From an uncultured Alphaproteobacteria bacterium (GTDB lineage: Bacteria; Bacteroidota; Ignavibacteria; OLB7), in assembly GCA_964462535.1 (NCBI GenBank), contig CAYWXV010000003.1, forward strand, positions 65,193 to 129,192: a stretch of 64,000 nucleotides of DNA, written 5' to 3'. The position numbers were made by a program, and so were the translations under genes. Below are positions 1 to 64,000 of this stretch, one piece after another (positions within the stretch are counted from its first letter, which is position 1; the number at the start of each line of letters is the position of its first letter). A model generated the notes under the pieces. It searched no databases and was not told the origin of the DNA. It worked only from the letters and a program-made list of their open reading frames with translations.

Positions 1-348
1 ATACGCGCGCATTACGAGAATCAGCGATCGTTCTCGATAGATGACCTGATCGTCGACGAACTCGATCCGCAGCTGCGAGAACTTGCGACCATGGTGGCAA
101 TCGATCGGGAGTCGATTTCGGAATTCTGGAAACGGATCGACCCGACACTCCTTACACCGAATCCATGGAAGATCGCCCGCGACTGTCTTGTGAAGATTGA
201 GCACGCGAGTGTCGATCGGGAGATCCGAGGGATTCAACAACGGCTCGGCGAGGCGGACATAGGCGAAGAGGAGGAGCGGGTCATGCTGGAACGCTTCAGG
301 GAGCTGCGTACGCGGGCCGAGGACCTCAAACAGCTTGTTTCCGGGTGA
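1..348 (+). CDS. 3' end of a gene that starts upstream of the window; product unassigned
   Basis: Frame 1 is open from base 1 to the stop at 346-348, so the listed 91..348 ORF is only the tail. No family motif recognised in the visible 115 aa. Confidence 0.45.
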   Translation: MRAHYENQRSFSIDDLIVDELDPQLRELATMVAIDRESISEFWKRIDPTLLTPNPWKIARDCLVKIEHASVDREIRGIQQRLGEADIGEEEERVMLERFRELRTRAEDLKQLVSG

Positions 349-396
349 ATATTCTCGGTGAAATCTTCGTCGTTCCCCGACGTCTACGTGACACAT

Positions 397-2424
397 ATGA
401 TGTATAGAGGCACACGCACGGCAGGACAGATGATAGCAGTGATACTGCTCGCTTCGCTTGCCGCTTCCTGTTCCCCATTCAGGAACTTCACCACCTACTT
501 CAATCTCTTCTACAACATGGAGAGGATTATGGAGGAGGTTGAGGACGAGCTGCTCTATACGAGGGAACAGAAGACGCCCGAGCCGGTCTTCGTGATCCCG
601 TATGACGATCTGGGGATGAAGGGAGCGACGTTCTACGATCACCTGGAGCGACGCTCGATGACGGCCGACGAGTCCCGAGCCAACAAGCAGAAGCTCGATT
701 CCATCAACCTTAAAGGATCGAAGCTCCTCGCGTTCAAGAATCGAAGCGACTACGTCGATGATGCCCTCTACTACATGGGGAAGGCGTACTTCTACGAACG
801 TGAGTGGTTCCTCTCGCAGAAGAAGTGCGACGAGATGATCGCCAACTTTCCCGAGAGCCCTTGGCTACCTGATGCGCATCTGCTTGCAGCGATGGATCTG
901 ATGCACATGGGGAACGCCGATCAGGCGGCGACAATGTTGTCAAGAACGATCGACATCGCCTGGGCGCACAAGCGTGGTGATGTTCTGACCGAAGCATTCC
1001 GCCTGAATGCGGACCTGGCTCTCTCCGCAGGCGATATGGATGGCGCGTTGCGCCCCTATTACCGAGCCATGGTATTCGGCGATGACGACGAAGCGCGTGC
1101 GACGTGGCAGTTTGAGATAGGGATGATCTTCTTTCGACAGGGGGAGTTTGAGACGGCCCTGAATCGGTTCGACAGCGTTGATGCCTACACTCCGGATATC
1201 CTCACGCAGTTCGAGACCGGAATGCAGCGCGCGGCAGCGCTCCGCGCGCTTGGGCAGTACGATCGCGCCGCGGTTGTGCTGGATGACCTGGAGGACAACG
1301 GGAACTTCGAACCCTGGTGGGGAATGGTGGCAATGGAGCGGCTGAATATCACCGCCATGCGTGACGGAGGGGAAGCCCTCAGCGACAGCGCAATCGCCGG
1401 CGTTGACAGCGTTCCTGGAGGTAAGGGATACTCTGCTTACGTCGTCTACGAGCGTGGTGTGAGGGCATTCAAGGCTGGCGAGTACAAGACGGCAATGCAG
1501 AATTTTGCTCGTGCGCAGATGGCCAACGCCCCATTTCAGAGGCGAGCCAGGACGTACGCTCTCTACCTTACGCAGTACTTCGATCAGACCGGAAAGGCTT
1601 TCACGTACCACGGTCCGATGGGGCCGAAGAGTTTCACGGATTCAATCCGCCTGCTGGTCGCCGACTGCTACTACAACACGGCAAGGATCTTTGTCAATCT
1701 GGATGTCGTCGACTCAATCGATCGGTACTACGTGCTGTCGAATGAGTGGGCGCCGGTGGGGACAATTGTTGCTGCCCGTTCGATCTATGCCCTCAGCGTA
1801 AGAGCGCGCGAATTGGGACGCAAGTCCGAATCTGATTCCCTGCTGGAAGTGCTGATCAACGATCCGGACTACAGTCTGACGGAGTATGCGGCCGAAGGGC
1901 GGCGCCGACTGGGGTATACGGAGAACGCCAAGATCGATCCGGCCGAGGAGCTGTACGTATCGGGCAAACAGTTCGCGAAGGTGGGCGACAACCCCAGGGC
2001 GATTTCGCAGTTCGTCCGTGTTGTTGAGACATACCCGACGTCGGCCTATTCCCCGCTCTCGTTGTATGCCATCGGACTTCTGTTTGAGGGCCCACTTGAT
2101 AACGCGGACAGCGCATATTTCTACTACACCAGACTCGTGCAGTACTATCCGTCGACAGAGCAGGCGAGCGAGGTGAAGCCACTCATCGAGGCCTATAATG
2201 TCAAGCGGATGCAACAGCCGCGCGAACTCAACATGAACGGTTCCGACAGCAGTCGTCCTCGTGGTGATCTACTCCCACTTGACGGTGACCGTCCGGCCCC
2301 TCTCGACATGGGCGCGAACCCGGACCGTGTAGAGGCTCCGTCGACAGACCGACCAGAATCCGAGCCGGTCCTTCGGCCCCCCACGCAACCACCCCCGCAA
2401 GATCCGCGCAAGCCCAACCAGTGA
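397..2424 (+). CDS. TPR-repeat lipoprotein with Pro-rich C-terminal tail
   Basis: ATG at 397 (the track start at 358 is GTG). N-terminus MMYRGTRTAGQMIAVILLASLAASC has signal-peptide/lipobox character. Repeated TPR-like helical pairs. Last ~70 aa are Pro/Gln/Asp-rich low complexity. Confidence 0.65.
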   Translation: MMYRGTRTAGQMIAVILLASLAASCSPFRNFTTYFNLFYNMERIMEEVEDELLYTREQKTPEPVFVIPYDDLGMKGATFYDHLERRSMTADESRANKQKLDSINLKGSKLLAFKNRSDYVDDALYYMGKAYFYEREWFLSQKKCDEMIANFPESPWLPDAHLLAAMDLMHMGNADQAATMLSRTIDIAWAHKRGDVLTEAFRLNADLALSAGDMDGALRPYYRAMVFGDDDEARATWQFEIGMIFFRQGEFETALNRFDSVDAYTPDILTQFETGMQRAAALRALGQYDRAAVVLDDLEDNGNFEPWWGMVAMERLNITAMRDGGEALSDSAIAGVDSVPGGKGYSAYVVYERGVRAFKAGEYKTAMQNFARAQMANAPFQRRARTYALYLTQYFDQTGKAFTYHGPMGPKSFTDSIRLLVADCYYNTARIFVNLDVVDSIDRYYVLSNEWAPVGTIVAARSIYALSVRARELGRKSESDSLLEVLINDPDYSLTEYAAEGRRRLGYTENAKIDPAEELYVSGKQFAKVGDNPRAISQFVRVVETYPTSAYSPLSLYAIGLLFEGPLDNADSAYFYYTRLVQYYPSTEQASEVKPLIEAYNVKRMQQPRELNMNGSDSSRPRGDLLPLDGDRPAPLDMGANPDRVEAPSTDRPESEPVLRPPTQPPPQDPRKPNQ

Positions 2425-2479
2425 GGGTGAATCACCCAATTACTTTCGGACGGGACCGTGGCGTGGTAAATTGGGCGCC

Positions 2480-3268
2480 ATGTATTTGGAGTCTGCGCCA
2501 GTTCATCGCCGCGACGAGGTCGCCGAAGGTATCTTCGTACTCTCTTTCGTGTCAGAGAGAATAGCGGAATCGGTCCGACCCGGGCAGTTTCTCAACATCC
2601 GACCCCATTCGTTGTACGATCCGTTCCTCAGAAGGGCCTATAGCGTGCACAGAGTTCTGGGGGACGTCGTCGAGATCATCTTCAATGTTGTGGGGCGTGG
2701 TTCAGCGATGCTTGCCGCCAAGTCGACGGGAGACTCGCTTGACGTTCTCGGACCACTGGGCGTTCCGTTCCACACCGATGGTGATTTCTCTTCGGCGGTC
2801 CTTGTTTCAGGTGGAGTCGGGATTGCGCCAATGCCCATTCTGGCCACCCACCTGGTGAAGCGAGGCATCAAGGTCACGAATGTGCATGGGGCCAGATCGG
2901 CCGGGCAGGTCGTCAATGACGGCCGATTGGTCAACGCAGTCTTTGCGACGGACGACGGATCGTATGGCTTCCATGGCAACGTGATTCAGGCCCTGGATGA
3001 CACACTCAATTCACTCCCGGTGGAGTCGACCAGACTGTTCGCATGCGGCCCCAATCGGATGTTGTCGGCTCTTGGCGAGTACGCAACGCAACGCGGGCTA
3101 CCGCTGGAGGTATCCCTTGAGTGCCAGATGGCATGCGGTGTTGGCATCTGCCAGGGCTGTCCGGTTGAGATGGCGAGGGGGGACCGCCGATACTCGCTGG
3201 TCTGTACGCATGGTCCGAACTATGACTTTGCCGACATCCTGTTGGAATCCATACCCGATGTACACTAG
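2480..3268 (+). CDS. pyrK: dihydroorotate dehydrogenase electron-transfer subunit (PyrK-type FAD/NAD-binding ferredoxin reductase-like protein with 2Fe-2S)
   Basis: RRAYSV flavin motif, GGVGIAP NAD-binding motif, C-terminal CQMACGVGICQGC...C cluster, and a position immediately upstream of pyrD. Confidence 0.8.
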   Translation: MYLESAPVHRRDEVAEGIFVLSFVSERIAESVRPGQFLNIRPHSLYDPFLRRAYSVHRVLGDVVEIIFNVVGRGSAMLAAKSTGDSLDVLGPLGVPFHTDGDFSSAVLVSGGVGIAPMPILATHLVKRGIKVTNVHGARSAGQVVNDGRLVNAVFATDDGSYGFHGNVIQALDDTLNSLPVESTRLFACGPNRMLSALGEYATQRGLPLEVSLECQMACGVGICQGCPVEMARGDRRYSLVCTHGPNYDFADILLESIPDVH

Positions 3269-3297
3269 AATTCGCGGCTGAACCGGAAATCCTGCAA

Positions 3298-4242
3298 ATG
3301 CCCTCCACGGAAGTTCGAATCAAGGATGTCGTATTCAAGAACCCTGTGCTTACAGCGTCGGGCACCTTTGGCTATGGACTGGAGTGCGGGTCATTTGTTG
3401 ATGTGTCGCGACTCGGCGCCGTAGTCACAAAGAGCATCAGCCGCAAGCCGCGCGATGGGAATCCGCCACAGCGCATCGCGGAAGCAACGGGAGGGATGCT
3501 GAATTCGATTGGGCTCGCCAATGTCGGAGTCGATGTATTCCTTGCAGAGAAGCTCCCGGCTCTCGTGGAGGCCGGCGCTACGACCATCGTAAATATTGCC
3601 GCCAGTTCGGTCGATGAGTACTGCTACGTGTTGGAGCGGTGTGACGAGCACGAGGGAATTGCGGGGTACGAAATCAACGTCAGTTGTCCGAATGTGAAGG
3701 ACGGCGGACTGAGCTTTGGCACCGACTGTCCATCAGTCGCGTTGATTACGCGCGAACTCCGATCAAGAACACGTCGTCTGCTCGCTATCAAGCTGACCCC
3801 GAACGTTACCTCCATCGGTGAATTCGCAAAGGCGTGTGAAGGGGAGGGGGCCGATGCGGTGTCATGCGTCAACACGTTCGTCGGAATGTCTGTCGACATT
3901 CGGACACGACGCCCGCGCATTGCGACGATCACAGGCGGCTATTCCGGTCCGGCCATCAAGCCAATGGCGCTGGCCAAAGTCTTTGAGGTGCGAAAGGCCG
4001 TCTCCATTCCGATTATTGGAATCGGTGGGATCATGTCGGCCGAGGACGCGATCGAGTTCATGATCGTGGGAGCGTCACTTGTCCAGGTTGGAACCGCACT
4101 GTTCATCGATCCAGCGGTCGGTCTCTCCATTGCCGACGGCATTTCTGCCTACCTCGACGCGGCAGGTGTCGACGATGTCAATCAGATCATCGGATCGATG
4201 GACACATCGATGACACCAAGCCTGGTCGCTGCGGGCTGGTAG
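3298..4242 (+). CDS. pyrD: dihydroorotate dehydrogenase catalytic subunit, class 1B
   Basis: NPVLTASGTFGYG, GLANVGV and NVSCPNV motifs, TIM-barrel FMN fold, 314 aa, adjacent to pyrK. Confidence 0.85.
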   Translation: MPSTEVRIKDVVFKNPVLTASGTFGYGLECGSFVDVSRLGAVVTKSISRKPRDGNPPQRIAEATGGMLNSIGLANVGVDVFLAEKLPALVEAGATTIVNIAASSVDEYCYVLERCDEHEGIAGYEINVSCPNVKDGGLSFGTDCPSVALITRELRSRTRRLLAIKLTPNVTSIGEFAKACEGEGADAVSCVNTFVGMSVDIRTRRPRIATITGGYSGPAIKPMALAKVFEVRKAVSIPIIGIGGIMSAEDAIEFMIVGASLVQVGTALFIDPAVGLSIADGISAYLDAAGVDDVNQIIGSMDTSMTPSLVAAGW

Positions 4243-4330
4243 ATAGCGTCTCCTACCGAGCCCGTCTCGCGGATGCGTCCCCACACGTGTTTCCACTGCA
4301 CGCCTTAACCCTACCATACACAACCACATC

Positions 4331-6610
4331 ATGCTCAACATTCGTCGCGTCGACCCTTCCGTAGCTTCGGACGCCGCTTCGCATGGGTCCTTGTCCCCCA
4401 TCGATTCGTCGTTCCTCAGCGATCTCAACGGGGTGCAGCGGGAGGCCGTAACGACGACCGACGGTCCCGTGATGATTGTTGCGGGCGCTGGCAGCGGCAA
4501 GACGCGAGTATTGACGTATCGCATTGCGTATCTGCTCGCACAGGGCGTGCCCCCATGGAGCATTCTAGCGCTCACGTTTACAAATAAGGCTGCAGGTGAA
4601 ATGAAGGAGCGGGTCGCTGCACTGGTTGGCGAAACGCGTGCGCATGATTTGTGGATGGGGACGTTCCATTCTGTTTTCAGCAGGATACTCCGCCGGGAGG
4701 CAGAGGCCCTTGGCTTCACCAAGAGCTTCACGATCTACGATACTGACGACTCGGTCGCCCTTGTCCGCGCAGCCATGGCCGAGTTCGGGATCTCCCCACA
4801 GGACTACTCCCCGAAAATGATCCATCATCGGATCTCCACAGCGAAGAATGCCCTGGTCAACCCGGTCGCATATCGGTCGCAGGCCTCCAACGCCCTCGAA
4901 GAACGAATCGCCCTCCTGTACGAGAACTACGAGAGGAAACTGAGAGCATCCAACGCCATGGATTTCGACGACCTTCTTGTAAGGACAATCGAGTTGTTCG
5001 AGAAGAACGGCGATACGGCAAGACGGTACAGGGAGCGATTCCGGTACATCATGATCGACGAATACCAGGACACGAATAGAGCGCAATACATGGTTGTTCG
5101 GGAACTGGCGCGAGGGCGCGGCAACATCTGTGTCGTTGGAGACGACGCCCAGTCGATCTACGGCTTTCGGGGGGCGGACATACGAAACATGCTCGACTTC
5201 GAGAGAGATTATTCGGAGCATCGCACCTTCCGACTTGAACAGAACTACCGATCGACTAAGCGAATACTCGCTGCGGCTGAAGGGGTCATCAAGAACAACA
5301 GCAACAGAATCGACAAGACACTCTGGACGGACAACCAGCAGGGGGAACCGGTCGGTGTGGTTACGACACGCGACGAGCGGGAGGAAGGGGAGGAGGTGCT
5401 TCGGATCGTCCGACACCACGTCGACAACCAGGTGTCTCTGAACGAGGTTGCCGTCCTCTATCGTACGAACTCGCAGTCATTGTCGATCGAGGATGCACTT
5501 CGACGAGCCAATGTGCCATACGGACTCGTTGGCGGAGTATCGTTCTATCGCAGGAAGGAAGTCAAAGACGCGATGGCGTACCTCCGCCTGGCCGTTAACC
5601 CCCGTGATGATGAGGCGTTCGCACGAGCGGTGAATACACCGGCGCGCGGCATTGGGGAAACGTCGATGAAGAGACTCCGGCACTACGCGGAGCGCGAGGG
5701 AATGCCGCTCGCCGCCGCAGCTCGCGTGCCAGAACGTATCGACGGACTGACTCCGCGTGTGGGGAACGCGCTTGGCAGATTCATCGAGGTGATCGACTCA
5801 GCGAACGTGGAGTCTGAGGATCGAAAGGCCTCTGACATCGCACGGGACCTCTTGAGTCGGTCTGGACTGATGGAGGCCTATCGATCTGAAGGGACCCCGG
5901 AGGCCGTGGCGCGTTGGGATAATGTTCAGAGGGTCCTCTCGCACATTGCAGAGTGGGAGGAAGGGCGTGACGACGTCGGATTGGACGAGTACCTCCAGGA
6001 AACGTCGCTTGTCGCCGACGTCGATAGCTACGATCCTGAGGCGGAGCGGGTCACTCTTATGACGGTACACTCGGCGAAGGGACTCGAATTCGACGTCGTA
6101 ATCGTGGTTGGCTTGGAGGAAGGTCTCTTCCCAATTGGAAGCGCCGCTCAGGATCAGGATGATCTGGAGGAGGAGCGACGACTATTTTATGTCGCTGTGA
6201 CGCGAGCCCGCAAGAAGCTCTACTTGACGAACTGCGAGCGCCGCTATCGCTTTGGTGAGCTGAGCTACCCGACGCCATCGCGGTTCCTAAACGAAATTGA
6301 CGATGAACATCTCGAGTATGCGTCAACCGCGTTGCGGCCGTCCAACGTGCACCGGGCACCTGGGAACGTCTCGATTCGAAGGGAACGCCCCCCCCGCCCA
6401 GCAACGACGATTGATGATATACCGCAGGATGACTATTCACAGGTGGCAGCAGAACTTCGCGCGGGTGCGACGGTCGTCCACCCGACGTTTGGACAAGGGC
6501 GCGTGGAGGCGATCGGGGGCTCCGGCGAAAGGACGACATTGACGGTGCGCTTCGATCGCGTTGGAAGAAAGCAGTTGATGCTGAAGTTTGCGAACTTGAA
6601 GGTCGTCTAA
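4331..6610 (+). CDS. uvrD: ATP-dependent DNA helicase UvrD/PcrA family
   Basis: Walker A AGAGSGKTRVLTYRIAYLL, DEYQDTN helicase motif II, VHSAKGLEFDVV and RRLFYVAVTRARKKL C-terminal motifs. 759 aa. Confidence 0.9.
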   Translation: MLNIRRVDPSVASDAASHGSLSPIDSSFLSDLNGVQREAVTTTDGPVMIVAGAGSGKTRVLTYRIAYLLAQGVPPWSILALTFTNKAAGEMKERVAALVGETRAHDLWMGTFHSVFSRILRREAEALGFTKSFTIYDTDDSVALVRAAMAEFGISPQDYSPKMIHHRISTAKNALVNPVAYRSQASNALEERIALLYENYERKLRASNAMDFDDLLVRTIELFEKNGDTARRYRERFRYIMIDEYQDTNRAQYMVVRELARGRGNICVVGDDAQSIYGFRGADIRNMLDFERDYSEHRTFRLEQNYRSTKRILAAAEGVIKNNSNRIDKTLWTDNQQGEPVGVVTTRDEREEGEEVLRIVRHHVDNQVSLNEVAVLYRTNSQSLSIEDALRRANVPYGLVGGVSFYRRKEVKDAMAYLRLAVNPRDDEAFARAVNTPARGIGETSMKRLRHYAEREGMPLAAAARVPERIDGLTPRVGNALGRFIEVIDSANVESEDRKASDIARDLLSRSGLMEAYRSEGTPEAVARWDNVQRVLSHIAEWEEGRDDVGLDEYLQETSLVADVDSYDPEAERVTLMTVHSAKGLEFDVVIVVGLEEGLFPIGSAAQDQDDLEEERRLFYVAVTRARKKLYLTNCERRYRFGELSYPTPSRFLNEIDDEHLEYASTALRPSNVHRAPGNVSIRRERPPRPATTIDDIPQDDYSQVAAELRAGATVVHPTFGQGRVEAIGGSGERTTLTVRFDRVGRKQLMLKFANLKVV

Positions 6611-7224
6611 GTCGAGAGTTCTGGGTCGCCGATTTCACCTGACGAGCGGGTGCGCGATCGCCGTTCGTGCGCGAGATATCGAGGAACGAAGCGTCTAGCG
6701 TAGGGCTGCTCCGTCACCCTGTTTTCGGTGCAGGTGTGACCAAGGGTTGCATTTCCTAACGGTGCGCAATATCTTGCGACGCAGAACACATCGTGGCCGA
6801 CGGTCTCATATCCCCCGGCTCTCACCCTCATCACTGTGCTACCGTGATGCTGAGCAGGGGACAGGGTGGGACGGGCGGCCATCTCTCTCAATAAACGCCG
6901 TGTGCACTGGCGAATCGTTCAGGACGAGCCAGCGCTCGGTGGAAACGAGACGCCACGACCGTTTGAACCAACTCTAATACGTGCCGGGTCTCGATGAATC
7001 GGCGAGATTTTTCTTGCTCAGTAGAGTCCCGTCCTTGTAATATCGTTGCGGCCCACATGACCACCTCCGAGTTTATGGAGGACGGTGCATGTATATTGTC
7101 GTGTTGACTAACCGCAGTGATAGCGGCCTATTGCGCCGTTCTCTCCACATCCTCACATAGCGATACGTAGCCCTGTTCACGTTCGCGACCGCTTTCCACA
7201 CATTCTCTGTTACGTCCTGGTCTT

Positions 7225-7231
7225 AGGGAGG
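7225..7231 (+). promoter_or_regulatory. Shine-Dalgarno-like AGGGAGG 8 nt upstream of the ATG at 7239
   Basis: Sequence tcttAGGGAGGcctaaccATG. Most other genes in the window lack such a strong SD. Confidence 0.5.
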
Positions 7232-7238
7232 CCTAACC

Positions 7239-9194
7239 ATGTCCAAAGGCGGAGCTGGCAAGGTATACTTCGTTCTCTACCTCGCCGTTATCCTCGAACT
7301 GCTCATCATCTTCATCGAACGCGATGAGGCTGAAGAGAGCTTGCGGCGTCAGCAGCGACAGGCGTTGGAGATTGTCCAGACGATCCTCGCCCAGCTGACC
7401 ACTGGATCGGGTGCGACCGGAATCACGGCGACCCCGAAAGACAACATCACGATCAACGAGGAGAAGCCGGGGGAAAACGTCCGGAACTACGACGTCACCG
7501 TTGCAGTCGGTGACCCGAAGGTCGTCTATGAAGTCCGTGGACAGCGAATCAAGGGGGATGATGTTGCGAAGCTGGAATACGTTGTCTCGCACATCGGGAA
7601 CTCCGGCCTTCTTGAAGAAGAGCTTGGCGTTGACTCGGTTGACATAGAGAATGGTGAAGTGATTTTCAAGGCGGAGTTAGGCACACTTGTCAATCCGGCG
7701 AATCCGTATCTCCAACCACGGCAGACCTACGGGGCTGCGGTTCCGGCGGAAAACACGGAGACATACTTCCAGTTGAACGAGGTGAAGACCAACGAGCAGC
7801 TGGCGCGTGGTCGGCGTATCAAGGTCTTCAGTGTCAACTTCAAGCCGAACCGAGGTGAAGGCTGGTACCGACTGCGCTTCCAGTCAGAGACAAACAAGAT
7901 CCTGGGTGTGACGGCAGAGCCCAAGTCCACGGACACGGTCCGGATTGGAAATATCAAGCTCGCTGTGGCGCAGCTGAAGCAGGTGCAGAAGGTGCTGAAG
8001 AAGTCGGGAACCAAGGACACGACGACGGCGAACAAGGTGCTGAAGTATATCGAGACTCTTCTCACGCCGGATGCGTACCGAAATCTGCCGGAGAACAAGG
8101 GCTTCACATCGTTCAACGTTCGCGTCGTCCGCCCGCCAGCACAGAAGCCTCAAGAACCATACATCTCGATCGAGGTCCAGGGGGACACGATCAAGTGGCT
8201 GGAGGGTGCTCCTCTCAGTTTCCGCGTGCGCGGTGGACCGTTGGATGGCGGGGTGGTCCAGGTGCCGGGATACGCCCTTTCGAAGGCAAACTTCGCGGGC
8301 GCATCCCCCGACCTCTATGATGCTACCTTAAGCAACCCGCAGTCCACGGATGGGAACGCGACGTCGATCATCGCTCGGGCGATGAACAAGCAGGGGAAGA
8401 AGGCTGAGACCGAGAAGTTCCTTCAGGTGGACAAGATTCAGTACAAGGGGCAGGACAAGGGATTTAGCCGTTGGCGTGCCCTTCGAGCAACAATTGGGTC
8501 CAGATATGACCCGTCCAGTGATTGGGACATGATTGCCATTCGGCCGGAGCACTATCAGACGGTCGTCACGTTCAACGGAAAGACCGTGTTCAATAGACCC
8601 GGCTACAGTTTTAAGTCACTCGGCCCTCAGGAAACAAAGGAACTGACCGTTGCTGAATCCGTGACGAAGATCGTGACAACGGTCTACTGGCGTCCCAACG
8701 GAACGCCGGACCCAAGCCAGTGGGTGCCGCTTGCCTCAACGTCCGCCGGTGACTTGGCGTCCCCGGAAACCGGACCAGCGGGGGGTGGCAGAACACCTCC
8801 GCCAAACCTTGTCGGCGGCGGCGTCAGAATCAGCTACCCCGGTCCTATTCAGGAGGGTGGCTACGAATGCGTCTGGTCGATCAAGAGTCCGGCCGATCTA
8901 ACGTTCGAATGTCCAGAGACCATGAAGTTCTATTCGTTGGTGTCCGGGCGCGAATACGGAGCGCAGGCAGAACTGGTACAGTGCAACGAGTGCGAGGCTC
9001 TCGGGATTCGAGCGACGTTAACGCAGGTTGATGAATTCCTGTGGAAGATCGTCCTTACCGGCAACCTCGAGAAGATCGTTGCCAATCAAAGAGAGCTCAT
9101 AGGCAAACGCCTCGACTTCCCAATCAACCTTAAAGGCAAGGGTGGTGCCGACGGTGTAGGCGGCGTCGCAGTAGTAGTGAAGTTTGGCGGCTAG
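7239..9194 (+). CDS. bitopic membrane protein (N-in single TM, large periplasmic region), function unknown; first gene of envelope locus
   Basis: ATG preceded by a strong SD. Lys-rich N-terminus then hydrophobic VYFVLYLAVILELLIIFI. A helical charged segment, then ~500 aa of beta-rich sequence. C-terminal Cys cluster (ECVWS..FECPE..QCNEC) and a Gly-rich tail. No recognised family. Confidence 0.7.
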   Translation: MSKGGAGKVYFVLYLAVILELLIIFIERDEAEESLRRQQRQALEIVQTILAQLTTGSGATGITATPKDNITINEEKPGENVRNYDVTVAVGDPKVVYEVRGQRIKGDDVAKLEYVVSHIGNSGLLEEELGVDSVDIENGEVIFKAELGTLVNPANPYLQPRQTYGAAVPAENTETYFQLNEVKTNEQLARGRRIKVFSVNFKPNRGEGWYRLRFQSETNKILGVTAEPKSTDTVRIGNIKLAVAQLKQVQKVLKKSGTKDTTTANKVLKYIETLLTPDAYRNLPENKGFTSFNVRVVRPPAQKPQEPYISIEVQGDTIKWLEGAPLSFRVRGGPLDGGVVQVPGYALSKANFAGASPDLYDATLSNPQSTDGNATSIIARAMNKQGKKAETEKFLQVDKIQYKGQDKGFSRWRALRATIGSRYDPSSDWDMIAIRPEHYQTVVTFNGKTVFNRPGYSFKSLGPQETKELTVAESVTKIVTTVYWRPNGTPDPSQWVPLASTSAGDLASPETGPAGGGRTPPPNLVGGGVRISYPGPIQEGGYECVWSIKSPADLTFECPETMKFYSLVSGREYGAQAELVQCNECEALGIRATLTQVDEFLWKIVLTGNLEKIVANQRELIGKRLDFPINLKGKGGADGVGGVAVVVKFGG

Positions 9195-9568
9195 CCCGAG
9201 CACGGGCTTGATTGGCACGCACCGAAGTCAGAAGAGACGGCCGCGACGGTCCACGGATCGTCGCGGCAACGTCGGTTCGATAGGGGGCCGAGAGGAAATC
9301 ATCAGCGCGCATTTTCTGAGCGCCATTTGGCATTCGCCGGAAGGCGTCGGGCGACGAATTCAAAAGGTGGCGCGAACACGGGCAGCCCCCCTGTTGTTTG
9401 GGTAGTAGGTTCCGCAGTCATAGCGGAATGACATCGATAAATCGCTGACCGATTCGGCGAAAGATCCGTTTGACCGATACCTGCCTAGCGCAGTGCGTAC
9501 GTCCGGTCGTCCCGGCGGCGCCATGGAGACGAGGATATCGTGAACGTTTTCATAAACCTGGAAAGCAC

Positions 9569-11488
9569 ATGAGCATGCCCACCCGCTGGTCGCTTCCGAG
9601 CGTCGTCACCCTCATGACGGTCGCTCTGCTGATCACGCTCCCTTCAATGGCGGCAGCCCAGAACGTTGATTCTGTGAGACTGAATCGCAAGCTGAAGAAT
9701 CTTCTAGTCTCACAGGACAATATCACTGGCCTCAGGGGCCTTCGGTTCGCGAACGTCAGCATCTTCAAGCTCAATGCTGAGTTGACGGAGCGCCTCCGCC
9801 GATTCCTGAGCAAGGATGATGCGAGTGACAGCGCGCAAGTCTGTGCCACAGCCTCTACGTGGCTCGACGACGAAAAGTCCTGCCAGGAGATCTTCACGGC
9901 GGTCAGCGGCGCGGTGGGACCGCTCGACCCTCGGAGGTTTGGGGACCAGATTCGGCAGACGCTCGCAATACGTCTTGGACTGACCGATAAGGACGATATC
10001 GACGTCAACGAGTTCAACTCTGTGATTGCCACGTACCAATCGCTTAAGAACCGCGCTGCCGCCCGCCCGAATTCGTTCTACCTCGTCACGTCCCGCGATT
10101 CGAAGAATCCCCGCTTGATTGGCCTCTTGGGCTTCACAACATCCGGCGGTTCCATGACGCTTTCCGGCCAGCAGTTTGTATGGGTTGGGAACGATCTGTT
10201 CACGTGGCTTGGATCGAACCAGGACTACAACGGCATGTACGCCGACATGCGTGACGCAATCGTTAACGAGAATCGCGACGTCCTCCAAAATGTGACCTAC
10301 GCAATTCGCGATATCGATGATGTCCGATTTGTCACGGGGACGAAGGCGCATCCGACGATGATCGACGAGAATACATACGACTGGGTGTTGACCGGAATAA
10401 GCGACGGCCGACCGCTTCGCAAGAAGGCGACCTCCGATTCCGGAGCCAGCAACGGTGGATCGAACCCGTTTGGTGGTGGGAGCTTCCAAATGGCCGGAGT
10501 GAACACGTCGGGGAGTCCATTCACGAACGCTGAGGTTCCTGGGACGGGGGAGTACCCGTATGAACTGGCTATTGGTTCCGATGTCCTGGCGTCATTCCGC
10601 GCATATGAGCTGACCAACGACAATCAGCCACATCCCAAGTGGGGCTTTGAGGTTCGGAACAACTTTGACGAAATCAACTACCCGTCGATATGGGGCGGCC
10701 GCATGACCGTAAGTGCGGTGCTCGAGAACATCAAGATCGGAGCCATCCTCCCCTCGTTCCGCTTTGGTGAGACGATTGGCGAGAGCGGCATCGGGAGCAA
10801 TCCGCAGAACATCGTGGGTGGATATGGTGCGGCGATGTCGGGGGACTTCGCGTTCCCCCTCATGGACAACTCGGGCCTGTTCACGTTCTACACGTCATAC
10901 ACCTTCAGCGAATCAAGTACCGACAAGATGCTCGCGCAGAAGGACGTGTTCCATATCAACCCTGACTCCACGCTCTCGGCAGCCTTCAATGGGGAGACAG
11001 GTGAGACGGGGTACCTGATGCGCTACGCCGCTCTTGGGTATTATTCGTTTGGGTTCTACGCCGATAAGGACGCCCAACACATGTTCCGCATCAAGGTCGG
11101 CGGTGGGGCATATGGCGTCGATACATACAAGCGCCAGATTGACATCTCGGATACGCTTGCATTTATCGAGGCCCTCAACACCGAGACGTCCGAGGGACAG
11201 CCAGATACGTTGCGCACGTACTACAAGTCCTCCAACTCGGTTGAGTCTCGTGGTGGTGTCGCCGCGCGGATCGAATACATGCGTGGTGGTACGAAGTATC
11301 CGTTTGGTGCTGCGATCCAGTACTTCGATGGCTCGCTCCTGAGCAACGTCTGGTTGCAGTTCGCGGTTGGAGAGCAGTTTGATCTGAAGCTTGAAGGGAA
11401 GTTCTTCACGCCGATTTTCCGCGAGCCGCGTCTGTGGGAGTCCGAGAGTCTGGTCGTTCCCTCGCTGACTGTCAAGTACCATTTCTAG
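9569..11488 (+). CDS. outer-membrane beta-barrel-like protein, function unknown
   Basis: Signal peptide MSMPTRWSLPSVVTLMTVALLITLPSMAAAQ (ATG 9569; the track start at 9470 is an upstream extension). Alternating hydrophobic strands in the C-terminal third. Terminal ...LTVKYHF is a classic OMP beta-signal ending in Phe. Confidence 0.65.
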   Translation: MSMPTRWSLPSVVTLMTVALLITLPSMAAAQNVDSVRLNRKLKNLLVSQDNITGLRGLRFANVSIFKLNAELTERLRRFLSKDDASDSAQVCATASTWLDDEKSCQEIFTAVSGAVGPLDPRRFGDQIRQTLAIRLGLTDKDDIDVNEFNSVIATYQSLKNRAAARPNSFYLVTSRDSKNPRLIGLLGFTTSGGSMTLSGQQFVWVGNDLFTWLGSNQDYNGMYADMRDAIVNENRDVLQNVTYAIRDIDDVRFVTGTKAHPTMIDENTYDWVLTGISDGRPLRKKATSDSGASNGGSNPFGGGSFQMAGVNTSGSPFTNAEVPGTGEYPYELAIGSDVLASFRAYELTNDNQPHPKWGFEVRNNFDEINYPSIWGGRMTVSAVLENIKIGAILPSFRFGETIGESGIGSNPQNIVGGYGAAMSGDFAFPLMDNSGLFTFYTSYTFSESSTDKMLAQKDVFHINPDSTLSAAFNGETGETGYLMRYAALGYYSFGFYADKDAQHMFRIKVGGGAYGVDTYKRQIDISDTLAFIEALNTETSEGQPDTLRTYYKSSNSVESRGGVAARIEYMRGGTKYPFGAAIQYFDGSLLSNVWLQFAVGEQFDLKLEGKFFTPIFREPRLWESESLVVPSLTVKYHF

Positions 11489-11555
11489 TCGTCAGACCAA
11501 GAACGGCACCTGAGCAATTCGTCGCTGCAAACACCTTAACATCAATAGACTGACA

Positions 11556-12962
11556 ATGAGCATGCGCACGTTCCCGTCGCTGATGATCGCCCTGATGGCT
11601 GCACTTCTGGCCGGTTCCGTCACGAGGGCTCAGGGACAACCGCCGACTCGCAACGATCTTCTGCAGAACATCCGTGATGTCGAGACCCTGGATCCGGAGG
11701 TTGAGCAGTACCTCCCCAGGTGGAAGGTCCTCGAGGCGGATCTCAAAATCAAGCTTGCGCAGATCTTCCAACTTGATGGCAAGGAGGTCTCCGCGTCGGA
11801 CACGTTCGTCGTTACGGCGACACTCCCAAAGAATGGTGCGCAGGATCTCTTGGTGGTGCGCGTTAACAATGCCGCGATGACCTATCCAGCATTCAACGGG
11901 ACCGGGACGATTCGGGATAACCTGGGATCACGGCTCTATCAGGAAATCCTTGCCCGCAACTACGCCTACCAGACGATCCCTCCGGCAACGCCGATAACAC
12001 AGACTGAGCCCGAGCGCACACCAAGTGTTCTTTACCCCACGAACTCCCGGCAGTTCATTGCGATCAGCGCGTTCCGCCAGGCGGTGCAGATCGGTACGAC
12101 TGGTGCCCGCATCGAACATTGGATTGGCACCGACGAAATTGGATACCACTTCTGGTCCAGCGGGCAGGGAAAGGTGTTCGTTAATTACCCGATCATCCGA
12201 CTCAACAGCCCGAAGCTCCGGGCGAAGGGGGTGCCCGATATCCTCACGTTCAACCTTGGTGCGGCCTATCGTCTGAAATTCGGTGAGATCGGGAACGATG
12301 GCCTTTCAGGTGTCATAACTCCGCGGAAATTGAACGGCTCACTGGGAGGAAAAGCGCTTGCGCATGTTGACTACCGGTTGCCGGAGGTGAACAACTTCGG
12401 GTTCTTCTTCCACGCCGAGATTCCGTTCTCACGTATTGACACTGCAACGCTGCCATGGACGGGCGTCACGATGCTCAAGGAATTGAAGGCTCGTCCCTCG
12501 ATTCTTGATTCGTTCAACTACAACGGGTATTTCCTCCGCAACGTGGCGCAGGGAGCGATCTTCTACGAGGACTGGTTGAATGACTACGAGCATTTCTTCC
12601 GCATCAGCCTTGGTCTATCGTACCAGGACGTGCTCCGCATGTCGGACAAGAGCAAACTGAAAGATCCCGTCGCCCTTGCGCTCGAGCCGGAGTTCCTCTA
12701 TCATCCAACCGAGGCGAAGGACTGGATCTACGCGAAGTTTGAATACCTGAATCAGTCCGGCTTCCCGTTTGGTGCGTCTGCGCAGCTGTCGAACCAGAAT
12801 CTCTTCCTCCAGGTCTTCGTTCCAATTCTCCCGAATTGGCTGTTCATTGAAGGGAAGTATTCGACACCGTTGTTGCGCGACAATCCACAGCCGTGGGAAC
12901 ATAGCTCGTTCTTCATGTTGTCGCCGATTCTGCGATTCGATCTCGGCAACGTGGCGAAGTGA
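11556..12962 (+). CDS. outer-membrane protein, paralogous to the upstream gene in its C-terminal region, function unknown
   Basis: Signal peptide MSMRTFPSLMIALMAALLAGSVTRAQG. Its C-terminus (LFIEGKYSTPLLRDNPQPWEHSSFFMLSPILRFDL) aligns with the C-terminus of the 9569 gene (LKLEGKFFTPIFREPRLWESESLVVPSLTVKYHF). Confidence 0.65.
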   Translation: MSMRTFPSLMIALMAALLAGSVTRAQGQPPTRNDLLQNIRDVETLDPEVEQYLPRWKVLEADLKIKLAQIFQLDGKEVSASDTFVVTATLPKNGAQDLLVVRVNNAAMTYPAFNGTGTIRDNLGSRLYQEILARNYAYQTIPPATPITQTEPERTPSVLYPTNSRQFIAISAFRQAVQIGTTGARIEHWIGTDEIGYHFWSSGQGKVFVNYPIIRLNSPKLRAKGVPDILTFNLGAAYRLKFGEIGNDGLSGVITPRKLNGSLGGKALAHVDYRLPEVNNFGFFFHAEIPFSRIDTATLPWTGVTMLKELKARPSILDSFNYNGYFLRNVAQGAIFYEDWLNDYEHFFRISLGLSYQDVLRMSDKSKLKDPVALALEPEFLYHPTEAKDWIYAKFEYLNQSGFPFGASAQLSNQNLFLQVFVPILPNWLFIEGKYSTPLLRDNPQPWEHSSFFMLSPILRFDLGNVAK

Positions 12963-13254
12963 GAGATTTCAGTCCAGTCAACGCCGGGCCGTTGCTCCGG
13001 ACTAACTGGTAGGGGGTGGGAGACGTTATCTTCTGGTAGCCCTCCCGCCCGGCTGAAACAAAACGCATTGCTTGTGGGTCTCTAGTTCGTCACCCCTGGT
13101 TCATCTCCGGCGTCGGTGAGCGGGCCGAGGGACCCATAACACTTTTCGACTACCCGAAGGTTCGCTGTTCGAGGGCCTTCATCCGTCGTGTCAGCCGAGT
13201 CCACGCTGGCGCGCATGATGACGGCGCGGTCCCCCGAGCAACGACCACGATCCT

Positions 13255-14613
13255 ATGAATTCCGTCTCCTCCCCGATAGTCGCCACGCGCCTCGTCCGGT
13301 GGCTATGTGCCTGTGTCGTTGCGACGATTGCCTGCACCAGCACACCCGCGAGCGCGCAGATCACGCGCCGCCCCAACGACCCGCCGGGTCGCGAGGTGAC
13401 GCGTGTAGCTCTGCGTGATTCAGCCCTTCGTATCGCCGTCCGCAATATTGACATCACCCGGTTCCCAATGATCAACGTCGTCTTCGACGTTATGACCACC
13501 GACAATCGCTCCGTTTTTGGACTCGATCGCGCCGACGTTCAGATCACGGAAAATGGACGCGAGCAACAAGTGATCAGCCTGTCCATGATCACGCGCGCAA
13601 ATCGTGTTCCTGTCGATTTTGTCTTCGTTATCGATCAGACCGCGAGCATGGTCGACAAGATCCAGAGTGTCAAGCAGAACATCGATGAGTTTACAACGCG
13701 CCTGGCGTCGAAGGGGATCGACTACAGACTTGGGCTTATTGTCTTCGACGACAACGTTGCGCAACGACGTTGGCTGACCGATGACATTTCCGAATTCAAG
13801 TCCTGGATAGACGGAATTACTGCAGGTGGGGGCGGCGACGAGAAGGAGAATGCTCTGGAGGCTCTCCGCGCCGTGACGGGCATGAACTTCAGATCGAGTG
13901 CAAACCGGTGCATCGTCCTCGTCACGGACGCACCGTACCACCAGTATGGGGAGCACGGGTGGGGGCGAACGATCTACACGGCAGAAACCATTGCGGCGCT
14001 TCTCCTGAAGCGGGAGATCCGCACGTTCTGTATTGTGAACCCAAACGTCCAAGGGTACGCCACGGTAGCGCGCACGACCGGGGGCCAGGTCTTCGACATC
14101 AGTCAGCCCTTCGCGGAGATCCTCAACAACTTCGCCCTCACGATGACATCGCTCTACACGGCGACGTATCAATCCGATATCGAGAGGATCCCGGATTCAA
14201 TCTGGGTCGAGGTTCGGATTCCGGGAGTCCCAAAGGCGGCCAGAAAGGGTTTCGCCGTTTTGGAGGTTGGACGAAAGCTCGTAGTCGATAACATCCACTT
14301 TGCGACCAATCGCTCCACAATAGATGTAACATCGACACGAGAACTCGACTACCTGATAAGATTGATGCGTGCGCGACCGACGCTGAAGCTGAAGATCGAA
14401 GGACACACCGACGACGTCGGGGATCACGAGCTGAACATTCGATTGTCCCAGCAGCGTGCGGAGGCGGTGAAGCGATACATGCAGAAAGGGGGTATCTCTC
14501 CGGATCGACTGTTCACTATCGGATACGGCGAGATGCGCCCGACAGCCTCCAATGACACGGATGAGGGGAAGCGTCTAAACCGCAGAACCGAGTTCATCAT
14601 CCTCTCGCGCTAG
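13255..14613 (+). CDS. secreted von Willebrand factor A domain protein fused to a C-terminal OmpA/MotB-like peptidoglycan-binding domain
   Basis: Signal peptide LVRWLCACVVATIACTSTPASAQ. vWA MIDAS-like VFVIDQTASM ... LIVFDD ... GGGDEKENALEAL. C-terminal NIHFATNRSTI...GHTDDVGDHELNIRLSQQRAEAV...NRRTEF is a canonical OmpA_C pattern. Confidence 0.8.
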   Translation: MNSVSSPIVATRLVRWLCACVVATIACTSTPASAQITRRPNDPPGREVTRVALRDSALRIAVRNIDITRFPMINVVFDVMTTDNRSVFGLDRADVQITENGREQQVISLSMITRANRVPVDFVFVIDQTASMVDKIQSVKQNIDEFTTRLASKGIDYRLGLIVFDDNVAQRRWLTDDISEFKSWIDGITAGGGGDEKENALEALRAVTGMNFRSSANRCIVLVTDAPYHQYGEHGWGRTIYTAETIAALLLKREIRTFCIVNPNVQGYATVARTTGGQVFDISQPFAEILNNFALTMTSLYTATYQSDIERIPDSIWVEVRIPGVPKAARKGFAVLEVGRKLVVDNIHFATNRSTIDVTSTRELDYLIRLMRARPTLKLKIEGHTDDVGDHELNIRLSQQRAEAVKRYMQKGGISPDRLFTIGYGEMRPTASNDTDEGKRLNRRTEFIILSR

Positions 14614-14618
14614 CTCGT

Positions 14619-16691
14619 TCAGCCGGTCTCATCCTCGCGAAGCATCTCGCGTGCCCGGCGAAGATCGTCCAGCCAGACTACGGCCTCCGCGTCGCTTGGT
14701 GCCCTCCAGTCGCCGCGCGGGGAAAGAGAACCACCAGAGCCGACCTTTGGACCATTCGGAATACACGATCGCTTGAACTGACTGGTCTGGAAAAACCGTG
14801 TAAGGAATATCTCCAGCCAGTTCATGATCGTGTCGATGTCATAGGCTTTACGCTCGCCCGCCGCGATGCTTCTGGGCCACGGTCCATGCTGTTGATCCCG
14901 CCACGCATGCCACGCGAGAAACGCCACCTTGCTCGGACGAAATCCGTATCGCGAGATGTAGTACAGATTGAAATCCTGGAGGTCATAGGGCCCGACGATC
15001 TCCTCTGTTTTTTGCGATGGCTCATCCGAGCTTCCACCCGGGATGAGCTCTGGCGAGATCTCCGTCTGTAGAATCGACCGAAGAATCTCACTGGTGTCAG
15101 CGTCGAACTCACCCGAGTCTGCCGCCCATCGGATCAAGTGCTGTATAAGTGTCTTCGGTACCGAGACGTTGACGTTGTAGTGCGACATGTGATCCCCCAC
15201 GCCGTACGTTGCCCACCCAAGGGCAAGCTCGGAGAGGTCACCAGTGCCGACTACCAACGCGTTGTGGAGATTTGCCAGGCGGAACAGGTGCGATGTCCGC
15301 TCGCCTGCCTGCACATTCTCGAATGTGACGTCGAATTGTTGAATGCCGTCGGCGAACGGATGCCCGATGTCGCGGAACATTTGCATGGACGAGGGGGCAA
15401 TGTCGATTTCGCCGGCCGATACGCCCAACGCTTTCATCAATCCCCATGCGTTGTCCCGCGTCCGCTTCGTCGTTGCAAACCCGGGCATTGTCCATGCAAG
15501 AACGTTTGTCCGCGGCAGTCCCATGCGATCCATTGCGCGTGCGGCAACGATCAGCGCGTCGGTTGAGTCGAGCCCACCCGAAACGCCAATGACCACTTTC
15601 TGAATACCCGTCGCCTCCATGCGCTTCATGAGCGCAGACACCTGGATATTCCATGCCTCATAGCAGCGCTCGTCCCTCAGCATGTCATCTGCCGGGACGA
15701 ACGGGTACCGCTCCAGTCGGCGGTGGAGCGACGTGATTCCGGGGGGTGGGGAGAGGTGAAATCGACTACGCCGGATGCGGTGGATGTGCTCTCGAACGTC
15801 GGTCGCCCCATCTGTGAACGTCGTTGTCCGCATCCTATCACTCCGCAATCGATCCAGGTCTATGTCGGCCAGCAATAGGTTCGAACCATGCACGAATCGA
15901 TCGGATTCGGCAACCAGGTCTGTGTTTTCGAAGATCATCGCATGGCCGTCCCATGCGAGGTCTGTGGTCGATTCTCCGTGGCCCGCTGCAGCGTACAGGT
16001 AGGCCGCGATACACCTACCAGACTGCGCGCGCGCCAGGGTCCTGCGATAGTCGGCTTTGGCGATAGTGATGTTGCTGGCGGACAGGTTGCAAAGGACCGT
16101 GGCACCGGCCATCGCGTGGTACGTCGAAGGAGGGATCGGCGCCCACAGGTCCTCGCAAATCTCGACGCCGATGCTGAATCCCTCTATCGAGGTCGAATCG
16201 AAGATGAGATCTGTACCGAACGGCACGCCCTGACCGCAAACAAAGACCTCTTTCGTTAGCGCGTCCAGGCCGGAAGTGAACTGCCGCTTCTCGTAGAACT
16301 CACGATAGTTTGGGAGGAATGCCTTGGGAACCACACCCAGGATCATGCCGCGCAACACTACCACGGCACAGTTGTAGAGACGACTCTCGAATCTGAGCGG
16401 AGCCCCGACGATCAGAATCGGCGCAAGGTCACGACTCCTTGTGACGAGTTCCATGAGTGCCCCGCTCACCGCGTCGACCAGAGCATCCTGTTGGTGAAGG
16501 TCGTCTATTGCATAGGCACTCAGGCCAAGCTCTGGAAAGAGAGCGAGTATGGCCCCTTCCTTGTCAGCACGCGCTGCCAATTCCAGCGTCTCGGCAAGAT
16601 TGGCCGAGGGATTGGCAGGGTGCACGACCGGTACGCAGACAGCGACACGCGCCAGGCCGTGAGTGTAGATGTTTTCGAAGCGTGTGGGCAT
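14619..16691 (-). CDS. nadE: NAD+ synthase, glutamine-hydrolysing (N-terminal CN-hydrolase domain + C-terminal NAD synthetase domain)
   Basis: ATG at 16691 (the track start at 16712 is TTG). Nitrilase-like N-terminal half, then the PP-loop SGGLDS of NAD synthetase. ~690 aa, as in long-form NadE. Confidence 0.9.
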
Positions 16692-16827
16692 GGCGCAAGT
16701 TAACCTCTTCAAACGGTAACACGCCCGTGAATGCCCGTTTGATCGGGTTGTCGGTCCCTACGTGATTAGTAACTTGGCCGGTCTTTCAGTACGCCTCCCC
16801 GGCTATTTGCTCCGAATCTCTCTGTTG

Positions 16828-17802
16828 ATGCGCGCCATTATTCCCGTTGCCGGTGTCGGCAGCCGACTGAGACCCCATACATACACCCTTCCCAAAGTTC
16901 TGCTCAACGTCGCGGGTAAGCCAATACTTGGCCACATCCTGGATAAGGTGATTCAGGAGGGGATTACTGCCGCCACGCTTATCGTAGGGCACATGGGGGA
17001 GATGGTCGAGGAGTACGTGCGCGCCAACTACGACATCAGCATTGATTTCGTACAGCAGCCGGTCCGCGAAGGACTCGGGCACTCCATCTACCTGGCGCGG
17101 CATGTCCTCCTCGATGATCCGGTCCTGATTATACTCGGGGACACGATCTTCGACGTCGACCTTCAGCCGGTCCTGGCTGGTGGCTCGTCGGCTCTTGGTG
17201 TAAAAGTGGTTGATGATGCACGCCGTTTTGGCGTTGTGGAGCTGGAGGACGATCGTGTCGTCAGGCTTATCGAGAAGCCGGAGAATCCACCAACCAACCT
17301 GGCCATTGTTGGGATCTATTACATTCACGCGCCGCGGCTTCTTGCTGATTCTCTGACCGATATCGTTGACAATGATCGTCGGACGCGGGGGGAATATCAA
17401 CTGACCGATGCGCTCCAATTGATGCTCGACCGGGGCGAACGCTTCACGACGTTTCCCGTTGATGGTTGGTATGACTGCGGCAAGCCCGAGACGCTACTGG
17501 AGACGAATCGCCACCTGCTCGAGTCACAGCGGCAGGAACGAAAGCTCCCTGGCGTGGTCTTCAATCCACCCGTTCACATTGCTCCCACAGCCCGCATCAC
17601 GAACTCCATTATCGGGCCGTATGCGACGATTGCGGACGAGGCCGTGATCGATGATGCCGTTGTGGTTGACTCTATCATTGGCGAGAGAGCGGAGGTGTCG
17701 CGCGCCATGCTCAGAGAGTCGATCGTTGGAAACCACGCTGTGATCCGCGGGCGGTACTCGCGCGTTAATGCCGGAGACAGTTCCGAACTCGATCTTGGCT
17801 GA
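16828..17802 (+). CDS. sugar-phosphate nucleotidyltransferase with C-terminal left-handed beta-helix (hexapeptide) domain
   Basis: ATG at 16828 gives [26 protein letters not shown] (NTP_transferase G-x-G-x-R-L motif). The C-terminal 90 aa carry hexapeptide repeats. The track start at 16762 is a hydrophobic upstream extension. Confidence 0.75.
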
Positions 17803-17846
17803 TCTCACCCACTCGAAAGCACTTCAGTCGAACAATACGGTTAACC

Positions 17847-19004
17847 ATGTCCTATCTCTTCACTTCTGAATCTGTCAGCGAAGGCCATCCCGACAAGGTG
17901 TCGGACCAAATCTCAGATGCGATCCTCGACGCGATCCTTACCGACGACCCCTCAGCTCGAGTCGCGTGCGAGACATTCGTAACTACTGGATTGGTCGTGA
18001 TTGGCGGAGAGATTACCACGACAACGTACGTCGACTTCGCGGAGGTGGCACGCGAGACGATCCGGTCGATCGGCTATACGCAGCCAGAGCTTCGGTTCGA
18101 TTGCGATTCTTGCGGCGTGCTGAACGCCGTCCACTCACAGTCGCCTGACATTGCAAAGGGGGTTGATGTCGGTGGTGCCGGTGATCAGGGTATGATGTTT
18201 GGTTACGCCTCCGACGAGACGCCCGAGTACATGCCAATGCCGCTGATGTACGCGCATCGTCTGATGATGAATCTGGCGAAGGTCCGCAAGCAGCGAAACA
18301 CTCCCATGTCGTATCTCCGTCCGGACTCAAAGAGTCAGGTAACGATTCAGTACGATGAGAACGGAAAACCGCAGCGCGTTGACACCATCGTCGTGTCGAC
18401 CCAGCATGATCCACTCGGCGGGAAGAAGGCGATGCAGGGGCGAATCCTGGCCGACCTCCACGAATTCATTATTCCGAAGTCGATACCGTCCAGCATGATC
18501 GATGCGAAGACGCGCGTATTGGTGAACCCGACCGGCAGCTTTGAAATTGGCGGCCCCCATGGTGATACCGGGTTGACGGGCAGGAAGATCATCGTTGACA
18601 CATACGGCGGGCGTGCACCGCACGGTGGTGGCGCCTTCAGTGGCAAGGACCCGTCGAAGGTCGATCGCTCGGCTGCCTATGCCGCCAGGCACGTCGCGAA
18701 GAACATTGTTGCAGCCAAGCTGGCTCGGGAGTGTACCATTCAGGTTGCCTACGCAATAGGCGTCGCAGAGCCGGTTTCGCTCCGCGTCGATACCCACGGG
18801 ACCGGTATTATTCCGGACATCGAGATATCGCGACTTGTCAAGAAGAACGTTGATATGCGACCTGCAGGCATTATTGAGCGACTCCGACTTCGGCGCCCGG
18901 TCTACCGTGCCACCGCCGCGTACGGACACTTCGGTCGCAAAGGCGAATCGTTCACCTGGGAGAACCTCGACCTCGTCGACGTCTTCCAGAACGCTGTCCG
19001 TTGA
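17847..19004 (+). CDS. metK: S-adenosylmethionine synthetase
   Basis: [48 protein letters not shown]. 385 aa. Confidence 0.95.
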
Positions 19005-19015
19005 AAGGGGTCGCG

Positions 19016-19633
19016 ATGCGCGTCCTGAACGTCGGTTGCGGCATGGCGAAACTCGATTTCCAAGAGGCGCTGACGAGCACCCAGGTGATCGGCGTCGACC
19101 TGAGTAGACACTCGCAGGCCGACGTTATCCATGACCTCAACCAGATACCGTGGCCGTTCGAAACCGGCGCGTTCGATCTGGTGATCATGCAGGATATCAT
19201 TGAACACCTGATCGATGTCCCAGCCGCAATCAACGAGGTCTATCGCATACTCCGCCACGGTGGACGCGTTAGGATCCGAACGCCGCACTACTCCAGTTCG
19301 TACGCATACAACGATCCGACGCACGTTCACTTCTTTGGCACGATGGTGTTCGACGGTTTTACCGACGGGAACACGAATCGGACCTACAGCACGTCACGCT
19401 TCCGGATGCGAGTCCGGCGTATCATCTTTCCCAAGGTCTGGCGCATTACAGGTGTGGCCTGGCTTGCCAACAGATTCGTTCATCGGTGGGAGCAGCTCTT
19501 CGCATTCGTCTTCCGTGCGGAGAACCTCTATTTCGAGATGGAGGCGGTGAAGGAGGATGCATCAAGAGATTCACATCAGACAGACTCATGTATAGAAAGG
19601 AGAAGCAATGGATTTCAAGGAGGGACAGTATAA
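19016..19633 (+). CDS. class I SAM-dependent methyltransferase (Methyltransf_11-like)
   Basis: MRVLNVGCGM motif I, DLVIMQDIIEHL motif II region. ATG at 19016 (the track start at 19001 is TTG overlapping the metK stop). Confidence 0.7.
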   Translation: MRVLNVGCGMAKLDFQEALTSTQVIGVDLSRHSQADVIHDLNQIPWPFETGAFDLVIMQDIIEHLIDVPAAINEVYRILRHGGRVRIRTPHYSSSYAYNDPTHVHFFGTMVFDGFTDGNTNRTYSTSRFRMRVRRIIFPKVWRITGVAWLANRFVHRWEQLFAFVFRAENLYFEMEAVKEDASRDSHQTDSCIERRSNGFQGGTV

Positions 19634-20885
19634 AGTCCGTGACCTCTCACTTGCCGAAGAGGGACGCCTTCTTATCGAATGGGCCGAGAGCAGAATGCCG
19701 GTGCTGATGCACCTTCGCGAGAAGTACAGCCAGACGCAGCCGTTGAAGGGATATCGCATTGCCGGTTGCCTCCATGTCACAAAGGAGACGGCGGTGCTCA
19801 TCCGGACCTTGCTGGCCGCCGGAGCCGAGATCTCGTGGTCCGGCTGCAATCCTCTCTCGACAAACGATGCCGTTGCGGCGGCACTTGCCGCGGACGGCGT
19901 AAAGATCTACGCATGGCATGGATTGGGGACCGAGGACTTCTACTGGTGCATCGAGGAGACGCTCAAGATCAATCCGAACCTGACGCTCGACGACGGCGCG
20001 GATCTCATTTTCACCGTGCACAATAAGTTCCCCGAGCTGACCGCGTCGATGATCGGTGGCACCGAAGAGACAACCACCGGCGTCCACAGACTCCGCGCAA
20101 TGGCCTCCGACGGCGCATTGAAGTACCCGGTAATCGCTGTAAATGACGCCGAGACAAAGTGGGATTTCGATAACGTGTATGGCACGGGGCAGTCGACGCT
20201 TGACGGTGTGATCCGGGCTACGTCGGTCATGCTGGCAGGCAAGAACGTTGTCGTCGCCGGTTATGGTCACTGCGGAAAGGGAGTTGCGATGAGGGCGAAG
20301 GGAATGGGTGCAAACGTCATTGTGACGGAAGTGAAGCCGACTGCGGCTTTGAAAGCGACGTTGGAGGGGATGCGCGTGATGGAGATGGACGAGGCGGCGG
20401 GGGTTGGCGATCTCTTCATTACGGCCACCGGTGTTAAGGATGTCATCACACAGCGCCATTTCCAGAAGATGAAGGATGGAGCTATTGTATGCAACACCGG
20501 CCACTACGATTGCGAGATCAACATCGGTGACCTCGAGATGCTGAAGACCGACAAGCGTACGATTCGCACGAACAATGAGGAGTATGTCCTCGGCGATGGT
20601 CGGCGGATCTACCTTCTGGCGCAGGGTCGGCTTGTCAACCTGGCCGCCGCCGAGGGACATCCGTCCGAGGTGATGGACATGTCGTTCGCCAATCAGTTCA
20701 TGTCGCAGATCCGTCTTGCCGAAATGCATCGCTCGGGTCAGCCGTGGGAGAACGGTGTGTACGATATTCCCGCCGAACAGGATCAGGAGATCGCCTTCGT
20801 CAAGCTGCGCACCATGGGTATTGGGTTGGACGAGCTGACCCCCGAGCAGGTGGAGTACATGGACGACTATTCTGCCGGAACCTAG
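19608..20885 (+). CDS. ahcY: adenosylhomocysteinase
   Basis: Full-length match to the SAHH pattern: KGYRIAGCLHVTKETAVLI, NAD-binding VVAGYGHCGKG. AAGGAG SD upstream. 425 aa. Confidence 0.95.
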   Translation: MDFKEGQYKVRDLSLAEEGRLLIEWAESRMPVLMHLREKYSQTQPLKGYRIAGCLHVTKETAVLIRTLLAAGAEISWSGCNPLSTNDAVAAALAADGVKIYAWHGLGTEDFYWCIEETLKINPNLTLDDGADLIFTVHNKFPELTASMIGGTEETTTGVHRLRAMASDGALKYPVIAVNDAETKWDFDNVYGTGQSTLDGVIRATSVMLAGKNVVVAGYGHCGKGVAMRAKGMGANVIVTEVKPTAALKATLEGMRVMEMDEAAGVGDLFITATGVKDVITQRHFQKMKDGAIVCNTGHYDCEINIGDLEMLKTDKRTIRTNNEEYVLGDGRRIYLLAQGRLVNLAAAEGHPSEVMDMSFANQFMSQIRLAEMHRSGQPWENGVYDIPAEQDQEIAFVKLRTMGIGLDELTPEQVEYMDDYSAGT

Positions 20886-21003
20886 CGGTAGCCACACCAT
20901 CGGTCACGTTCCACAACAGGCTCGTCGTGATCGGCGGGCCTGTTGTATATCCAGACCGCCGCCGCCGTACGGGACTGTACGCACTTTCACCTATTTTCCG
21001 ACG

Positions 21004-22953
21004 ATGATTCATCGTCCCGCCCCACGCTTCTATTGCTTGCGTCCCATTCTCCTGCTGATGGTCCTGTCGGCGGGGGGTCTTCGTGCGCAACAGGGGGGCC
21101 CGCAGGAATCGCTACCGCTGCTCGGTCCAACCGTGCGATATGAGTTCGGCGTTCCAATCGCGGTTGACCGTCTCCCGGGACTGGTCAATCGATTCAATGT
21201 TCCTGGAACGGGCGAGTCTCGCAACCACACAATTGGCAGCGGTGCAACGCTCCTCTTTCCGCAACTCATTTCCCGTCGACTCGGGCTTCGCCTCCACGCG
21301 CTTCTAGGCGTTTCTTTCGGGCTCTTCGAGTCGGATCCGTACCTCGTTGATCTGTTGGACACCGCGAGCGGCGTCCTCCTCTCCACCGCCAACCGCTTCA
21401 ACGTATCGACGACGTTGGGAAGCGCTCAATTGGGAGCCGGGGTTGATCTCCGGCTGGCTGACGGACCCGCCTTCTTCGGAATCGGCCTCTGGGGGGAGAC
21501 CAGGTTCGCGTTGGAGATTGTGGAGCGTGAGGAGCTTCTCTTTCCGGACACTGCTCGTTTCCCGTCGGGTGAACGGACCCGCGTATTGACTGCTGGAGAG
21601 AGCCTGGGGGCGCAGGCTTTGAGAGGAGGTGGAGAGTTTCGTCTTGGTGCGCGTTTCGGTATCAATCCCGACCTGGCCATCGAGTCTTCGGTCCACACTC
21701 GCGTAGACGTCGCCTCGCTTGTGGATGGACTCGCGGCGCGAGCCTGGTCGGTGGGTGCCCAGTTGTCGTTCCTCATGCCGTTTGGGGTGCGAGGGGGGGA
21801 CGACGACCTCCTTGCGCGCCGCATCCCAGGCCTGCAGCTCGACTTGTACGCCATCGACGGCGACGCGGTCGCACAGATCGGCACCCTTCAGCCGGTGCGG
21901 GTCGTTCATCGCCGTGTTGTCCCTCTTATTCCCATCGTCTACTTCGGAACAGGTTCAACGACGATCCCCGATCGGTATCGATTGATCGACCGGGCCGCGG
22001 CGGACTCGTTCACAATGGCCGATCTCTCTGGTCTGGATCCACTTCAGCTCTCACGACGCTCTATTGACGTCATCGCCTGGAGAATGGGATTGGCGGATGA
22101 CGCGAAGTTGACGTTGGTGTCGTCTTCCGGCCGGGGAGACGAAATCGCACGGCGCCGCGCCGAGGTCCTCCGGAGCTACTTGATAGATGTCTGGGGAATC
22201 GCCTCTTCGCGTATCGCTGTTCGCACTGAGCGGATGCGTAGCGGGCCGGGGGAGGGCGTGGAGTTTCGCTGCTCAAATCAGTCGCTGGTGGCCGATCCTA
22301 TTGTCGTTGAGTGGGTGGAGCAGGCCTACCGTGCTCCAATCGTTGGAATGGACCGGATAATACCGCGCGAAGGGGGCCTTCGGCGATGGGAGATAGAATT
22401 GACACGCATGGGATCCAGAATAGCCTATTTCGAGGGCGAAGGCTTTTCGGATGGGCGCGAACTCTCAGGGCAACTTCTTCTCGATTCAATCCGTGGTGCC
22501 GACGAAGAGGAACCGATCGTTGGACATCTCTTTGTGGAGAACATGGCGGGCGTTCGCGATACTGCTCACGACATCCTCCCGCTGCGCACCCTTGACCTTG
22601 CGGTCGACTCGCTCGGAGGAACGATCGTCGACGGCGTGCTCGGCGTGGTTGCCGACGATCGGGGAAAGCTCACGTCTCCGACGACGGGCGCGGCGGCAGA
22701 ATTGATCGACGGGGTCGTTGACGGGTGCGAGGTACACGTCTGGATGGTGCGTTCGGATGCGGCTTCCGCTAGCGGAAGGGGAGGAGTTGACCTGCTGACA
22801 ACACTTCTCGGTCGGAATATTCAGCCGTCGAGTCTCCGATTTACGTCCCCTCTCCGCGATCGTTGGACGCCGGACAACAGCCCGGAATCCACGATCCTGT
22901 CGTCCGGTGTGTCATTTCGAATTTCCTCATCGAACACACGAGCTGCCCCATGA
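21004..22953 (+). CDS. OmpA-family protein: signal peptide, N-terminal beta-rich region, internal OmpA_C-like domain, ~250-aa C-terminal extension
   Basis: Signal peptide ILLLMVLSAGGLRAQQ. Internal PIVYFGTGSTTI...GRGDEIARRRAEVLRSYL...SSRIAV matches the OmpA_C pattern. Confidence 0.65.
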   Translation: MIHRPAPRFYCLRPILLLMVLSAGGLRAQQGGPQESLPLLGPTVRYEFGVPIAVDRLPGLVNRFNVPGTGESRNHTIGSGATLLFPQLISRRLGLRLHALLGVSFGLFESDPYLVDLLDTASGVLLSTANRFNVSTTLGSAQLGAGVDLRLADGPAFFGIGLWGETRFALEIVEREELLFPDTARFPSGERTRVLTAGESLGAQALRGGGEFRLGARFGINPDLAIESSVHTRVDVASLVDGLAARAWSVGAQLSFLMPFGVRGGDDDLLARRIPGLQLDLYAIDGDAVAQIGTLQPVRVVHRRVVPLIPIVYFGTGSTTIPDRYRLIDRAAADSFTMADLSGLDPLQLSRRSIDVIAWRMGLADDAKLTLVSSSGRGDEIARRRAEVLRSYLIDVWGIASSRIAVRTERMRSGPGEGVEFRCSNQSLVADPIVVEWVEQAYRAPIVGMDRIIPREGGLRRWEIELTRMGSRIAYFEGEGFSDGRELSGQLLLDSIRGADEEEPIVGHLFVENMAGVRDTAHDILPLRTLDLAVDSLGGTIVDGVLGVVADDRGKLTSPTTGAAAELIDGVVDGCEVHVWMVRSDAASASGRGGVDLLTTLLGRNIQPSSLRFTSPLRDRWTPDNSPESTILSSGVSFRISSSNTRAAP

Positions 22954-23729
22954 GGATGCCACGCGCTTCAATAGCTGTTCTGGCGATTCTCTTCGGGTGC
23001 AACGGAGCCAGTGAAGCTCCGGAGAATCGGACGAGGGAGGGAGACCTGGCTCCTTGCCACTATCGGTCCATTCTTCATCGAGGCGCATACTACGACGTAG
23101 TCACCGTCAATCTCGACTACGCACACGTGCGGCTCTACTGGCGGCGCGAGGATGGGAGCAGGATCGGGACCTTTCCCGCTCTCCGTGACCTACTTGCTGC
23201 ACGCGGAGAGACGTTGTTGGTGGCGACCAACGGAGGAATATTCTTGAAGGGATTTATACCCGCAGGTGTTCACATTGAACGGGGGAGAGAACGGGTTGCG
23301 GTCAACAAGGAAGAGGGTTGGGGAAATTTCTTTTTGAAGCCCAACGGCGTGTTCGCCATTACGAGCAAGGGTGCAATGGTGGTTTCGACGGGACAATTCG
23401 TCCAAATCGCGTCGCACGATTCCGTGTACGAGGCAACACAGTCTGGTCCAATGCTGCTTGAACATGGGATCGTCCATCCCATTTTTGAGGACTCGAGCTA
23501 TCACTACAACGTCCGAAGCGGCGTCGCCGCCCCAACGCCGAATCAGGTTATCCTCGTGATCTCGCGGACAGAAGTGACACTCTACGATTTCGCAACGTTG
23601 TTTCGCGATGAATTGAAATGCAATGATGCGCTCTATCTGGACGGTGACATTACGCGTATGTACGCGCCGGCGCTGGGGCGGCGCGATACCGGTTCTTGTG
23701 CGGGGATCATCGGTGTCGTTGCGCGCTGA
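22950..23729 (+). CDS. DUF2233 / phosphodiester glycosidase family lipoprotein
   Basis: ATG overlaps the preceding stop (ATGA at 22950-22953). Lipoprotein signal ILFGC. VATNGGIF matches the (A/T)NGGFF signature of the family. Confidence 0.55.
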   Translation: MRMPRASIAVLAILFGCNGASEAPENRTREGDLAPCHYRSILHRGAYYDVVTVNLDYAHVRLYWRREDGSRIGTFPALRDLLAARGETLLVATNGGIFLKGFIPAGVHIERGRERVAVNKEEGWGNFFLKPNGVFAITSKGAMVVSTGQFVQIASHDSVYEATQSGPMLLEHGIVHPIFEDSSYHYNVRSGVAAPTPNQVILVISRTEVTLYDFATLFRDELKCNDALYLDGDITRMYAPALGRRDTGSCAGIIGVVAR

Positions 23730-23959
23730 GGAATCATCAGGCACGTGTCTCAACGCAAGCGCTTGCCGTGCCGTGTCAGGAAGCGTAGCATAGGTGAGAT
23801 GTCACGGTGTACCAGGATCCAGCAACGGACCAAAAGGCGATCGATGTTGCGACCGTCGCGCCACCGTAGGTGAGCGTAGCCACCACCCGGGAAGCCGAGC
23901 GACATATCACCTGCGACGGATCTTGGACGACGCGAAGAGCTAGTCAATCAGTGTCCACC

Positions 23960-26173
23960 TCAGTGGACGACGACAACAGACGTAGTGCGAACGTGCGATC
24001 CTGCGTGCATTCGCAGCCGATACACCCCGCTTGGAAGATCTTGAATATCAAGCGCCAGATTATGCTCACCCGCATCGAGATTCTCATCTAGTATGAGGTT
24101 GACAAGGCGTCCCGCTTCGTCGAGAATCTCAATTACGATGTGTTCGGGATGGGTCAGGGTACACGTGACGTGACCGAGTGTTGCAGTCGGGGTCGGACGA
24201 ACGGAGCCGAGCGAGAACTCCATATCATCGTGAGATGGGACTCCCGCCGCCGGAACAACGATTGCCGACCATACAGAAGTGTCGCGACGGCATTCTGCGT
24301 TGGACCAGAATTTGGCGGTCGATCTGAACACCCCTTGACTTGTGGGTGTGAATGTCACGAACAACGTGAAGCATTCCTGCGGGGCCAGGCGCACTACGTC
24401 GCGAAGACTATCAATTGTCGACTGCGGAACAGTGAAGTTTGTCACCAGCCATTCAATCACGGAGCCCCCGTTGGGATTGTTGAACGTAACGGTGTCGCCA
24501 CCTGGGATGCCTGCGTTGCAGATATCGAGTGGAAGCGTACGTGGACCGTCAACACCCAAACGGAATACACCGAAATTCAAGTCATCCACGTAAACGCATG
24601 GTTGCGTAGCGACGCCAGTCACCACTAACGACGCCACATCGCAGTCGGTCACTACCTTGAGCGTATCGAAGTAGCGCTCGGCGGGTGGGCGTGAACAAAA
24701 ACCGATGTGGACGATCACACTTTCCCCACTGTCCAGAACAACGGGTGTAGGCCCGGGCTCAATACTCTTGATTGTAAATCCCTGATCTCCCCGCATCAGC
24801 ATTGCGCTGGTTACATTGATTGGGCGGGAGCTATTGTTCGTGAAGGTCACGAGGGTATCAACGCAGGAGTCTTTCCTTACCCTCCCGGCATCGAGAATCC
24901 CGGTCACGTTTGGCGAGAGGACTGGGGGGATGTACCCGAACGGAAGCCGCCACTCCGCCCCCGTGCGATCCATGATGACGAGTTGCGCCGAGGCATTCAT
25001 CAGTGGATCGACGGGCTGGCACCGAACGATAGCGAACGTCGCTCCGACCAGGTCCGCTGGCTTCGTTGGATTGACAAAGACCAGCTTTGCGTTATTGATA
25101 GTCGACGTATCCAGCGAAATGCTGAGTAGTCCGGCAGGGTTGGTCGATACGTCCTTGACAGTATAGGTCGTTGACTCACAAACGCTCGTGTCGGTGATGA
25201 TCAACGTGTCGGCAATTTGAAGCACGGAACCCAGTATTCCCGTGATCCGATGCGAGTCCCACGACGGGGTATGAACGAATGTGTTGCCGTGCTGTTCGCT
25301 CGGCGCGCGTTGTTCGACTGCAAGATTCCGAATCCCGTTTCCTGCGAGATCGCTCGTCTCTCGGTCATATCCCATTGATGTTCGCGCGACGCCACATACC
25401 ACCCCGATAAGTCTGTCCATCCTTCTTCGCGTCCCGGTCAGATCGGGTTGTCTCGCCGAGAATCTTTCACAGGTGTCGACGTACCTCTGCGGCAGATAGC
25501 ATTGTCCCTTCTGACGTCTAGCCGCCAGAGCAGGCAAGTCCCACCACTGAGTCGTCTGTAACTGATGGATTGTGACGTTGGTGTTGTCGTATGAGGCAGC
25601 CATCAGGAGGTCGGATGGGCCCATCTTCCGGACACCAAACGATTCTGTCGGGGAGCCGAGACTAACGTTTCTCGGTGTTTCACCAGGCTGGGCAGGTACG
25701 ATATAGTCCTTCCCCAACGTGGCGGCGGGAATCTCCGCAACGAACTCGCCCCCTGACTCTGTCGCATAGTAGCGATTGCCGATCGCTGGGTAGGTGGCAC
25801 TGATGTCAAACGTAGCGTTGTTGATTCTAGCGATATCTGTCACAATCGGACGAGCGGCTGTGTTGTCCCGCGAGGTCAGCCCCACTATTTCTGAGCCTTC
25901 TGTTCGCGGTCGTACACGATTGATGCAGCCGGCCGGGCTAGTAATGTTGCCTTCATAATCAACCGCGGCGGAGGTCCGCAGTTGAACCCTACTCTTCATC
26001 AGAGTGCGAAACCTGCTTTCACATACGCTAGACGTCGTATCCGGAAAACCCACAACGAGATGTGTTCCGGCAATAATCGCGTCCAGTGCTTGTGCGTTCA
26101 AGCCATAACCCCAACACCCCATCAGTATGGACGCGAAAAGGGTTCTCATTGCGTAAAGCGTCGTCAGTTTCAT
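23960..26173 (-). CDS. secreted protein with C-terminal T9SS type-A sorting domain (T9SS cargo), paralogue A
   Basis: ATG at 26173 gives MKLTTLYAMRTLFASILMGCWGYGLNAQA. The track start at 26404 is an upstream extension. C-terminal ~75 aa (...ILDEAGRLVNLILDENLDAGEHNLALDIQDLPSGVYRLRMHAG...VVVVH) fit the T9SS CTD pattern. The N-terminal region is similar to the two downstream genes. Confidence 0.75.
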   Translation of the reverse strand: MKLTTLYAMRTLFASILMGCWGYGLNAQALDAIIAGTHLVVGFPDTTSSVCESRFRTLMKSRVQLRTSAAVDYEGNITSPAGCINRVRPRTEGSEIVGLTSRDNTAARPIVTDIARINNATFDISATYPAIGNRYYATESGGEFVAEIPAATLGKDYIVPAQPGETPRNVSLGSPTESFGVRKMGPSDLLMAASYDNTNVTIHQLQTTQWWDLPALAARRQKGQCYLPQRYVDTCERFSARQPDLTGTRRRMDRLIGVVCGVARTSMGYDRETSDLAGNGIRNLAVEQRAPSEQHGNTFVHTPSWDSHRITGILGSVLQIADTLIITDTSVCESTTYTVKDVSTNPAGLLSISLDTSTINNAKLVFVNPTKPADLVGATFAIVRCQPVDPLMNASAQLVIMDRTGAEWRLPFGYIPPVLSPNVTGILDAGRVRKDSCVDTLVTFTNNSSRPINVTSAMLMRGDQGFTIKSIEPGPTPVVLDSGESVIVHIGFCSRPPAERYFDTLKVVTDCDVASLVVTGVATQPCVYVDDLNFGVFRLGVDGPRTLPLDICNAGIPGGDTVTFNNPNGGSVIEWLVTNFTVPQSTIDSLRDVVRLAPQECFTLFVTFTPTSQGVFRSTAKFWSNAECRRDTSVWSAIVVPAAGVPSHDDMEFSLGSVRPTPTATLGHVTCTLTHPEHIVIEILDEAGRLVNLILDENLDAGEHNLALDIQDLPSGVYRLRMHAGSHVRTTSVVVVH

Positions 26174-26431
26174 GATTGATCTCCCAACATTCGTGGATGC
26201 ACATCGAATGCAAATACTCGAAGCCAGTGGATAGTTATGTGATATGCCGCAAAATGGTCCGGGAGCGAGGGACGCATCAATCCCATGCCATCGCGTGGAT
26301 GCAGTGACGACGACATCGTAGGTCTTGCGCGATGACCTCGTAACGCCAATGATGTCGCGCGTCAGCGTGCAGGGGCCGAGTATTAGTAGCGCCGAAGCAA
26401 TCAATAATCGGCGAACGCGCGGACCATTACA

Positions 26432-28948
26432 CTATTCGTGCACCACGACCAGGGTGTTGGTTGCCTGGAACAATCCAGATTGCAGCCTCACTAAATAGAG
26501 TCCCTTCGGAACGGTGGAGACGTCAATTCTGACTTCGTGCTCCCCCTCGCCCACGACAGTGTCCACCATCGTCCGAACTACGTTCCCACGAATATCGAAC
26601 ATCCGCATGGTGGTGTGAGCGCGTCGCGGAATTGTGTAGTTGATGCTCACCGTCGATCTCGATGGCGTTGGAGCAACTGGCCCGAGACGCCCGCCATAGG
26701 AGTTAGCGATATCGGCCGCGGATACCCTGGACGATCTACCTGTCACGTATCGGGTCGGGTTACCGCAATGGTCGCCGCCAATAACGAGCGTGTCCCATCC
26801 CTCCCAATCAGCGCTCGGAGGGACAACCCGAACGATTATGTTCGTTGAGTCGTGAGGTGGAATTATGAGGGGCATGTTCGACGGGAATAGCAGCCGAAAG
26901 CCCTTTGACGAATTCGTTAGGTGGGCGGACCACACTCGCAGTGAATCGTCGTTGTCGTTGAACAATGGAATCTCAAAATCCCGGGAGCTACCATACGGAA
27001 CCACCCCAAAGTCTATGTGCATGGCACTTGGCAGCCTGGCATAGTTCGATCCCCGGTACAACGGTATTGCCGTCTTATGACCGGTGCGATCCTCAATTAT
27101 TACCGTTCCAGTTGCGGGGCGATCCGGATCGACGAGGGCGAACAGGAACGACATTCCCACGCGACCCTCTGCATCGACTGTTTCCTCGCGAAGCGTTGTA
27201 ATGGCGGCGTTGGAGCTTCCGTCCGCTAGAACGAGCGATCGAATTCCTGAGGGGCTGGAGTTGACAAACGTGACGTCGATGTCAATTCCTCTGCATTCAA
27301 ACGTCTGACGAATAGCGATCGAGTCTGGAGGTTGCAGTGCGAGGCGACGCGGGGCCAGAGCGAGTCCGTATGACCGACCAAGCATCTCTTCGTACTCGAC
27401 TGTTCCGAGCAGTTCGGTGCCTTCCTTCCGACGCGTCGTGAAGCCCGGTCGATACAGCTCGAATCCTGCCTCCAGGCCGTATTGCGTAGCGTAGAACCTG
27501 GCGCCACCTCGTCCCTCGATCCACATTGTCCGACCGACCGGAACTGGGAACGAACCCCAAACGAGGTCGGTTCCAGGAACTGAGCCCCTATTGAAGTCGA
27601 CGAGCTGTCCAGTCTCATCAAATATCGTTCTCGCCGAAACCGAGTCGGCGACGATATTCACGTAGTGTCCTACGCCCGTCAAAGACGTAGGGGCGTAGAT
27701 CGGGGCAAATGAGGTCCATTGCTCTCGTGGGACCATTTCCACAGAGAACCCACCATACGTCCTGTACGATTCGCCGTGATACAATGTGCCCGTCGTCCTC
27801 CCCAGTTCCTCTATGACGGGGGCGGGATAGACAAATGCCTGTGCAGGCCGATTCGATCGATAGAGGTGCGGGCGCGCGATGCGCCACCGTGACGTATCGG
27901 TCCTTCCTGTTGGAACTACGCGTCGCACTGCGCTCGCTCCGCTGTCGAGCACATCAAGCGAAGTGGGGGTGTAACCCGACGGGACGAACAGAATTCGCTC
28001 CCAAGCTCTCTTCCCTACACTGGAATCACCCGGGTTACCGATTTGAGCAAGCGTATCAGAAACTGGGAGATGGACGAATGATGTGCCATGCATATCCACG
28101 GGTGTGAGCCATTCGAACGCGCTGTTCTTCAGCGTATTCCCTGCGTTTGCGGATACCTCGCGTTCCAGACCGAACGCGCCTCGAGGATTCCCGGCTATAA
28201 CACCAATTGGCCCATCGGATATTATCTCGGTTAGGGTAGGATCGCCGTTGTCCCAGTAGGTGGTATTGCTCGCGGTGTCCAGCACTGCCCTCAGCGTAAT
28301 CGCCTGCCCCGGGAGCATGGTTATGGGCATTTCCGGTTGGTCTACGAGGCTGACACCCGGGCGGGGGAGAACAGTGACATGTGTGGGCGTTGGCGTTCCG
28401 CACACGATAGTTAGCTGCGCATTCGCTGCCAACGCACGGGCATGGAAGATTGTGTCTTCCACGGGGTACTCGATATTCCGGACAACCTCGCCAGGCAAGG
28501 ACGCCACCACGTACTTCCTGCCGAACGCTCCTGCCGCGAGGGGCGTGAACGCCTCTGTGCCGAATCGCGTGGTGTAGAAACAGGTAACCAGAAACGGACG
28601 CGTACCTCGAATCGATGCAACAGTAAACTGAGGGGTGGAAGTGGACGTGACAATTTCAATATCAAGTTCCCGCGCGACACGTGGTTGCAATCGTATGTGG
28701 CGAGTGGTTGAGGGACCTGTGACCGATACCTCTTGTTCGACGTCCGAAAACACCACGATCGTTGCCGTCTCCGTTCTGCGGACGGAAAACCGAGGGTCTG
28801 TGTCGTTTCCGACTGTGTCTGGAAATGCGACGAAATAGAGCGTCCCTGACGAACCTGGATCAATCGTCTGGGCCTCTGTTCCCGAAAGCGAAAAAAGAGT
28901 GAGGACGAGCGCAGCAGTGAAAGGGTGATGAAGTCGGTAACGGATCAT
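26432..28948 (-). CDS. secreted protein with C-terminal T9SS type-A sorting domain, paralogue B
   Basis: ATG at 28948 gives MIRYRLHHPFTAALVLTLFSLSGTEAQ. CTD ...MFDIRGNVVRTMVDTVVGEGEHEVRIDVSTVPKGLYLVRLQSG...LVVVHE. Shares GTLYFVAFPDT and TSRWR.ARPHLY..N.PAQAF blocks with paralogue C. Confidence 0.75.
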   Translation of the reverse strand: MIRYRLHHPFTAALVLTLFSLSGTEAQTIDPGSSGTLYFVAFPDTVGNDTDPRFSVRRTETATIVVFSDVEQEVSVTGPSTTRHIRLQPRVARELDIEIVTSTSTPQFTVASIRGTRPFLVTCFYTTRFGTEAFTPLAAGAFGRKYVVASLPGEVVRNIEYPVEDTIFHARALAANAQLTIVCGTPTPTHVTVLPRPGVSLVDQPEMPITMLPGQAITLRAVLDTASNTTYWDNGDPTLTEIISDGPIGVIAGNPRGAFGLEREVSANAGNTLKNSAFEWLTPVDMHGTSFVHLPVSDTLAQIGNPGDSSVGKRAWERILFVPSGYTPTSLDVLDSGASAVRRVVPTGRTDTSRWRIARPHLYRSNRPAQAFVYPAPVIEELGRTTGTLYHGESYRTYGGFSVEMVPREQWTSFAPIYAPTSLTGVGHYVNIVADSVSARTIFDETGQLVDFNRGSVPGTDLVWGSFPVPVGRTMWIEGRGGARFYATQYGLEAGFELYRPGFTTRRKEGTELLGTVEYEEMLGRSYGLALAPRRLALQPPDSIAIRQTFECRGIDIDVTFVNSSPSGIRSLVLADGSSNAAITTLREETVDAEGRVGMSFLFALVDPDRPATGTVIIEDRTGHKTAIPLYRGSNYARLPSAMHIDFGVVPYGSSRDFEIPLFNDNDDSLRVWSAHLTNSSKGFRLLFPSNMPLIIPPHDSTNIIVRVVPPSADWEGWDTLVIGGDHCGNPTRYVTGRSSRVSAADIANSYGGRLGPVAPTPSRSTVSINYTIPRRAHTTMRMFDIRGNVVRTMVDTVVGEGEHEVRIDVSTVPKGLYLVRLQSGLFQATNTLVVVHE

Positions 28949-29362
28949 GTGTTGAACGGGGGAATGGGTAGCAGTTGCCGTTGCTGCGCCAGGTGTGAGG
29001 AACGCAACCGATTGCGCAAACATCGGGCCAAAGCGAGCTGCATGGTATTTATTCGATTAATTGCACCGAGTGAATGTGTCGTGTGGGGGTTCTGCACGGT
29101 TGGGTAGTGAATGTCACGATTATTTCCCGCCGTTTGACGAAGCGCGGACCTGTGTCATATCCACGACGTCGACTCCCACGTTTGGAGAACCGATGTCATT
29201 CGAAATCTCGCCTCTGAACACAATGACAGTGGCCAGGGCGAGAAGGATCGGTTGACACCGTGTCAACTGTTTGAACGATGGATGTTTGTACCTAGGTCAG
29301 GTGATGTTATACGTGACGCCCGCCGTTTGCCCCCACGCAAGTTCGCCCCGTCCACTCCCATG

Positions 29363-32332
29363 TCATCGCGCAACCACGACAGCCACAAACGACACCCACG
29401 CCCCGCACCGCACGCGGGCATAGTAGGTACCGTCTGCCGCGTTTGCGAGCGATGTCGTTGCTTGATGTCGACCTTCCGTCAATTCGGCATCGAGTAGCGT
29501 GGAGAGGAGGCGACCCGTCGCGTCGATGACGTCTACCACGACGTGCCCCGGTCGACCAATGCTGAATGGGATCGTCACGGCACCGGTTGTGGGGGTTGGT
29601 CGCGGGGTCTCCAGAACATATCCAGCCGCGGCCCACTCGTGAACATTGACAGGCGCCTGCACGGTGACGCTCCAAATGGAACTGTCGCGATGGCAATCGG
29701 CGTCCGTCTGCGCAAACGCGATTGTCGTGAATGTACCCGGTCTCAGAACGTGTACCGTCACGGGAATCCGGTAGCACCCACCCGCTTCGATTACTCGCCC
29801 CACGAGTGAGTCGCGCCAGCTTGGAAGAACCGTGAACATGTTTTCGCGGTCGTCAAATCGAAAGACCCAGGCCGAATCCGCGCTGGTGAAGTGGAGTGGG
29901 GCGGCCCCATCGTTGCATATCGATAACATCAGCGTTCGCACTGCACCGGAGTCTCCGGGCCATCTGAATGTGCCGAAATCAAGATCGTCCATGTGGATAC
30001 ATGGTACCAAGGATGATCCCACAACGATTGTCCTGATACGCGTTCCAGCGACCAGGACTTCGAGTGAGTCGACGTAGCGACTGTTTTCTGACGTGGGGGA
30101 GAATCGGATGAAGAATGTGACGGAATCGTTTGGCGCGACAGCAATTGGAAAATTCGATGGACCCACGAAGTCGAACCCGGAGTTACCGCTTCCGGGCTTT
30201 CCCCAGCTGGCGTGCGATGAATCACCGTCCCGCGTCCATCCACCAACTTTCCCCCCTAGAATGATCGTTGGCACGGAGTTGGGATTGAAGAAGGAAATCC
30301 TGTAGTCACGAACAGTCCCCGGCGACAACGCTCCCACGTCGACGGTATCCCCATGTCCCAATCGTATCAAGAGCGGATTGATGCGAAACGAGGCGGACGT
30401 TCCGGTGCCAGAGCGGTCCCGAGCGACAACCATTCCGGATGCTGGAACGGTTGCGTCCACTTGCGCGATGTCCGCGGTGGCGTCGGTTTCGCCTCCGTGG
30501 ATGCCCCCCGGTGGATTCGTAACGACGATCGTTGCGTTGGTGGTCGTTCCGGCATCCAGGAAGAGCGAAGAGAGTCCACTTGGATTGGGACCCACAAACG
30601 ACACATGCGCACGAACGACGTTACGATCCTCAGATGTTCCCAAGAGGTTTGTCAGCACAAGGCTCATTGAATCGGGTTCGAGCAGGGAGCGGCGTCGTGG
30701 TGCAAGCGGAAGCCCGTATGCGACGGCAGTTACCTCTTCGTACTCGGACGGATGGAGCAGCTCTGACGAGCCCCCCTCTTTTCGTGCCGATCCTGGCCTC
30801 CACATCTCATAGCCGCCACGCCACAATCCGTATTGAACGGCAGTGAATCGCGCCCCGTTTCTCCCTTCCAGCCAGTAGACAACCCCGGTGTCAAGCGGGA
30901 ACACCCCCCACACGAGATCCGTTCCCGGAATTGTCCCCTGATTGAAATCGACTTCTTCTCCTGCCTTAGTGAAGATTGAATGACGAGATGCCGTGTCGGT
31001 CGCAAAGGCAACGAAATGCTGTGCGTTCAACGGAATTCTCGGAGCAAACATCGGCGCGAACGACGTCCACTGCTCACGTGGTGTCAATTCCTGCATGAAA
31101 CCGCCAGCGGAGTACCAGCGTGATCCGAACTCGAACCCGGGGCTCCCCGCGATCCCAATGTATGTCAAGACCGGGGCAGGGAGCTGGAACGCCTGCGCAG
31201 GTTTGTCCGATGTGTACACATGCGGGCGTGGCCGGCCCCAGCGACTTGTGTCCGTTGCACCATAAGCCAACGGCGCTATTGGAATCTCGGTGCCATTTTC
31301 AACGGCCGAAACCGTGGTAGTGCCCGGAGTTGTTGCGGTCAAGAGGATGCGCTCGTACTGTCTCTTGTCGGAAGTGATCTCACCCGAAGCACCCGTAATT
31401 CTGGATGTGTCCATCAAAGGGAGATGTACGAAGTACGTACCATGCTGGTCCGTCGGCGCCAGCCATTCGTACGCCGCATTTCGAATGGAATTCTTGGCAA
31501 GACCACCAACCTCCCGATCATATCCGCATGCCGTTCGCGGGCTACCGGAGACGACGCCGATCGGCTTAGATGACACGATTCTCGTCCCGCTGATGTCCAT
31601 TTGCGGTCGCCCAGCATTCTGGGTGGTCGTGTCCACAAATCCGCGAATGGTGTAGCACTCTCCCTTGTTCAACGTGATTCCGAGAGGGGCGTCGCCCACC
31701 AGAAAAACTCCCGTTGGCGGTGTTATTGATATCTGCGTGCTGTCGTACGCCGCAATTACGCATGCGACCGGCGATGCGGCTTTGTTCGAAACGCGGTAGT
31801 CACTCTCGCCCCCTGGGGACATGTCAGCAACCAACTGACCCGGGGCCGCAGCAACGAAGTATTCTGTTCCCCATCTGGCGACTGGAATTGGCGTATATGC
31901 CTCGCCGCCAAATCGTGTCGCGAAATGGCAATAGAGAATAATGGGCTCATCGGCCTCCAGCATGAACGTTGCCATTGACGGATTGGCAAATGCAGGCTGG
32001 AATGTGGGCGACGCGGGGTTGGATTTGTCGTTGAGATTAACCGTCCGTATGCCTCCAGCGGGTACCTGCACTGCTGCATTGTATCCATTGGGGGAGGTGA
32101 TCCTAACGTTGTTGCTCACCGCTGAATAGAAGACGAGAGTAACTGCCTCCTCCATGCGATTCGGAAATCTGGAATCGAATGTATTCTTGATCGTGTCTGG
32201 ATAGGCGATGATGTAGTATCGACCGGCGGTCTCTGGATCCAGCGACTGCGTACGTGTTTGGGCGGGGAAGAGAAGTAGAGCAGCAACGCAGCCGAGAGCG
32301 AACAACGAATGACGGTGAAATGAACGATCCAT
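29363..32332 (-). CDS. secreted protein with C-terminal T9SS type-A sorting domain, paralogue C (989 aa)
   Basis: Signal peptide ALGCVAALLLFPAQTRTQ. CTD ...VVDVIDATGRLLSTLLDAELTEGRHQATTSLANAADGTYYARVR...VVVAR. The N-terminal GRYYIIAYPDT block matches its paralogues. Confidence 0.75.
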   Translation of the reverse strand: MDRSFHRHSLFALGCVAALLLFPAQTRTQSLDPETAGRYYIIAYPDTIKNTFDSRFPNRMEEAVTLVFYSAVSNNVRITSPNGYNAAVQVPAGGIRTVNLNDKSNPASPTFQPAFANPSMATFMLEADEPIILYCHFATRFGGEAYTPIPVARWGTEYFVAAAPGQLVADMSPGGESDYRVSNKAASPVACVIAAYDSTQISITPPTGVFLVGDAPLGITLNKGECYTIRGFVDTTTQNAGRPQMDISGTRIVSSKPIGVVSGSPRTACGYDREVGGLAKNSIRNAAYEWLAPTDQHGTYFVHLPLMDTSRITGASGEITSDKRQYERILLTATTPGTTTVSAVENGTEIPIAPLAYGATDTSRWGRPRPHVYTSDKPAQAFQLPAPVLTYIGIAGSPGFEFGSRWYSAGGFMQELTPREQWTSFAPMFAPRIPLNAQHFVAFATDTASRHSIFTKAGEEVDFNQGTIPGTDLVWGVFPLDTGVVYWLEGRNGARFTAVQYGLWRGGYEMWRPGSARKEGGSSELLHPSEYEEVTAVAYGLPLAPRRRSLLEPDSMSLVLTNLLGTSEDRNVVRAHVSFVGPNPSGLSSLFLDAGTTTNATIVVTNPPGGIHGGETDATADIAQVDATVPASGMVVARDRSGTGTSASFRINPLLIRLGHGDTVDVGALSPGTVRDYRISFFNPNSVPTIILGGKVGGWTRDGDSSHASWGKPGSGNSGFDFVGPSNFPIAVAPNDSVTFFIRFSPTSENSRYVDSLEVLVAGTRIRTIVVGSSLVPCIHMDDLDFGTFRWPGDSGAVRTLMLSICNDGAAPLHFTSADSAWVFRFDDRENMFTVLPSWRDSLVGRVIEAGGCYRIPVTVHVLRPGTFTTIAFAQTDADCHRDSSIWSVTVQAPVNVHEWAAAGYVLETPRPTPTTGAVTIPFSIGRPGHVVVDVIDATGRLLSTLLDAELTEGRHQATTSLANAADGTYYARVRCGAWVSFVAVVVAR

Positions 32333-32450
32333 GGAAAAGCTCCCCTGCCAAGTGAACTGAATAGACGGGCTCCGAGGTGATTATCGGCTGGACGGAAAAG
32401 ATAGTCGGTGCGTGTCTATCGTGCTAGACCGAACGACGACGCTGCACAAG

Positions 32451-33083
32451 CTAGGCCGACGGATCGCCCGCAGCCGCCTGCCGTCGCTTGATGACCCGGC
32501 GAAGTATCAGGAAGACCGCCAGACTGACGAGCAGAACGGTAACGACCTGACCGTAACGCCCGAGAATATCGGCACCTCGTTCCCAGTTCTTTCCAAGAAA
32601 CGATCCGAGCAGAATGATGGCTCCGTTCCACGCGAGAGCGCTTATGCCACAGAGGATCGTGGTTCTTCCGATCCCGAGTCTTGACATGCCGGCGAAGAAG
32701 CTAATGACGGCGCGTGTTCCCGCCAGGAATCGATTTGCCACAATTACCCAGTATCCCCAACGATCGAACCAGTTGTCGACCTTTTCAACGGACGCGGCCG
32801 TAAGGAACGGCACCTTCCCCGATTCCAGAAGTCGTCGCCCGTATCGCCGCCCGATCCAGAAAGCCGTGAGAAATCCGGTCAGACTACCGAACGTCGCAAT
32901 CGCGACCGCCGGCACCAGATCAATCGTCCCGATACCGATCAGCGTGGCGATGAAGAGCATCACCACGTCGCTTGGTGATGGAGGAAACAGATTCTCGATG
33001 TAGCACGAGAACCAGAGCGTCAGATAGACACCCCAGGGGGGGAGGTGATTCAGCCAGGCTATTATCTCTGAGATCGTCGGCAT
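32451..33083 (-). CDS. DedA / SNARE-associated (TVP38/TMEM64) family membrane protein
   Basis: ATG at 33083. LTLWFSCYIENLFPPSPSDVVMLFIATLIG matches the DedA core. Multiple TM segments. Confidence 0.75.
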   Translation of the reverse strand: MPTISEIIAWLNHLPPWGVYLTLWFSCYIENLFPPSPSDVVMLFIATLIGIGTIDLVPAVAIATFGSLTGFLTAFWIGRRYGRRLLESGKVPFLTAASVEKVDNWFDRWGYWVIVANRFLAGTRAVISFFAGMSRLGIGRTTILCGISALAWNGAIILLGSFLGKNWERGADILGRYGQVVTVLLVSLAVFLILRRVIKRRQAAAGDPSA

Positions 33084-33201
33084 CGACTGTTGCGATGGAA
33101 GGAGAGAGTGTGTCAGGGCTGGCAAATACGAGAACGCCCGGCTCGCATGGTAGCGAAGCCGGGCGTCCTGTGCAATCCTTGCCTGGTGCTGATGCGGAGT
33201 G

Positions 33202-33429
33202 CTAGCTCTTTGCTGCCAGCTCAGCCATCATTGCTTTATACCCCTTCTTGTCAAGGGTCTTGAAGGCTTTGGCGGTAGCCTTGACCTTTACGAATCTCTT
33301 CTCGTCCTCAAGCCAGATCCGCTTCGTCTGCAGATTAGGCATGAAGCGGCGGTTTGTCACGTTGTGGGCATGCGAGATGTTCCGACCGTAGGTCGGTCCA
33401 AGCCCCGTCAGTTCACAGCGTCGTGCCAT
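33202..33429 (-). CDS. rpmB: 50S ribosomal protein L28
   Basis: [39 protein letters not shown]. 75 aa. Confidence 0.9.
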
Positions 33430-33588
33430 GGATGGATCTCCTTGTATCTTGGTCTTCGTTCTACTCTTTCAAGAAAAGTCCACAAACTTAGGGCTTTTCG
33501 CCCCCTCGACCAAGTCCAAAAAGACCGTTCGCCCGAGCGCGGAGAAACGGAGCGTAACAGAGAAAGACACGATTCCTTGACGAATTCG

Positions 33589-34563
33589 ATGAACGAAGTG
33601 ACTATTCGCCTGGACGCCCTTGACCCTGCGCTGGTGAGTCAATCGATTGACCGCGCGGCTGCAATTCTCCGTTCGGGAGGGCTGGTTGCCTTCCCGACGG
33701 AGACCGTGTATGGACTGGGAGCATCCGCGGTGGATGCTGCTGCGATTGCACGAATCTTCGAGGCGAAGGGGCGCCCGCAGGACAATCCACTCATCGTCCA
33801 CGTCGATTCGCTGGAGATGATGGAGCGTCTGGGGAAACTGGACGACAGGGGGCGTGCGCTCGTACGGGATATCATGCCGGGCCCACTTACAATCGTGGTT
33901 CCAGCTGCCGGGCCGGTTCCTCCGATCGCGCGCGCGGGATTGGATACCATCGGCCTTCGCATTCCCAATCACACCGTTGCGCTGGGACTGATCGCCCGCG
34001 CCGGTCCCCTTGTTGCCCCATCGGCCAATCGCTCGGGTCGGCCGAGCCCAACGGACGCCGATGCCGTGCTCGACGACCTGGACGGACGAATCGATGCCGT
34101 GCTGGACGCGGGTCCGTGTGCAGTTGGCATCGAATCTACTGTCGTCGATCTGACGGGTGCGGATGTGGTGATTCTTAGGCCGGGGATCGTAACCGCCCTT
34201 GAGATAGCGAGGTGCGTCGGTATGTCCGTCAACGCCGTCGGTGAGCTTGCGGAACGGGGGGAACCGGCACGATCGCCGGGGACTCGTTACCGACACTACG
34301 CCCCAAGGACACCAATTCGGGTCGTCGACCCGTCCGATATTCCCCTTGATCACGGTCCCCGCAGACTCTACCTTCTAGCCGATCCAGCTACGGCCGTAAA
34401 CATTGACGATGCAGCACGCGTCGAGCGGTTGACATCCTCCGAATTCTTTCGCTCACTTCGGCGTGCTGATTCCGAGGTGTTCGACGAGATAGTCGTCGTA
34501 GCCAGACTTGAGGATCTTCCACCTGGACTCCGCGATCGCCTCCTTCGGGCGGCCGCCGGTTGA
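33589..34563 (+). CDS. tsaC: L-threonylcarbamoyladenylate synthase (Sua5/YwlC type: YrdC domain + Sua5 C-terminal domain)
   Basis: ATG at 33589 gives MNEVTIRLDA...LVAFPTETVYGLGASAVD. 324 aa. The track ORF from 33199 runs antisense through rpmB and is an artefact. Confidence 0.85.
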   Translation: MNEVTIRLDALDPALVSQSIDRAAAILRSGGLVAFPTETVYGLGASAVDAAAIARIFEAKGRPQDNPLIVHVDSLEMMERLGKLDDRGRALVRDIMPGPLTIVVPAAGPVPPIARAGLDTIGLRIPNHTVALGLIARAGPLVAPSANRSGRPSPTDADAVLDDLDGRIDAVLDAGPCAVGIESTVVDLTGADVVILRPGIVTALEIARCVGMSVNAVGELAERGEPARSPGTRYRHYAPRTPIRVVDPSDIPLDHGPRRLYLLADPATAVNIDDAARVERLTSSEFFRSLRRADSEVFDEIVVVARLEDLPPGLRDRLLRAAAG

Positions 34564-34633
34564 CGTCTCCTATTGACTTCAGCACCCGAAGTTCAGCTCC
34601 CCACTCTCATCGCGCTACCTTCATCATCCTACC

Positions 34634-35905
34634 ATGCGCCTGCTCCCCGCTCTTGTCTCAACCCTCTTGACGTGTGCAACCCTGTTCGCCCAGAACGACG
34701 TTGTCGACTGGCGACAGGATGTCGATCGGCTGACGTCGCGCGAGTTTCGGGGGCGTGGCTACTTGTTTGGGGGCGCCGACAGCGCTGCGAACATGATACG
34801 CGCACGGTTTCGCGCACTGCATCTGGATTCGCTTGACAACGGATACTTCCACTCATTCCGACTGCGAGTAGTTGAATTTCCAGAGACGCCAACCCTCTCC
34901 ATCAACGGAACCTCGATGACCCTGGGCAAAGACTACCTTCCGTGGAAGTCAACCGGGAGCGGTGAGATTGACGAGTCGGCAACAGTGACGTCGTTCGTCG
35001 ATTCGATACAGCAGATCATGACCTATGAGGGGACACTTGACGTTGTCATCATGAATGAGACGGTGGATTCGGCAGTGAGGAGTAATCCTGCAATACCGCC
35101 CGACTTCCGTGACATCGAAGGGTGGCTGTCAGTACTCGCTCTCCGGCGTGTCAAGGGGGTCATACTGGTGACCGATCGACTGGTCGCCGACAAGGGGGTT
35201 TACCGATCAAAGTTCCCGGTGGTCGTTGTGCGGCGCGACCGGTTGCCTTCGCATGTGAAGGGAGTGAGCATGTCGGTCAAGAGTGTGAGATACGACGCAA
35301 CCCCCAGCAACGTCCTGGGATTTGTGCGTGGCACGGACTCGCCCGATTCGTTCGTCGTAATCACCGCACACTACGACCACCTGGGGGCCATCGGACCCGA
35401 CTGCTACTTTCCTGGCGCGAACGATAACGCAAGTGGCACCGCGATGTTGATGGAGCTGGCCGCCCGCTTCGCTCGCAATCCGGCACGCTACACCGTTGTC
35501 TTCGTCGCGTTTGCGGGGGAGGAAGCCGGGCTGATCGGGTCGAAGGCCTTGGTGGACGAGAGGATTATCTCGACGCGACGGACCAGGTTCCTGTTGAACA
35601 TCGACATGGCGGCATCCGGTGGAGAGGGGATCATGGCCGTGGGGGGGACCATGTTCACGCCTGAGTTCGAACAGCTGAAAGAGATAGCCGGACGGAACGG
35701 CGTGACGGACGTGCGCATGCGTGACCCGGCCGGGAACAGCGATCAGTTCTACTTCACAGAGGCAGGTGTGCGCGCCTTCTATGTCTATCCGTTCACCGGC
35801 CTGCAACCCTACCACCACATGGATGACGTCCCCGCAACGCTAGAGGCCGACGTCTACCTGCGGCTTCGCACGATCTTCGAGACGTTCGTACGTGAACTCC
35901 GTTGA
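34634..35905 (+). CDS. M28 family zinc peptidase (aminopeptidase-like), secreted
   Basis: Signal peptide. VVITAHYDHLGA...GANDNASGTAMLMELAR...FVAFAGEEAGLIGS are the M28 metal-binding blocks. Confidence 0.8.
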   Translation: MRLLPALVSTLLTCATLFAQNDVVDWRQDVDRLTSREFRGRGYLFGGADSAANMIRARFRALHLDSLDNGYFHSFRLRVVEFPETPTLSINGTSMTLGKDYLPWKSTGSGEIDESATVTSFVDSIQQIMTYEGTLDVVIMNETVDSAVRSNPAIPPDFRDIEGWLSVLALRRVKGVILVTDRLVADKGVYRSKFPVVVVRRDRLPSHVKGVSMSVKSVRYDATPSNVLGFVRGTDSPDSFVVITAHYDHLGAIGPDCYFPGANDNASGTAMLMELAARFARNPARYTVVFVAFAGEEAGLIGSKALVDERIISTRRTRFLLNIDMAASGGEGIMAVGGTMFTPEFEQLKEIAGRNGVTDVRMRDPAGNSDQFYFTEAGVRAFYVYPFTGLQPYHHMDDVPATLEADVYLRLRTIFETFVRELR

Positions 35906-35913
35906 GCTTCCAC

Positions 35914-36972
35914 ATGCGTCGTATTGCCATTCTTGTCGCGATGATTGCCTTGACGGTGTTCCAGGGTGCGCGAGCGTGCTTGAATGAATTCGAGGGTGTT
36001 GAAGTCATAACCCGTCCCTTCGAGGCGGAGGACTGGTTAGCTGGCCACGATCAAGAGCGCCTCCATGACAACTGGGTTAACGACAGCGTGTCCGCCCGGA
36101 ACGCACTCATTGAATCCAAGGACCCGGACAACACCAGCAGACGTCCGCACAACTACGCTATCACGCTCATTCGGTTGGGACACGCGGACACCGCGCTGGA
36201 CGTCCTATGGAGGGTAGAGCAGGAGCATTCGGACATGTACGAGGTTGCCTCGGCAATTGGAACAGCATATGAGTTCCTTGGTCGGTACGCCAGCGCTGCG
36301 AGCTGGCTTAGGACCGTGGTGGCTCGCAATCCTCTTCGTCATGACAACAGCGAGTGGATTCATCTTGCGTATGTGGCGGCAGAGCAATCACTCTCGTCGA
36401 ATCCCCGATGGCTGGACACGAACACCATACTTGGATACGACTTCGGTGACGTTATCGATCTGCGGTCCGTCGTCTGGGAGGAAGACTCGGAGCGGTTGGT
36501 GAATGTCGCCAAAGAGGCGCGTCTGCATGTAATCGACCGAATGCCATTCGTCACTCCACAGGACGCCCTCTTTGCTCAACTCCTTGCGGAGTACGGGGAT
36601 CTGGCGTTTCGGTGTGGTGACTTCGAATACGCCGTGCTCGCGTGTCGAAAGAGTCTGCAGTACATGTCGGACTCGGTGGGGGTGATTCGCTTGCGGCTGA
36701 AAGCGGCCGAAACGGAGTTGCTTGAGAGTCGCGGCCCCGCCACCACTCTCTGGTCCTGGATTACCGACACCTGGTTGAACCTCCTACTCGCCCTATCCGT
36801 GCTACTTGCTCCTCTCGTGGGGGGTATGCTGCTGGCGCGGAAGGCGCGTGACATCCCGCCGATGCCGGCACCTGAGAACACTTTCTCAGATCCGCTTGTG
36901 CATCCAACCAGTCCCGCGAACCGCGAGTGTTGCGATGAGGGCGAACACCGCGTACGTTATGGCGATCGATAG
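35914..36972 (+). CDS. hypothetical exported protein with C-terminal TM anchor (helical-repeat, TPR-like)
   Basis: ATG at 35914 gives MRRIAILVAMIALTVFQGARA. C-terminal hydrophobic LNLLLALSVLLAPLVGGMLLA. The last 87 nt overlap the convergent MATE gene. Confidence 0.5.
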   Translation: MRRIAILVAMIALTVFQGARACLNEFEGVEVITRPFEAEDWLAGHDQERLHDNWVNDSVSARNALIESKDPDNTSRRPHNYAITLIRLGHADTALDVLWRVEQEHSDMYEVASAIGTAYEFLGRYASAASWLRTVVARNPLRHDNSEWIHLAYVAAEQSLSSNPRWLDTNTILGYDFGDVIDLRSVVWEEDSERLVNVAKEARLHVIDRMPFVTPQDALFAQLLAEYGDLAFRCGDFEYAVLACRKSLQYMSDSVGVIRLRLKAAETELLESRGPATTLWSWITDTWLNLLLALSVLLAPLVGGMLLARKARDIPPMPAPENTFSDPLVHPTSPANRECCDEGEHRVRYGDR

Positions 36973-38301
36973 AAAGACCCCCCGTTCACGAAGGTCGGTT
37001 TGATGCGAGAGAAGCCAGGCAAGCGGAAGCATGATGAGAAATAGCATCGCTGCCACGATGGTCATCGAACGAATCGCATGACCCGCGCCGCTCAACGCAC
37101 GAGTTCCTGACTGACCCACAACAAAGAAGAGGTAACCGAAGACGGCGTAATGGAGATATGCCACCGTGGGTCGAATGACATCGGACTCTGTCGTGAAGAT
37201 TCTGGCAATGCCTTCGGCAAAGAAGTAGACCGCCACACCCACCAGTGCGATGAAGCCACCAAGTTGACGGATAGCGGCGCGCCGGAACTTCTTCACCTTG
37301 TCCAACTGTCCGGCCCCGATGCTCTGACTGACCAACGTCTCGATCGCTATGCCGTATGCGAAGATCGGCATGAAGACCAGGATGTCGACTTTCAAGCCGA
37401 TAGTGTATGCTGCCGCAGCGGAGACGCCGAACGCGTTCGCCAATGAAATCATGGCGACACGCGAGATGCTGACAGAAAGGGTCTGCAGCGACGACGGAAT
37501 GCCAACCTTGACGATCGTCTTGATGGAACCCCAGTCGATTCTAACCGATGGGCGGAAGAGCCGAATGTTAAGACGTCCCGAGTAGAGAGCCAGCAACGAT
37601 ATCGTTGCGCCAACGACTTGTGAAATGACGGTAGACAACGCCGCCCCTTCGATTCCCATCGCCGGAATGCTGAGGTATCCAAAGATCAGAATGGGGTCGA
37701 GGATCACGTTTGTCAGTGCAGAGATTATCAGCACTGACATCGGGAAGACCGTGTTGCCGGTCGATCGAATGGTCGAGTTGGCAAGAAAGGTGACGAGGTT
37801 CGCGGGGAAGCCGAACAGGAGGACGAACATGTAGTCATGAGTCAACAACAGGACGTCCCCGCGCAGATTCAACGCCATCAGGAGTTCAGGGAGGAGGATG
37901 ATGAGGATCACCGCCGTAAGGGTGGAATACATCATCATGAAGCTCATGGCCTGTGTGGCAATCGCCGATCCCCGCGTACGTCGGCTCTCGCCGATCCTCC
38001 TGGCCACTACGATCCCGGTGCCAATGCAAAATCCACTCCCCAGTGTGAAGAGGACGAAATTGATCTGCTCTGCGAACCCGAGCGCAGCTATTGCATTCCC
38101 ACCCAGACGAGAGACGAAGTACATGTCCGTCCAGGCATAGACGGCGTTGATCACGAATCCGAATGCAAGTGGTAGCGTGAACCGGAAGAGGCTGCGTCCT
38201 TCACTCCCCGACAACAAGTCACCTCGACCATCGGGTCGGGACACACGCGTTCCCGCTTTATCAGGCGTATCGTTGGTCGTCTCTGTAGTGGTTCCGGACA
38301 T
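36886..38301 (-). CDS. MATE family efflux transporter
   Basis: 12-TM profile. LGGNAIAALGFAEQINFVLFTLGSGFCIGTGIVVARRIGE is a typical MATE motif. 471 aa. Confidence 0.85.
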   Translation of the reverse strand: MSGTTTETTNDTPDKAGTRVSRPDGRGDLLSGSEGRSLFRFTLPLAFGFVINAVYAWTDMYFVSRLGGNAIAALGFAEQINFVLFTLGSGFCIGTGIVVARRIGESRRTRGSAIATQAMSFMMMYSTLTAVILIILLPELLMALNLRGDVLLLTHDYMFVLLFGFPANLVTFLANSTIRSTGNTVFPMSVLIISALTNVILDPILIFGYLSIPAMGIEGAALSTVISQVVGATISLLALYSGRLNIRLFRPSVRIDWGSIKTIVKVGIPSSLQTLSVSISRVAMISLANAFGVSAAAAYTIGLKVDILVFMPIFAYGIAIETLVSQSIGAGQLDKVKKFRRAAIRQLGGFIALVGVAVYFFAEGIARIFTTESDVIRPTVAYLHYAVFGYLFFVVGQSGTRALSGAGHAIRSMTIVAAMLFLIMLPLAWLLSHQTDLRERGVFLSIAITYAVFALIATLAVRGTGWMHKRI

Positions 38302-38445
38302 CGTGGCTGCGTGAGGAGGCGAAACGCGGAAACTACACGGGAGGTCTCCGCCCGAACGTATCAGTTCATCTCAGGGCTCAGAATTCGCGCTATGCAGGCC
38401 CGGCTATCGTTGCCCGCGGGACGGGCATTTTCTAAGTTTGGCGCC

Positions 38446-38991
38446 ATGACGACGAACCGCCGACTCACCGCTGAAATCAATGGAGTGAAACTCGCTGTCG
38501 ATTGTGACGAAGAGGGCTTCTCTGTTGATGGAGAGCGGGTGGTACTGGAGGGGAGAGGGGGACTTCGCCGTTATGCCTGGCGCACGGCTGACGGTCAGAC
38601 GATTCCCGTCTACGTCGAAGAAGAGACCGATAGTGTCGAGAGCCATCTCTACACTGTCTACATCGGTGGTGAAGCCATCCGCGTGGGGATCGTGACGTCA
38701 CACGACGAGCGACTTCAGACGCTGCGAAAGAACACCGCTTCCTCAGTCTCTCGACCCCAGATTGTACGCGCGCCAATGCCGGGACTTCTCAAAGATGTGC
38801 TGGTGTCGGAAGGGGAGACTGTCTCGCGCGGTGATTCCGTCTGCATTCTTGAAGCGATGAAGATGGAAAACGAACTAAAGGCTCCCGACCGGCTCCGCGT
38901 CAGACGAATTCTCGTCGCACCGGGGGCTGTTGTGGATAAGGGAACCCCGCTTCTGGAGCTCGAGCCGCTCGACATCAAATCGGACGCATAA
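38446..38991 (+). CDS. biotin/lipoyl attachment domain protein (BCCP-like)
   Basis: C-terminal ILEAMKMENELKAP biotinyl-lysine motif. Start uncertain: ATG at 38446 or 38392; the track start at 38311 is unlikely. Confidence 0.6.
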   Translation: MTTNRRLTAEINGVKLAVDCDEEGFSVDGERVVLEGRGGLRRYAWRTADGQTIPVYVEEETDSVESHLYTVYIGGEAIRVGIVTSHDERLQTLRKNTASSVSRPQIVRAPMPGLLKDVLVSEGETVSRGDSVCILEAMKMENELKAPDRLRVRRILVAPGAVVDKGTPLLELEPLDIKSDA

Positions 38992-39020
38992 CCTGTCATA
39001 CTCAGTCAAGGAAGGACATC

Positions 39021-39734
39021 ATGGGCATCTTCGGACGTATGGCCGACATAGTAAAGGCCAACATCAACGACCTCCTCGATCGTGCCGAGGATCCGGAGAA
39101 GATGATCAAGCAGATGGTTCTCGAAATGGAGGAGGCCGTAAACAAGGCGACGCTTGCCGTCGGTTCGGCCATTGCCAACGAGAAGTCGCTTGAGCGTCAA
39201 TACAACAAGCAGCTTGCGCAGTCAAATGACTGGCAGGCCAAGGCTGTACAGGCCGTGCAGGCCGGCCGCGACGACCTCGCGCGTCAAGCGTTGGAGCGGA
39301 AGAACACGATTGCCAAGAACGTTGGGGATCTGGAGCATATGCTTGGTGAGGCACGGACGACGTCGACTCAGCTCCGCGGTCAGCTTGACCAGCTGAAGTC
39401 GAAGCTGGACGAAGCCCGCATGCGGCAGAATACGTTGATCGCTCGCTCGCAGGCGGCCAAGGCGAAGAAGCAGATCGCACAGTCGTTTGCCGGTATCGGC
39501 TCCGACGCCTTCTCGAAGTTCGACAAGCTGGAGCAGAAGGTCGAGAAGACAGAGGCAGAAGCGGACGCATTCGCGCAGCTCGCGGGGGAGAACACCTCGC
39601 TCGACGATCAGTTCCGTCAGCTCGAGGCCGGTTCGGCCGCTGACGACGATCTTGCAGCGCTGAAAGCACAACTGGGCATGGGAAGTTCCACTGCGGGATC
39701 GCTCCCCGCCGGTGACGACAAATCGGGACAGTAA
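39021..39734 (+). CDS. pspA: PspA/IM30 (Vipp1) family protein
   Basis: MGIFGRMADIVKANINDLLDRAEDPEKMIKQMVLEMEEA, coiled-coil throughout, AAGGAAGGA SD. Confidence 0.85.
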   Translation: MGIFGRMADIVKANINDLLDRAEDPEKMIKQMVLEMEEAVNKATLAVGSAIANEKSLERQYNKQLAQSNDWQAKAVQAVQAGRDDLARQALERKNTIAKNVGDLEHMLGEARTTSTQLRGQLDQLKSKLDEARMRQNTLIARSQAAKAKKQIAQSFAGIGSDAFSKFDKLEQKVEKTEAEADAFAQLAGENTSLDDQFRQLEAGSAADDDLAALKAQLGMGSSTAGSLPAGDDKSGQ

Positions 39735-39791
39735 ATACCGATCATTCACCCCAGGCAAACCTTTCCATCGTTCTCAATCAGGAATACATTC

Positions 39792-40268
39792 ATGGCCGAT
39801 ACCATAGAGATCAATGACGACCAGCAGGTCGAGGAGGTAGAGAAGATGCTGACCGAAACACGCGATCGTGTCAAAGGCTACCTGCAAAACGTCTTTCCCG
39901 ATTATGTCGAATTCGACGACGGATCGTTCACCGTCTCGGAAGGCTCGGCGATTATCAGCATTATCGTCCGTCCCTGGCACGGCGGCGATGTCGCCGTCGA
40001 GTTCACAAGTCACCTGGTGAGCGGACCGAACCTTACGCAGGAAGCGCTCCGCTGGCTGCTCCAGAAGAACGTCGAGATCCACTTCGGCGCCTTTGGCCTG
40101 CTGTTCGATGACACGATCGTCTACTCGCAAACCCTACCGGGGAGCGACTTGAGCCGCGCGGAGTTCGAGGCGACCGTTCTCACTGTCGCTCGTATCGCGG
40201 ATCACTACGACGACGAGATCGTAGCGATGGTCGGAGGGACGACGGCCGCTTCCAACGGAGCCCACTAG
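39792..40268 (+). CDS. YbjN-domain protein (putative sensory-transduction regulator / T3SS-chaperone-like fold)
   Basis: Acidic ~158-aa protein with the YbjN-like pattern. Sits directly downstream of pspA. Confidence 0.55.
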   Translation: MADTIEINDDQQVEEVEKMLTETRDRVKGYLQNVFPDYVEFDDGSFTVSEGSAIISIIVRPWHGGDVAVEFTSHLVSGPNLTQEALRWLLQKNVEIHFGAFGLLFDDTIVYSQTLPGSDLSRAEFEATVLTVARIADHYDDEIVAMVGGTTAASNGAH

Positions 40269-40343
40269 AGATTCGACGGCGGTCCGCAACAGCGCCGACG
40301 ATCCTGCACGTACGATACATCTCCCTTCCACCGGCCCCTCGGC

Positions 40344-41141
40344 ATGACCATGCGCGAGGGGCCGGTTTGCAGAACAGCCCGCTTTATGCCTCCCCTTTCT
40401 CGACTCCACATCGTCTACCGCTCCACAGGGGGTGATAATCCGAAGAACCGACCCGCGTTCTACTCGAAGATGCTCTGTCTTCAGAGCTTTCTACAGGCGG
40501 TAGATGTGGTGCGTGACCGCGTTCGTATCACCTTCGTCAACGACGGTCCAATGCCAGACGATCGACTGGAGGTCATGAGGCAGAAGGGTGAAGTCATTGG
40601 TCTGCCGGGGCTCGGAAACAGCCCCTCGTATCGGAAGGCGCTAGACATTGCGTTGGGAACCAGCCCGGAGAGCCTTGTCTATTTCGCGGAGGACGACTAT
40701 CTCTATTCGCCTCAGGCCTTCGTTGGGCTCTTCGATGCGTTCGACTCGATACCGGAAGCTGATTACGTGACGCTTTTTGACCATCGGGATCGATACGTGC
40801 GGCGGGACGATTCAAGACGGGGATACAGCCGCGTCTACGTTGCAGGCGGTCGGCACTGGCGGACCGTCGAATCCACGTGTATGACGTTTGGTGCTCGACT
40901 CGGGCGACTGAAGAAGGATGCGTGGATACACCGTCTTGCAACAATCCCCGGTACCCCTCGCGACCGTCTTCTGTGGAGACTGACGCAGGGAGAAAAGTGG
41001 TTCGCGTTGAAGTTCCCCAAGCGGCGGCTGATCGGCCCGCTGCCATCCCTGGCGACACACATGGACCCGGAAGGGATGGCTCCAAACGTCGACTGGGAGC
41101 AGGTAGCGAAATCGGTCTCCGAAGCGGCGAGATTGGGCTGA
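40344..41141 (+). CDS. hypothetical protein, possibly a GT-A fold glycosyltransferase
   Basis: VNDGP and AEDDYLY (DXD-like) motifs. Start could be 40344 or an internal Met. No firm family. Confidence 0.4.
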   Translation: MTMREGPVCRTARFMPPLSRLHIVYRSTGGDNPKNRPAFYSKMLCLQSFLQAVDVVRDRVRITFVNDGPMPDDRLEVMRQKGEVIGLPGLGNSPSYRKALDIALGTSPESLVYFAEDDYLYSPQAFVGLFDAFDSIPEADYVTLFDHRDRYVRRDDSRRGYSRVYVAGGRHWRTVESTCMTFGARLGRLKKDAWIHRLATIPGTPRDRLLWRLTQGEKWFALKFPKRRLIGPLPSLATHMDPEGMAPNVDWEQVAKSVSEAARLG

Positions 41142-41158
41142 AATCGGCCCTTTTTTTG
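41135..41158 (+). terminator. intrinsic terminator overlapping the stop codon of the 40344 gene
   Basis: gggctgaaatcggccc hairpin followed by ttttttt (41151-41157). Confidence 0.6.
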
Positions 41159-41393
41159 GGTTGCCCACGTGCGGGCATAATGGCATTTTGTGCCCCGTCC
41201 AATGGGACTTCCGGACACGATTTCCAGCCGACCTTTCCTGCCCAGTATTACTCCGCGTACTACCCGAACAGCGTCGCTGTATCGTATTGCATAGGCGACG
41301 TGACCGACTGGTGTCGCGACATTCACCGCCCATCGGAATCGACGTCGGCATCCCGCATGCGACCCATCAAGCTCATCTATAGATCTATTTCGA

Positions 41394-43862
41394 ATGGCTA
41401 CCTCTGAACGGCTCATACCGGTCACGTTAGAAGAGGAGATGCGCTCGTCGTATCTCGATTATTCCATGTCGGTCATCGTCTCGCGCGCCCTACCGGACGT
41501 TCGTGACGGATTGAAGCCTGTCCATCGCCGAGTTCTCTATTCGATGTACGAGCTCGGCCTGAATTTCAATCGCCCGTACAAGAAATCGGCGCGCATCGTC
41601 GGCGAGACGATGGGGAAGTACCATCCGCACGGTGACTCGTCGATCTACGAGACGTTGGTTCGCATGGCGCAGCCGTTCTCCATGCGCCACATGCTTGTCG
41701 ATGGTCAGGGGAATTTTGGAAGCGTGGATGGTGACCCGGCAGCCGCCATGCGATACACGGAGGCTCGCCTGACAGCGATCGCTGGTGAGATGATCCGTGA
41801 TATCGAGAAGAACACGGTTGACTTCCAGCCGAACTTCGACGACAGTCTTCAACAGCCGACAGTACTCCCGGCGAATTTCCCGAACCTGCTTGTCAACGGC
41901 AGCTCGGGAATCGCGGTTGGTATGGCCACCAATATTCCGCCACACAATCTGGGCGAGGTGATCGACGGGCTCATAGCGTTGATCGGTAATCCGGAGACGA
42001 CGGTGGAGGAGCTGATGAAATTCGTCAAGGCTCCTGATTTCCCAACCGGTGGCATCATCTACGGCTACGATGGTGTCGCAGAGGCATTCCGCACGGGGCG
42101 TGGGAAGGTTATCGTTCGCGCCCGTGTCAGTACGGAGGTTCTGAAGTCCGGAAAGGAGCAGCTGGTCGTAACCGAGCTCCCGTTCCAGGTCAACAAGGCA
42201 AATCTGATTGAGAAGGTGGCGGACCTTGTTCGCGAGAAGAAGCTGGAGGACATCGCAAACATCCGCGACGAGTCCGATCGCGACGGTATGCGGATCGTCA
42301 TCGAGTTGAAGAGGGATGCGACTCCCGAGGTCGTGATGAACAACCTCTACAAGTACACGCAGCTTCAAACCACGTTTGGCGTGAACATGCTTGCACTGGT
42401 GGAAGGGCGTCCTCGTGTTCTCTCGTTGAAGGACGTGATGGAGCAGTTCCTCAAGCACAGGAACGAAGTCATCGTCCGCCGCACGCAATTCGATCTGGAC
42501 GCAGCCGAACGTCGGGCCCACATCCTGGAAGGGTATATCATCGCGCTCGACAACATCGACGAGGTGATTGCACTCATCAAGCAGTCCAAGGACGTCGAGA
42601 GTGCTCGAACTGGATTGATGAGGCGGTTCGGACTTTCCGAGATCCAGGCGAAAGCGATTCTCGACATGCGACTCCAGCGGCTCACCGGTCTGGAGCGCGA
42701 CAAGATTCAGCAGGAGTACCGCGAAACGATTGAGTTGATCGAGAGGCTCCGTGCCATCCTTGGTTCAAAGGATCTGCAGATGACGATTGTCCGCGAAGAG
42801 TTGGAGAACATGCGGAACAAGTTCGCCGACCCGCGACGAACCGACATCATCTTCGACTATCGCGATTTCACGCTCGAAGAGCTGATCGCACAGGAAGACG
42901 TTGTCGTGACGATCTCGAACAACGGCTTCATCAAGCGGTTCCCCGTCTCGGGGTATCGCCGCCAGCATAGAGGGGGGAAGGGTGTGACGGGCATGCAGAC
43001 GCGTGAGGACGACTTCATTGAGCACGTCTTCGTCGGGTCGACGCACAGCTATCTCATCTTCTTCACCGATCGAGGGCGTTGCTTCAGATTGAAGATCTAC
43101 GAAATCCCCGAGGCCGGACGGGCGGCGAAGGGGCGTTCGCTCGCTAACCTCCTTCCCAAGGAGAAGGACGAGCAGATCACCGCAATCCTCTCGGTAAAGG
43201 ACTTCACAGCCGACCAGTTCATCCTGATGGTGACACGCATCGGTACGGTGAAGAAGACCGCACTCGGTGACTTTGCGAACATCCGGTCGAACGGAATCAT
43301 CGCGATCAACTTGCGCGGTGACGACGCTCTCGTCGCTACCAGACTCACGGATGGGGACAACGACATTCTGATCGCAACCCACGAAGGGATGGCGGTCCGC
43401 TTCCGTGAGTCCGACGTTCGCGACATGGGGCGGACCGCGTCGGGTGTCCGGGGAATTACGCTGGCGAAGGACGATTTCGTGATCGATATGGTCGCTGTCA
43501 AGCGTACCGATTCACATGTGCTGGTTGTCAGCGAGAACGGGATGGGTAAGCGAAGCCAGGTGAGCGACTTCCGTTTGACCCGCCGTGGTGGAAAGGGGGT
43601 CATCTCGATGAACACGACGGAGAAGGTCGGAAAGGTGGTGGCAATGCGTGAGGTGGTTGACGCCGACGACATCGTCGTGATGACCGAAGGGGGGATGGTG
43701 ATACGCCAGCATGTCGCTGACATCCGCGTTCTGGGTAGAAACACCCAGGGTGTCCGGCTTATTCGATTGAACGAGAGCGACAAGATCACCGGCGTGGCCG
43801 TCGTTCGGGCCGAGGAGGGTGAGGATGATGAGCCGATCAATGGCGAGGAAGTCGCCGAGTAG
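41394..43862 (+). CDS. gyrA: DNA gyrase subunit A
   Basis: [47 protein letters not shown] (QRDR region), C-terminal beta-pinwheel repeats, acidic tail. 822 aa. Confidence 0.95.
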
Positions 43863-43916
43863 CTTGGAAGTTCGTTCGCTCGTGACGATTTTTGGCCCCC
43901 CTGACAGGGGGGAAGC

Positions 43917-44001
43917 GCAGGAGTGGCGGAATTGGCAGACGCGCCGGACTCAAAATCCGGTGGGCTAAACACCCGTGCGGGTTCGACCCCCGCCTCCTGT
44001 A
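43917..44001 (+). tRNA. tRNA-Leu (anticodon CAA), class II with long variable arm
   Basis: Folded by hand: acceptor gcaggag/ctcctgt (G1-U72), D-stem gcg/cgc with GG in the loop, anticodon stem ccgga/tccgg with loop ctCAAaa, variable-arm hairpin ggg...ccc, T-arm gcggg-ttcgacc-cccgc, discriminator A. Confidence 0.8.
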
Positions 44002-44268
44002 CAACAATTCTGATGACCCAAATCAGACGGCGGACAGCCTCTTACATTCTCCGCTTGCCCCAAAAGAGGGGCCGGCCTATCTTTGCAGGCTCTTTTCGCG
44101 ATTCCGTTGATGCACGAAAGTGCGGTGGCGGACGTCGTACATGGATCAGACAACCGGGTGGAAGCCGCTGTAAAAGCGGATGACCGATGAAGGCGCCCAG
44201 CCGAACGGTCGCCTTTTTTTGTCCCCGGTATCGAACGCTTCACTCGACTTCATACAGCAGGCTGGATC

Positions 44269-44442
44269 ATGGCAAAGACACAATCGTTCGCAGACAAGGC
44301 GAAGAAGAAGGGAGGATCGGACCTGATTTCCGTCAAGGTCGTTCTCTCCGAGAAGACCGCGGCCGGCACCTACAAGTTCACCGAGCGGTTCGTAAAGGTG
44401 AAGGACCTTGCGGACGTCGAGAAGACTGTCAAGGGTATTTGA
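44269..44442 (+). CDS. DUF4295 family small protein (57 aa), ribosomal-protein-cluster associated
   Basis: Translation is [57 protein letters not shown]. It carries the AKK motif and ...KTGAY.F.E pattern typical of Bacteroidota DUF4295, and lies immediately upstream of rpmE. Below the 60-aa cutoff of the ORF track. Confidence 0.6.
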
Positions 44443-44486
44443 GAATTCGATGTCAACGTTCAGACACGATTGAAAAAGGAGCACAC

Positions 44487-44732
44487 ATGAAAGAGGGCAT
44501 TCATCCACGATACATCGCAGCGCGCGTGACGTGCGTCTGTGGGAATAGCTTCATCACCCGCTCGACGGTTGGTGACATCAAGTTGGAAATCTGCTCGGAG
44601 TGCCATCCGTTTTACACCGGCAAGCAGAAGGTGATCGACACAGCCGGTCGAATTGATCGCTTCAATCAGCGCTTCCAGAAGTCGAAGGATATCAAGGCCG
44701 CAAAGACGGCCACCACCGGCGACAACGCGTAG
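44487..44732 (+). CDS. rpmE: 50S ribosomal protein L31 (zinc-binding type)
   Basis: [27 protein letters not shown]...[23 protein letters not shown]. The track ORF 44187..44732 is an upstream extension. Confidence 0.9.
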
Positions 44733-44774
44733 GACGACGGCTAGTACCAGACATCAGAAACCTGAACGATACAG

Positions 44775-45053
44775 ATGAGACGCAGCAACGATCGCAATCA
44801 GATGGGAATGGAAGGGGGACTTCGTCAGCGACGGAACGATCCCCCCCGCCGCAAGCGGAATCCGGTCAAGGGTATCGAGTACATCGACTACACCAACACC
44901 AAGCTTCTCCAGCGCTTTATCAATGACCAGGGGAAGATCCTTCCAAAGAGGATTACCGGTGTGACCGCAAAGCAGCAACGGGCGATTACCCGCGCTGTCA
45001 AGTACGCTCGGCACCTGGCGCTCCTCCCGTTCGTCACTGACGATCCACGCTAG
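44775..45053 (+). CDS. rpsR: 30S ribosomal protein S18
   Basis: [50 protein letters not shown]. Confidence 0.9.
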
Positions 45054-45077
45054 TCGTATTCGTACGATCGAAACAGC

Positions 45078-45118
45078 AAACGCCCTCGAGGTTATTTCCT
45101 CGGGGGCGTTGCGTTTCT
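45078..45118 (+). terminator. intrinsic terminator after rpsR
   Basis: aaacgccctcgagg / cctcgggggcgtt imperfect 13-bp stem with a 7-nt loop, followed by gcgtttct. Confidence 0.6.
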
Positions 45119-45281
45119 GACCCGGATCGCATCACCATCCTTCAAACAAGTAATTGGAAAGATGGTGATCATGAATTTTCGCCGCGACCCCGCGTCCGCC
45201 CGATGTTGGTGGGCATTCCTGGCGATGCACTGTCCGCTCACGATACCCCGCGTCCACCCTCGCTGGCTCGATACACCCCGT

Positions 45282-46310
45282 TCATTCACGTGTGACTTCG
45301 ATCAACGCGGCATGCACGCGTTCGACATCAATGAGTTCCATGCAGTTGAAGTGGCCGCGCGGACAGGACTCGCGTCCAATCGCTGAACAGGGGCGGCACG
45401 AGACGTCCGGTCGTTCAACAACAATGGAACGTCCGCGAAACGGACCGAATCCGAAGTCGAGGACGGTCGATCCGAAGATGACGACGGTAGGTCTACCACG
45501 AGCGATCGCGACGTGGGCAAGCGCGGAGTCATTCGCGACAACGCCGGTGGCGACGTCCATTGTTACAGCTGCCTGAAGCAACGTAGTCGATCCAGCGAGG
45601 TTGACAATCGCATGCGCAACACCACTCTCCAGCATCACCCGGTTACATACGTCGACCTCTGAGGGTCCGCCGAGCAGGACGACACGGTCCCCGGAACGCG
45701 CGAGCGTCCTCGCAAGCTCACCCCATTTGGCCGGTGGCCACGCCTTTGTGTTGTGACGGGCCCCAGGCGCAAGAACCCAGGTTGGACGCTCGCAATCGGG
45801 TTTCAACGGCGAAACGCTATCGCCTGCAAAGAGTTCGAGACCCGTGCCGTCATCTTGCACACCCAACGGCCGTGCTGCATCAAGGTAAAGAAGGGGTATC
45901 TGCCGAACAGGCTGCAGGAGGTTCCATCCGAACCAGACGAGCAGCTTCTTGCGAATCGTCGGTTTTCGAATCGTCAGTAGCTGCCGCCCCAGTCCGTGCC
46001 TGACGATTCGACTTCGCAACGACGCGTGAAGGTCTAGAACGACATCGAACTTTCCATGCGCGGCCAACAAATGGTTGCGGTACTCCCGAAGCCCACCAGC
46101 GTTCAACGAACGATCGATTGAATGGACCTTACAGACGTGTGGGGAGAACGAGAAGAGGGGGGCGAACTCGTTCAGCGTGAGGACATGGATCTCCCAATCG
46201 GGAAGTGTGCGGTGGAGCGAACGAATCACTGGCGACGTGAGGATTATGTCCCCTGCCGAAGAGAATCGGATGACCAGGATCCGTTTGATCGCGCTCGCCG
46301 TCGTCTGCAT
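45282..46310 (-). CDS. glycosyltransferase family 9 (ADP-heptose:LPS heptosyltransferase-like)
   Basis: ATG at 46310 (the track start at 46319 is TTG). ILVIRFSSAGDIILTSPVIRSL N-terminal GT9 motif. ~340 aa. Confidence 0.8.
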   Translation of the reverse strand: MQTTASAIKRILVIRFSSAGDIILTSPVIRSLHRTLPDWEIHVLTLNEFAPLFSFSPHVCKVHSIDRSLNAGGLREYRNHLLAAHGKFDVVLDLHASLRSRIVRHGLGRQLLTIRKPTIRKKLLVWFGWNLLQPVRQIPLLYLDAARPLGVQDDGTGLELFAGDSVSPLKPDCERPTWVLAPGARHNTKAWPPAKWGELARTLARSGDRVVLLGGPSEVDVCNRVMLESGVAHAIVNLAGSTTLLQAAVTMDVATGVVANDSALAHVAIARGRPTVVIFGSTVLDFGFGPFRGRSIVVERPDVSCRPCSAIGRESCPRGHFNCMELIDVERVHAALIEVTRE

Positions 46311-46522
46311 GGCCGTCAAAATAGTAGTGGCTGATCCGCTTCCAATCGAAGGGGCGCAAGATCGTTATCTTGGTGGCCCTCGGCATCACGCCTGCTGGCG
46401 CGCTCCCGCGTCAGGCAGTTCCAGCGACGTCATCACATACCATGCACACATCCACCTCCCGACCCGCAACGCTTGGCGCATTACGCACTTCCGGCTACAC
46501 ATCTCTCTCCGTAAAGGATGAG

Positions 46523-47968
46523 ATGCGGCGGAACATGATCCGAAAACTGAAAACGGGAGAGAACCTCTTTCCCGGCATTATCGGATTCGATGAGACGGTC
46601 ATTCCTCAGATCGTCAATGCGATACTTGCACGGCACGACATTCTGCTTCTGGGACTGCGTGGCCAGGCCAAGACGAGGATCGCGCGACTCCTCCCGAACT
46701 TCCTCGACGAGTGGGTCCCGATCATCGCCGGGTCAGAGGTAAACGATGACCCGTTGTCCCCGATCAGCCGCCGCGGAGTCGACATGGTTCGCGAACTGGG
46801 CGATGACGCGCCCGTTGAGTGGATACATCGATCGGAAAGGTACGGAGAGAAGCTCGCGACCCCCGACGTGACGATTGCGGACCTCATTGGTGACATCGAC
46901 CCGATCAAGGCTGCCAACCAGCGACTGACGTACGCACACGAGGGGGCTATCCATTTCGGTCTGGTGCCGCGCACGAACCGGGGGATCTTCGTCATCAACG
47001 AACTCCCCGACCTTCAGCCTCGCATTCAAGTCGGACTCTTCAACATCATGGAGGAGAAGGACATTCAAATCCGTGGGTTCAACGTCCGAATCCCCCTCGA
47101 TCTTGCGATTGTCTTTACGGCGAACCCGGAAGACTACACCAATCGCGGCTCGATCATTACGCCTTTGAAGGACCGAATAGACTCGCAGATCCTCACACAC
47201 TATCCCCGGTCGCTTGACGAGGGGATGGCCATCACCAGGCAGGAGGCGTGGCGGCATCGGGAGCACGATGCGACCGTCATCATACCGCCGTTCCTGGAGG
47301 AGGTGGTGGAGATGATCGCAGTGCAGGCCCGCGCATCCGAGTTCGTCGATCAGCAGTCGGGCGTGTCGGCCCGAATGACGATCGCCACGATGGAAGCGAT
47401 GATATCGAACGCAGAGCGCAGAGCGATCATGCATGGTGAAGAGGTCGTAGCCCCACGCATCATCGATCTGCTACAAGCGCTGCCTGGGATAACCGGGAAG
47501 GTGGAACTGGTCTTCGAGGGTGAGCAGGAGGGGCCGGCAAAGGTGGCTCGCCTCCTGGTGGGTAAGGGTGTTCGCGAGGTCTTCGCCCGTTATCTCCCAA
47601 ACCCTCTCGAGCGGCCCAAACGATCCGGCGAGGGAGCACGTGCCGCAGATCCGTTCGCACCGGTTCTCGCTCATTTCAGTGCGGGAAATTCCGTCGACAT
47701 TGCAGATGCGATGACGTTCGAGGAGTACTACGCTGCACTAAATTCTGTGCCGGGGCTGCATGACCTGGCGCAACGCACATTCAAGATAGATCGCAAGGAG
47801 CGACACGTCCTTGCGGCGGCGATGGAGCTCGTACTTGACGGTCTCCATCAGCATTCCAAGGTTGCTCGTGAGGACTACGCGACCATCGTGTCGTACAGTG
47901 ATATGGTCGGCTCCATCTTCAATCGGAGGAAGGGAGGAGATGAAGAGGAAGAGGAGGAGAATTGGTAG
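46523..47968 (+). CDS. ChlI/MoxR-like AAA+ family protein with degenerate Walker A/B motifs and C-terminal poly-Glu tail
   Basis: ATG at 46523 with AAAGGA upstream. FPGIIGFDETVIPQIVNAIL...LLLGLRGQAKTRIARLLPNFL resembles the ChlI N-terminus but reads GLRGQAKT where G-x-x-G-x-GK[ST] is expected. The Walker B position reads IFVINELPDL (Asn replaces Asp). Ends in GGDEEEEEENW. Confidence 0.55.
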   Translation: MRRNMIRKLKTGENLFPGIIGFDETVIPQIVNAILARHDILLLGLRGQAKTRIARLLPNFLDEWVPIIAGSEVNDDPLSPISRRGVDMVRELGDDAPVEWIHRSERYGEKLATPDVTIADLIGDIDPIKAANQRLTYAHEGAIHFGLVPRTNRGIFVINELPDLQPRIQVGLFNIMEEKDIQIRGFNVRIPLDLAIVFTANPEDYTNRGSIITPLKDRIDSQILTHYPRSLDEGMAITRQEAWRHREHDATVIIPPFLEEVVEMIAVQARASEFVDQQSGVSARMTIATMEAMISNAERRAIMHGEEVVAPRIIDLLQALPGITGKVELVFEGEQEGPAKVARLLVGKGVREVFARYLPNPLERPKRSGEGARAADPFAPVLAHFSAGNSVDIADAMTFEEYYAALNSVPGLHDLAQRTFKIDRKERHVLAAAMELVLDGLHQHSKVAREDYATIVSYSDMVGSIFNRRKGGDEEEEEENW

Positions 47969-48111
47969 TCGCGGCTGCGGCGCTCGCCCGTTTGTCGTTC
48001 GCGTGCGCCTGATGAGTAGATGCCGGCGGCAAGGGGATTCGCCGCTTGGTGCATGAGCTGGCTCCGCCGCGTCAGGCTGCGGGGGGGGCAGGGATGCTCA
48101 ACCGAGGGCCT

Positions 48112-49308
48112 CTACGCCCCGCGTACATAATCGGCGAAGATGTCGCCAAGCGCGCCTACGACGTGATCGACATGTTCGTTCTGGAAGATCAACGGGGGGA
48201 GAAATCGAAGAACTGTGTCCGCGGTGGCATTGATGACGACATCCCGCTCGAGCATCCGATCGACGAACGGACCCGCCGGCACGTTCAGTTCGATACCGGC
48301 CATTGCGCCCGCGCCTCGCACATCAGCCACCAGTGAGGGGTAGGCCGATTCGAGCTCGTGGAATCGATTCAACATGTACTCGCCGACGATTCGCGCGTTC
48401 TCCATCAGACCCTCACCAAGCAGGTCGAGCACGGCACTCCCGGCCGCGCACGCGACTGCATTCCCACCGAACGTTGTCCCATGACGTCCGCTGCCCCAGA
48501 CGTCAGCCAGTTCCTCAGTGACGAGCATCGCCCCCAGCGGCAATCCACCACCGATACCCTTGGCCAGGGTGACGATGTCCGGGCGGAACCCGAATCGATC
48601 AAACGAAAAGAACGTCCCTGTTCTCCCTCCACCCGCCTGCACTTCATCCGCGACAATCAGGAATCCATACTTCTCACGAAGCTCGACGAGCGTCTCCAAC
48701 ACTTCGCTGGTGACCCACCTGACTCCCCCTTCGCCCTGCAGGCATTCGATGAAGACGGCACAGGTGGAATCATCAATGCCACTGCGAAGTGCCGGCACGT
48801 CGTTGAATGGGAGGACCGACGCGTTGGGAACAAACGGGCCCATGCCGTCCTTGTAGAGGGGCTTGTTCATGATCGACAGAACCCCAATCGTCCGCCCGTG
48901 AAATCCCCCTTCGAATCCAACCAGCCCCACTTTCCCCCGTGCGCTTCCGTGAGCGCGCGCAAACTTCATGGCCCCTTCATTTGCCTCGGCGCCGCTGTTG
49001 GACAGAAAAGCGCGAGAGTATCCACTCATCCCACAGAGCTTCTCGACGAACTCGACCTGCGCATCCTGAAAGAAGTAGTTGGAGACATGCGTGTACCGAT
49101 GAAGCTGGTGCTGGATTGCCTGAAGAACACGAGGGTTGGCATGTCCTGCAGAGTTGACGGCGATACCACCCAGGAAGTCCAGGTACCGGCGCCCATCGAG
49201 CGCCTGGATGTATATCCCGTCCGCCCGGTCAATCTCAATCGGGAGTCTCTTGTAGGTCTGCAGGAAACGCTCGTGTTCTCGTTCGGTGACCGTCGTGGCG
49301 TGCGTCAT
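48112..49308 (-). CDS. class-III pyridoxal-phosphate aminotransferase (acetylornithine aminotransferase family)
   Basis: DEVQAGGGRTGTFFSFDRFGFRPDIVTLAKGIGGGLPLGA (PLP-lysine block). 398 aa. Confidence 0.8.
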   Translation of the reverse strand: MTHATTVTEREHERFLQTYKRLPIEIDRADGIYIQALDGRRYLDFLGGIAVNSAGHANPRVLQAIQHQLHRYTHVSNYFFQDAQVEFVEKLCGMSGYSRAFLSNSGAEANEGAMKFARAHGSARGKVGLVGFEGGFHGRTIGVLSIMNKPLYKDGMGPFVPNASVLPFNDVPALRSGIDDSTCAVFIECLQGEGGVRWVTSEVLETLVELREKYGFLIVADEVQAGGGRTGTFFSFDRFGFRPDIVTLAKGIGGGLPLGAMLVTEELADVWGSGRHGTTFGGNAVACAAGSAVLDLLGEGLMENARIVGEYMLNRFHELESAYPSLVADVRGAGAMAGIELNVPAGPFVDRMLERDVVINATADTVLRFLPPLIFQNEHVDHVVGALGDIFADYVRGA

Positions 49309-49417
49309 GGGACCGTTGGTGTTACTGAAGAGTGGATAGAAACGACAAACCCCCGACTCTGGCGAGACAAGGGTCTGATCGGAACAGCAAGGAGCGCCCG
49401 GCGGACGAGTGCCGGAC

Positions 49418-49510
49418 GCTACTTCTTCTTCTTGTGACGATTCTTGCGGAGACGCTTCTTCCGCTTGTGCGTCGCCATCTTATGACGCTTGCGCTTCTTG
49501 CCGCAGGGCA
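49418..49510 (-). CDS. 31-aa Arg/Lys-rich peptide, candidate ribosome-associated bS22/mS38-like protein
   Basis: Reverse-strand ATG..TAG encodes MPCGKKRKRHKMATHKRKKRLRKNRHKKKK. The pattern K-R-K-R-H-K-M-x-x-H-K-R-K-K-R-L-R resembles the C-terminus of bS22/mS38. Not in the ORF track because of length. Confidence 0.45.
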
Positions 49511-49601
49511 TAGATCGCTCCTATGTTGATTGATCGGGACGTTCTTAGAAAGGAACCGCAAATATAGGGAAGTGGGGAGATGCGCCCCAAACCGTAACCG
49601 A

Positions 49602-50411
49602 CTACTGACGGTTGGGTTCGGCACCTGGCGTGTGTGCTTCGGCCATCTCTTTGATGAATGTCGAGGCATTCTTCCCCTGCTGCGTCGTCGAGTCGATATC
49701 CACGACGCGCTGCATCCAATGGATCGAGCTGTCCCTGTTTTGCTTGTACATGTACATCATCGCCATCAGGTAGGGGGCGTTCTGGTGACGGGGGGCGGCA
49801 CTAATGGCCTTCTTCAGCTCGGTCATGGCGCCGTCGACGTCCATCAGATTAGCCATGCAGTAGGCCATGTCTGTTCGAACATCGGCGTCGTCGGGGTGGC
49901 GCCCCAGGTAGTCTCGATAGAGAGTAATGGCCTCTTCGAAACGGTTTAGATCGTAGTAGTAGTTCGCCAGATCGAGGCGCAACGAATCGTTTCCAGGGTT
50001 GGCGTCCAGTTGCTTCTTCAATTCGTCGGCCTTCGCAGTCATCTCCTTCTTCATCCGTTCCATCTCCGCCTTCTGTTCCGGCGTCATGTCGGCACCCTCT
50101 CCTGACGTCGGCGGGTGCCCTGCCGGCATTCCGTTCTGCGCCGTATTCCCCTGAGGCGGACCTTTCACCTCGTCTGGATTTGACACCTCATAGATAAGCC
50201 ACGTCAGGGCAAGTACGCCCAGTCCGACGACGTAGTAGGGGAGTGGGCTCCGTCGCCGACCAGTCGTGGCACGTGCTTCGTGTGAGGCGGGCGTCCGGGA
50301 CGTCGCATCAACAGAGGCCACTTCGTGGCTCTGCACTGGCTCTCCGCAATTCGCGCAGGCCTCCATTGATGGGTCGAGTGGGGATCCGCAACTGTGGCAG
50401 TACGATTTCAT
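49602..50411 (-). CDS. zinc-ribbon + TM + TPR-repeat protein
   Basis: N-terminal CHSCGSPL...CANCGEPV zinc ribbon, one TM (VVGLGVLALTWLIY), C-terminal TPR repeats. Confidence 0.65.
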   Translation of the reverse strand: MKSYCHSCGSPLDPSMEACANCGEPVQSHEVASVDATSRTPASHEARATTGRRRSPLPYYVVGLGVLALTWLIYEVSNPDEVKGPPQGNTAQNGMPAGHPPTSGEGADMTPEQKAEMERMKKEMTAKADELKKQLDANPGNDSLRLDLANYYYDLNRFEEAITLYRDYLGRHPDDADVRTDMAYCMANLMDVDGAMTELKKAISAAPRHQNAPYLMAMMYMYKQNRDSSIHWMQRVVDIDSTTQQGKNASTFIKEMAEAHTPGAEPNRQ

Positions 50412-50725
50412 TCCGCCGGTTCGTCAGATGACTGGGATGCGTTCTTGATCGAACGATTGACGAGGTCCCGGAATTCCCGGGAGACCTTGAAGTGGGGGAC
50501 GAACTGGCCGTCGAGATCGACCACCTCCCCCGTGCGCGGGTTCCTGCCGATACGGGGGGCTCGTTCCTTCACACGAAACGTTCCAAAGCCGCGAAGCTCT
50601 ACGTGTTCGTTGTGGCAGAGGGCATCGATCACGGTCTTCAGAAAACCGTCAACCACGGCTTCGGTCTCCAGTTTCGTCAGCCCCGTCCCTTCGGCTACGC
50701 GATCTACTATATCGGACTTGGTCAT
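50408..50725 (-). CDS. hup: HU family DNA-binding protein
   Basis: MTKSDIVDRVAEGTGLTKLETEAVVDGFL...GFGTFRVKERAPRIGRNPRTGE. Its stop overlaps the downstream start by 4 nt. Confidence 0.9.
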   Translation of the reverse strand: MTKSDIVDRVAEGTGLTKLETEAVVDGFLKTVIDALCHNEHVELRGFGTFRVKERAPRIGRNPRTGEVVDLDGQFVPHFKVSREFRDLVNRSIKNASQSSDEPAE

Positions 50726-50852
50726 AGCACGCCAAGATGCGAAAGGACTCAGGATTCAACAATTGCAGTCCGTATTCGGTCGGTAACACACTATGCGCCA
50801 TATTTGGCCTCCCTCGCTTCTGCCGCGAATCCACAATCCAACAGGAAGACTG

Positions 50853-51686
50853 ATGACCAACACGAGACGATTGACCATCCTGGCGCTTGCGATGGGAGCC
50901 ACGATTGCGGCGTGTGGAGACAAGGGATCCAAGGATGCGGGGAGCGACGACTCCACCGCGAACAAGCCATCCGTACCAACGGAACTGCGAATCGTCGCCG
51001 GCGAGAACAGTCCGGCCCCCGCGGACCCCAAGCTGATTGTAATCACCCCTGCCTCGGAAGAGATCGTTCAGACCGATAGCGTAATCGTCAAGGTGAAGCT
51101 GGATGGATTCGAGCTTCAATCGCCTACAGCGGGAGAGGTCGAGAAAGGGATTGCCTATTCAAAAGAGGGGCAGCACATCCACGTGATCATTGACGACAAG
51201 CCCTACATGGCGATGTACACGCCTGAGGGGTTTTCTGTCGGGGCGCTAAGTGAAGGGGTTCACACTCTCCGCGCATTTCCAAGCAGATCGTGGCACGAGT
51301 CCATCAAAGCTCCCCACGCTTTTGTCGCCCACACGTTCTACGTGAAAACGAAGACTGGCGACATCGTGCATGACCCCATCGCGCCGCTGCTGACGTACAG
51401 TCGGCCGAAGGGGGAGTACAAGGGTGCTGATGCAGCCCGGATACTGCTTGACTTCTACGTTTCGAACTGCGAGCTGGGACCGGACAAGTTCAAAGTGATC
51501 GCCACGATCGATGGAGCGCTGACAGACACCCTCACGCAGTGGGTTCCCTATTTCATCGAGGGGATGCCGAAGGGAGAGCACACCATACATCTCCGGCTGA
51601 TCGGCCCGGACGGGAAGCCCGTTGCCGGCCCCTTCAATGACGTTGAGCGGAAAATCACTGTCGATCCGACCGCGGAGCCTCAGTAA
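50853..51686 (+). CDS. hypothetical lipoprotein
   Basis: ATG at 50853 gives MTNTRRLTILALAMGATIAAC (lipobox). No recognised domain. Its stop overlaps the next start (TAATG). Confidence 0.55.
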   Translation: MTNTRRLTILALAMGATIAACGDKGSKDAGSDDSTANKPSVPTELRIVAGENSPAPADPKLIVITPASEEIVQTDSVIVKVKLDGFELQSPTAGEVEKGIAYSKEGQHIHVIIDDKPYMAMYTPEGFSVGALSEGVHTLRAFPSRSWHESIKAPHAFVAHTFYVKTKTGDIVHDPIAPLLTYSRPKGEYKGADAARILLDFYVSNCELGPDKFKVIATIDGALTDTLTQWVPYFIEGMPKGEHTIHLRLIGPDGKPVAGPFNDVERKITVDPTAEPQ

Positions 51687-52342
51687 TGCACGACCTGATC
51701 ATCAGGCAGACACACATGACGGTCCCGGTCGGGACCATCTACTGCCTCGGGAAGAACTACGAGAAGCATATCCGTGAGATGGGAGGAGCAGGACCAACGC
51801 CACCCGTCATCTTTATCAAACCGAGAACGGCTCTCGTAAGGCCGGGGGGAATTGTGCATCGACCGGCAATCTCGAGCGAGATGCACCATGAGGTAGAACT
51901 TGTTGCGGTGATTGGGAAGAAGGGGAAGGGGATTCCGGAGGCCGAGGCGATGGACCACATTCAGGGGTTCGCCATCGGCGTCGACCTGACGCTACGAGAT
52001 GTTCAGGCGGTTGCCAAGCAACGGGGAGAGCCCTGGGCGGTGGCGAAGGGGTTTGACGGGTCAGCTCCCGTCAGCGAGGTCCTCGTGCGCACGGAGATAC
52101 CCGACCCGCAGGATCTGACGCTCCGATTGAGTGTCAACGGCAAGGTTCGCCAGGAGGGAAGCACTCGCGACATGATCCTAACGGTTCCCGGCGTCATCGC
52201 ATATCTCTCAACAATCTTCACGCTGGAGCCTGGCGACTGCGTCTTCACCGGGACGCCCGAAGGTGTTGGACCGGTGGAGCCCGGTGAAACGATACGCGCC
52301 GAGATCGTGGGACACATTGCCGCCGAATGGAACGTCGCGTGA
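51686..52342 (+). CDS. fumarylacetoacetate hydrolase (FAH) family protein
   Basis: IYCLGKNYEKHIREMG...PVIFIKP...HHEVELVAVIGKKG follows the FAH-family pattern. Confidence 0.8.
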   Translation: MHDLIIRQTHMTVPVGTIYCLGKNYEKHIREMGGAGPTPPVIFIKPRTALVRPGGIVHRPAISSEMHHEVELVAVIGKKGKGIPEAEAMDHIQGFAIGVDLTLRDVQAVAKQRGEPWAVAKGFDGSAPVSEVLVRTEIPDPQDLTLRLSVNGKVRQEGSTRDMILTVPGVIAYLSTIFTLEPGDCVFTGTPEGVGPVEPGETIRAEIVGHIAAEWNVA

Positions 52343-52346
52343 TCGT

Positions 52347-55226
52347 CTAATGTGCCTCGAACCAGTTTTCACCAGAACCGGTGTCGACCACAAGGGGGAC
52401 GCTACCGAGATCGTACGCCCCCTCCATCTTCGCCTTTACGAACGCAGATAGGTCAGGGACGACGTCACGTGGTGCCTCGAACACAAGTTCGTCATGGACC
52501 TGCATCAGCATTGATGCCGATGGGAACCGAAGTGGAAGTTCTCGGTGGATGTCGATCATCGCCAGCTTGATGATGTCGGCCGCCGTCCCCTGAATCGGCA
52601 TGTTGACAGCAGCTCGTTCCTCCGCCCCTCGACGGGCAGCGTTCGAAGCATTGATCTCTCTGTAATACCGCCTCCTGCCACTCAACGTCTCCACGTACCC
52701 CCGCGTCCTGGCGAGCGCAATCGTCTCATCGATGTAGGCACGGACGCCTGGATAGTTTGCGAAGTACGTTCCTATCAACTCCTTCGCTTCCGTTTGCGAA
52801 ATCTTCAGTCGACGCGCCAGTCCAAACGGGCCGATTCCATACATGATGCCGAAGTTCACCTCCTTGGCTTTCCGCCGCATGTTCGGATCCAGCCCATTTC
52901 TGTCCACGTTGAACACGCGCATCGCCGTCGCTGCGTGGACATCCTCACCCTGTTCAAACGCCCGTATCAACTCAGGATCGCCGCAGACATACGCCATGAT
53001 GCGCAGCTCTATCTGAGAGTAATCGGCGGAGAGAATCATTCCGTCCGGTATGCCTGGTATGAACGCCTTTCGAATCTCGCGACCGATCTCCGTCCGGACC
53101 GGGATGTTCTGGAGGTTAGGGTTGTTCGATGATAGCCGACCGGTCGACGCCACCGCCTGGTTGTACGACGTGTGAATCCTACCTGTCCGCCGATTGATCA
53201 TTGCCGGAAGTGCGTCGACGTACGTGCTCTTCAGCTTGGCCACCTGCCGGTACTCGAGAATCTTTTCCGGTAAGGGGTGGAGTGCCGCAAGCTCTTCCAT
53301 TACGAACTGATCCGTGCTGTACCCCGTCTTCGTCTTCTTCTTGGTTGGCAGCCCGAGCTTTTCAAAGAGAATCTCCGCGAGCTGTTTTGGTGAGCCAATG
53401 TTGAACGACACCCCTGCCAGCTGATGGATCTCCTCCTCGACACGCGCCCCCTGTAGCTCCAGATCGCGCGAGATGTCGCGTAGTGACGGCTCATCGATCT
53501 TAACGCCCGTCGATTCCATTCTGGTCAAGACTTCGACCAGAGGGAAGTCGTATCGCGTCGCCACCTCTTCCAACGCCTCGTTCTTCAGCGCTGTCTCCAG
53601 GGCATCATGAAGCTGCAGGGTGACGTCAGCATCCTCCGCTGCATACTCGGCCAGCATGTCAAGCGGGACCTCTCGCATCGAAAGCTGCCCCTTTCCTCGT
53701 GGACCGATGAGCTCGGTGATAGAGACAGGACGATATCCCAGATAGCGCATGGACAGGTCGTCCATGTTGTGCGATTGCGTCGAGTCAAGGACGTAGCTGG
53801 CAAGCATCGTGTCGAAGGCCACGCCGCGTACCTCGATGCCGGCACGCATCAGCATCAGCATATCGAACTTGGCGTTCTGCCCGACCTTCGGAATGTCAGG
53901 GTTCTGCAGAATGGGCCCCAGATGCTCGGCCACATCGTCGAACGAAAGTCCGCTTGTTGCCCGGAGCTCCACACGTTTCTCAAACAGGGTATCGCCGTCC
54001 ATCGCCCGTTCAATCGCGTCCGTGGCGATGGGGACATAGTAGGCCGTTCCGGGTGCGATCGAGAACGAGAAACCGATGATGGAATCAGTCTCCCAATCGA
54101 GCCCATCTGTTTCAAGATCGAACGACACGAGAGGGGCAGAGCGAAGCGCTGTGGCGAGTGCGGCGAGTTCCTCCAGTGTCGTTATGACGTGGTAGGTGTG
54201 GGGGACATCGGCAATTGTTCGATAGTTCTCTTCCACCGGAGTCTCTTCCGGAACCGGCCCCGCCGTCTCTATATCCGCTTCACTACTACTCTGCGGCTTC
54301 GGCTCCTCCGTCGATTGATGGCGTGTGACATCAACACCATCAAGTGCTGCCTTCTCCTTGAAGCGCGTAACGAGGGATTTGAATCCCAGGTCTTCAAAGA
54401 GGGCAAGAAGGCCGGCGTAGTCCGGCTGTTCCATGTGGAGCGCCTCAAACGAGACGTCTATTGGAGCCTGTGTGTGAATCGTAACCAGCTCCTTCGACAT
54501 AAACGCCATCTCCCTCCCTTCCAGAAGCTTCTTCCGGACACCAGGCTTCGGGATGTCATCGATGTGTTCATAGACACCCTCGACAGAGCCATACTCCTGA
54601 ATCAACGGGATCGCCGTCTTCTCACCGATTCCCTTCACGCCGGGAACGTTATCGGCCGTGTCACCAACAAGAGCGAGAACATCGATGACCTGTTCGGGCG
54701 TTACTCCGAATCGTTCGCGCACGCCATCGATGTCGACGACCTCTTCGGGTGCTGTCGGCTTGGACGGCCGAATGATCTTCACCTTGTCGTCGACGAGCTG
54801 GAAGAAGTCCTTGTCAGGCGTGACACAGAAGACGTCGTACCCCTGCAGTGACGCGCGCCGTGCCACGGTCCCGATCAGGTCGTCAGCCTCGTAGCCTGGA
54901 AGTTCAAGCGAAGGAATGTGGAAGAGGTCGACGATCTGCTGAACGCGGGCGCGCTGCGGAATGAGATCCTCGGGAAAGGGGGGACGATTGGCTTTGTAGT
55001 CGGTGAACTGTTCGTGGCGAAACGTTGGCGCTGCGGTATCCCACGCAACCGCCACCAACTCGGGCTTGTGTTGTTCCAGGAGTCGAACCAGCGCGGTTGC
55101 AAACGCAAACGTACCTCCAGTCGGTTCCCCCTTCTTTGTTGTCAGTGGTGTGGAGATCAGCGCGAAGTATCCTCGAAAGAGGATTGCCATGCCGTCGAGG
55201 AGGTAGAGTCGCTTGGATTCAGACAT
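52347..55226 (-). CDS. polA: DNA polymerase I
   Basis: ATG at 55226 gives MSESKRLYLLDGMAILFRGYFA (5'-3' exonuclease N-terminus). Internal 3'-5' exo-like region. C-terminal RRAAKAVNFGIMYG and QVHDELVFE polymerase motifs. Confidence 0.9.
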   Translation of the reverse strand: MSESKRLYLLDGMAILFRGYFALISTPLTTKKGEPTGGTFAFATALVRLLEQHKPELVAVAWDTAAPTFRHEQFTDYKANRPPFPEDLIPQRARVQQIVDLFHIPSLELPGYEADDLIGTVARRASLQGYDVFCVTPDKDFFQLVDDKVKIIRPSKPTAPEEVVDIDGVRERFGVTPEQVIDVLALVGDTADNVPGVKGIGEKTAIPLIQEYGSVEGVYEHIDDIPKPGVRKKLLEGREMAFMSKELVTIHTQAPIDVSFEALHMEQPDYAGLLALFEDLGFKSLVTRFKEKAALDGVDVTRHQSTEEPKPQSSSEADIETAGPVPEETPVEENYRTIADVPHTYHVITTLEELAALATALRSAPLVSFDLETDGLDWETDSIIGFSFSIAPGTAYYVPIATDAIERAMDGDTLFEKRVELRATSGLSFDDVAEHLGPILQNPDIPKVGQNAKFDMLMLMRAGIEVRGVAFDTMLASYVLDSTQSHNMDDLSMRYLGYRPVSITELIGPRGKGQLSMREVPLDMLAEYAAEDADVTLQLHDALETALKNEALEEVATRYDFPLVEVLTRMESTGVKIDEPSLRDISRDLELQGARVEEEIHQLAGVSFNIGSPKQLAEILFEKLGLPTKKKTKTGYSTDQFVMEELAALHPLPEKILEYRQVAKLKSTYVDALPAMINRRTGRIHTSYNQAVASTGRLSSNNPNLQNIPVRTEIGREIRKAFIPGIPDGMILSADYSQIELRIMAYVCGDPELIRAFEQGEDVHAATAMRVFNVDRNGLDPNMRRKAKEVNFGIMYGIGPFGLARRLKISQTEAKELIGTYFANYPGVRAYIDETIALARTRGYVETLSGRRRYYREINASNAARRGAEERAAVNMPIQGTAADIIKLAMIDIHRELPLRFPSASMLMQVHDELVFEAPRDVVPDLSAFVKAKMEGAYDLGSVPLVVDTGSGENWFEAH

Positions 55227-55290
55227 GGCGCGAAAATACGACGGTCTCACTTGCCCCCCGCGGACCGGGGACGTAATATTGGCCCCGTCC

Positions 55291-57369
55291 ATGACGTTCC
55301 TGAACCCACTCCTACTCCTGGGGCTGATCGCCGCGTCGATCCCGCTTCTTCTTCATCTGCTCAACCTCCGAAAGCTTCGGACGGTCGAGTTCTCGTCGCT
55401 CCGCTTTCTGAAGGAGCTGCAGAAGTCGAAGATGAGGAGGATGCGACTCCGTCAGATACTCCTGCTGATCCTCCGCACGCTCCTGGTTGTGTTTGCGGTC
55501 ATTGCCTTTGCGCGCCCTGCCTTGCAGAGCACGTCCGGGCTTCCCGGAGCGCACGCTGCAACGTCGGCCGTGATTCTGATCGACAATTCCTATTCGATGG
55601 AGGTGAAGGAAGAGGGGGGGACTCGATTGGCCGCCGCGCGACGTGGTGCGCGCCAGGTTGTAGACATACTGGAGGAAAACGACCAGGCATGGATTGTCCC
55701 GATGACAGATCCCGGTCGTGAGATTGGTGAGCCACCCACACGCAATCATGACCAGTTGGTGAAGCGTGTCGACTCCCTTCCCGCCGCGTTTCGACGCGCG
55801 GACCTGGACGAGTCGCTCCGTGCCGCCGCTGCCATTCTCGACAACACGGAAACACTCAACAGGGAGGTCTACATCCTCACGGATGCACAGCGAGCAAACG
55901 TGCAGAGCCATGCCGACTCCCTCAAGATCTTCACTCCGGAGACGCGCATCTTTGTAATGCCGATTGGCAACGAGCCTGATCGACCCATCCCGAACCTCGG
56001 GCTCGATTCGATCCGTGTCCTCTCCAGCGTGTTCGAGGTTGGTAAGCCGGTTGAAATAACTGCCTGGATACAGAACTACGGCCGAACGGACGTGGAGAAC
56101 GTCCCAGTGACCGCAACGCTGAACGGTGGGCCAGGCGGAACGGCGACGGCCACCATTCCCGCTGGCAAGAGTGTTGCTGTTGACATTACGGTTGCGCCGC
56201 GGGAATCCGGACCGCAAGCGGGATACGTCGAGTTGGCCGCCGATGCCCTCGTTGCCGACAATCGCAGGTACTTCGCCTTCCCCGTGTCAGATCGATTAAG
56301 GGTTGCTCTCCTGGGTTCCCCCGATGCTCTTCGCTTTCTGTCTCTCGCCTTTTCGGTGCTGGGGGAGACGATCGACGCTCGTGCGCTACCCCCGGGAAGC
56401 GTCGGCGCGGTCGATATGACGGAGACATCAACGATCGTGATTGCTGACGCCGTTGTGCCGGACGCGGACAGGATTGCAGCCTTCGTCGAGGGAGGGGGTG
56501 GTCTGGTCATCTATGGGGGACCTGGGCTGGATCGGAACGCCTTCAACAGCGGACTCGGCGCGCGTCTTGGGATTGCACTGGGGGCGACCGTAGTCCCGCC
56601 GAAGAGTGGGTCAACTGGTTTCGCCAGTCTCGACCGTGAACACCCCCTTTTCGCTGGTGTGTTCGATCCCACTCGGCAAGGGACGGTCTACGAGGCCCCG
56701 GTCATACGACAGTCAATTCCATCGGTGGGGGGGCAGTCTATTATTCGCACGGCTTGGGGGACGCCCTTCATGAGCGAACATCGGTGGGGGAAGGGGAAGA
56801 TCATCTACATCGCCGTCCCCCCTACAAACGCCTGGAGTGATCTTCCGTCGCGCGGAATATTTCTACCACTCGCCATCCGATCTGTACTCTATGTCGGATC
56901 ACGAAGCAACGTCTATCCAAGCGTCACTGTTGGCGAGAACGTGACCATGCCCATCCAGGCGAAAGGACCTGCACCCGAGTCGGTGACGATCGTCCGCCCG
57001 GATGGACGCGAGGAAATCGTCCCCGTGCGTTCCTATCCTTCCGGGGCAACTGTTGCCTACGACCGCACAGATGCGCGTGGCGTCTACAAGGTCATCGACA
57101 GGGGGCGGACCATAGCACTGTTCACCGCGAACATGGGGAGTGGCGAGAGCCAGTTGGAGGCGATGAGCGACGACGAACTGGAGCGGACGGTTGCGTCGCG
57201 GATGGTGAATCGTAGTGGCGTGACGATACTCAACTCTGATAAAGCTGGGTTCCGCGATGCTGTTGTTGCATCCCGTTTCGGTCTCGAGCTTTGGAAGTAT
57301 GCCCTGGGACTGGCGATTATCTGCGCCTTTGCCGAGATGTTCGTAGCCCGCACGGCGGTACGGGAATAG
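55291..57369 (+). CDS. BatA-like membrane protein: N-terminal double-TM domain followed by a vWA-like domain and a long periplasmic region
   Basis: ATG at 55291 gives MTFLNPLLLLGLIAASIPLLLHLLNLRKLRTVEFSSLRFL, a TIGR02226-type N-terminal double-TM signature. AVILIDNSYSM is a MIDAS-like motif. Confidence 0.7.
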   Translation: MTFLNPLLLLGLIAASIPLLLHLLNLRKLRTVEFSSLRFLKELQKSKMRRMRLRQILLLILRTLLVVFAVIAFARPALQSTSGLPGAHAATSAVILIDNSYSMEVKEEGGTRLAAARRGARQVVDILEENDQAWIVPMTDPGREIGEPPTRNHDQLVKRVDSLPAAFRRADLDESLRAAAAILDNTETLNREVYILTDAQRANVQSHADSLKIFTPETRIFVMPIGNEPDRPIPNLGLDSIRVLSSVFEVGKPVEITAWIQNYGRTDVENVPVTATLNGGPGGTATATIPAGKSVAVDITVAPRESGPQAGYVELAADALVADNRRYFAFPVSDRLRVALLGSPDALRFLSLAFSVLGETIDARALPPGSVGAVDMTETSTIVIADAVVPDADRIAAFVEGGGGLVIYGGPGLDRNAFNSGLGARLGIALGATVVPPKSGSTGFASLDREHPLFAGVFDPTRQGTVYEAPVIRQSIPSVGGQSIIRTAWGTPFMSEHRWGKGKIIYIAVPPTNAWSDLPSRGIFLPLAIRSVLYVGSRSNVYPSVTVGENVTMPIQAKGPAPESVTIVRPDGREEIVPVRSYPSGATVAYDRTDARGVYKVIDRGRTIALFTANMGSGESQLEAMSDDELERTVASRMVNRSGVTILNSDKAGFRDAVVASRFGLELWKYALGLAIICAFAEMFVARTAVRE

Positions 57370-57550
57370 CACCCATCAATTCCCTTGTCGGTAAAGAGCC
57401 GAGTGACTATTCTTGCGACCGTTTTTCCGCTCGGCAACCGTGGTGAACCTGTTACGTCGGCAGCGTTTCGCGTCTACCACCCATCGAACTATCTACCTCA
57501 CCGGTTCCAGGAATCAGAGATTCCATCGTCGGAGCCACACTACACCCATC

Positions 57551-58285
57551 ATGTTTCTCACATCCATTCTTACCCGCGTTGCGTTGGTCGGCGCGGTCGT
57601 TCTCTCGCTGTCGCTCGGCGCATGCTCTGACGACCAAGGGACCACGAATCCCCCCGGAGGTGGCGGGGATCAGATTACGACTGCCAAAGTCGGAAGCAAG
57701 TACATCTACGATTTCAAAATTCTCGACAAGAATGGGGCCGTCGATCCATCTGCATTCTCACTGAAAAACGACGACACGTCGGCGACGATAATCTTCACCG
57801 GCGTCTCTCGTGACACGGTACCTTCAGTGAGTGTCAGCGTCGACCGCGAGGATTCAACCTTCTTCAATTTTGCCAGCGACGGTTCGCTACTCTTCAGACG
57901 GAACTGGAGCCCCTACTACGACCACGTCGAGTATGGTGCGTGGATACCGTTTCCGGGCACGGTCGGTGCGTCACGCACCGACACCGTTCTCAAGAAGAAC
58001 AACTTCCTGGTCCTGACGATCAAGGCAACCAGCAAGCGGGAGGCCGACACCACTATTACGGTGGGTTCGGAGGCTCTTGACTGCCGGAAGTACAGCACGC
58101 ATCTCGCGATACACTATCAGGGGGGCGCCGCGTACAACGATGGCCATGCAGACATGGTCCTCTACGTCTCCAAGAAACTCGGCTACGTCGTGAAAGAGTG
58201 GTACCTCCGTGGTGGTCAGAATGAATCAGGGAATGAATACGAAGGGGGTCACGTCAAGATGTTGAAGTCGTACACGCTTCAATAA
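57551..58285 (+). CDS. hypothetical lipoprotein
   Basis: ATG at 57551 gives MFLTSILTRVALVGAVVLSLSLGAC (lipobox). Beta-rich. No recognised domain. Confidence 0.5.
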   Translation: MFLTSILTRVALVGAVVLSLSLGACSDDQGTTNPPGGGGDQITTAKVGSKYIYDFKILDKNGAVDPSAFSLKNDDTSATIIFTGVSRDTVPSVSVSVDREDSTFFNFASDGSLLFRRNWSPYYDHVEYGAWIPFPGTVGASRTDTVLKKNNFLVLTIKATSKREADTTITVGSEALDCRKYSTHLAIHYQGGAAYNDGHADMVLYVSKKLGYVVKEWYLRGGQNESGNEYEGGHVKMLKSYTLQ

Positions 58286-58335
58286 GTGGGTCAGTGGGGG
58301 CGGTGGTTCCGATAACCGGGACTCGCCCTCCGGAA

Positions 58336-58382
58336 TGAAAAATCGTGCGAATGCGGTTGTTGCATTCGCACGATTTTCTTTG
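58336..58382. terminator. bidirectional intrinsic terminator between convergent genes
   Basis: 16-bp near-perfect inverted repeat aaaatcgtgcgaatgc / gcattcgcacgatttt with loop ggttgtt, flanked by gaaaa on one side and ttcttt on the other (U-tracts in both orientations). Confidence 0.75.
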
Positions 58383-58414
58383 TTGAGATGCGATCGCCGA
58401 AACTATGGGTGCCG

Positions 58415-60052
58415 CTACATTCTGCTCTGCTCGACGAGGCTGATAAACTCCGTTCGGTATCCCTCGATATCTGTGCCGATGGCTGATCGAGCGAGATTGA
58501 GTACGTCATCGAATGACGCATTCCCCTTATGCTTCGAGTTTCTCAGTAGCAGTCCCCATTCCGCAACGGCAGCTGCAAACCGGAGATTCTCGGAGGCTTC
58601 ACCAATCTCACGCCGAGACGCGACGGCCGGACCCGTCACGAGCCTGCTCGTTTCTTCGTTCGGCAACTTGTAGCGCAACTTGACCGACAGGATATCGCCG
58701 TTCCCGAATTGGGTGGAAGTGAAATCGTTGTCGCGCGTGGCAGCCTGTTGGCGATCTGTTCCTTCTACGATGAGGTCGGGTCGCCCCCCCGTAGAAGCCC
58801 CTGCCGGCACGATCTCGTACAACGCGGTGACGTTGTGTCCCGCACCAAGCTCACCAGCATCCTTTGCGTCGTTCTCAAAGTCTTCGTTTGCCAGTCGCCT
58901 GTTCTCGTAACCGATCAACCGATATGCAAGAACCGTACTCGGATTGAATTCAACCTGGATCTTTACATCCTTTGCGATGGTGAAGAGAGTGGAGGTCAAT
59001 TCCGTTTCAAAGACCTTTCGCGCCTCCCGCTCCGTGTCCAGATACGCATAGTGCCCGTTCCCCTTGTCGGCGAGCATCTCGAGTGTTGCGTCCTGGAGGT
59101 TGTCCCTCCCGACACCCAGAACCGTGAGGAAGATTCCCTCCTTCCTCTTCGCCTCAATAAGTCGTTCCAGCCCACCGATGTCAGAAATCCCGACGTTGAA
59201 ATCCCCATCCGTCGCCAGGATGACACGGTTATTTCCGTTCTCGATGAAGGCCGACCGCGCCGCATTGTAGGCGAGTTGAATGCCCTCTCCACCTGCAGTA
59301 CTACCTCCCGCTTCAAGATTGTCGATCGCGTTCAGGATCGTCTGCCGATCCGTCCCCTTCGTTGGAGGAAGAACAAGCCCTGCGGCGCCGGCGTACACGA
59401 CGAGCGACACGCGGTCTTCATCGCGGAGTTTTGCGACCAGATATCGAAACGACTTCTTCACCAGATCAAGCTTGTCGGGGCTCTGCATCGATCCACTCAC
59501 ATCGATCAGGAAGACAAGATTGCTCGGTGGCACGCTCTCCATGCGTGCCGAGCGCCCCTGCAACCCAATCAACACGAGCTGATGGTCGCTGTTCCATGGA
59601 CACTGCGCGACGTCTGTGGTGATAGAAAACGGATGTGTCGTAGAGGGCTGGGGATAGTCGTAGTGGAAGTAGTTGATCAACTCCTCGATGCGCACTGCGT
59701 CGGCTGGAGGTGGTGACCCGGCAGTAATGAAGCGGCGAACATTGCTGTATGAGGCCGCATCGACATCGATCGAGAATGTGGAGCGAGGCATCGAGCGCGC
59801 GCTCATGAATGCGTTCTCGACAATCGGTGCATAGGTCTCTCTCGTTGCTCCGTTCTCCATAGGCGTTTCGTCGGCGAGCGAGATGTCAGTTGCTGATGAA
59901 TCGGTCATGAGGCTACGCGTGGACGACGGCGCCGACTCCTGCGCCCCCATCATAGCACTCTTGTGGATCTCGTGCGTGCCGCACGACGCCAGCCCTAACG
60001 CCACCGTCAATCCGAACGAAAAGAGAATAGCAGTTCCGCCTCTGCGTTTCAT
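58415..60052 (-). CDS. von Willebrand factor A domain lipoprotein (YfbK-like)
   Basis: Lipoprotein signal LGLASCG. VFLIDVSGSM MIDAS motif. ...ATDGDFNVG... matches YfbK-type vWA proteins. 545 aa. Confidence 0.8.
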   Translation of the reverse strand: MKRRGGTAILFSFGLTVALGLASCGTHEIHKSAMMGAQESAPSSTRSLMTDSSATDISLADETPMENGATRETYAPIVENAFMSARSMPRSTFSIDVDAASYSNVRRFITAGSPPPADAVRIEELINYFHYDYPQPSTTHPFSITTDVAQCPWNSDHQLVLIGLQGRSARMESVPPSNLVFLIDVSGSMQSPDKLDLVKKSFRYLVAKLRDEDRVSLVVYAGAAGLVLPPTKGTDRQTILNAIDNLEAGGSTAGGEGIQLAYNAARSAFIENGNNRVILATDGDFNVGISDIGGLERLIEAKRKEGIFLTVLGVGRDNLQDATLEMLADKGNGHYAYLDTEREARKVFETELTSTLFTIAKDVKIQVEFNPSTVLAYRLIGYENRRLANEDFENDAKDAGELGAGHNVTALYEIVPAGASTGGRPDLIVEGTDRQQAATRDNDFTSTQFGNGDILSVKLRYKLPNEETSRLVTGPAVASRREIGEASENLRFAAAVAEWGLLLRNSKHKGNASFDDVLNLARSAIGTDIEGYRTEFISLVEQSRM

Positions 60053-60602
60053 AACAGAGCCTCCTTGAGGTCAGTGTTGTGTGTTGAATCGTCTCGCGAT
60101 CGTGAGACGGGGTTCGTGTGATGGACCGAAGTCGACGTGGTACACGCTGGGTGTGAATGGGTGTTACTGAGTCACGAGCGGTTGAGTTTTGATGGAGCGT
60201 GTTCAGTTGCACGTCGTCGATTGGTGGTGCTCATATCGTGGAGGAATGTCTAACAGAACTAGTCTCCGTAGTCTGCGATCGCGTCCGGCCGGGCGCGAAC
60301 ATGGACTCGCTGTCGCTCTCGAGGGCGAGCCGAGATCGATGCTGAACTGATCTTGTGTTGTAGAGAAACGGATGCGATGCATCGTGGCCGCAGGCCCGCA
60401 CCACCCTCCACGCGCCACCCAGCTCGCGACCACGGCGAGCCCGCGGTCGTCCGTCTGCTAAGAGAGATGTTGGACAATCGACAACCCTCGATCGATCAGA
60501 AACGGGTTGCGCGCCTCGTGTTACGAATTCGTGATGTGCATGGTGCTCGGTATTGGATCTACTTGCGTGCTCGTTACGATCCATACCCACACGCAGACCT
60601 CC

Positions 60603-62549
60603 ATGTCCTACACGAACGGTTCGGTCCATCATGAGCAGGACGAGATTCGCGACCTGATGCAACAATTGATGGAGCTTCGCTCCGAGATGGTTGCCACGAC
60701 GGCCCCTCATCGGTCACGTCTGTCGCGGATTCACGCCAACTACCGTCATAGCGCCCGCAACCTCCTCCACTACCTCACGCTCCGTCGACGGGACATGCGG
60801 CATCTGCAGCTCCGGCTGGCGGCCCTCGGCCTCTCCTCGTTGGGGCGGGCCGAGTCGCACGTGCTGGCAACGATCGATTCCGTCCTTCACCTGCTCCATC
60901 GTCTTGCGGGTGAGACGTGGGAGGGGGGCGACAATTCTGAACCCGCTATCGATTTCCGTCGTGGACAACGACTCTTGCAGGAGCACACCGAGCAACTGCT
61001 GGGACCCCCGGCACAAGGGAGGACCGTGAGGATCATGGTCACGATGCCGAGCGAGGCAGCGGACGACTACACGTTGATCTACAATCTGCTTAAGGGGGGG
61101 ATGGAGTGCATGCGCATAAACTGTGCGCACGATGACCGGGATAGCTGGATGCGTATGATCGATCATCTGCGGCGTGCAGAGCAGGCGCTTGGAAAGAGTT
61201 GCATCGTCGTGATGGACCTGGCCGGACCGAAGCTGCGTACCGGGCCACTGCACCCTGGCCCCGCCGTTGCGCGCGTCCGTCCTCGGCGCGACGCGTACGG
61301 TCGTGTTCTAGCGCCCGCGCGTCTCTGGCTTACATCCGACGATGACCCACGCGATCCTCCCTCTCCCGCGGACGCGATCCTTCCACTGCCCGAGGAGTGG
61401 TTGCTCATTCTCGAGCCCGATGAGAAGATTTCGTTTGTCGATGCGAGGGGTTCGAGGAGGACGATTACGGTCGTCGATGTCGCCCCCGGTGGTGTGTGGG
61501 GAGAACTCGATTCCAAGGCATACATCGTTCCAGGGACGATCCTCCGCGTCGAGGGGGGAGGGCCGGTGACGAGCGAACGTGTTGCGCCCGTCGGGCCACT
61601 TCCACACGATGAAAACTGGATTACGCTGAGAGAGGGTGATCTGCTGACCGTCACACGTGATCAACGTCCCGGGCGGGACGCGACGCATGACAGCGCCGGC
61701 AATCTGTTGACACCCGCGTCGATCGGCTGCACGTTGCCCGAGGTTTTCGACGACGTTGCGCGTGGCGAACCAATCTGGTTTGACGACGGACGCATCGGTG
61801 GTGTCGTCGAGAGTGTCGATCAACATCACGCGACCGTCCGCATCACCTACGCTGATCCAAACGGTGCGCGACTCCGAGCCGACAAGGGGATCAACCTCCC
61901 GGACAGCAGGTTAAAGCTTGCCGCGCTGACGGATGCAGATATCGACGATCTGGTTTTCGTATCGGCGCACGCCGACATCGTCGCAATGTCGTTCGCCAAC
62001 AGCTCACGGGACGTCGAAGCTCTTCAGAATGCTCTGGTGCGACTTGGTGGAAATCATCCGTCGATTGTTCTGAAGATTGAGACACGGCGTGGTTTCGAAA
62101 ACCTCCCGCAAATGCTATTGACTGCAATGCGGGCACGCTGTTGTGGAGTAATGATTGCACGAGGGGACCTTGCCGTCGAGTGTGGTTTCGAGCGACTTGC
62201 CGAGGCGCAGGAAGAAATACTCTGGATTTGCGAGGCAGCCCATGTTCCTGTAATCTGGGCAACACAGGTTCTGGAGACGCTGGCCAAAAAAGGAATGCCT
62301 TCACGGGCGGAAATAACAGATGCGGCGATGGGGCATCGGGCAGAGTGTGTCATGCTCAACAAGGGGCCACACGTTGTCAAGGCTGTGTCAGTGCTCGACG
62401 ACATCCTCCGACGAATGCAGGCGCATCAGGCTAAGAAGAGGGCGATGCTCCGCGAACTCCACCTTGCACACGTCCTCCCGTACGACCCGCCAACAATTAC
62501 TGCAGACGAACAGGTCAATGCAGGGGAAGCGTTTGACGTTGAGCCCTAG
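60603..62549 (+). CDS. pyruvate kinase-like protein (A/B domains present, ~170-aa N-terminal extension, no C-terminal effector domain)
   Basis: RIMVTMPSEAADDYTLIYNLLKGGMECMRINCAHDD...AGPKLRTG and KGINLPDS...MIARGDLAVE...ATQVLETL...AEITDAAMG...CVMLNKG align with PK motifs. The protein ends ~50 aa after the last A-domain motif. ATG at 60603. Confidence 0.65.
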   Translation: MSYTNGSVHHEQDEIRDLMQQLMELRSEMVATTAPHRSRLSRIHANYRHSARNLLHYLTLRRRDMRHLQLRLAALGLSSLGRAESHVLATIDSVLHLLHRLAGETWEGGDNSEPAIDFRRGQRLLQEHTEQLLGPPAQGRTVRIMVTMPSEAADDYTLIYNLLKGGMECMRINCAHDDRDSWMRMIDHLRRAEQALGKSCIVVMDLAGPKLRTGPLHPGPAVARVRPRRDAYGRVLAPARLWLTSDDDPRDPPSPADAILPLPEEWLLILEPDEKISFVDARGSRRTITVVDVAPGGVWGELDSKAYIVPGTILRVEGGGPVTSERVAPVGPLPHDENWITLREGDLLTVTRDQRPGRDATHDSAGNLLTPASIGCTLPEVFDDVARGEPIWFDDGRIGGVVESVDQHHATVRITYADPNGARLRADKGINLPDSRLKLAALTDADIDDLVFVSAHADIVAMSFANSSRDVEALQNALVRLGGNHPSIVLKIETRRGFENLPQMLLTAMRARCCGVMIARGDLAVECGFERLAEAQEEILWICEAAHVPVIWATQVLETLAKKGMPSRAEITDAAMGHRAECVMLNKGPHVVKAVSVLDDILRRMQAHQAKKRAMLRELHLAHVLPYDPPTITADEQVNAGEAFDVEP

Positions 62550-62657
62550 TGCAGCACATCGTCGCGACGATCTGCTCCGTCGTCTTTCCCGATCAAGCGA
62601 TTTCAATGTGCGGCTCAAATAGTAGTTTGAGGCCCACTCTCACCTAATCCGAGACCG

Positions 62658-63050
62658 ATGAATTGGAAACTCGTTCTGCAGCTCTCCATGTTTGGCCTCT
62701 TTATGGCCATTGGAACCGTCTGGTTTATTCCGTGGGGAGTTGAACCCTTCTGCTGGTTGGCGATTTTTATTATCTGCGCAATCATTCTGGCGCGCAAACT
62801 GGAGAACAGGCACTTCGTCCACGCATTGATGGTCGGCGTATTCAACTCGGTCTGGATGACGTCGTTCCACATCATCTTCTTCGACACCTACATCGCCGCC
62901 CATCCCGACGAGGCCGTGCAAATGCAGTCCATGCCGTTTGGTGGGACAACGCTAACAATGCTCCTGTTTGGACCAGTTATCGGTGTCGTGAGTGGCGCCG
63001 TGCTGGGACTGTTCACATTGGTAGCCAGGCGGCTGACGAAGCGAGCGTGA
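62658..63050 (+). CDS. small integral membrane protein (4 predicted TM), unknown function
   Basis: Hydrophobic segments MFGLFMAIGTVWFI, FCWLAIFIICAIILA, ALMVGVFNSVWMTSF, LLFGPVIGVVSGAVLGLF. Confidence 0.5.
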   Translation: MNWKLVLQLSMFGLFMAIGTVWFIPWGVEPFCWLAIFIICAIILARKLENRHFVHALMVGVFNSVWMTSFHIIFFDTYIAAHPDEAVQMQSMPFGGTTLTMLLFGPVIGVVSGAVLGLFTLVARRLTKRA

Positions 63051-63405
63051 CGGGTTGGGATAGTAGAGTGCGGCCGTTGCACTGCAGCTCTCACAAGACA
63101 GCCACTCTCTCATGTCCCACAACCGTCGCCGGTGCACGCCCGCATACAACCGAACGCGGAGCGAGATCAACGAATGACTACCCCGTCAACGCCTTCATTG
63201 CCTTTCATCGCGGTTGGAATGGCGCCTGGCCAGTGCGGCATTCGCACGAGATAGTAACGACAACGTAGCAGCGCGGCCTTTGCACGCCCCGGATCTCGGC
63301 CGCCGGTCGCCTCTCTGAAGCGAGTCGCCGCATTCATCACAACAGCGTGAGCAAGCACGACGCTGCACCGCCGTGATCCGTATGCGACGGTGTGCGCGTC
63401 GCTCA

Positions 63406-63426
63406 ACACTTTCCACTTTCCACTTT
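63406..63426. repeat. 3 x 7-bp tandem repeat (CACTTTC)
   Basis: cactttc cactttc cactttc, read directly from the intergenic sequence. Confidence 0.8.
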
Positions 63427-63734
63427 CGATCGAGTCTTCTACCTTTGCCCCGCGACACCTTCTAATCCACGGGCCGGCCCCAAACCCCTCCACATCTCAT
63501 GGAGCCGCCCGAACCCTCCTGTCGCACCATCCGCAACCCTGCGCGGAACTACAACACAACTCAGTTCAACTGGCACGCACACGGCCACTTCGGCTCCTGC
63601 AACGATCTCAGGACCAACCGGACGGCACGATGGGCGAATTGCTGCCGCATGGGTGGAGTGTAGGCTCAACACGCTCCACACCCAGCAGCATGTTCGCGCG
63701 CATTCGTACTTGACGCGTTACATCCGTTCTGAAA

Positions 63735-64000
63735 ATGAGGAAGTCGACCGGCGGCACGCTGACATACTCCCCAAGCGACCTGATTCGCTACCTCGCCTCG
63801 CCCTTCGCGTCGTGGATGGATCGCTATTACCTGGAGTTTCCGGGTGAGCTGACGCCCGATGCAGAGACGGAGGAGCAGCAGCTGATCGCCAATACCGGTC
63901 GCGCGCACGAACAGTTGGTCCTGGAACAGCTCGTGGCGGATGGGGGCTACTCCATCGAGCGGGTCGCGTCACCCGAGGCCACCCTGGCTGCCATTGAGGC
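63735..64000 (+). CDS. 5' end of a gene continuing past the window; hypothetical (possible PD-(D/E)XK/RecB-family nuclease-like N-terminus)
   Basis: ATG at 63735. Open frame to the window end with strong GC3 bias. MRKSTGGTLTYSPSDLIRYLASPFASWMDRYYLE resembles N-termini of RecB-family nuclease-like proteins; this is weak evidence. Confidence 0.45.
   Translation, partial: MRKSTGGTLTYSPSDLIRYLASPFASWMDRYYLEFPGELTPDAETEEQQLIANTGRAHEQLVLEQLVADGGYSIERVASPEATLAAIE

Follow-up and report, generated by a model that had tools for sequence, protein, structure and literature searches.

A strictly tandem pair of predicted outer-membrane barrel proteins within a conserved envelope gene cassette of Kapabacteria, Ignavibacteria and their relatives

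Our study reports on four genes, here called X, A, B and D, which lie in this order on the forward strand of a 64,000-nucleotide stretch of DNA (the window) from an uncultured bacterium placed by GTDB among the Ignavibacteria. Gene A (9569-11488) encodes a protein of 639 aa; its ATG at 9569 is favoured as the start over an upstream TTG at 9470 because a database protein, P0069, is 100% identical to it at the same length of 639 aa. The ORF coordinates place a spacer of 67 bp (11489..11555) between A and gene B (11556-12962), which encodes 468 aa. In most loci the gene immediately preceding A is X, in the window the gene for a predicted single-pass inner-membrane protein of 651 aa (7239..9194), and most of the related loci have B immediately followed by D, encoding a 452-aa exported protein with VWA and OmpA-type domains (13255..14613).

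Proteins A and B share a common layout. Each begins with a Sec signal peptide, read by eye from the sequence and flanked by conserved residues at the cleavage site: aa 1-30 in A (9569..9658), with cleavage between ...SMAAA and Q and with A30 invariant in the family alignment, and aa 1-25 in B (11556..11630), with cleavage between ...VTRA and QG and with A27 and Q28 nearly invariant. In the AlphaFold2 models this is followed by an alpha/beta domain, presumed to be periplasmic, which occupies aa ~31-320 of A together with a disordered linker (9659..10528) and aa ~26-165 of B (11631..12050). The remainder is a beta domain, delineated by DSSP strand assignments from the models; that of A has 16-18 strands (aa ~321-639; 10529..11488, including the invariant YHF end and the stop codon), and that of B has about 16 strands (aa ~166-463; 12051..12944), the last of which is FFMLSPILRFDL. 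Beyond this strand B carries a tail of five residues, GNVAK, and the stop codon (12945..12962).

The earlier note had described a beta-signal with a terminal Phe in A, and in B the same strand followed by a tail of 5 aa; both of the C-terminal strings it quoted are found verbatim in the ORFs. Protein A ends in ...LTVKYHF, with YHF invariant within the A family, and a terminal F, usually as ...NF, is seen in nearly all A-like relatives. The homologous final strand of B ends in ...ILRFDL, at L463, ahead of GNVAK. This tail shows no conservation in the B family; Ignavibacteria-type B proteins end at the equivalent point in ...RITI or ...RLTL, and the terminal residue of other B-type proteins is I, L, F or Y. 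The terminus of A fits a C-terminal aromatic beta-signal; that of B, with L463 and its tail, does not.

The same note had read A and B as tandem paralogues from an alignment of their C-terminal ~45 aa, which proves true, with exact coordinates, but understates a similarity that spans the ~300-aa beta domain. BLASTP aligns residues 397-637 of A with 240-461 of B at 26% identity (E 5e-12), and comparison of the A-family and B-family profiles gives a probability of 96.5% (E 8e-10). The hhalign run that the note had proposed as a check, here made with the beta-domain sub-alignments, extends far outside the short C-terminal stretch, to 268 columns at 97.5% probability and E 8e-12. Motifs common to the two beta domains include DEI.Y, PFG, EGK(Y/F).TP and PWE, and the upstream and downstream members of the pair form separate clades in a tree. 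Homology of the N-terminal domains was considered on account of a strand-helix pattern that looks alike by eye, but hhalign detects no similarity between them (E 0.14) and we regard it as undemonstrated. On these sequence comparisons, A and B are ancient duplicates, paralogous across their whole C-terminal beta domains.

Structural modelling suggests that both proteins are most likely barrel-shaped outer-membrane pores. The two AlphaFold2 models have pLDDT values of 80 and 82, and each shows an N-terminal alpha/beta domain followed by 16-18 antiparallel beta strands; local confidence is high within the N-terminal domains (pLDDT ~86-91 at aa 60-240 of A and 86-95 at aa 50-140 of B) and falls below 50 at aa 291-314 of A. 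For both models, the top 50 Foldseek matches in the PDB consist almost entirely of outer-membrane barrels, with probabilities of up to 0.98, among them OmpU, AlgE, porins and FhaC for protein B, although TM-scores do not exceed 0.29 and the rmsd is high. The modelling that the earlier note had called for thus supports a barrel-like class of fold, with 16-18 strands and outer-membrane barrels as its neighbours, at this low level of superposition.

The same figures invite the reading that A and B are soluble, beta-rich periplasmic or secreted proteins whose barrel matches are a 3Di artefact of a long antiparallel meander. The low TM-scores and high rmsd would agree with this, as would the pTM values of just 0.55-0.62 and a strand amphipathicity that is moderate in the beta domain of A and short of the textbook pattern. 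However, a low pTM is expected of proteins that each consist of two domains joined by a flexible linker, the matches of both independent models are nearly all outer-membrane barrels, and the only clearly soluble ones are two alginate lyases in the list for protein B. The beta domain of A is also 15% aromatic, lacks Cys and has alternating hydrophobic faces, and A-like proteins end in an aromatic residue family-wide. We consider a soluble fold very improbable.

The two proteins belong to a family without described relatives. Neither A nor B of the window has a Pfam match at E<=1 or any match in NCBIfam, and 101 family members (53 + 48) yield only scattered, non-recurrent Pfam matches at E>0.02, with no significant match to the porin, alginate-export, Omp85/POTRA, OmpA_membrane, PorP/SprF or PorV/FadL profiles. 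Sequence-profile searches of the PDB with both families found none, and our search of the literature on the Kapabacteria outer membrane and on Ignavibacteria T9SS and gliding found no paper on the family. Among 1.84 billion representative proteins there are only 243 relatives; those looked up (20 proteins, 10 clusters) are unnamed, and 10 sampled distant relatives contain no Pfam domain except for one PDZ insert. In both protein and genome scans the family is confined to Kapabacteria, Ignavibacteria and their relatives (deep Bacteroidota), and none of the related loci from the genome scan comes from a cultured strain. Soils, sediments and bioreactors commonly harbour Kapabacteria and Ignavibacteria, yet the picture of their cell envelope is drawn largely from distant Bacteroidota.

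The gene order X-A-B-D on one strand is found in 35 of the 60 related loci, most of the others being interrupted by contig ends, and it is retained even between lineages that share no more than ~25-30% identity in their proteins. The tandem barrel pair itself is present in all 60 of these loci and in 21 more wherever the contig permits, even in the distant 'BB' lineages, and a single copy was never seen in the 81 loci. In relatives A and B lie 4-100 bp apart or overlap (60 loci), which suggests that they are co-transcribed. The 374-bp spacer between X and A (9195..9568) differs in length among relatives, and no conserved element was identified in it. Regulatory RNAs or small ORFs in the spacers were considered and set aside: the cassette region has no Rfam match, its spacers contain no consensus promoter or terminator (terminator-like hairpins occur only inside genes), and they hold only short ORFs, of at most 76 aa in the cassette as a whole and 73 aa between X and A.

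This conservation bears on the simplest functional reading of the pair, in which A and B are independent diffusion channels, such as substrate-specific porins, that are adjacent through tandem duplication alone, form no A-B complex and are functionally unconnected with X and D. General and specific porins (OmpU, MOMP, chitoporin and the R. blastica porin) do head the structural matches, and each protein is modelled as a full-size barrel on its own. Against this, the gene order persists among proteins so diverged, and the pair never occurs in single copy; moreover, both proteins possess a large and well-folded domain in the periplasm, which is missing from ordinary porins, and the porin family profiles are unmatched. 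We regard this reading as improbable, and propose instead that A and B probably form a hetero-oligomer.

Read by eye, protein X starts with a short cytoplasmic segment, crosses the membrane once by a helix at about aa 9-26 and continues into a periplasmic region of ~620 aa; it has no match in Pfam, NCBIfam or the PDB. Its N-terminal ~55 aa are invariant in 30 relatives, whose identity elsewhere is ~25%, and the invariant Glu20 lies inside the membrane helix. An ...ILELLII motif raised the possibility of a type IV prepilin-like protein, which was rejected: the -1 position lacks a Gly, and no plausible cleavage site would put the Glu at +5. In distant lineages the tandem pair is kept beside an X-like protein and a further protein, L, a multi-pass membrane protein with a coiled-coil tail and an invariant Glu in its last membrane helix (alignment A5; topology by eye). 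L adjoins the barrel pair wherever flanks are present, in 18 of 21 metagenome loci (L061-81) and also in L007, L008 and L056-60. Kapabacteria-type cassettes have no L gene beside them, and an HMM search of all window ORFs of at least 50 aa, together with a reading of the unannotated ORFs, found no L gene or X paralogue elsewhere in the window. Homology of X to GldM and of L to GldL could not be demonstrated either: neither protein matches these families in Pfam or NCBIfam at E<=10, and hhalign against true GldL and GldM sequences, taken from PDB entries 6ys8, 7saz and 7sau, gives E ~0.4 and probabilities below 1%.

Protein D combines a VWA domain (aa ~116-285; Pfam VWA_4 at 62 bits, over the cut-off) with a C-terminal OmpA-type peptidoglycan-binding domain (aa ~345-450), the latter matching Pfam PF00691 over aa 349-443 with 78.4 bits against a cut-off of 27.2. 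In NCBIfam the OmpA part alone is matched, below the cut-off, and the closest partial matches are the envelope-integrity lipoproteins YiaD, CHU_0125 and Pal. These features suit a passive tether, in which A and B are outer-membrane anchors, D links them to peptidoglycan and X to the inner membrane, and the whole, free of any transport or motor activity, serves envelope spacing and integrity in the manner of OmpA, Pal or Tol-Pal. The peptidoglycan-binding domain of D is bona fide, and Pfam, NCBIfam and L-profile searches find neither an ATPase nor a recognisable stator in the window cassette. Yet the invariant N-terminus of X with its membrane-buried Glu, and likewise the dedicated L protein of sister lineages with its own, are hallmarks of ion-coupled machines, and two diverged barrels of ~16 strands with conserved polar loop motifs exceed the needs of an anchor. 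A purely passive role for the cassette appears unlikely.

A further reading connects the cassette to type IX secretion, with A, B and D forming an alternative attachment complex, or one associated with the translocon, for CTD-bearing cargo and driven by the ordinary GldLM/PorLM of the genome. A Por_Secre_tail protein at 26432-29023 of the window indicates that the genome uses T9SS, a system of the Bacteroidota sensu lato, and in L001/2, L005, L006 and L007 the cassette has large CTD proteins no more than 10 kb away; these proteins are, however, common in such genomes, so that their closeness may be due to chance. The OmpA domain of D matches the PorE model locally, but against the full model (NF052230, with TPR, beta-propeller, CarboxypepD_reg and OmpA_C) D scores 80 bits where the cut-off is 600, and only the OmpA part aligns. 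In Pfam and NCBIfam there is no match to PorP/SprF, PorV, PorQ, PorT, full-length PorE or GldK/L/M/N, and our scans, which are no proof of absence, did not detect the A/B family in other T9SS-bearing Bacteroidota. An accessory role in type IX secretion is, on this evidence, quite improbable.

We therefore favour, at about an even chance, a reading in which X, A, B and D make up an uncharacterised complex that spans the envelope, has A and B as its outer-membrane part and is powered through an L-type partner. After export by the Sec pathway, A and B would be joined in the outer membrane as a hetero-oligomer, each with its alpha/beta domain in the periplasm and its barrel of ~16 strands. Protein D may tether them to peptidoglycan through its OmpA-type domain, with the VWA domain offering a site for protein binding, while X, anchored by its invariant helix, could reach across the periplasm and touch A and B from below. 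From the occurrence of L, with its buried Glu and coiled-coil tail, beside an X-like protein in distant relatives, we infer that X and an L-type partner encoded elsewhere in the genome may pass inner-membrane energy to the barrels. So energised, the pair might serve export or surface movement, as do the GldLM/PorLM motor of T9SS and the Agl-Glt machine of Myxococcus.

More tentatively, X, A, B, D and the L-type partner could constitute an unrecognised ion-driven machine of Kapabacteria, Ignavibacteria and deep Bacteroidota, in which an L/X unit with buried glutamates, analogous to GldLM, powers the heteromeric barrel pair for protein export or surface motility; we hold this possible but doubtful. 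If true, this would be a new system for secretion or motility, and it might also introduce a new family of stator-like motors. An energised complex would also join the few systems by which energy from the inner membrane reaches the outer one (Ton, Tol, T9SS and Agl-Glt), and would provide a natural experiment on the evolution of paired paralogous barrels. Even a mere tether would give names to four 'hypothetical proteins' and new families worth curating. In either case, the cassette presents a strict tandem pair, with no relative in Pfam, NCBIfam or among solved structures, inside a conserved set of 4-5 genes that spans all layers of the envelope.

An overall design in which a periplasmic domain precedes a barrel of ~16-18 strands is shared with Omp85/TpsB proteins such as FhaC and TamA, and with AlgE, BcsC and PelB; AlgE, FhaC, TamA, BcsC and PelBC are among the Foldseek matches of A and B. 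TM-scores stay at the low level given above, the Omp85, POTRA, alginate-export and porin Pfam models are unmatched, the order of secondary-structure elements in the N-terminal domains differs from the beta-alpha-alpha-beta-beta of POTRA, and the cassette has no synthase or partner-secreted genes.

The GldL/PorL-GldM/PorM motor of the T9SS core, found in the same broad lineage and likewise associated with an OmpA-type peptidoglycan binder, pairs a protein of two membrane helices and a cytoplasmic domain with one that has a single helix and a long domain in the periplasm; protonatable residues are buried in this motor (bioRxiv 10.1101/2022.01.28.478170). X resembles GldM in its short cytoplasmic tail, single membrane helix and long periplasmic region, and L of sister lineages resembles GldL in its helix hairpin, the buried Glu of its last helix and its coiled-coil tail; we keep this likeness purely as an architectural analogy. 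Sequence homology to the T9SS core, in which the motor has outer-membrane partners (PorP barrel, PorK/N ring) and the peptidoglycan-binding PorE, is not detectable, no GldK/N-like genes are present, L is absent from the window, and the resemblance of D to PorE is confined to a generic OmpA domain. The outer-membrane components here are a different, paired family of barrels.

Two paralogous barrels that are encoded side by side and always kept together recall GltA/GltB (and NfsA/NfsB) of Myxococcus xanthus, which with GltC and CglB, a VWA adhesin, make up the outer-membrane module of the Agl-Glt gliding machine; the barrels of GltA and GltB have about eight strands. These two proteins are adjacently encoded paralogues of ~260 aa, each containing a domain that is homologous to the outer-membrane barrel of OmpA, and they stabilise each other and bind directly within a motor-driven envelope complex (PMC4488436). 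A and B are unlike them in their length of 639 and 468 aa, their ~16 strands and their large periplasmic domains, and there is no sequence relationship, OmpA_membrane being matched by one of 48 members at E 0.09. The cassette also differs from Agl-Glt in belonging to another phylum and in having no TolQR-type motor. In both, however, a VWA protein accompanies the outer-membrane pair: in Agl-Glt the outer-membrane module includes a VWA-domain protein (PMC9946355), and the cassette has D. The two VWA proteins differ in that D carries a peptidoglycan-binding domain and CglB is an adhesin, a lipoprotein of the cell surface.

The two genes analyzed here lie on the plus strand with a gap of 67 bp, A (639 aa) at 9569-11488 and B (468 aa) at 11556-12962; the start of A was placed at the ATG at 9569 and not at the upstream TTG at 9470 on the basis of an identical 639-aa database protein. 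The earlier note described them as paralogues sharing a C-terminal module of about 45 residues, and the two terminal strings it quoted are exact in the sequence, A ending in ...LTVKYHF and B in ...ILRFDL followed by the tail GNVAK. The paralogy is borne out and was understated: the similarity extends well past the last ~45 residues, with BLASTP aligning residues 397-637 of A to 240-461 of B (26% identity, E 5e-12). Profiles of the B family (53 sequences) and the A family (48 sequences) align at a probability of 96.5% (E 8e-10), and the beta domains alone align in hhalign over 268 columns (97.5%, E 8e-12). Both families share the motifs DEI.Y, PFG, (E)GK(Y/F).TP and PWE, along with a number of invariant glycines and prolines; the N-terminal domains show no detectable relatedness by hhalign (E 0.14).

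Both proteins carry typical Sec signal peptides, ending ...AAA in A and ...TRA in B and each followed by Q, with no lipobox cysteine in either. AlphaFold2 models computed from the family alignments reach a reasonable level of confidence, with a mean pLDDT of 80 for B and 82 for A. They display an N-terminal alpha/beta domain, which spans ~140 aa in B and, not counting a disordered linker, ~260 aa in A, followed by an all-beta, antiparallel domain of about 16 strands in B and 16-18 in A. The beta domains are 15% aromatic and free of cysteine, and their strands have a single hydrophobic face. The top 50 Foldseek matches in the PDB for both models are almost exclusively outer-membrane barrels (OmpU, MOMP, Rhodobacter-type porins, chitoporin, AlgE, OmpG, FadL, FhaC, TamA, BcsC and PelBC) at probabilities of up to 0.98 (<=0.98), although the TM-scores are only 0.13-0.29 and the pTM of the models is 0.55-0.62. 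A and B are paralogues, both exported and both with a barrel-like beta domain, and the outer-membrane barrel class proposed for them is well supported as a prediction, with an approximate strand number and a presumed closure.

The terminal ...YHF is invariant in the A family, and the final residue is Phe in almost all A-like proteins across the superfamily. The strand of B homologous to the last strand of A ends in Leu, after which the tail is not conserved; Ignavibacteria-type B proteins terminate exactly at this strand end, the last residue being Ile or Leu; in more distant B proteins it is Phe or Tyr. The conserved aromatic terminus of the A clade, the composition of the beta domains and match lists made up nearly entirely of outer-membrane barrels make it very unlikely that A and B are soluble, non-barrel proteins, a reading that would account for the low TM-scores. 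In one A-like relative of 694 aa (P0302) a PDZ domain interrupts the N-terminal region, which is consistent with a periplasmic location of this region and with a role in partner binding.

Neither family has a member that matches a model in Pfam or NCBIfam, even at permissive thresholds, and profile searches with both families across the whole set of PDB sequences found nothing. When a merged A+B profile was run by HMM against the full set of 1.84 billion representative proteins, only 243 relatives were returned (E <= 1e-3). Those sampled (10 clusters, 20 proteins) are unnamed or 'hypothetical protein', and in 10 sampled relatives the only Pfam domain was one PDZ insert. By source label the relatives come from Chlorobiota, Candidatus Kapabacteria/Kapaibacterium, Ignavibacteria(e) and Bacteroidota MAGs, with a few from automatically labelled 'uncultured' bins. 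A scan of one genome per species (185,579 species) gave 52 loci, all in MAGs, the scan being pattern-based and not implying absence elsewhere. The window itself has a G+C content of 57-58%, and its closest relatives are Kapabacteria-type sequences. Several loci with the full gene cassette (L021, L027, L032, L033, L035, L039, L041, L047, L052, L053; L017) belong to bins that carry the label 'uncultured Alphaproteobacteria/Hyphomicrobiales' or 'Armatimonadota'. As B at these loci is ~30-52% identical, the same range as at Kapabacteria- and Ignavibacteria-labelled loci, the taxonomic labels of these bins are probably wrong.

The A and B genes are strictly paired, and are linked to the genes for X, a protein of the inner membrane, and D, a VWA protein that binds peptidoglycan. 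X (7239-9194, 5' of A) begins MSKGGAGKVYFVLYLAVILELLIIFIERDEAEE... and crosses the membrane with one helix, beyond which ~620 residues lie in the periplasm, with no known domain found in Pfam, NCBIfam or the PDB. D (13255-14613, 3' of B) has VWA and OmpA-type peptidoglycan-binding domains, each above the Pfam cut-off. Away from the cassette, and in positions unrelated to it, the window encodes two more proteins with VWA domains, one of BatA_N + VWA type (55213-57369, plus strand) and one of YfbK type (vWF_A + VWA + YfbK_C; 58415-60052, minus strand). HMM scans of every ORF at 60 related loci found X-A-B-D with order and strand kept at 35, the remainder mostly showing the same pattern broken by contig ends or split ORFs. 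Carriers include Kapabacteria, Ignavibacteria-type MAGs (B ~31% identical) and a distant Bacteroidota MAG (L008); a few genomes lack D beside the pair, for example CP065014.1 (L002) and L034-37. The A-B spacing in relatives is 4-100 bp, or the genes overlap, which suggests co-translation. Of the interpretation in the earlier note, the paralogy and the barrel class are supported, and the complex of A with B that it suggested is plausible. Were A and B independent porins, the top structural matches would agree, but their universal pairing, large periplasmic domains and conserved cassette are at odds with such a role, which we regard as distinctly unlikely.

Residues 1 to ~55 of X (window 7239-7400, MSKGGAGKVYFVLYLAVILELLII..ERDEAEE), including E20, midway along the membrane helix, are invariant in 30 proteins otherwise ~25% identical. 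Such extreme conservation points to an N-terminus packed tightly against another, highly conserved membrane protein.

In sister lineages the barrel pair is linked to a protein that spans the membrane several times and has a buried Glu; we term this protein L. Its membrane helices are N-terminal and are followed by a helix hairpin, in which the Glu of LGVEFTLL is invariant, and a coiled-coil tail; it has no match in Pfam, NCBIfam or the PDB. The distant relatives in which L flanks the barrel pair are L007 (9346-11591), L008 (3777-6180), L056-L060 and the metagenome loci L061-L081. A more divergent tandem barrel pair occurs at five genome loci (L007, L056, L057, L059 and L060) and at 18 metagenome loci (L061-78), of which the six of sufficient length carry both barrel genes. 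The order at these loci is the barrel pair followed by L (~230-290 aa), and at the five genome loci an X-like single-pass protein of ~460 aa (MKSGKVSFYFILYVVAIITVFAITVERD...) comes after L. Of the 21 metagenome loci recovered by the L profile, 18 have L next to the barrel pair, and the other three contigs (L062, L068 and L074) are too short to show the neighbor. L008 and L079-81 have the order L-X-A-B(-D), with an X helix, YFVLYLAVIIELLI, identical to that of the window. The 64-kb window has no L gene, nor is there one beside the Kapabacteria/Ignavibacteria-type cassettes. In a neighbor-joining tree of the beta domains, each major lineage has its upstream copies in one clade and its downstream copies in another, so both copies have been kept since before these lineages split. 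A static tether joining the outer membrane, wall and inner membrane would agree with the presence of D, yet it leaves the invariant buried Glu and the dedicated L protein unexplained, and we consider it unlikely.

The window also encodes three tandem large paralogues with IgGFc_binding-type domains (814, 863 and 989 aa; 23960-32332, minus strand), the middle of which (26432-29023) bears the type IX secretion (T9SS) sorting domain Por_Secre_tail, implying that the genome uses this pathway. That the cassette is an accessory module of the T9SS would agree with the lineage and with nearby proteins carrying such C-terminal domains; as the T9SS family profiles are all unmatched, this is highly doubtful. 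At several unrelated loci, genes less than 10 kb from the cassette encode very large surface proteins of the Laminin_G_3/ASH/SdrD type that bear T9SS sorting domains (L002, 1-3259; L006, 22186 onward; L007, 1-1092; L005, 1-3016), a proximity that may be chance or a hint of cargo. A 649-aa protein at 21004-22953 (plus strand), with a signal peptide, no Pfam match and a beta-rich appearance by eye, is possibly another unannotated envelope protein.

The cassette is of more interest than the barrel pair alone: it consists of four envelope proteins, five elsewhere, that are conserved together, with X, A and B from families without annotation; it is confined to a poorly studied lineage, and its features suggest an energised envelope-spanning machine. 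In the model we propose, A and B, probably joined in a hetero-oligomer, would work jointly within the outer membrane, D would anchor the assembly to the wall while its VWA domain binds a partner, and X would extend upward from the inner membrane. An energised, motor-like role is in our view the most likely by analogy, because the L/X pair appears to share the architecture of the T9SS inner-membrane motor GldL/GldM, in which both proteins have protonatable residues in their helices (bioRxiv 10.1101/2022.01.28.478170). Homology was not found on direct comparison with the GldL and GldM sequences of PDB entries 6ys8, 7saz and 7sau (hhalign E ~0.4), and neither L nor X matched a GldL/GldM family in Pfam or NCBIfam; the likeness would be one of working principle and not of membership. 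That the cassette constitutes a new ion-driven secretion or motility system is a possibility we advance tentatively. For the A/B pair the best functional precedent is GltA/GltB of Myxococcus, adjacent paralogous outer-membrane barrels that bind directly and stabilize each other within a motor-driven envelope complex (PMC4488436), which is described as likewise employing a VWA protein (PMC9946355). GltA and GltB are small OmpA-like barrels without sequence relationship to A and B; the A/B cassette would itself be a paired-barrel envelope complex.

Follow-up and report, generated by a model that had tools for sequence, protein, structure and literature searches.

Three adjacent genes, designated A, B, and C, lie in tandem in the window (the whole stretch of DNA analyzed, 64,000 nucleotides, or 64 kb). 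With a probability that we put at roughly 65%, their products belong to a family of exported surface proteins that has expanded in Kapabacteria and combines T9SS export, a head-on-stalk architecture, and old paralogy. Most likely, they serve as T9SS-exported surface proteins in which an Ig-like stalk carries a conserved head that binds a ligand. The family itself is already known, and A, B, and C are further members of it. Kapabacteria, which are uncultured, form a lineage close to Chlorobiota and Ignavibacteria; GyrA is 79 to 84% identical to the proteins of Kapabacteria/Kapaibacterium MAGs.

The three tandem minus-strand open reading frames (ORFs) described in an earlier sequence-only reading of this DNA are all present, and the limits of the array are exactly positions 23960 and 32332 (Table 1). 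For C, the length of 737 residues is also found in two public gene calls (P0035 and P0165). From the N terminus, A consists of a signal peptide, an FCGBP_N head, three Ig-like domains, and a C-terminal sorting domain (CTD). B has a signal peptide, a complete FCGBP_N head, two Ig-like domains, and a type-A CTD, and C has a signal peptide, an eroded half head, three Ig-like domains, and a CTD. The signal peptides were read by eye and their cleavage site was inferred. In the model of A, a helix (residues 4 to 21) is followed by a low-pLDDT segment (residues 21 to 28), and the A/G-Q-x-[LI]-D junction after the signal peptide is common to A, B, C, and their homologues. Elsewhere in the window, three unannotated ORFs (positions 7239 to 12962) match nothing. 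Promoter and terminator scans gave signals no higher than the shuffled expectation.

Table 1. Genes A, B, and C and the parts of their products, in window coordinates
Feature	Positions	Strand	Description
Gene A	29363..32332	minus	ORF, 989 aa
A signal peptide	32249..32332	minus	Residues ~1-28, followed by Q-S-L-D; read from sequence
A head	30698..32245	minus	Residues ~30-545; predicted compact all-beta FCGBP_N-type unit
A stalk	29657..30667	minus	Residues ~556-892; three Ig-like beta-sandwich domains of the ASH/hydin and choice-of-anchor-D type
A CTD	29366..29620	minus	Residues ~905-989; T9SS type-A-like, under curated threshold
Gene B	26432..28948	minus	ORF, 838 aa from MIRYR; longest ORF, 863 aa
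B C-terminal sorting domain	26435..26686	minus	Residues ~755-838; above T9SS type-A cut-offs
Gene C	23960..26173	minus	ORF, 737 aa from MKLTT; longest ORF, 814 aa
C head	25229..26092	minus	Residues ~28-315; truncated and degenerate
C CTD	23963..24211	minus	Residues ~655-737; T9SS type-A-like, under curated threshold

The head starts straight after the hydrophobic signal sequence in all three proteins. The sequence-only reading had likened this region to the IgGFc-binding N-terminal domain, and that guess proves correct: the PF17517 profile (IgGFc_binding/FCGBP_N; 297 positions, gathering threshold of 25.6 bits) matches A with 76.7 bits, B with 40.3 bits, and C with 26.6 bits. The matches are complete in A (residues 148 to 502, profile positions 5 to 297, E value of 2.5e-21) and in B (residues 140 to 491, profile positions 9 to 297). 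In C, the match is incomplete, covering only profile positions 7 to 133 of the 297, and its score is only just above the gathering threshold. The structural unit comprises ~520 residues and reaches ~110 residues further toward the N terminus than the Pfam model envelope, taking in the conserved PDT block described below.

The AlphaFold model of the head of A alone is all-beta, with a pLDDT of 91.9 and a pTM of 0.91 (the full-length model of A has a pLDDT of 85). As modeled, the head forms a compact all-beta unit for which there is no solved structural relative. PDB sequence and profile searches detect no sequence relative of the head, and Foldseek searches of the PDB yield no whole-domain match (TM of ≤0.13). 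They return a single local match of 125 columns, to TM1070 (1nc7; TMt of 0.57), the rest being noise; the only match in a viral library is a phaeovirus protein. The suggestion that these proteins might form a beta-helix does not agree with the model, in which the strands are irregular, some of them 15 to 17 residues long, and no beta-helix match exceeds a TM of 0.13. Beta-helix proteins come up as noise only (TM of 0.09), and none of them is among the PDB matches.

Within the family, conservation is highest in the head, with a mean pairwise identity of 40%, compared to 34% for the CTD and 29% for the stalk. A retains 62 of the 65 family-conserved columns and B retains 52, the range in the family being 36 to 65. 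C retains 25 of these columns, has substitutions in 17, and lacks the other 23 through deletion. The invariant charged residues of the head (D246, E289, D308, R324, E327, R419, E420, D446, and E533) would fit an enzyme and a binding site equally well.

The stalk is related to the Ig-like domains of hydin. The family profile retrieves hydin ASH domains from the PDB (E value of 2.9e-26, profile positions 651 to 844), and Foldseek searches with the full-length model of A are swamped by the Ig arrays of hydin and CFAP proteins. The choice_anch_D model (NF012200) matches 26 of 34 family members, with a best E value of 1.4e-26; A and C score 14.0 and 15.1 bits against a cut-off of 45, and B has no match. 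As the relatives match this model and A, B, and C remain below its cut-off, their stalk appears to be a divergent version of the same domain. At the profile level, then, the stalk domains are like those of hydin/CFAP65-type ASH arrays and choice-of-anchor D proteins, but here they form a stalk under a different head.

All three proteins had been credited with clear type-A sorting domains. This holds for B, which scores 29.7 bits against TIGR04183 (cut-off of 23 bits) and 34.3 bits against PF18962 (cut-off of 27 bits), but not for A (18.2 bits, E value of 0.0019, and 16.9 bits, respectively) or C (19.7 bits, E value of 6e-4, and 24.2 bits), both of which are sub-threshold. The CTDs of A and C are nevertheless similar to that of B (28% identity over 76 aa, E value of 1e-8, and 31% over 83 aa, E value of 6e-12), and TIGR04183 matches 25 of 34 family members at an E value of ≤0.01 (best E value, 1.9e-9). 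TIGR04131, the model for CHU_C, the type-B sorting domain, has no match in A, B, or C at an E value of ≤1. In the model of A, the CTD contains six DSSP strands (residues 918 to 987) that reach the last residues of the protein and is directly preceded by a low-pLDDT linker (residues 894 to 903); B and C align with A throughout this region.

This organization is that of T9SS type-A cargos, such as the gingipains of Porphyromonas gingivalis and secreted proteins of Flavobacterium: a Sec signal, a functional domain in the N-terminal part, Ig-like spacers before the sorting domain, and a C-terminal beta-sandwich of ~80 residues after a flexible linker. It differs from them in that two of the three CTDs are below the curated cut-offs. 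A, B, and C are probably exported. The window proteins scanned include no T9SS machinery gene product (SprA, PorV, PorU, or GldKLMN).

The claim that A, B, and C are paralogues is borne out far beyond chance. A and B are alignable over essentially their whole length (35% identity over 760 aa, E value of 4e-140), so that the description of everything outside two shared blocks as diverged was too strong. A and C align in two segments (33% identity over 351 aa, E value of 4e-44, and 29% over 419 aa, E value of 3e-39), and B and C share 27% identity over 288 aa in addition to the stalk and CTD. The alignments extend well outside the CTD, and the paralogy is therefore not limited to that domain. 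As to the two blocks, the N-terminal one, G-x-x-[YL]-x-[VI]-[AG]-[FY]-P-D-T (residues 37 to 47 of A), is indeed found in all three proteins. The central one, TSRW..RPH.Y.S..PAQAF (residues 361 to 383 of A), is present in A and B but missing from C, which has a gap of ~240 residues there.

The family includes 117 unique members, 75 of which are encoded in same-strand tandem runs of 2 to 7 genes. The 63 related loci are all from MAGs of Kapaibacteria or of the Chlorobiota type, of which a few are assigned to other phyla. With ~160 representatives at an E value of ≤1e-30 among 1.84 billion, the head subfamily is a small one. Members of the family combine the head with an Ig stalk of 0, 2 to 3, or ~7 domains and a type-A sorting domain; a 630-aa relative such as P0024 consists of the head and the sorting domain only. 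Conserved functional neighbors of the arrays were also sought, but the recurrent flanking genes are housekeeping ones (SpoIID-like, FolP, Alr, ManC, E1 dehydrogenase, and PPDK) and reflect only orthologous synteny.

The history of the locus bears on whether the array arose by recent local triplication and is now diverging under positive selection, like variable adhesin or surface-layer arrays, which is close to what the sequence-only reading had proposed. The three genes stand side by side on one strand with a common architecture, and lineage-specific tandem duplicates do occur in other genomes (e.g., the pairs at L045, L020, L011, and L056). A crude neighbor-joining tree also unites A, B, and C, on long branches; this grouping is at odds with the order of the BLAST matches of C, and long-branch attraction is a possible cause. 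Synteny speaks against a recent triplication. The orthologues of A, P0002 (70% identity) and P0003 (48%), occupy the same place, between a DedA gene and ahcY, and the syntenic loci of the two relatives (L064 and L066) contain a single family gene, with no B gene at the corresponding position. Even the closest relative, whose AhcY is 95% identical and whose A orthologue is 70% identical, lacks both B and C in the stretch from the A orthologue to the NAGPA gene. The best relatives of B are P0003 (38.6%), A (35.4%), and P0008 (34.9%; 851 aa, a similar length). The 35% identity between A and B is far below that between A and its orthologues, which places the A/B split before the speciations, unless B has evolved far faster. 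C is most similar to P0005 and P0006 (46%, versus ~31% to A), which belong to a subfamily of ~1,460-aa proteins. It aligns with P0005 in two segments, one of 295 aa with 43% identity and one of 334 aa with 49%, and has no counterparts of P0005 residues ~325 to 560 and ~890 to 1375. Judging from these alignments, C descends from the long subfamily by truncation.

Nor is there support for the diversifying selection that had been suggested, since the head, the distal part of the protein, is the most conserved region and synonymous sites are saturated. This is so even between A and its closest (70%) orthologue (pS of 0.75), and the housekeeping neighbors are saturated as well (pS of 0.64 to 0.70); dN/dS between the paralogues is therefore not measurable, no signal of positive selection can be extracted, and the value of ~0.05 for A versus the 70% orthologue is a rough estimate. 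No DNA-level repeats link the three genes. Taken with the single-copy relatives and the affinity of C to another subfamily, these data do not bear out a locally diversifying array, and a recent triplication is very unlikely. Tandem multicopy surface protein genes are also the usual substrate of phase or antigenic variation, in which cassettes are shuffled by recombination. This explanation is effectively refuted: positions 23500 to 33300 contain no long direct or inverted repeats (the longest repeat spans 32 nt with 72% identity), there is no recombinase or invertase gene nearby, and copies that share 27 to 35% protein identity are too far apart for homologous recombination. The lack of T9SS genes in the window, the sub-threshold CTDs of A and C, the invariant charged residues of the head, and the neighbor-joining tree speak against the favored reading of an old, exported family with a binding head.

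Two further alternatives concern function. C, and perhaps B, might be a decaying, functionless pseudogene, so that only A matters at this locus. C has lost ~240 residues of the head, 17 of its 42 alignable conserved positions, and ~485 residues of the stalk relative to its nearest relatives, and no other full-length member with a half head turned up when the GTDB loci were searched independently of reading frame. Against this, C is an uninterrupted 2.2-kb ORF in a genome of 57% G+C, retains its signal peptide, CTD, and stalk (49% identity to P0005), and recurs as an intact 737-aa gene in an independent assembly (L067), where it is 99% identical. The 7 changes between the two copies can be read either way: 4 are nonsynonymous, all in the head (codons 56 to 69), and 3 are synonymous, all in the stalk, whereas ahcY, the sugar nucleotidyltransferase gene, and nadE show only synonymous changes between the strains. 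This distribution suggests a constrained stalk, although 7 changes are too few for a decision. B, with its 52 conserved positions, is within the family range. Decay is a somewhat unlikely explanation.

Alternatively, the head could be an uncharacterized secreted enzyme that acts, for example, on a polysaccharide or other polymer, with the array encoding isoenzymes. Many T9SS type-A cargos are hydrolases, the NCBIfam models of T9SS-dependent M6 and M36 proteins match the CTDs in part, and the most conserved part of these proteins, the head, has invariant acidic, basic, and aromatic residues at ~30 to 40% identity, including the SGNTR, PREQW, and EYEE motifs. However, the head has no enzyme match in Pfam or NCBIfam at an E value of ≤1, no PDB sequence match, and no Foldseek match to an enzyme fold with a TM above 0.13, and its relatives in eukaryotes are proteins of mucus and the extracellular matrix rather than enzymes (PMC4948705). 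An enzymatic head appears improbable. Similarly doubtful is the broader proposal that the ~520-aa head represents a new ligand-binding or catalytic module, e.g., for extracellular polysaccharide or slime.

Under the favored reading, that of a conserved binding head on an exported stalk, the mechanism can be pieced together from the established T9SS pathway and the architecture described here. The proteins would be exported by Sec and cut by signal peptidase I before the conserved Gln, and the CTD would guide the protein, once folded, to the type IX translocon. After removal of the CTD within the flexible linker, the protein would either be tethered to the outer membrane through its new C terminus or be released. 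With the anchor at the C-terminal end, the Ig stalk would hold the N-terminal head outward from the cell, where it might bind a ligand common to the whole family, probably a polymer or a surface component. An adhesin or surface-layer role, as first suggested from the sequence, is plausible. Of the three genes, A would be the ancestral, syntenic one, and B and C would be old paralogues from other family branches that are present at this locus only in this lineage. C would be an eroded copy in which half of the head and most of the conserved head residues are gone but an intact ORF, the stalk, the signal peptide, and the CTD are retained.

In bacterial FCGBP_N proteins described previously, this domain is at the N terminus, often combined with CHU_C, PKD, or SprB domains; the authors consider these proteins likely to be secreted, and they can be multicopy, as in Labilithrix luteola, which has 103 (Lang et al. 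2016; PMC4948705). Like the FCGBP_N proteins of Bacteroidota and Myxococcota, A, B, and C have the domain after the signal peptide, Ig-like or PKD-type repeats, a T9SS sorting domain, and multiple copies. They differ in that the place of the CHU_C, PKD, and SprB partners is taken by ASH/hydin and choice-of-anchor-D Ig domains and a type-A CTD, and Kapabacteria are absent from the main FCGBP_N-carrying bacterial groups listed in that work (PMC4948705). The literature offers no experimental studies of bacterial FCGBP_N proteins; the sole detection is that of one protein in the vesicle proteome of Tannerella forsythia. The N1 domain of human FCGBP, the IgG Fc-binding protein of mucus, is homologous to the head of A (PF17517) and is likewise N-terminal in an extracellular protein, but where A has an Ig stalk and a sorting domain, the human protein carries 13 vWD-C8-TIL units. 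The binding of IgG by human FCGBP was not reproducible, and mouse FCGBP has no N1 domain (PMC11796319); a host-IgG role is not expected for the proteins of an environmental bacterium.

These observations add Kapabacteria to the bacteria with expanded sets of FCGBP_N surface proteins and define a compact, readable architecture that consists of a head, an Ig stalk, and a type-A sorting domain. They also indicate that adjacent paralogues with 30 to 35% identity do not necessarily form a locally diversifying array. A, or the 630-aa relative with only the head and the sorting domain, is small, models well, and would be convenient for structural and binding studies. Should the head turn out to be a new module, its activity in bacteria would reveal the role of the N1 domain of human FCGBP, and C, with its half head, would be a natural deletion variant that marks a dispensable subdomain.

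The products of the neighboring genes A, B, and C belong to the FCGBP_N family. The PF17517 (IgGFc_binding) profile matches their N-terminal heads with 76.7, 40.3, and 26.6 bits, respectively, all above the gathering threshold of 25.6 bits, so the guess made in the sequence-only reading was right. A and B contain the full-length domain; the match in C spans only positions 7 to 133 of the 297-position profile. As proposed, the three proteins are paralogous beyond their C-terminal sorting domains (CTDs). Pairwise alignments show 35% identity between A and B over 760 aa (E = 4e-140), 33% over 351 aa (E = 4e-44) and 29% over 419 aa (E = 3e-39) between A and C, and 27% over 288 aa (E = 3e-21) between B and C, with a further 26% over 219 aa (E = 1e-8) in the B-C stalk. 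Aligned separately, the A and B CTDs share 28% identity over 76 aa (E = 1e-8); the B and C CTDs share 31% over 83 aa (E = 6e-12). The N-terminal block G-x-x-Y/L-x-V/I-A/G-F/Y-P-D-T is common to all three proteins, but the central block TSRW..RPH.Y.S..PAQAF, also thought to be shared, is present only in A and B and falls in a gap of ~240 aa in C.

The description of all three CTDs as clear type-A domains of type IX secretion (T9SS) holds for B, which scores 29.7 bits with TIGR04183 and 34.3 bits with PF18962 (curated cutoffs, 23 and 27 bits); A (18.2 and 16.9 bits) and C (19.7 and 24.2 bits) are below both cutoffs. Despite these scores, the CTDs of A and C are homologous to that of B. TIGR04183 matches 25 of 34 family members at E = 0.01 or better, and no type-B (TIGR04131) signal is seen in A, B, or C. 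The stalk between head and CTD consists of Ig-like domains of the ASH/hydin kind, three each in A and C and two in B; the family profile matches hydin with E = 2.9e-26, and choice-of-anchor D is matched in 26 of 34 relatives. Family members fall into length classes of ~630 to 660 aa (head and sorting domain only), ~840 to 990 aa, and ~1,450 to 1,520 aa. Like their relatives, A, B, and C open with a hydrophobic signal sequence ending in A/G-Q-x-L/I-D. Bacteroidota habitually expose an N-terminal Gln after cleavage by signal peptidase I, and this junction would fit such processing.

Direct support exists for the order of the domains, for homology to FCGBP_N and to the type-A sorting domains of T9SS, and for a flexible linker before the tail; we infer the mechanism from the established T9SS pathway. 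The Sec system would take the protein out, the type IX translocon would recognize the CTD, and the CTD would be cut off in the linker, leaving the protein anchored via its new C terminus or released. Given such export, cleavage, and anchoring, the conserved head would face outward on its Ig stalk, and differing stalk lengths (0, 2 to 3, or ~7 Ig domains) would hold the heads closer to or farther from the surface.

The model of the A head alone (residues 30 to 560; pLDDT, 91.9; pTM, 0.91) is compact and essentially all-β, with several strands of 15 to 17 residues, and is not the suggested β-helix. The full-length model of A (pLDDT, 85; pTM, 0.67) has low-confidence segments at residues 21 to 28, 701 to 715, and 894 to 903, the last being the linker directly before the sorting domain. 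No sequence relative of the head was found in the PDB, and Foldseek finds no whole-domain PDB match for the A head (TM, 0.13 or less); its sole confident PDB match is local (125 columns), to the uncharacterized TM1070. In the viral library, Foldseek gives one real match (E = 3.7e-9; TM, 0.38), the uncharacterized phaeovirus protein FirrV-1-C4 of Feldmannia irregularis virus a, which is the only confident nonbacterial structural neighbor of the head in the libraries searched. This predicted similarity suggests that a brown-alga virus may encode an FCGBP_N-like protein. The invariant polar residues of the head point to a single conserved class of ligand, or a single activity, and not to a range of specificities. 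Between an enzyme and a binding module, we favor the latter, because the eukaryotic relatives are extracellular-matrix and mucus proteins and no enzyme folds are matched; an enzymatic head appears less likely.

Housekeeping genes surround the array (see the table), its G+C content is unremarkable, and promoter-like and terminator-like matches show no excess over shuffled expectation. The intergenic gaps are 414 and 258 bp. The window GyrA is 79 to 84% identical to Kapabacteria/Kapaibacterium MAG proteins versus 67 to 68% for Ignavibacteria, so the window comes from an uncultured member of Kapabacteria. This GyrA has no intein; several close relatives (74 to 93% identical; 1,010 to 1,269 aa) contain intein domains (PF14890, mostly plus LAGLIDADG PF14528).

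Coordinates of the genes and sites discussed (window positions unless a contig is named)
Feature	Position	Strand	Length	Remarks
Gene A	29363-32332	-	989 aa	
A head (modeled)	30653-32245	-		
Gene B	26432-28948	-	838 aa	From MIRYR; extendable to 863 aa, the start used by one public annotation (P0014)
Gene C	23960-26173	-	737 aa	From MKLTT; same length in two public gene calls (P0035, P0165)
Clustered differences in C	25969-26007		39 bp	All 4 nonsynonymous differences of C from L067
DedA/VTT gene		-		Directly upstream of the array; followed by Sua5, M28 peptidase, NAGPA-like glycosidase, ahcY, metK, nadE, gyrA, polA, uvrD
Signal peptide protein	21004-22953	+	649 aa	No Pfam/NCBIfam match; final third OmpA-like by eye; adjoins the family locus in every syntenic relative (L064, L066, L067)
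ORF trio, first	7239-9194	+	651 aa	No Pfam/NCBIfam match
ORF trio, second	9470-11488	+	672 aa	No Pfam/NCBIfam match; 26% identical to third over 250 aa
ORF trio, third	11556-12962	+	468 aa	No Pfam/NCBIfam match
VWA-OmpA protein	13255-14613	+		After the consecutive ORF trio; with the BatA-like protein, typical Bacteroidota-type aerotolerance (Bat) components
BatA-like/VWA protein	55213-57369	+		
GyrA	41394-43862	+	822 aa	
Frameshift in A orthologue	L066, ~3380-3420			Splits the gene into 700 aa and 277 aa
Largest array observed	L021 (JAFDZV010000033.1), 3956-22848			Uninterrupted run of seven family genes on one strand of a single MAG

Two relatives (contigs L064/L065 and L066) have the same neighborhood with one family gene, in the order DedA, family gene, ~650-aa gene, ahcY. 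These single genes, P0003 and P0002, are 48% and 70% identical to A, respectively; in L066, the NAGPA gene comes directly after. As the syntenic relatives hold only A's counterpart, A is the ancestral occupant, and B and C are additions in the window's lineage. The window and L066 share 95% identity in AhcY, against only 35% between A and B, so a postspeciation duplication of A would require implausible acceleration in B. The frameshift in L066 lies at A residues ~706 to 713, within the low-confidence loop, and reflects an assembly error or, alternatively, incipient pseudogenization.

C is nearest to P0005 and P0006 (46% identity; 1,461 to 1,465 aa) and only ~31% identical to A. Compared with P0005, it lacks residues ~325 to 560, the second half of the head, and ~890 to 1375, which hold extra Ig domains. 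Conservation reaches at least 85% across 100 relatives in 65 columns of the head; of these, A retains 62, B 52, and C 25 (17 substituted, 23 deleted; family range, 36 to 65). The same C gene, also 737 aa, in an independent assembly (99.79% identical over 10.9 kb) indicates that the deletion is real and the ORF maintained. C derives from another subfamily and has eroded. A quick neighbor-joining tree places A, B, and C together on long branches; we regard it as unreliable, since it disagrees with the pairwise ranking of C and omits P0002, P0003, P0005, and P0006.

We find no support for the proposed array that diversifies locally under positive selection. Across the family, conservation is highest in the head (mean pairwise identity, 40%, versus 34% for the sorting domain and 29% for the stalk), the opposite of the pattern expected for a diversifying adhesin tip. 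The suggested dN/dS between paralogues allows no estimate, since synonymous sites are saturated: pS is 0.64 to 0.70 in housekeeping neighbors and 0.75 between A and its 70% orthologue, where the nominal dN/dS is ~0.05. The dN of A in that comparison is 0.22, ~7 times that of AhcY, with a similar 0.18 in the neighboring 649-aa protein. Between strains (window versus L067), C has 4 nonsynonymous differences, all in head codons 56 to 69, and 3 synonymous ones, all in the stalk; ahcY, the sugar nucleotidyltransferase gene, and nadE have synonymous changes only. This hints at relaxed constraint on the C head, in numbers too small to decide. The 39-bp cluster of the nonsynonymous differences may mark a short recombination tract or reflect relaxed constraint; the remaining 19 window-L067 differences, 15 of them synonymous, are scattered over 10.9 kb. 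The array shows neither DNA repeats nor recombinase genes that would suggest cassette switching.

A single-sequence head query against 1.84 billion cluster representatives finds 639 proteins at E = 1e-3 or better, 160 of them at 1e-30 or better. With one genome taken per species, a pattern scan yields 63 loci, several per genome in many genomes; every one comes from a Kapaibacteria or Chlorobiota-type MAG, with a few of these filed under other phyla. When every ORF in these loci is searched with a profile, 117 unique members emerge, 75 of them in runs of 2 to 7 copies on one strand, so tandem arrangement is the rule in this family and not peculiar to the window. One further locus (L011) has five consecutive family genes. 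Recurrent flanking genes reflect orthologous housekeeping synteny only, and their comparison revealed no dedicated partner gene.

A, B, and C are of the same kind as the published bacterial FCGBP_N proteins but differ in host lineage (Kapabacteria), in stalk type (ASH/choice-of-anchor D), and in having a type-A sorting domain instead of CHU_C, which we take to be the type-B domain. Lang et al. defined FCGBP_N in 2016 and reported it from 564 proteins of bacteria, the majority belonging to Flavobacteria, Cytophaga, and Sphingobacteria, where it is almost always N-terminal and combined with PKD, CHU_C, or SprB domains; large expansions occur (e.g., 103 copies in Labilithrix luteola), and a link to gliding motility was speculated (PMC4948705). 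One FCGBP_N protein was seen in the Tannerella forsythia vesicle proteome (PMC10682907), and IgG binding by human FCGBP was not reproducible (PMC11796319). The original observation on A, B, and C is largely real and their family assignment correct; the uncharacterized FCGBP_N head, a domain without a solved structural relative, is its main value.
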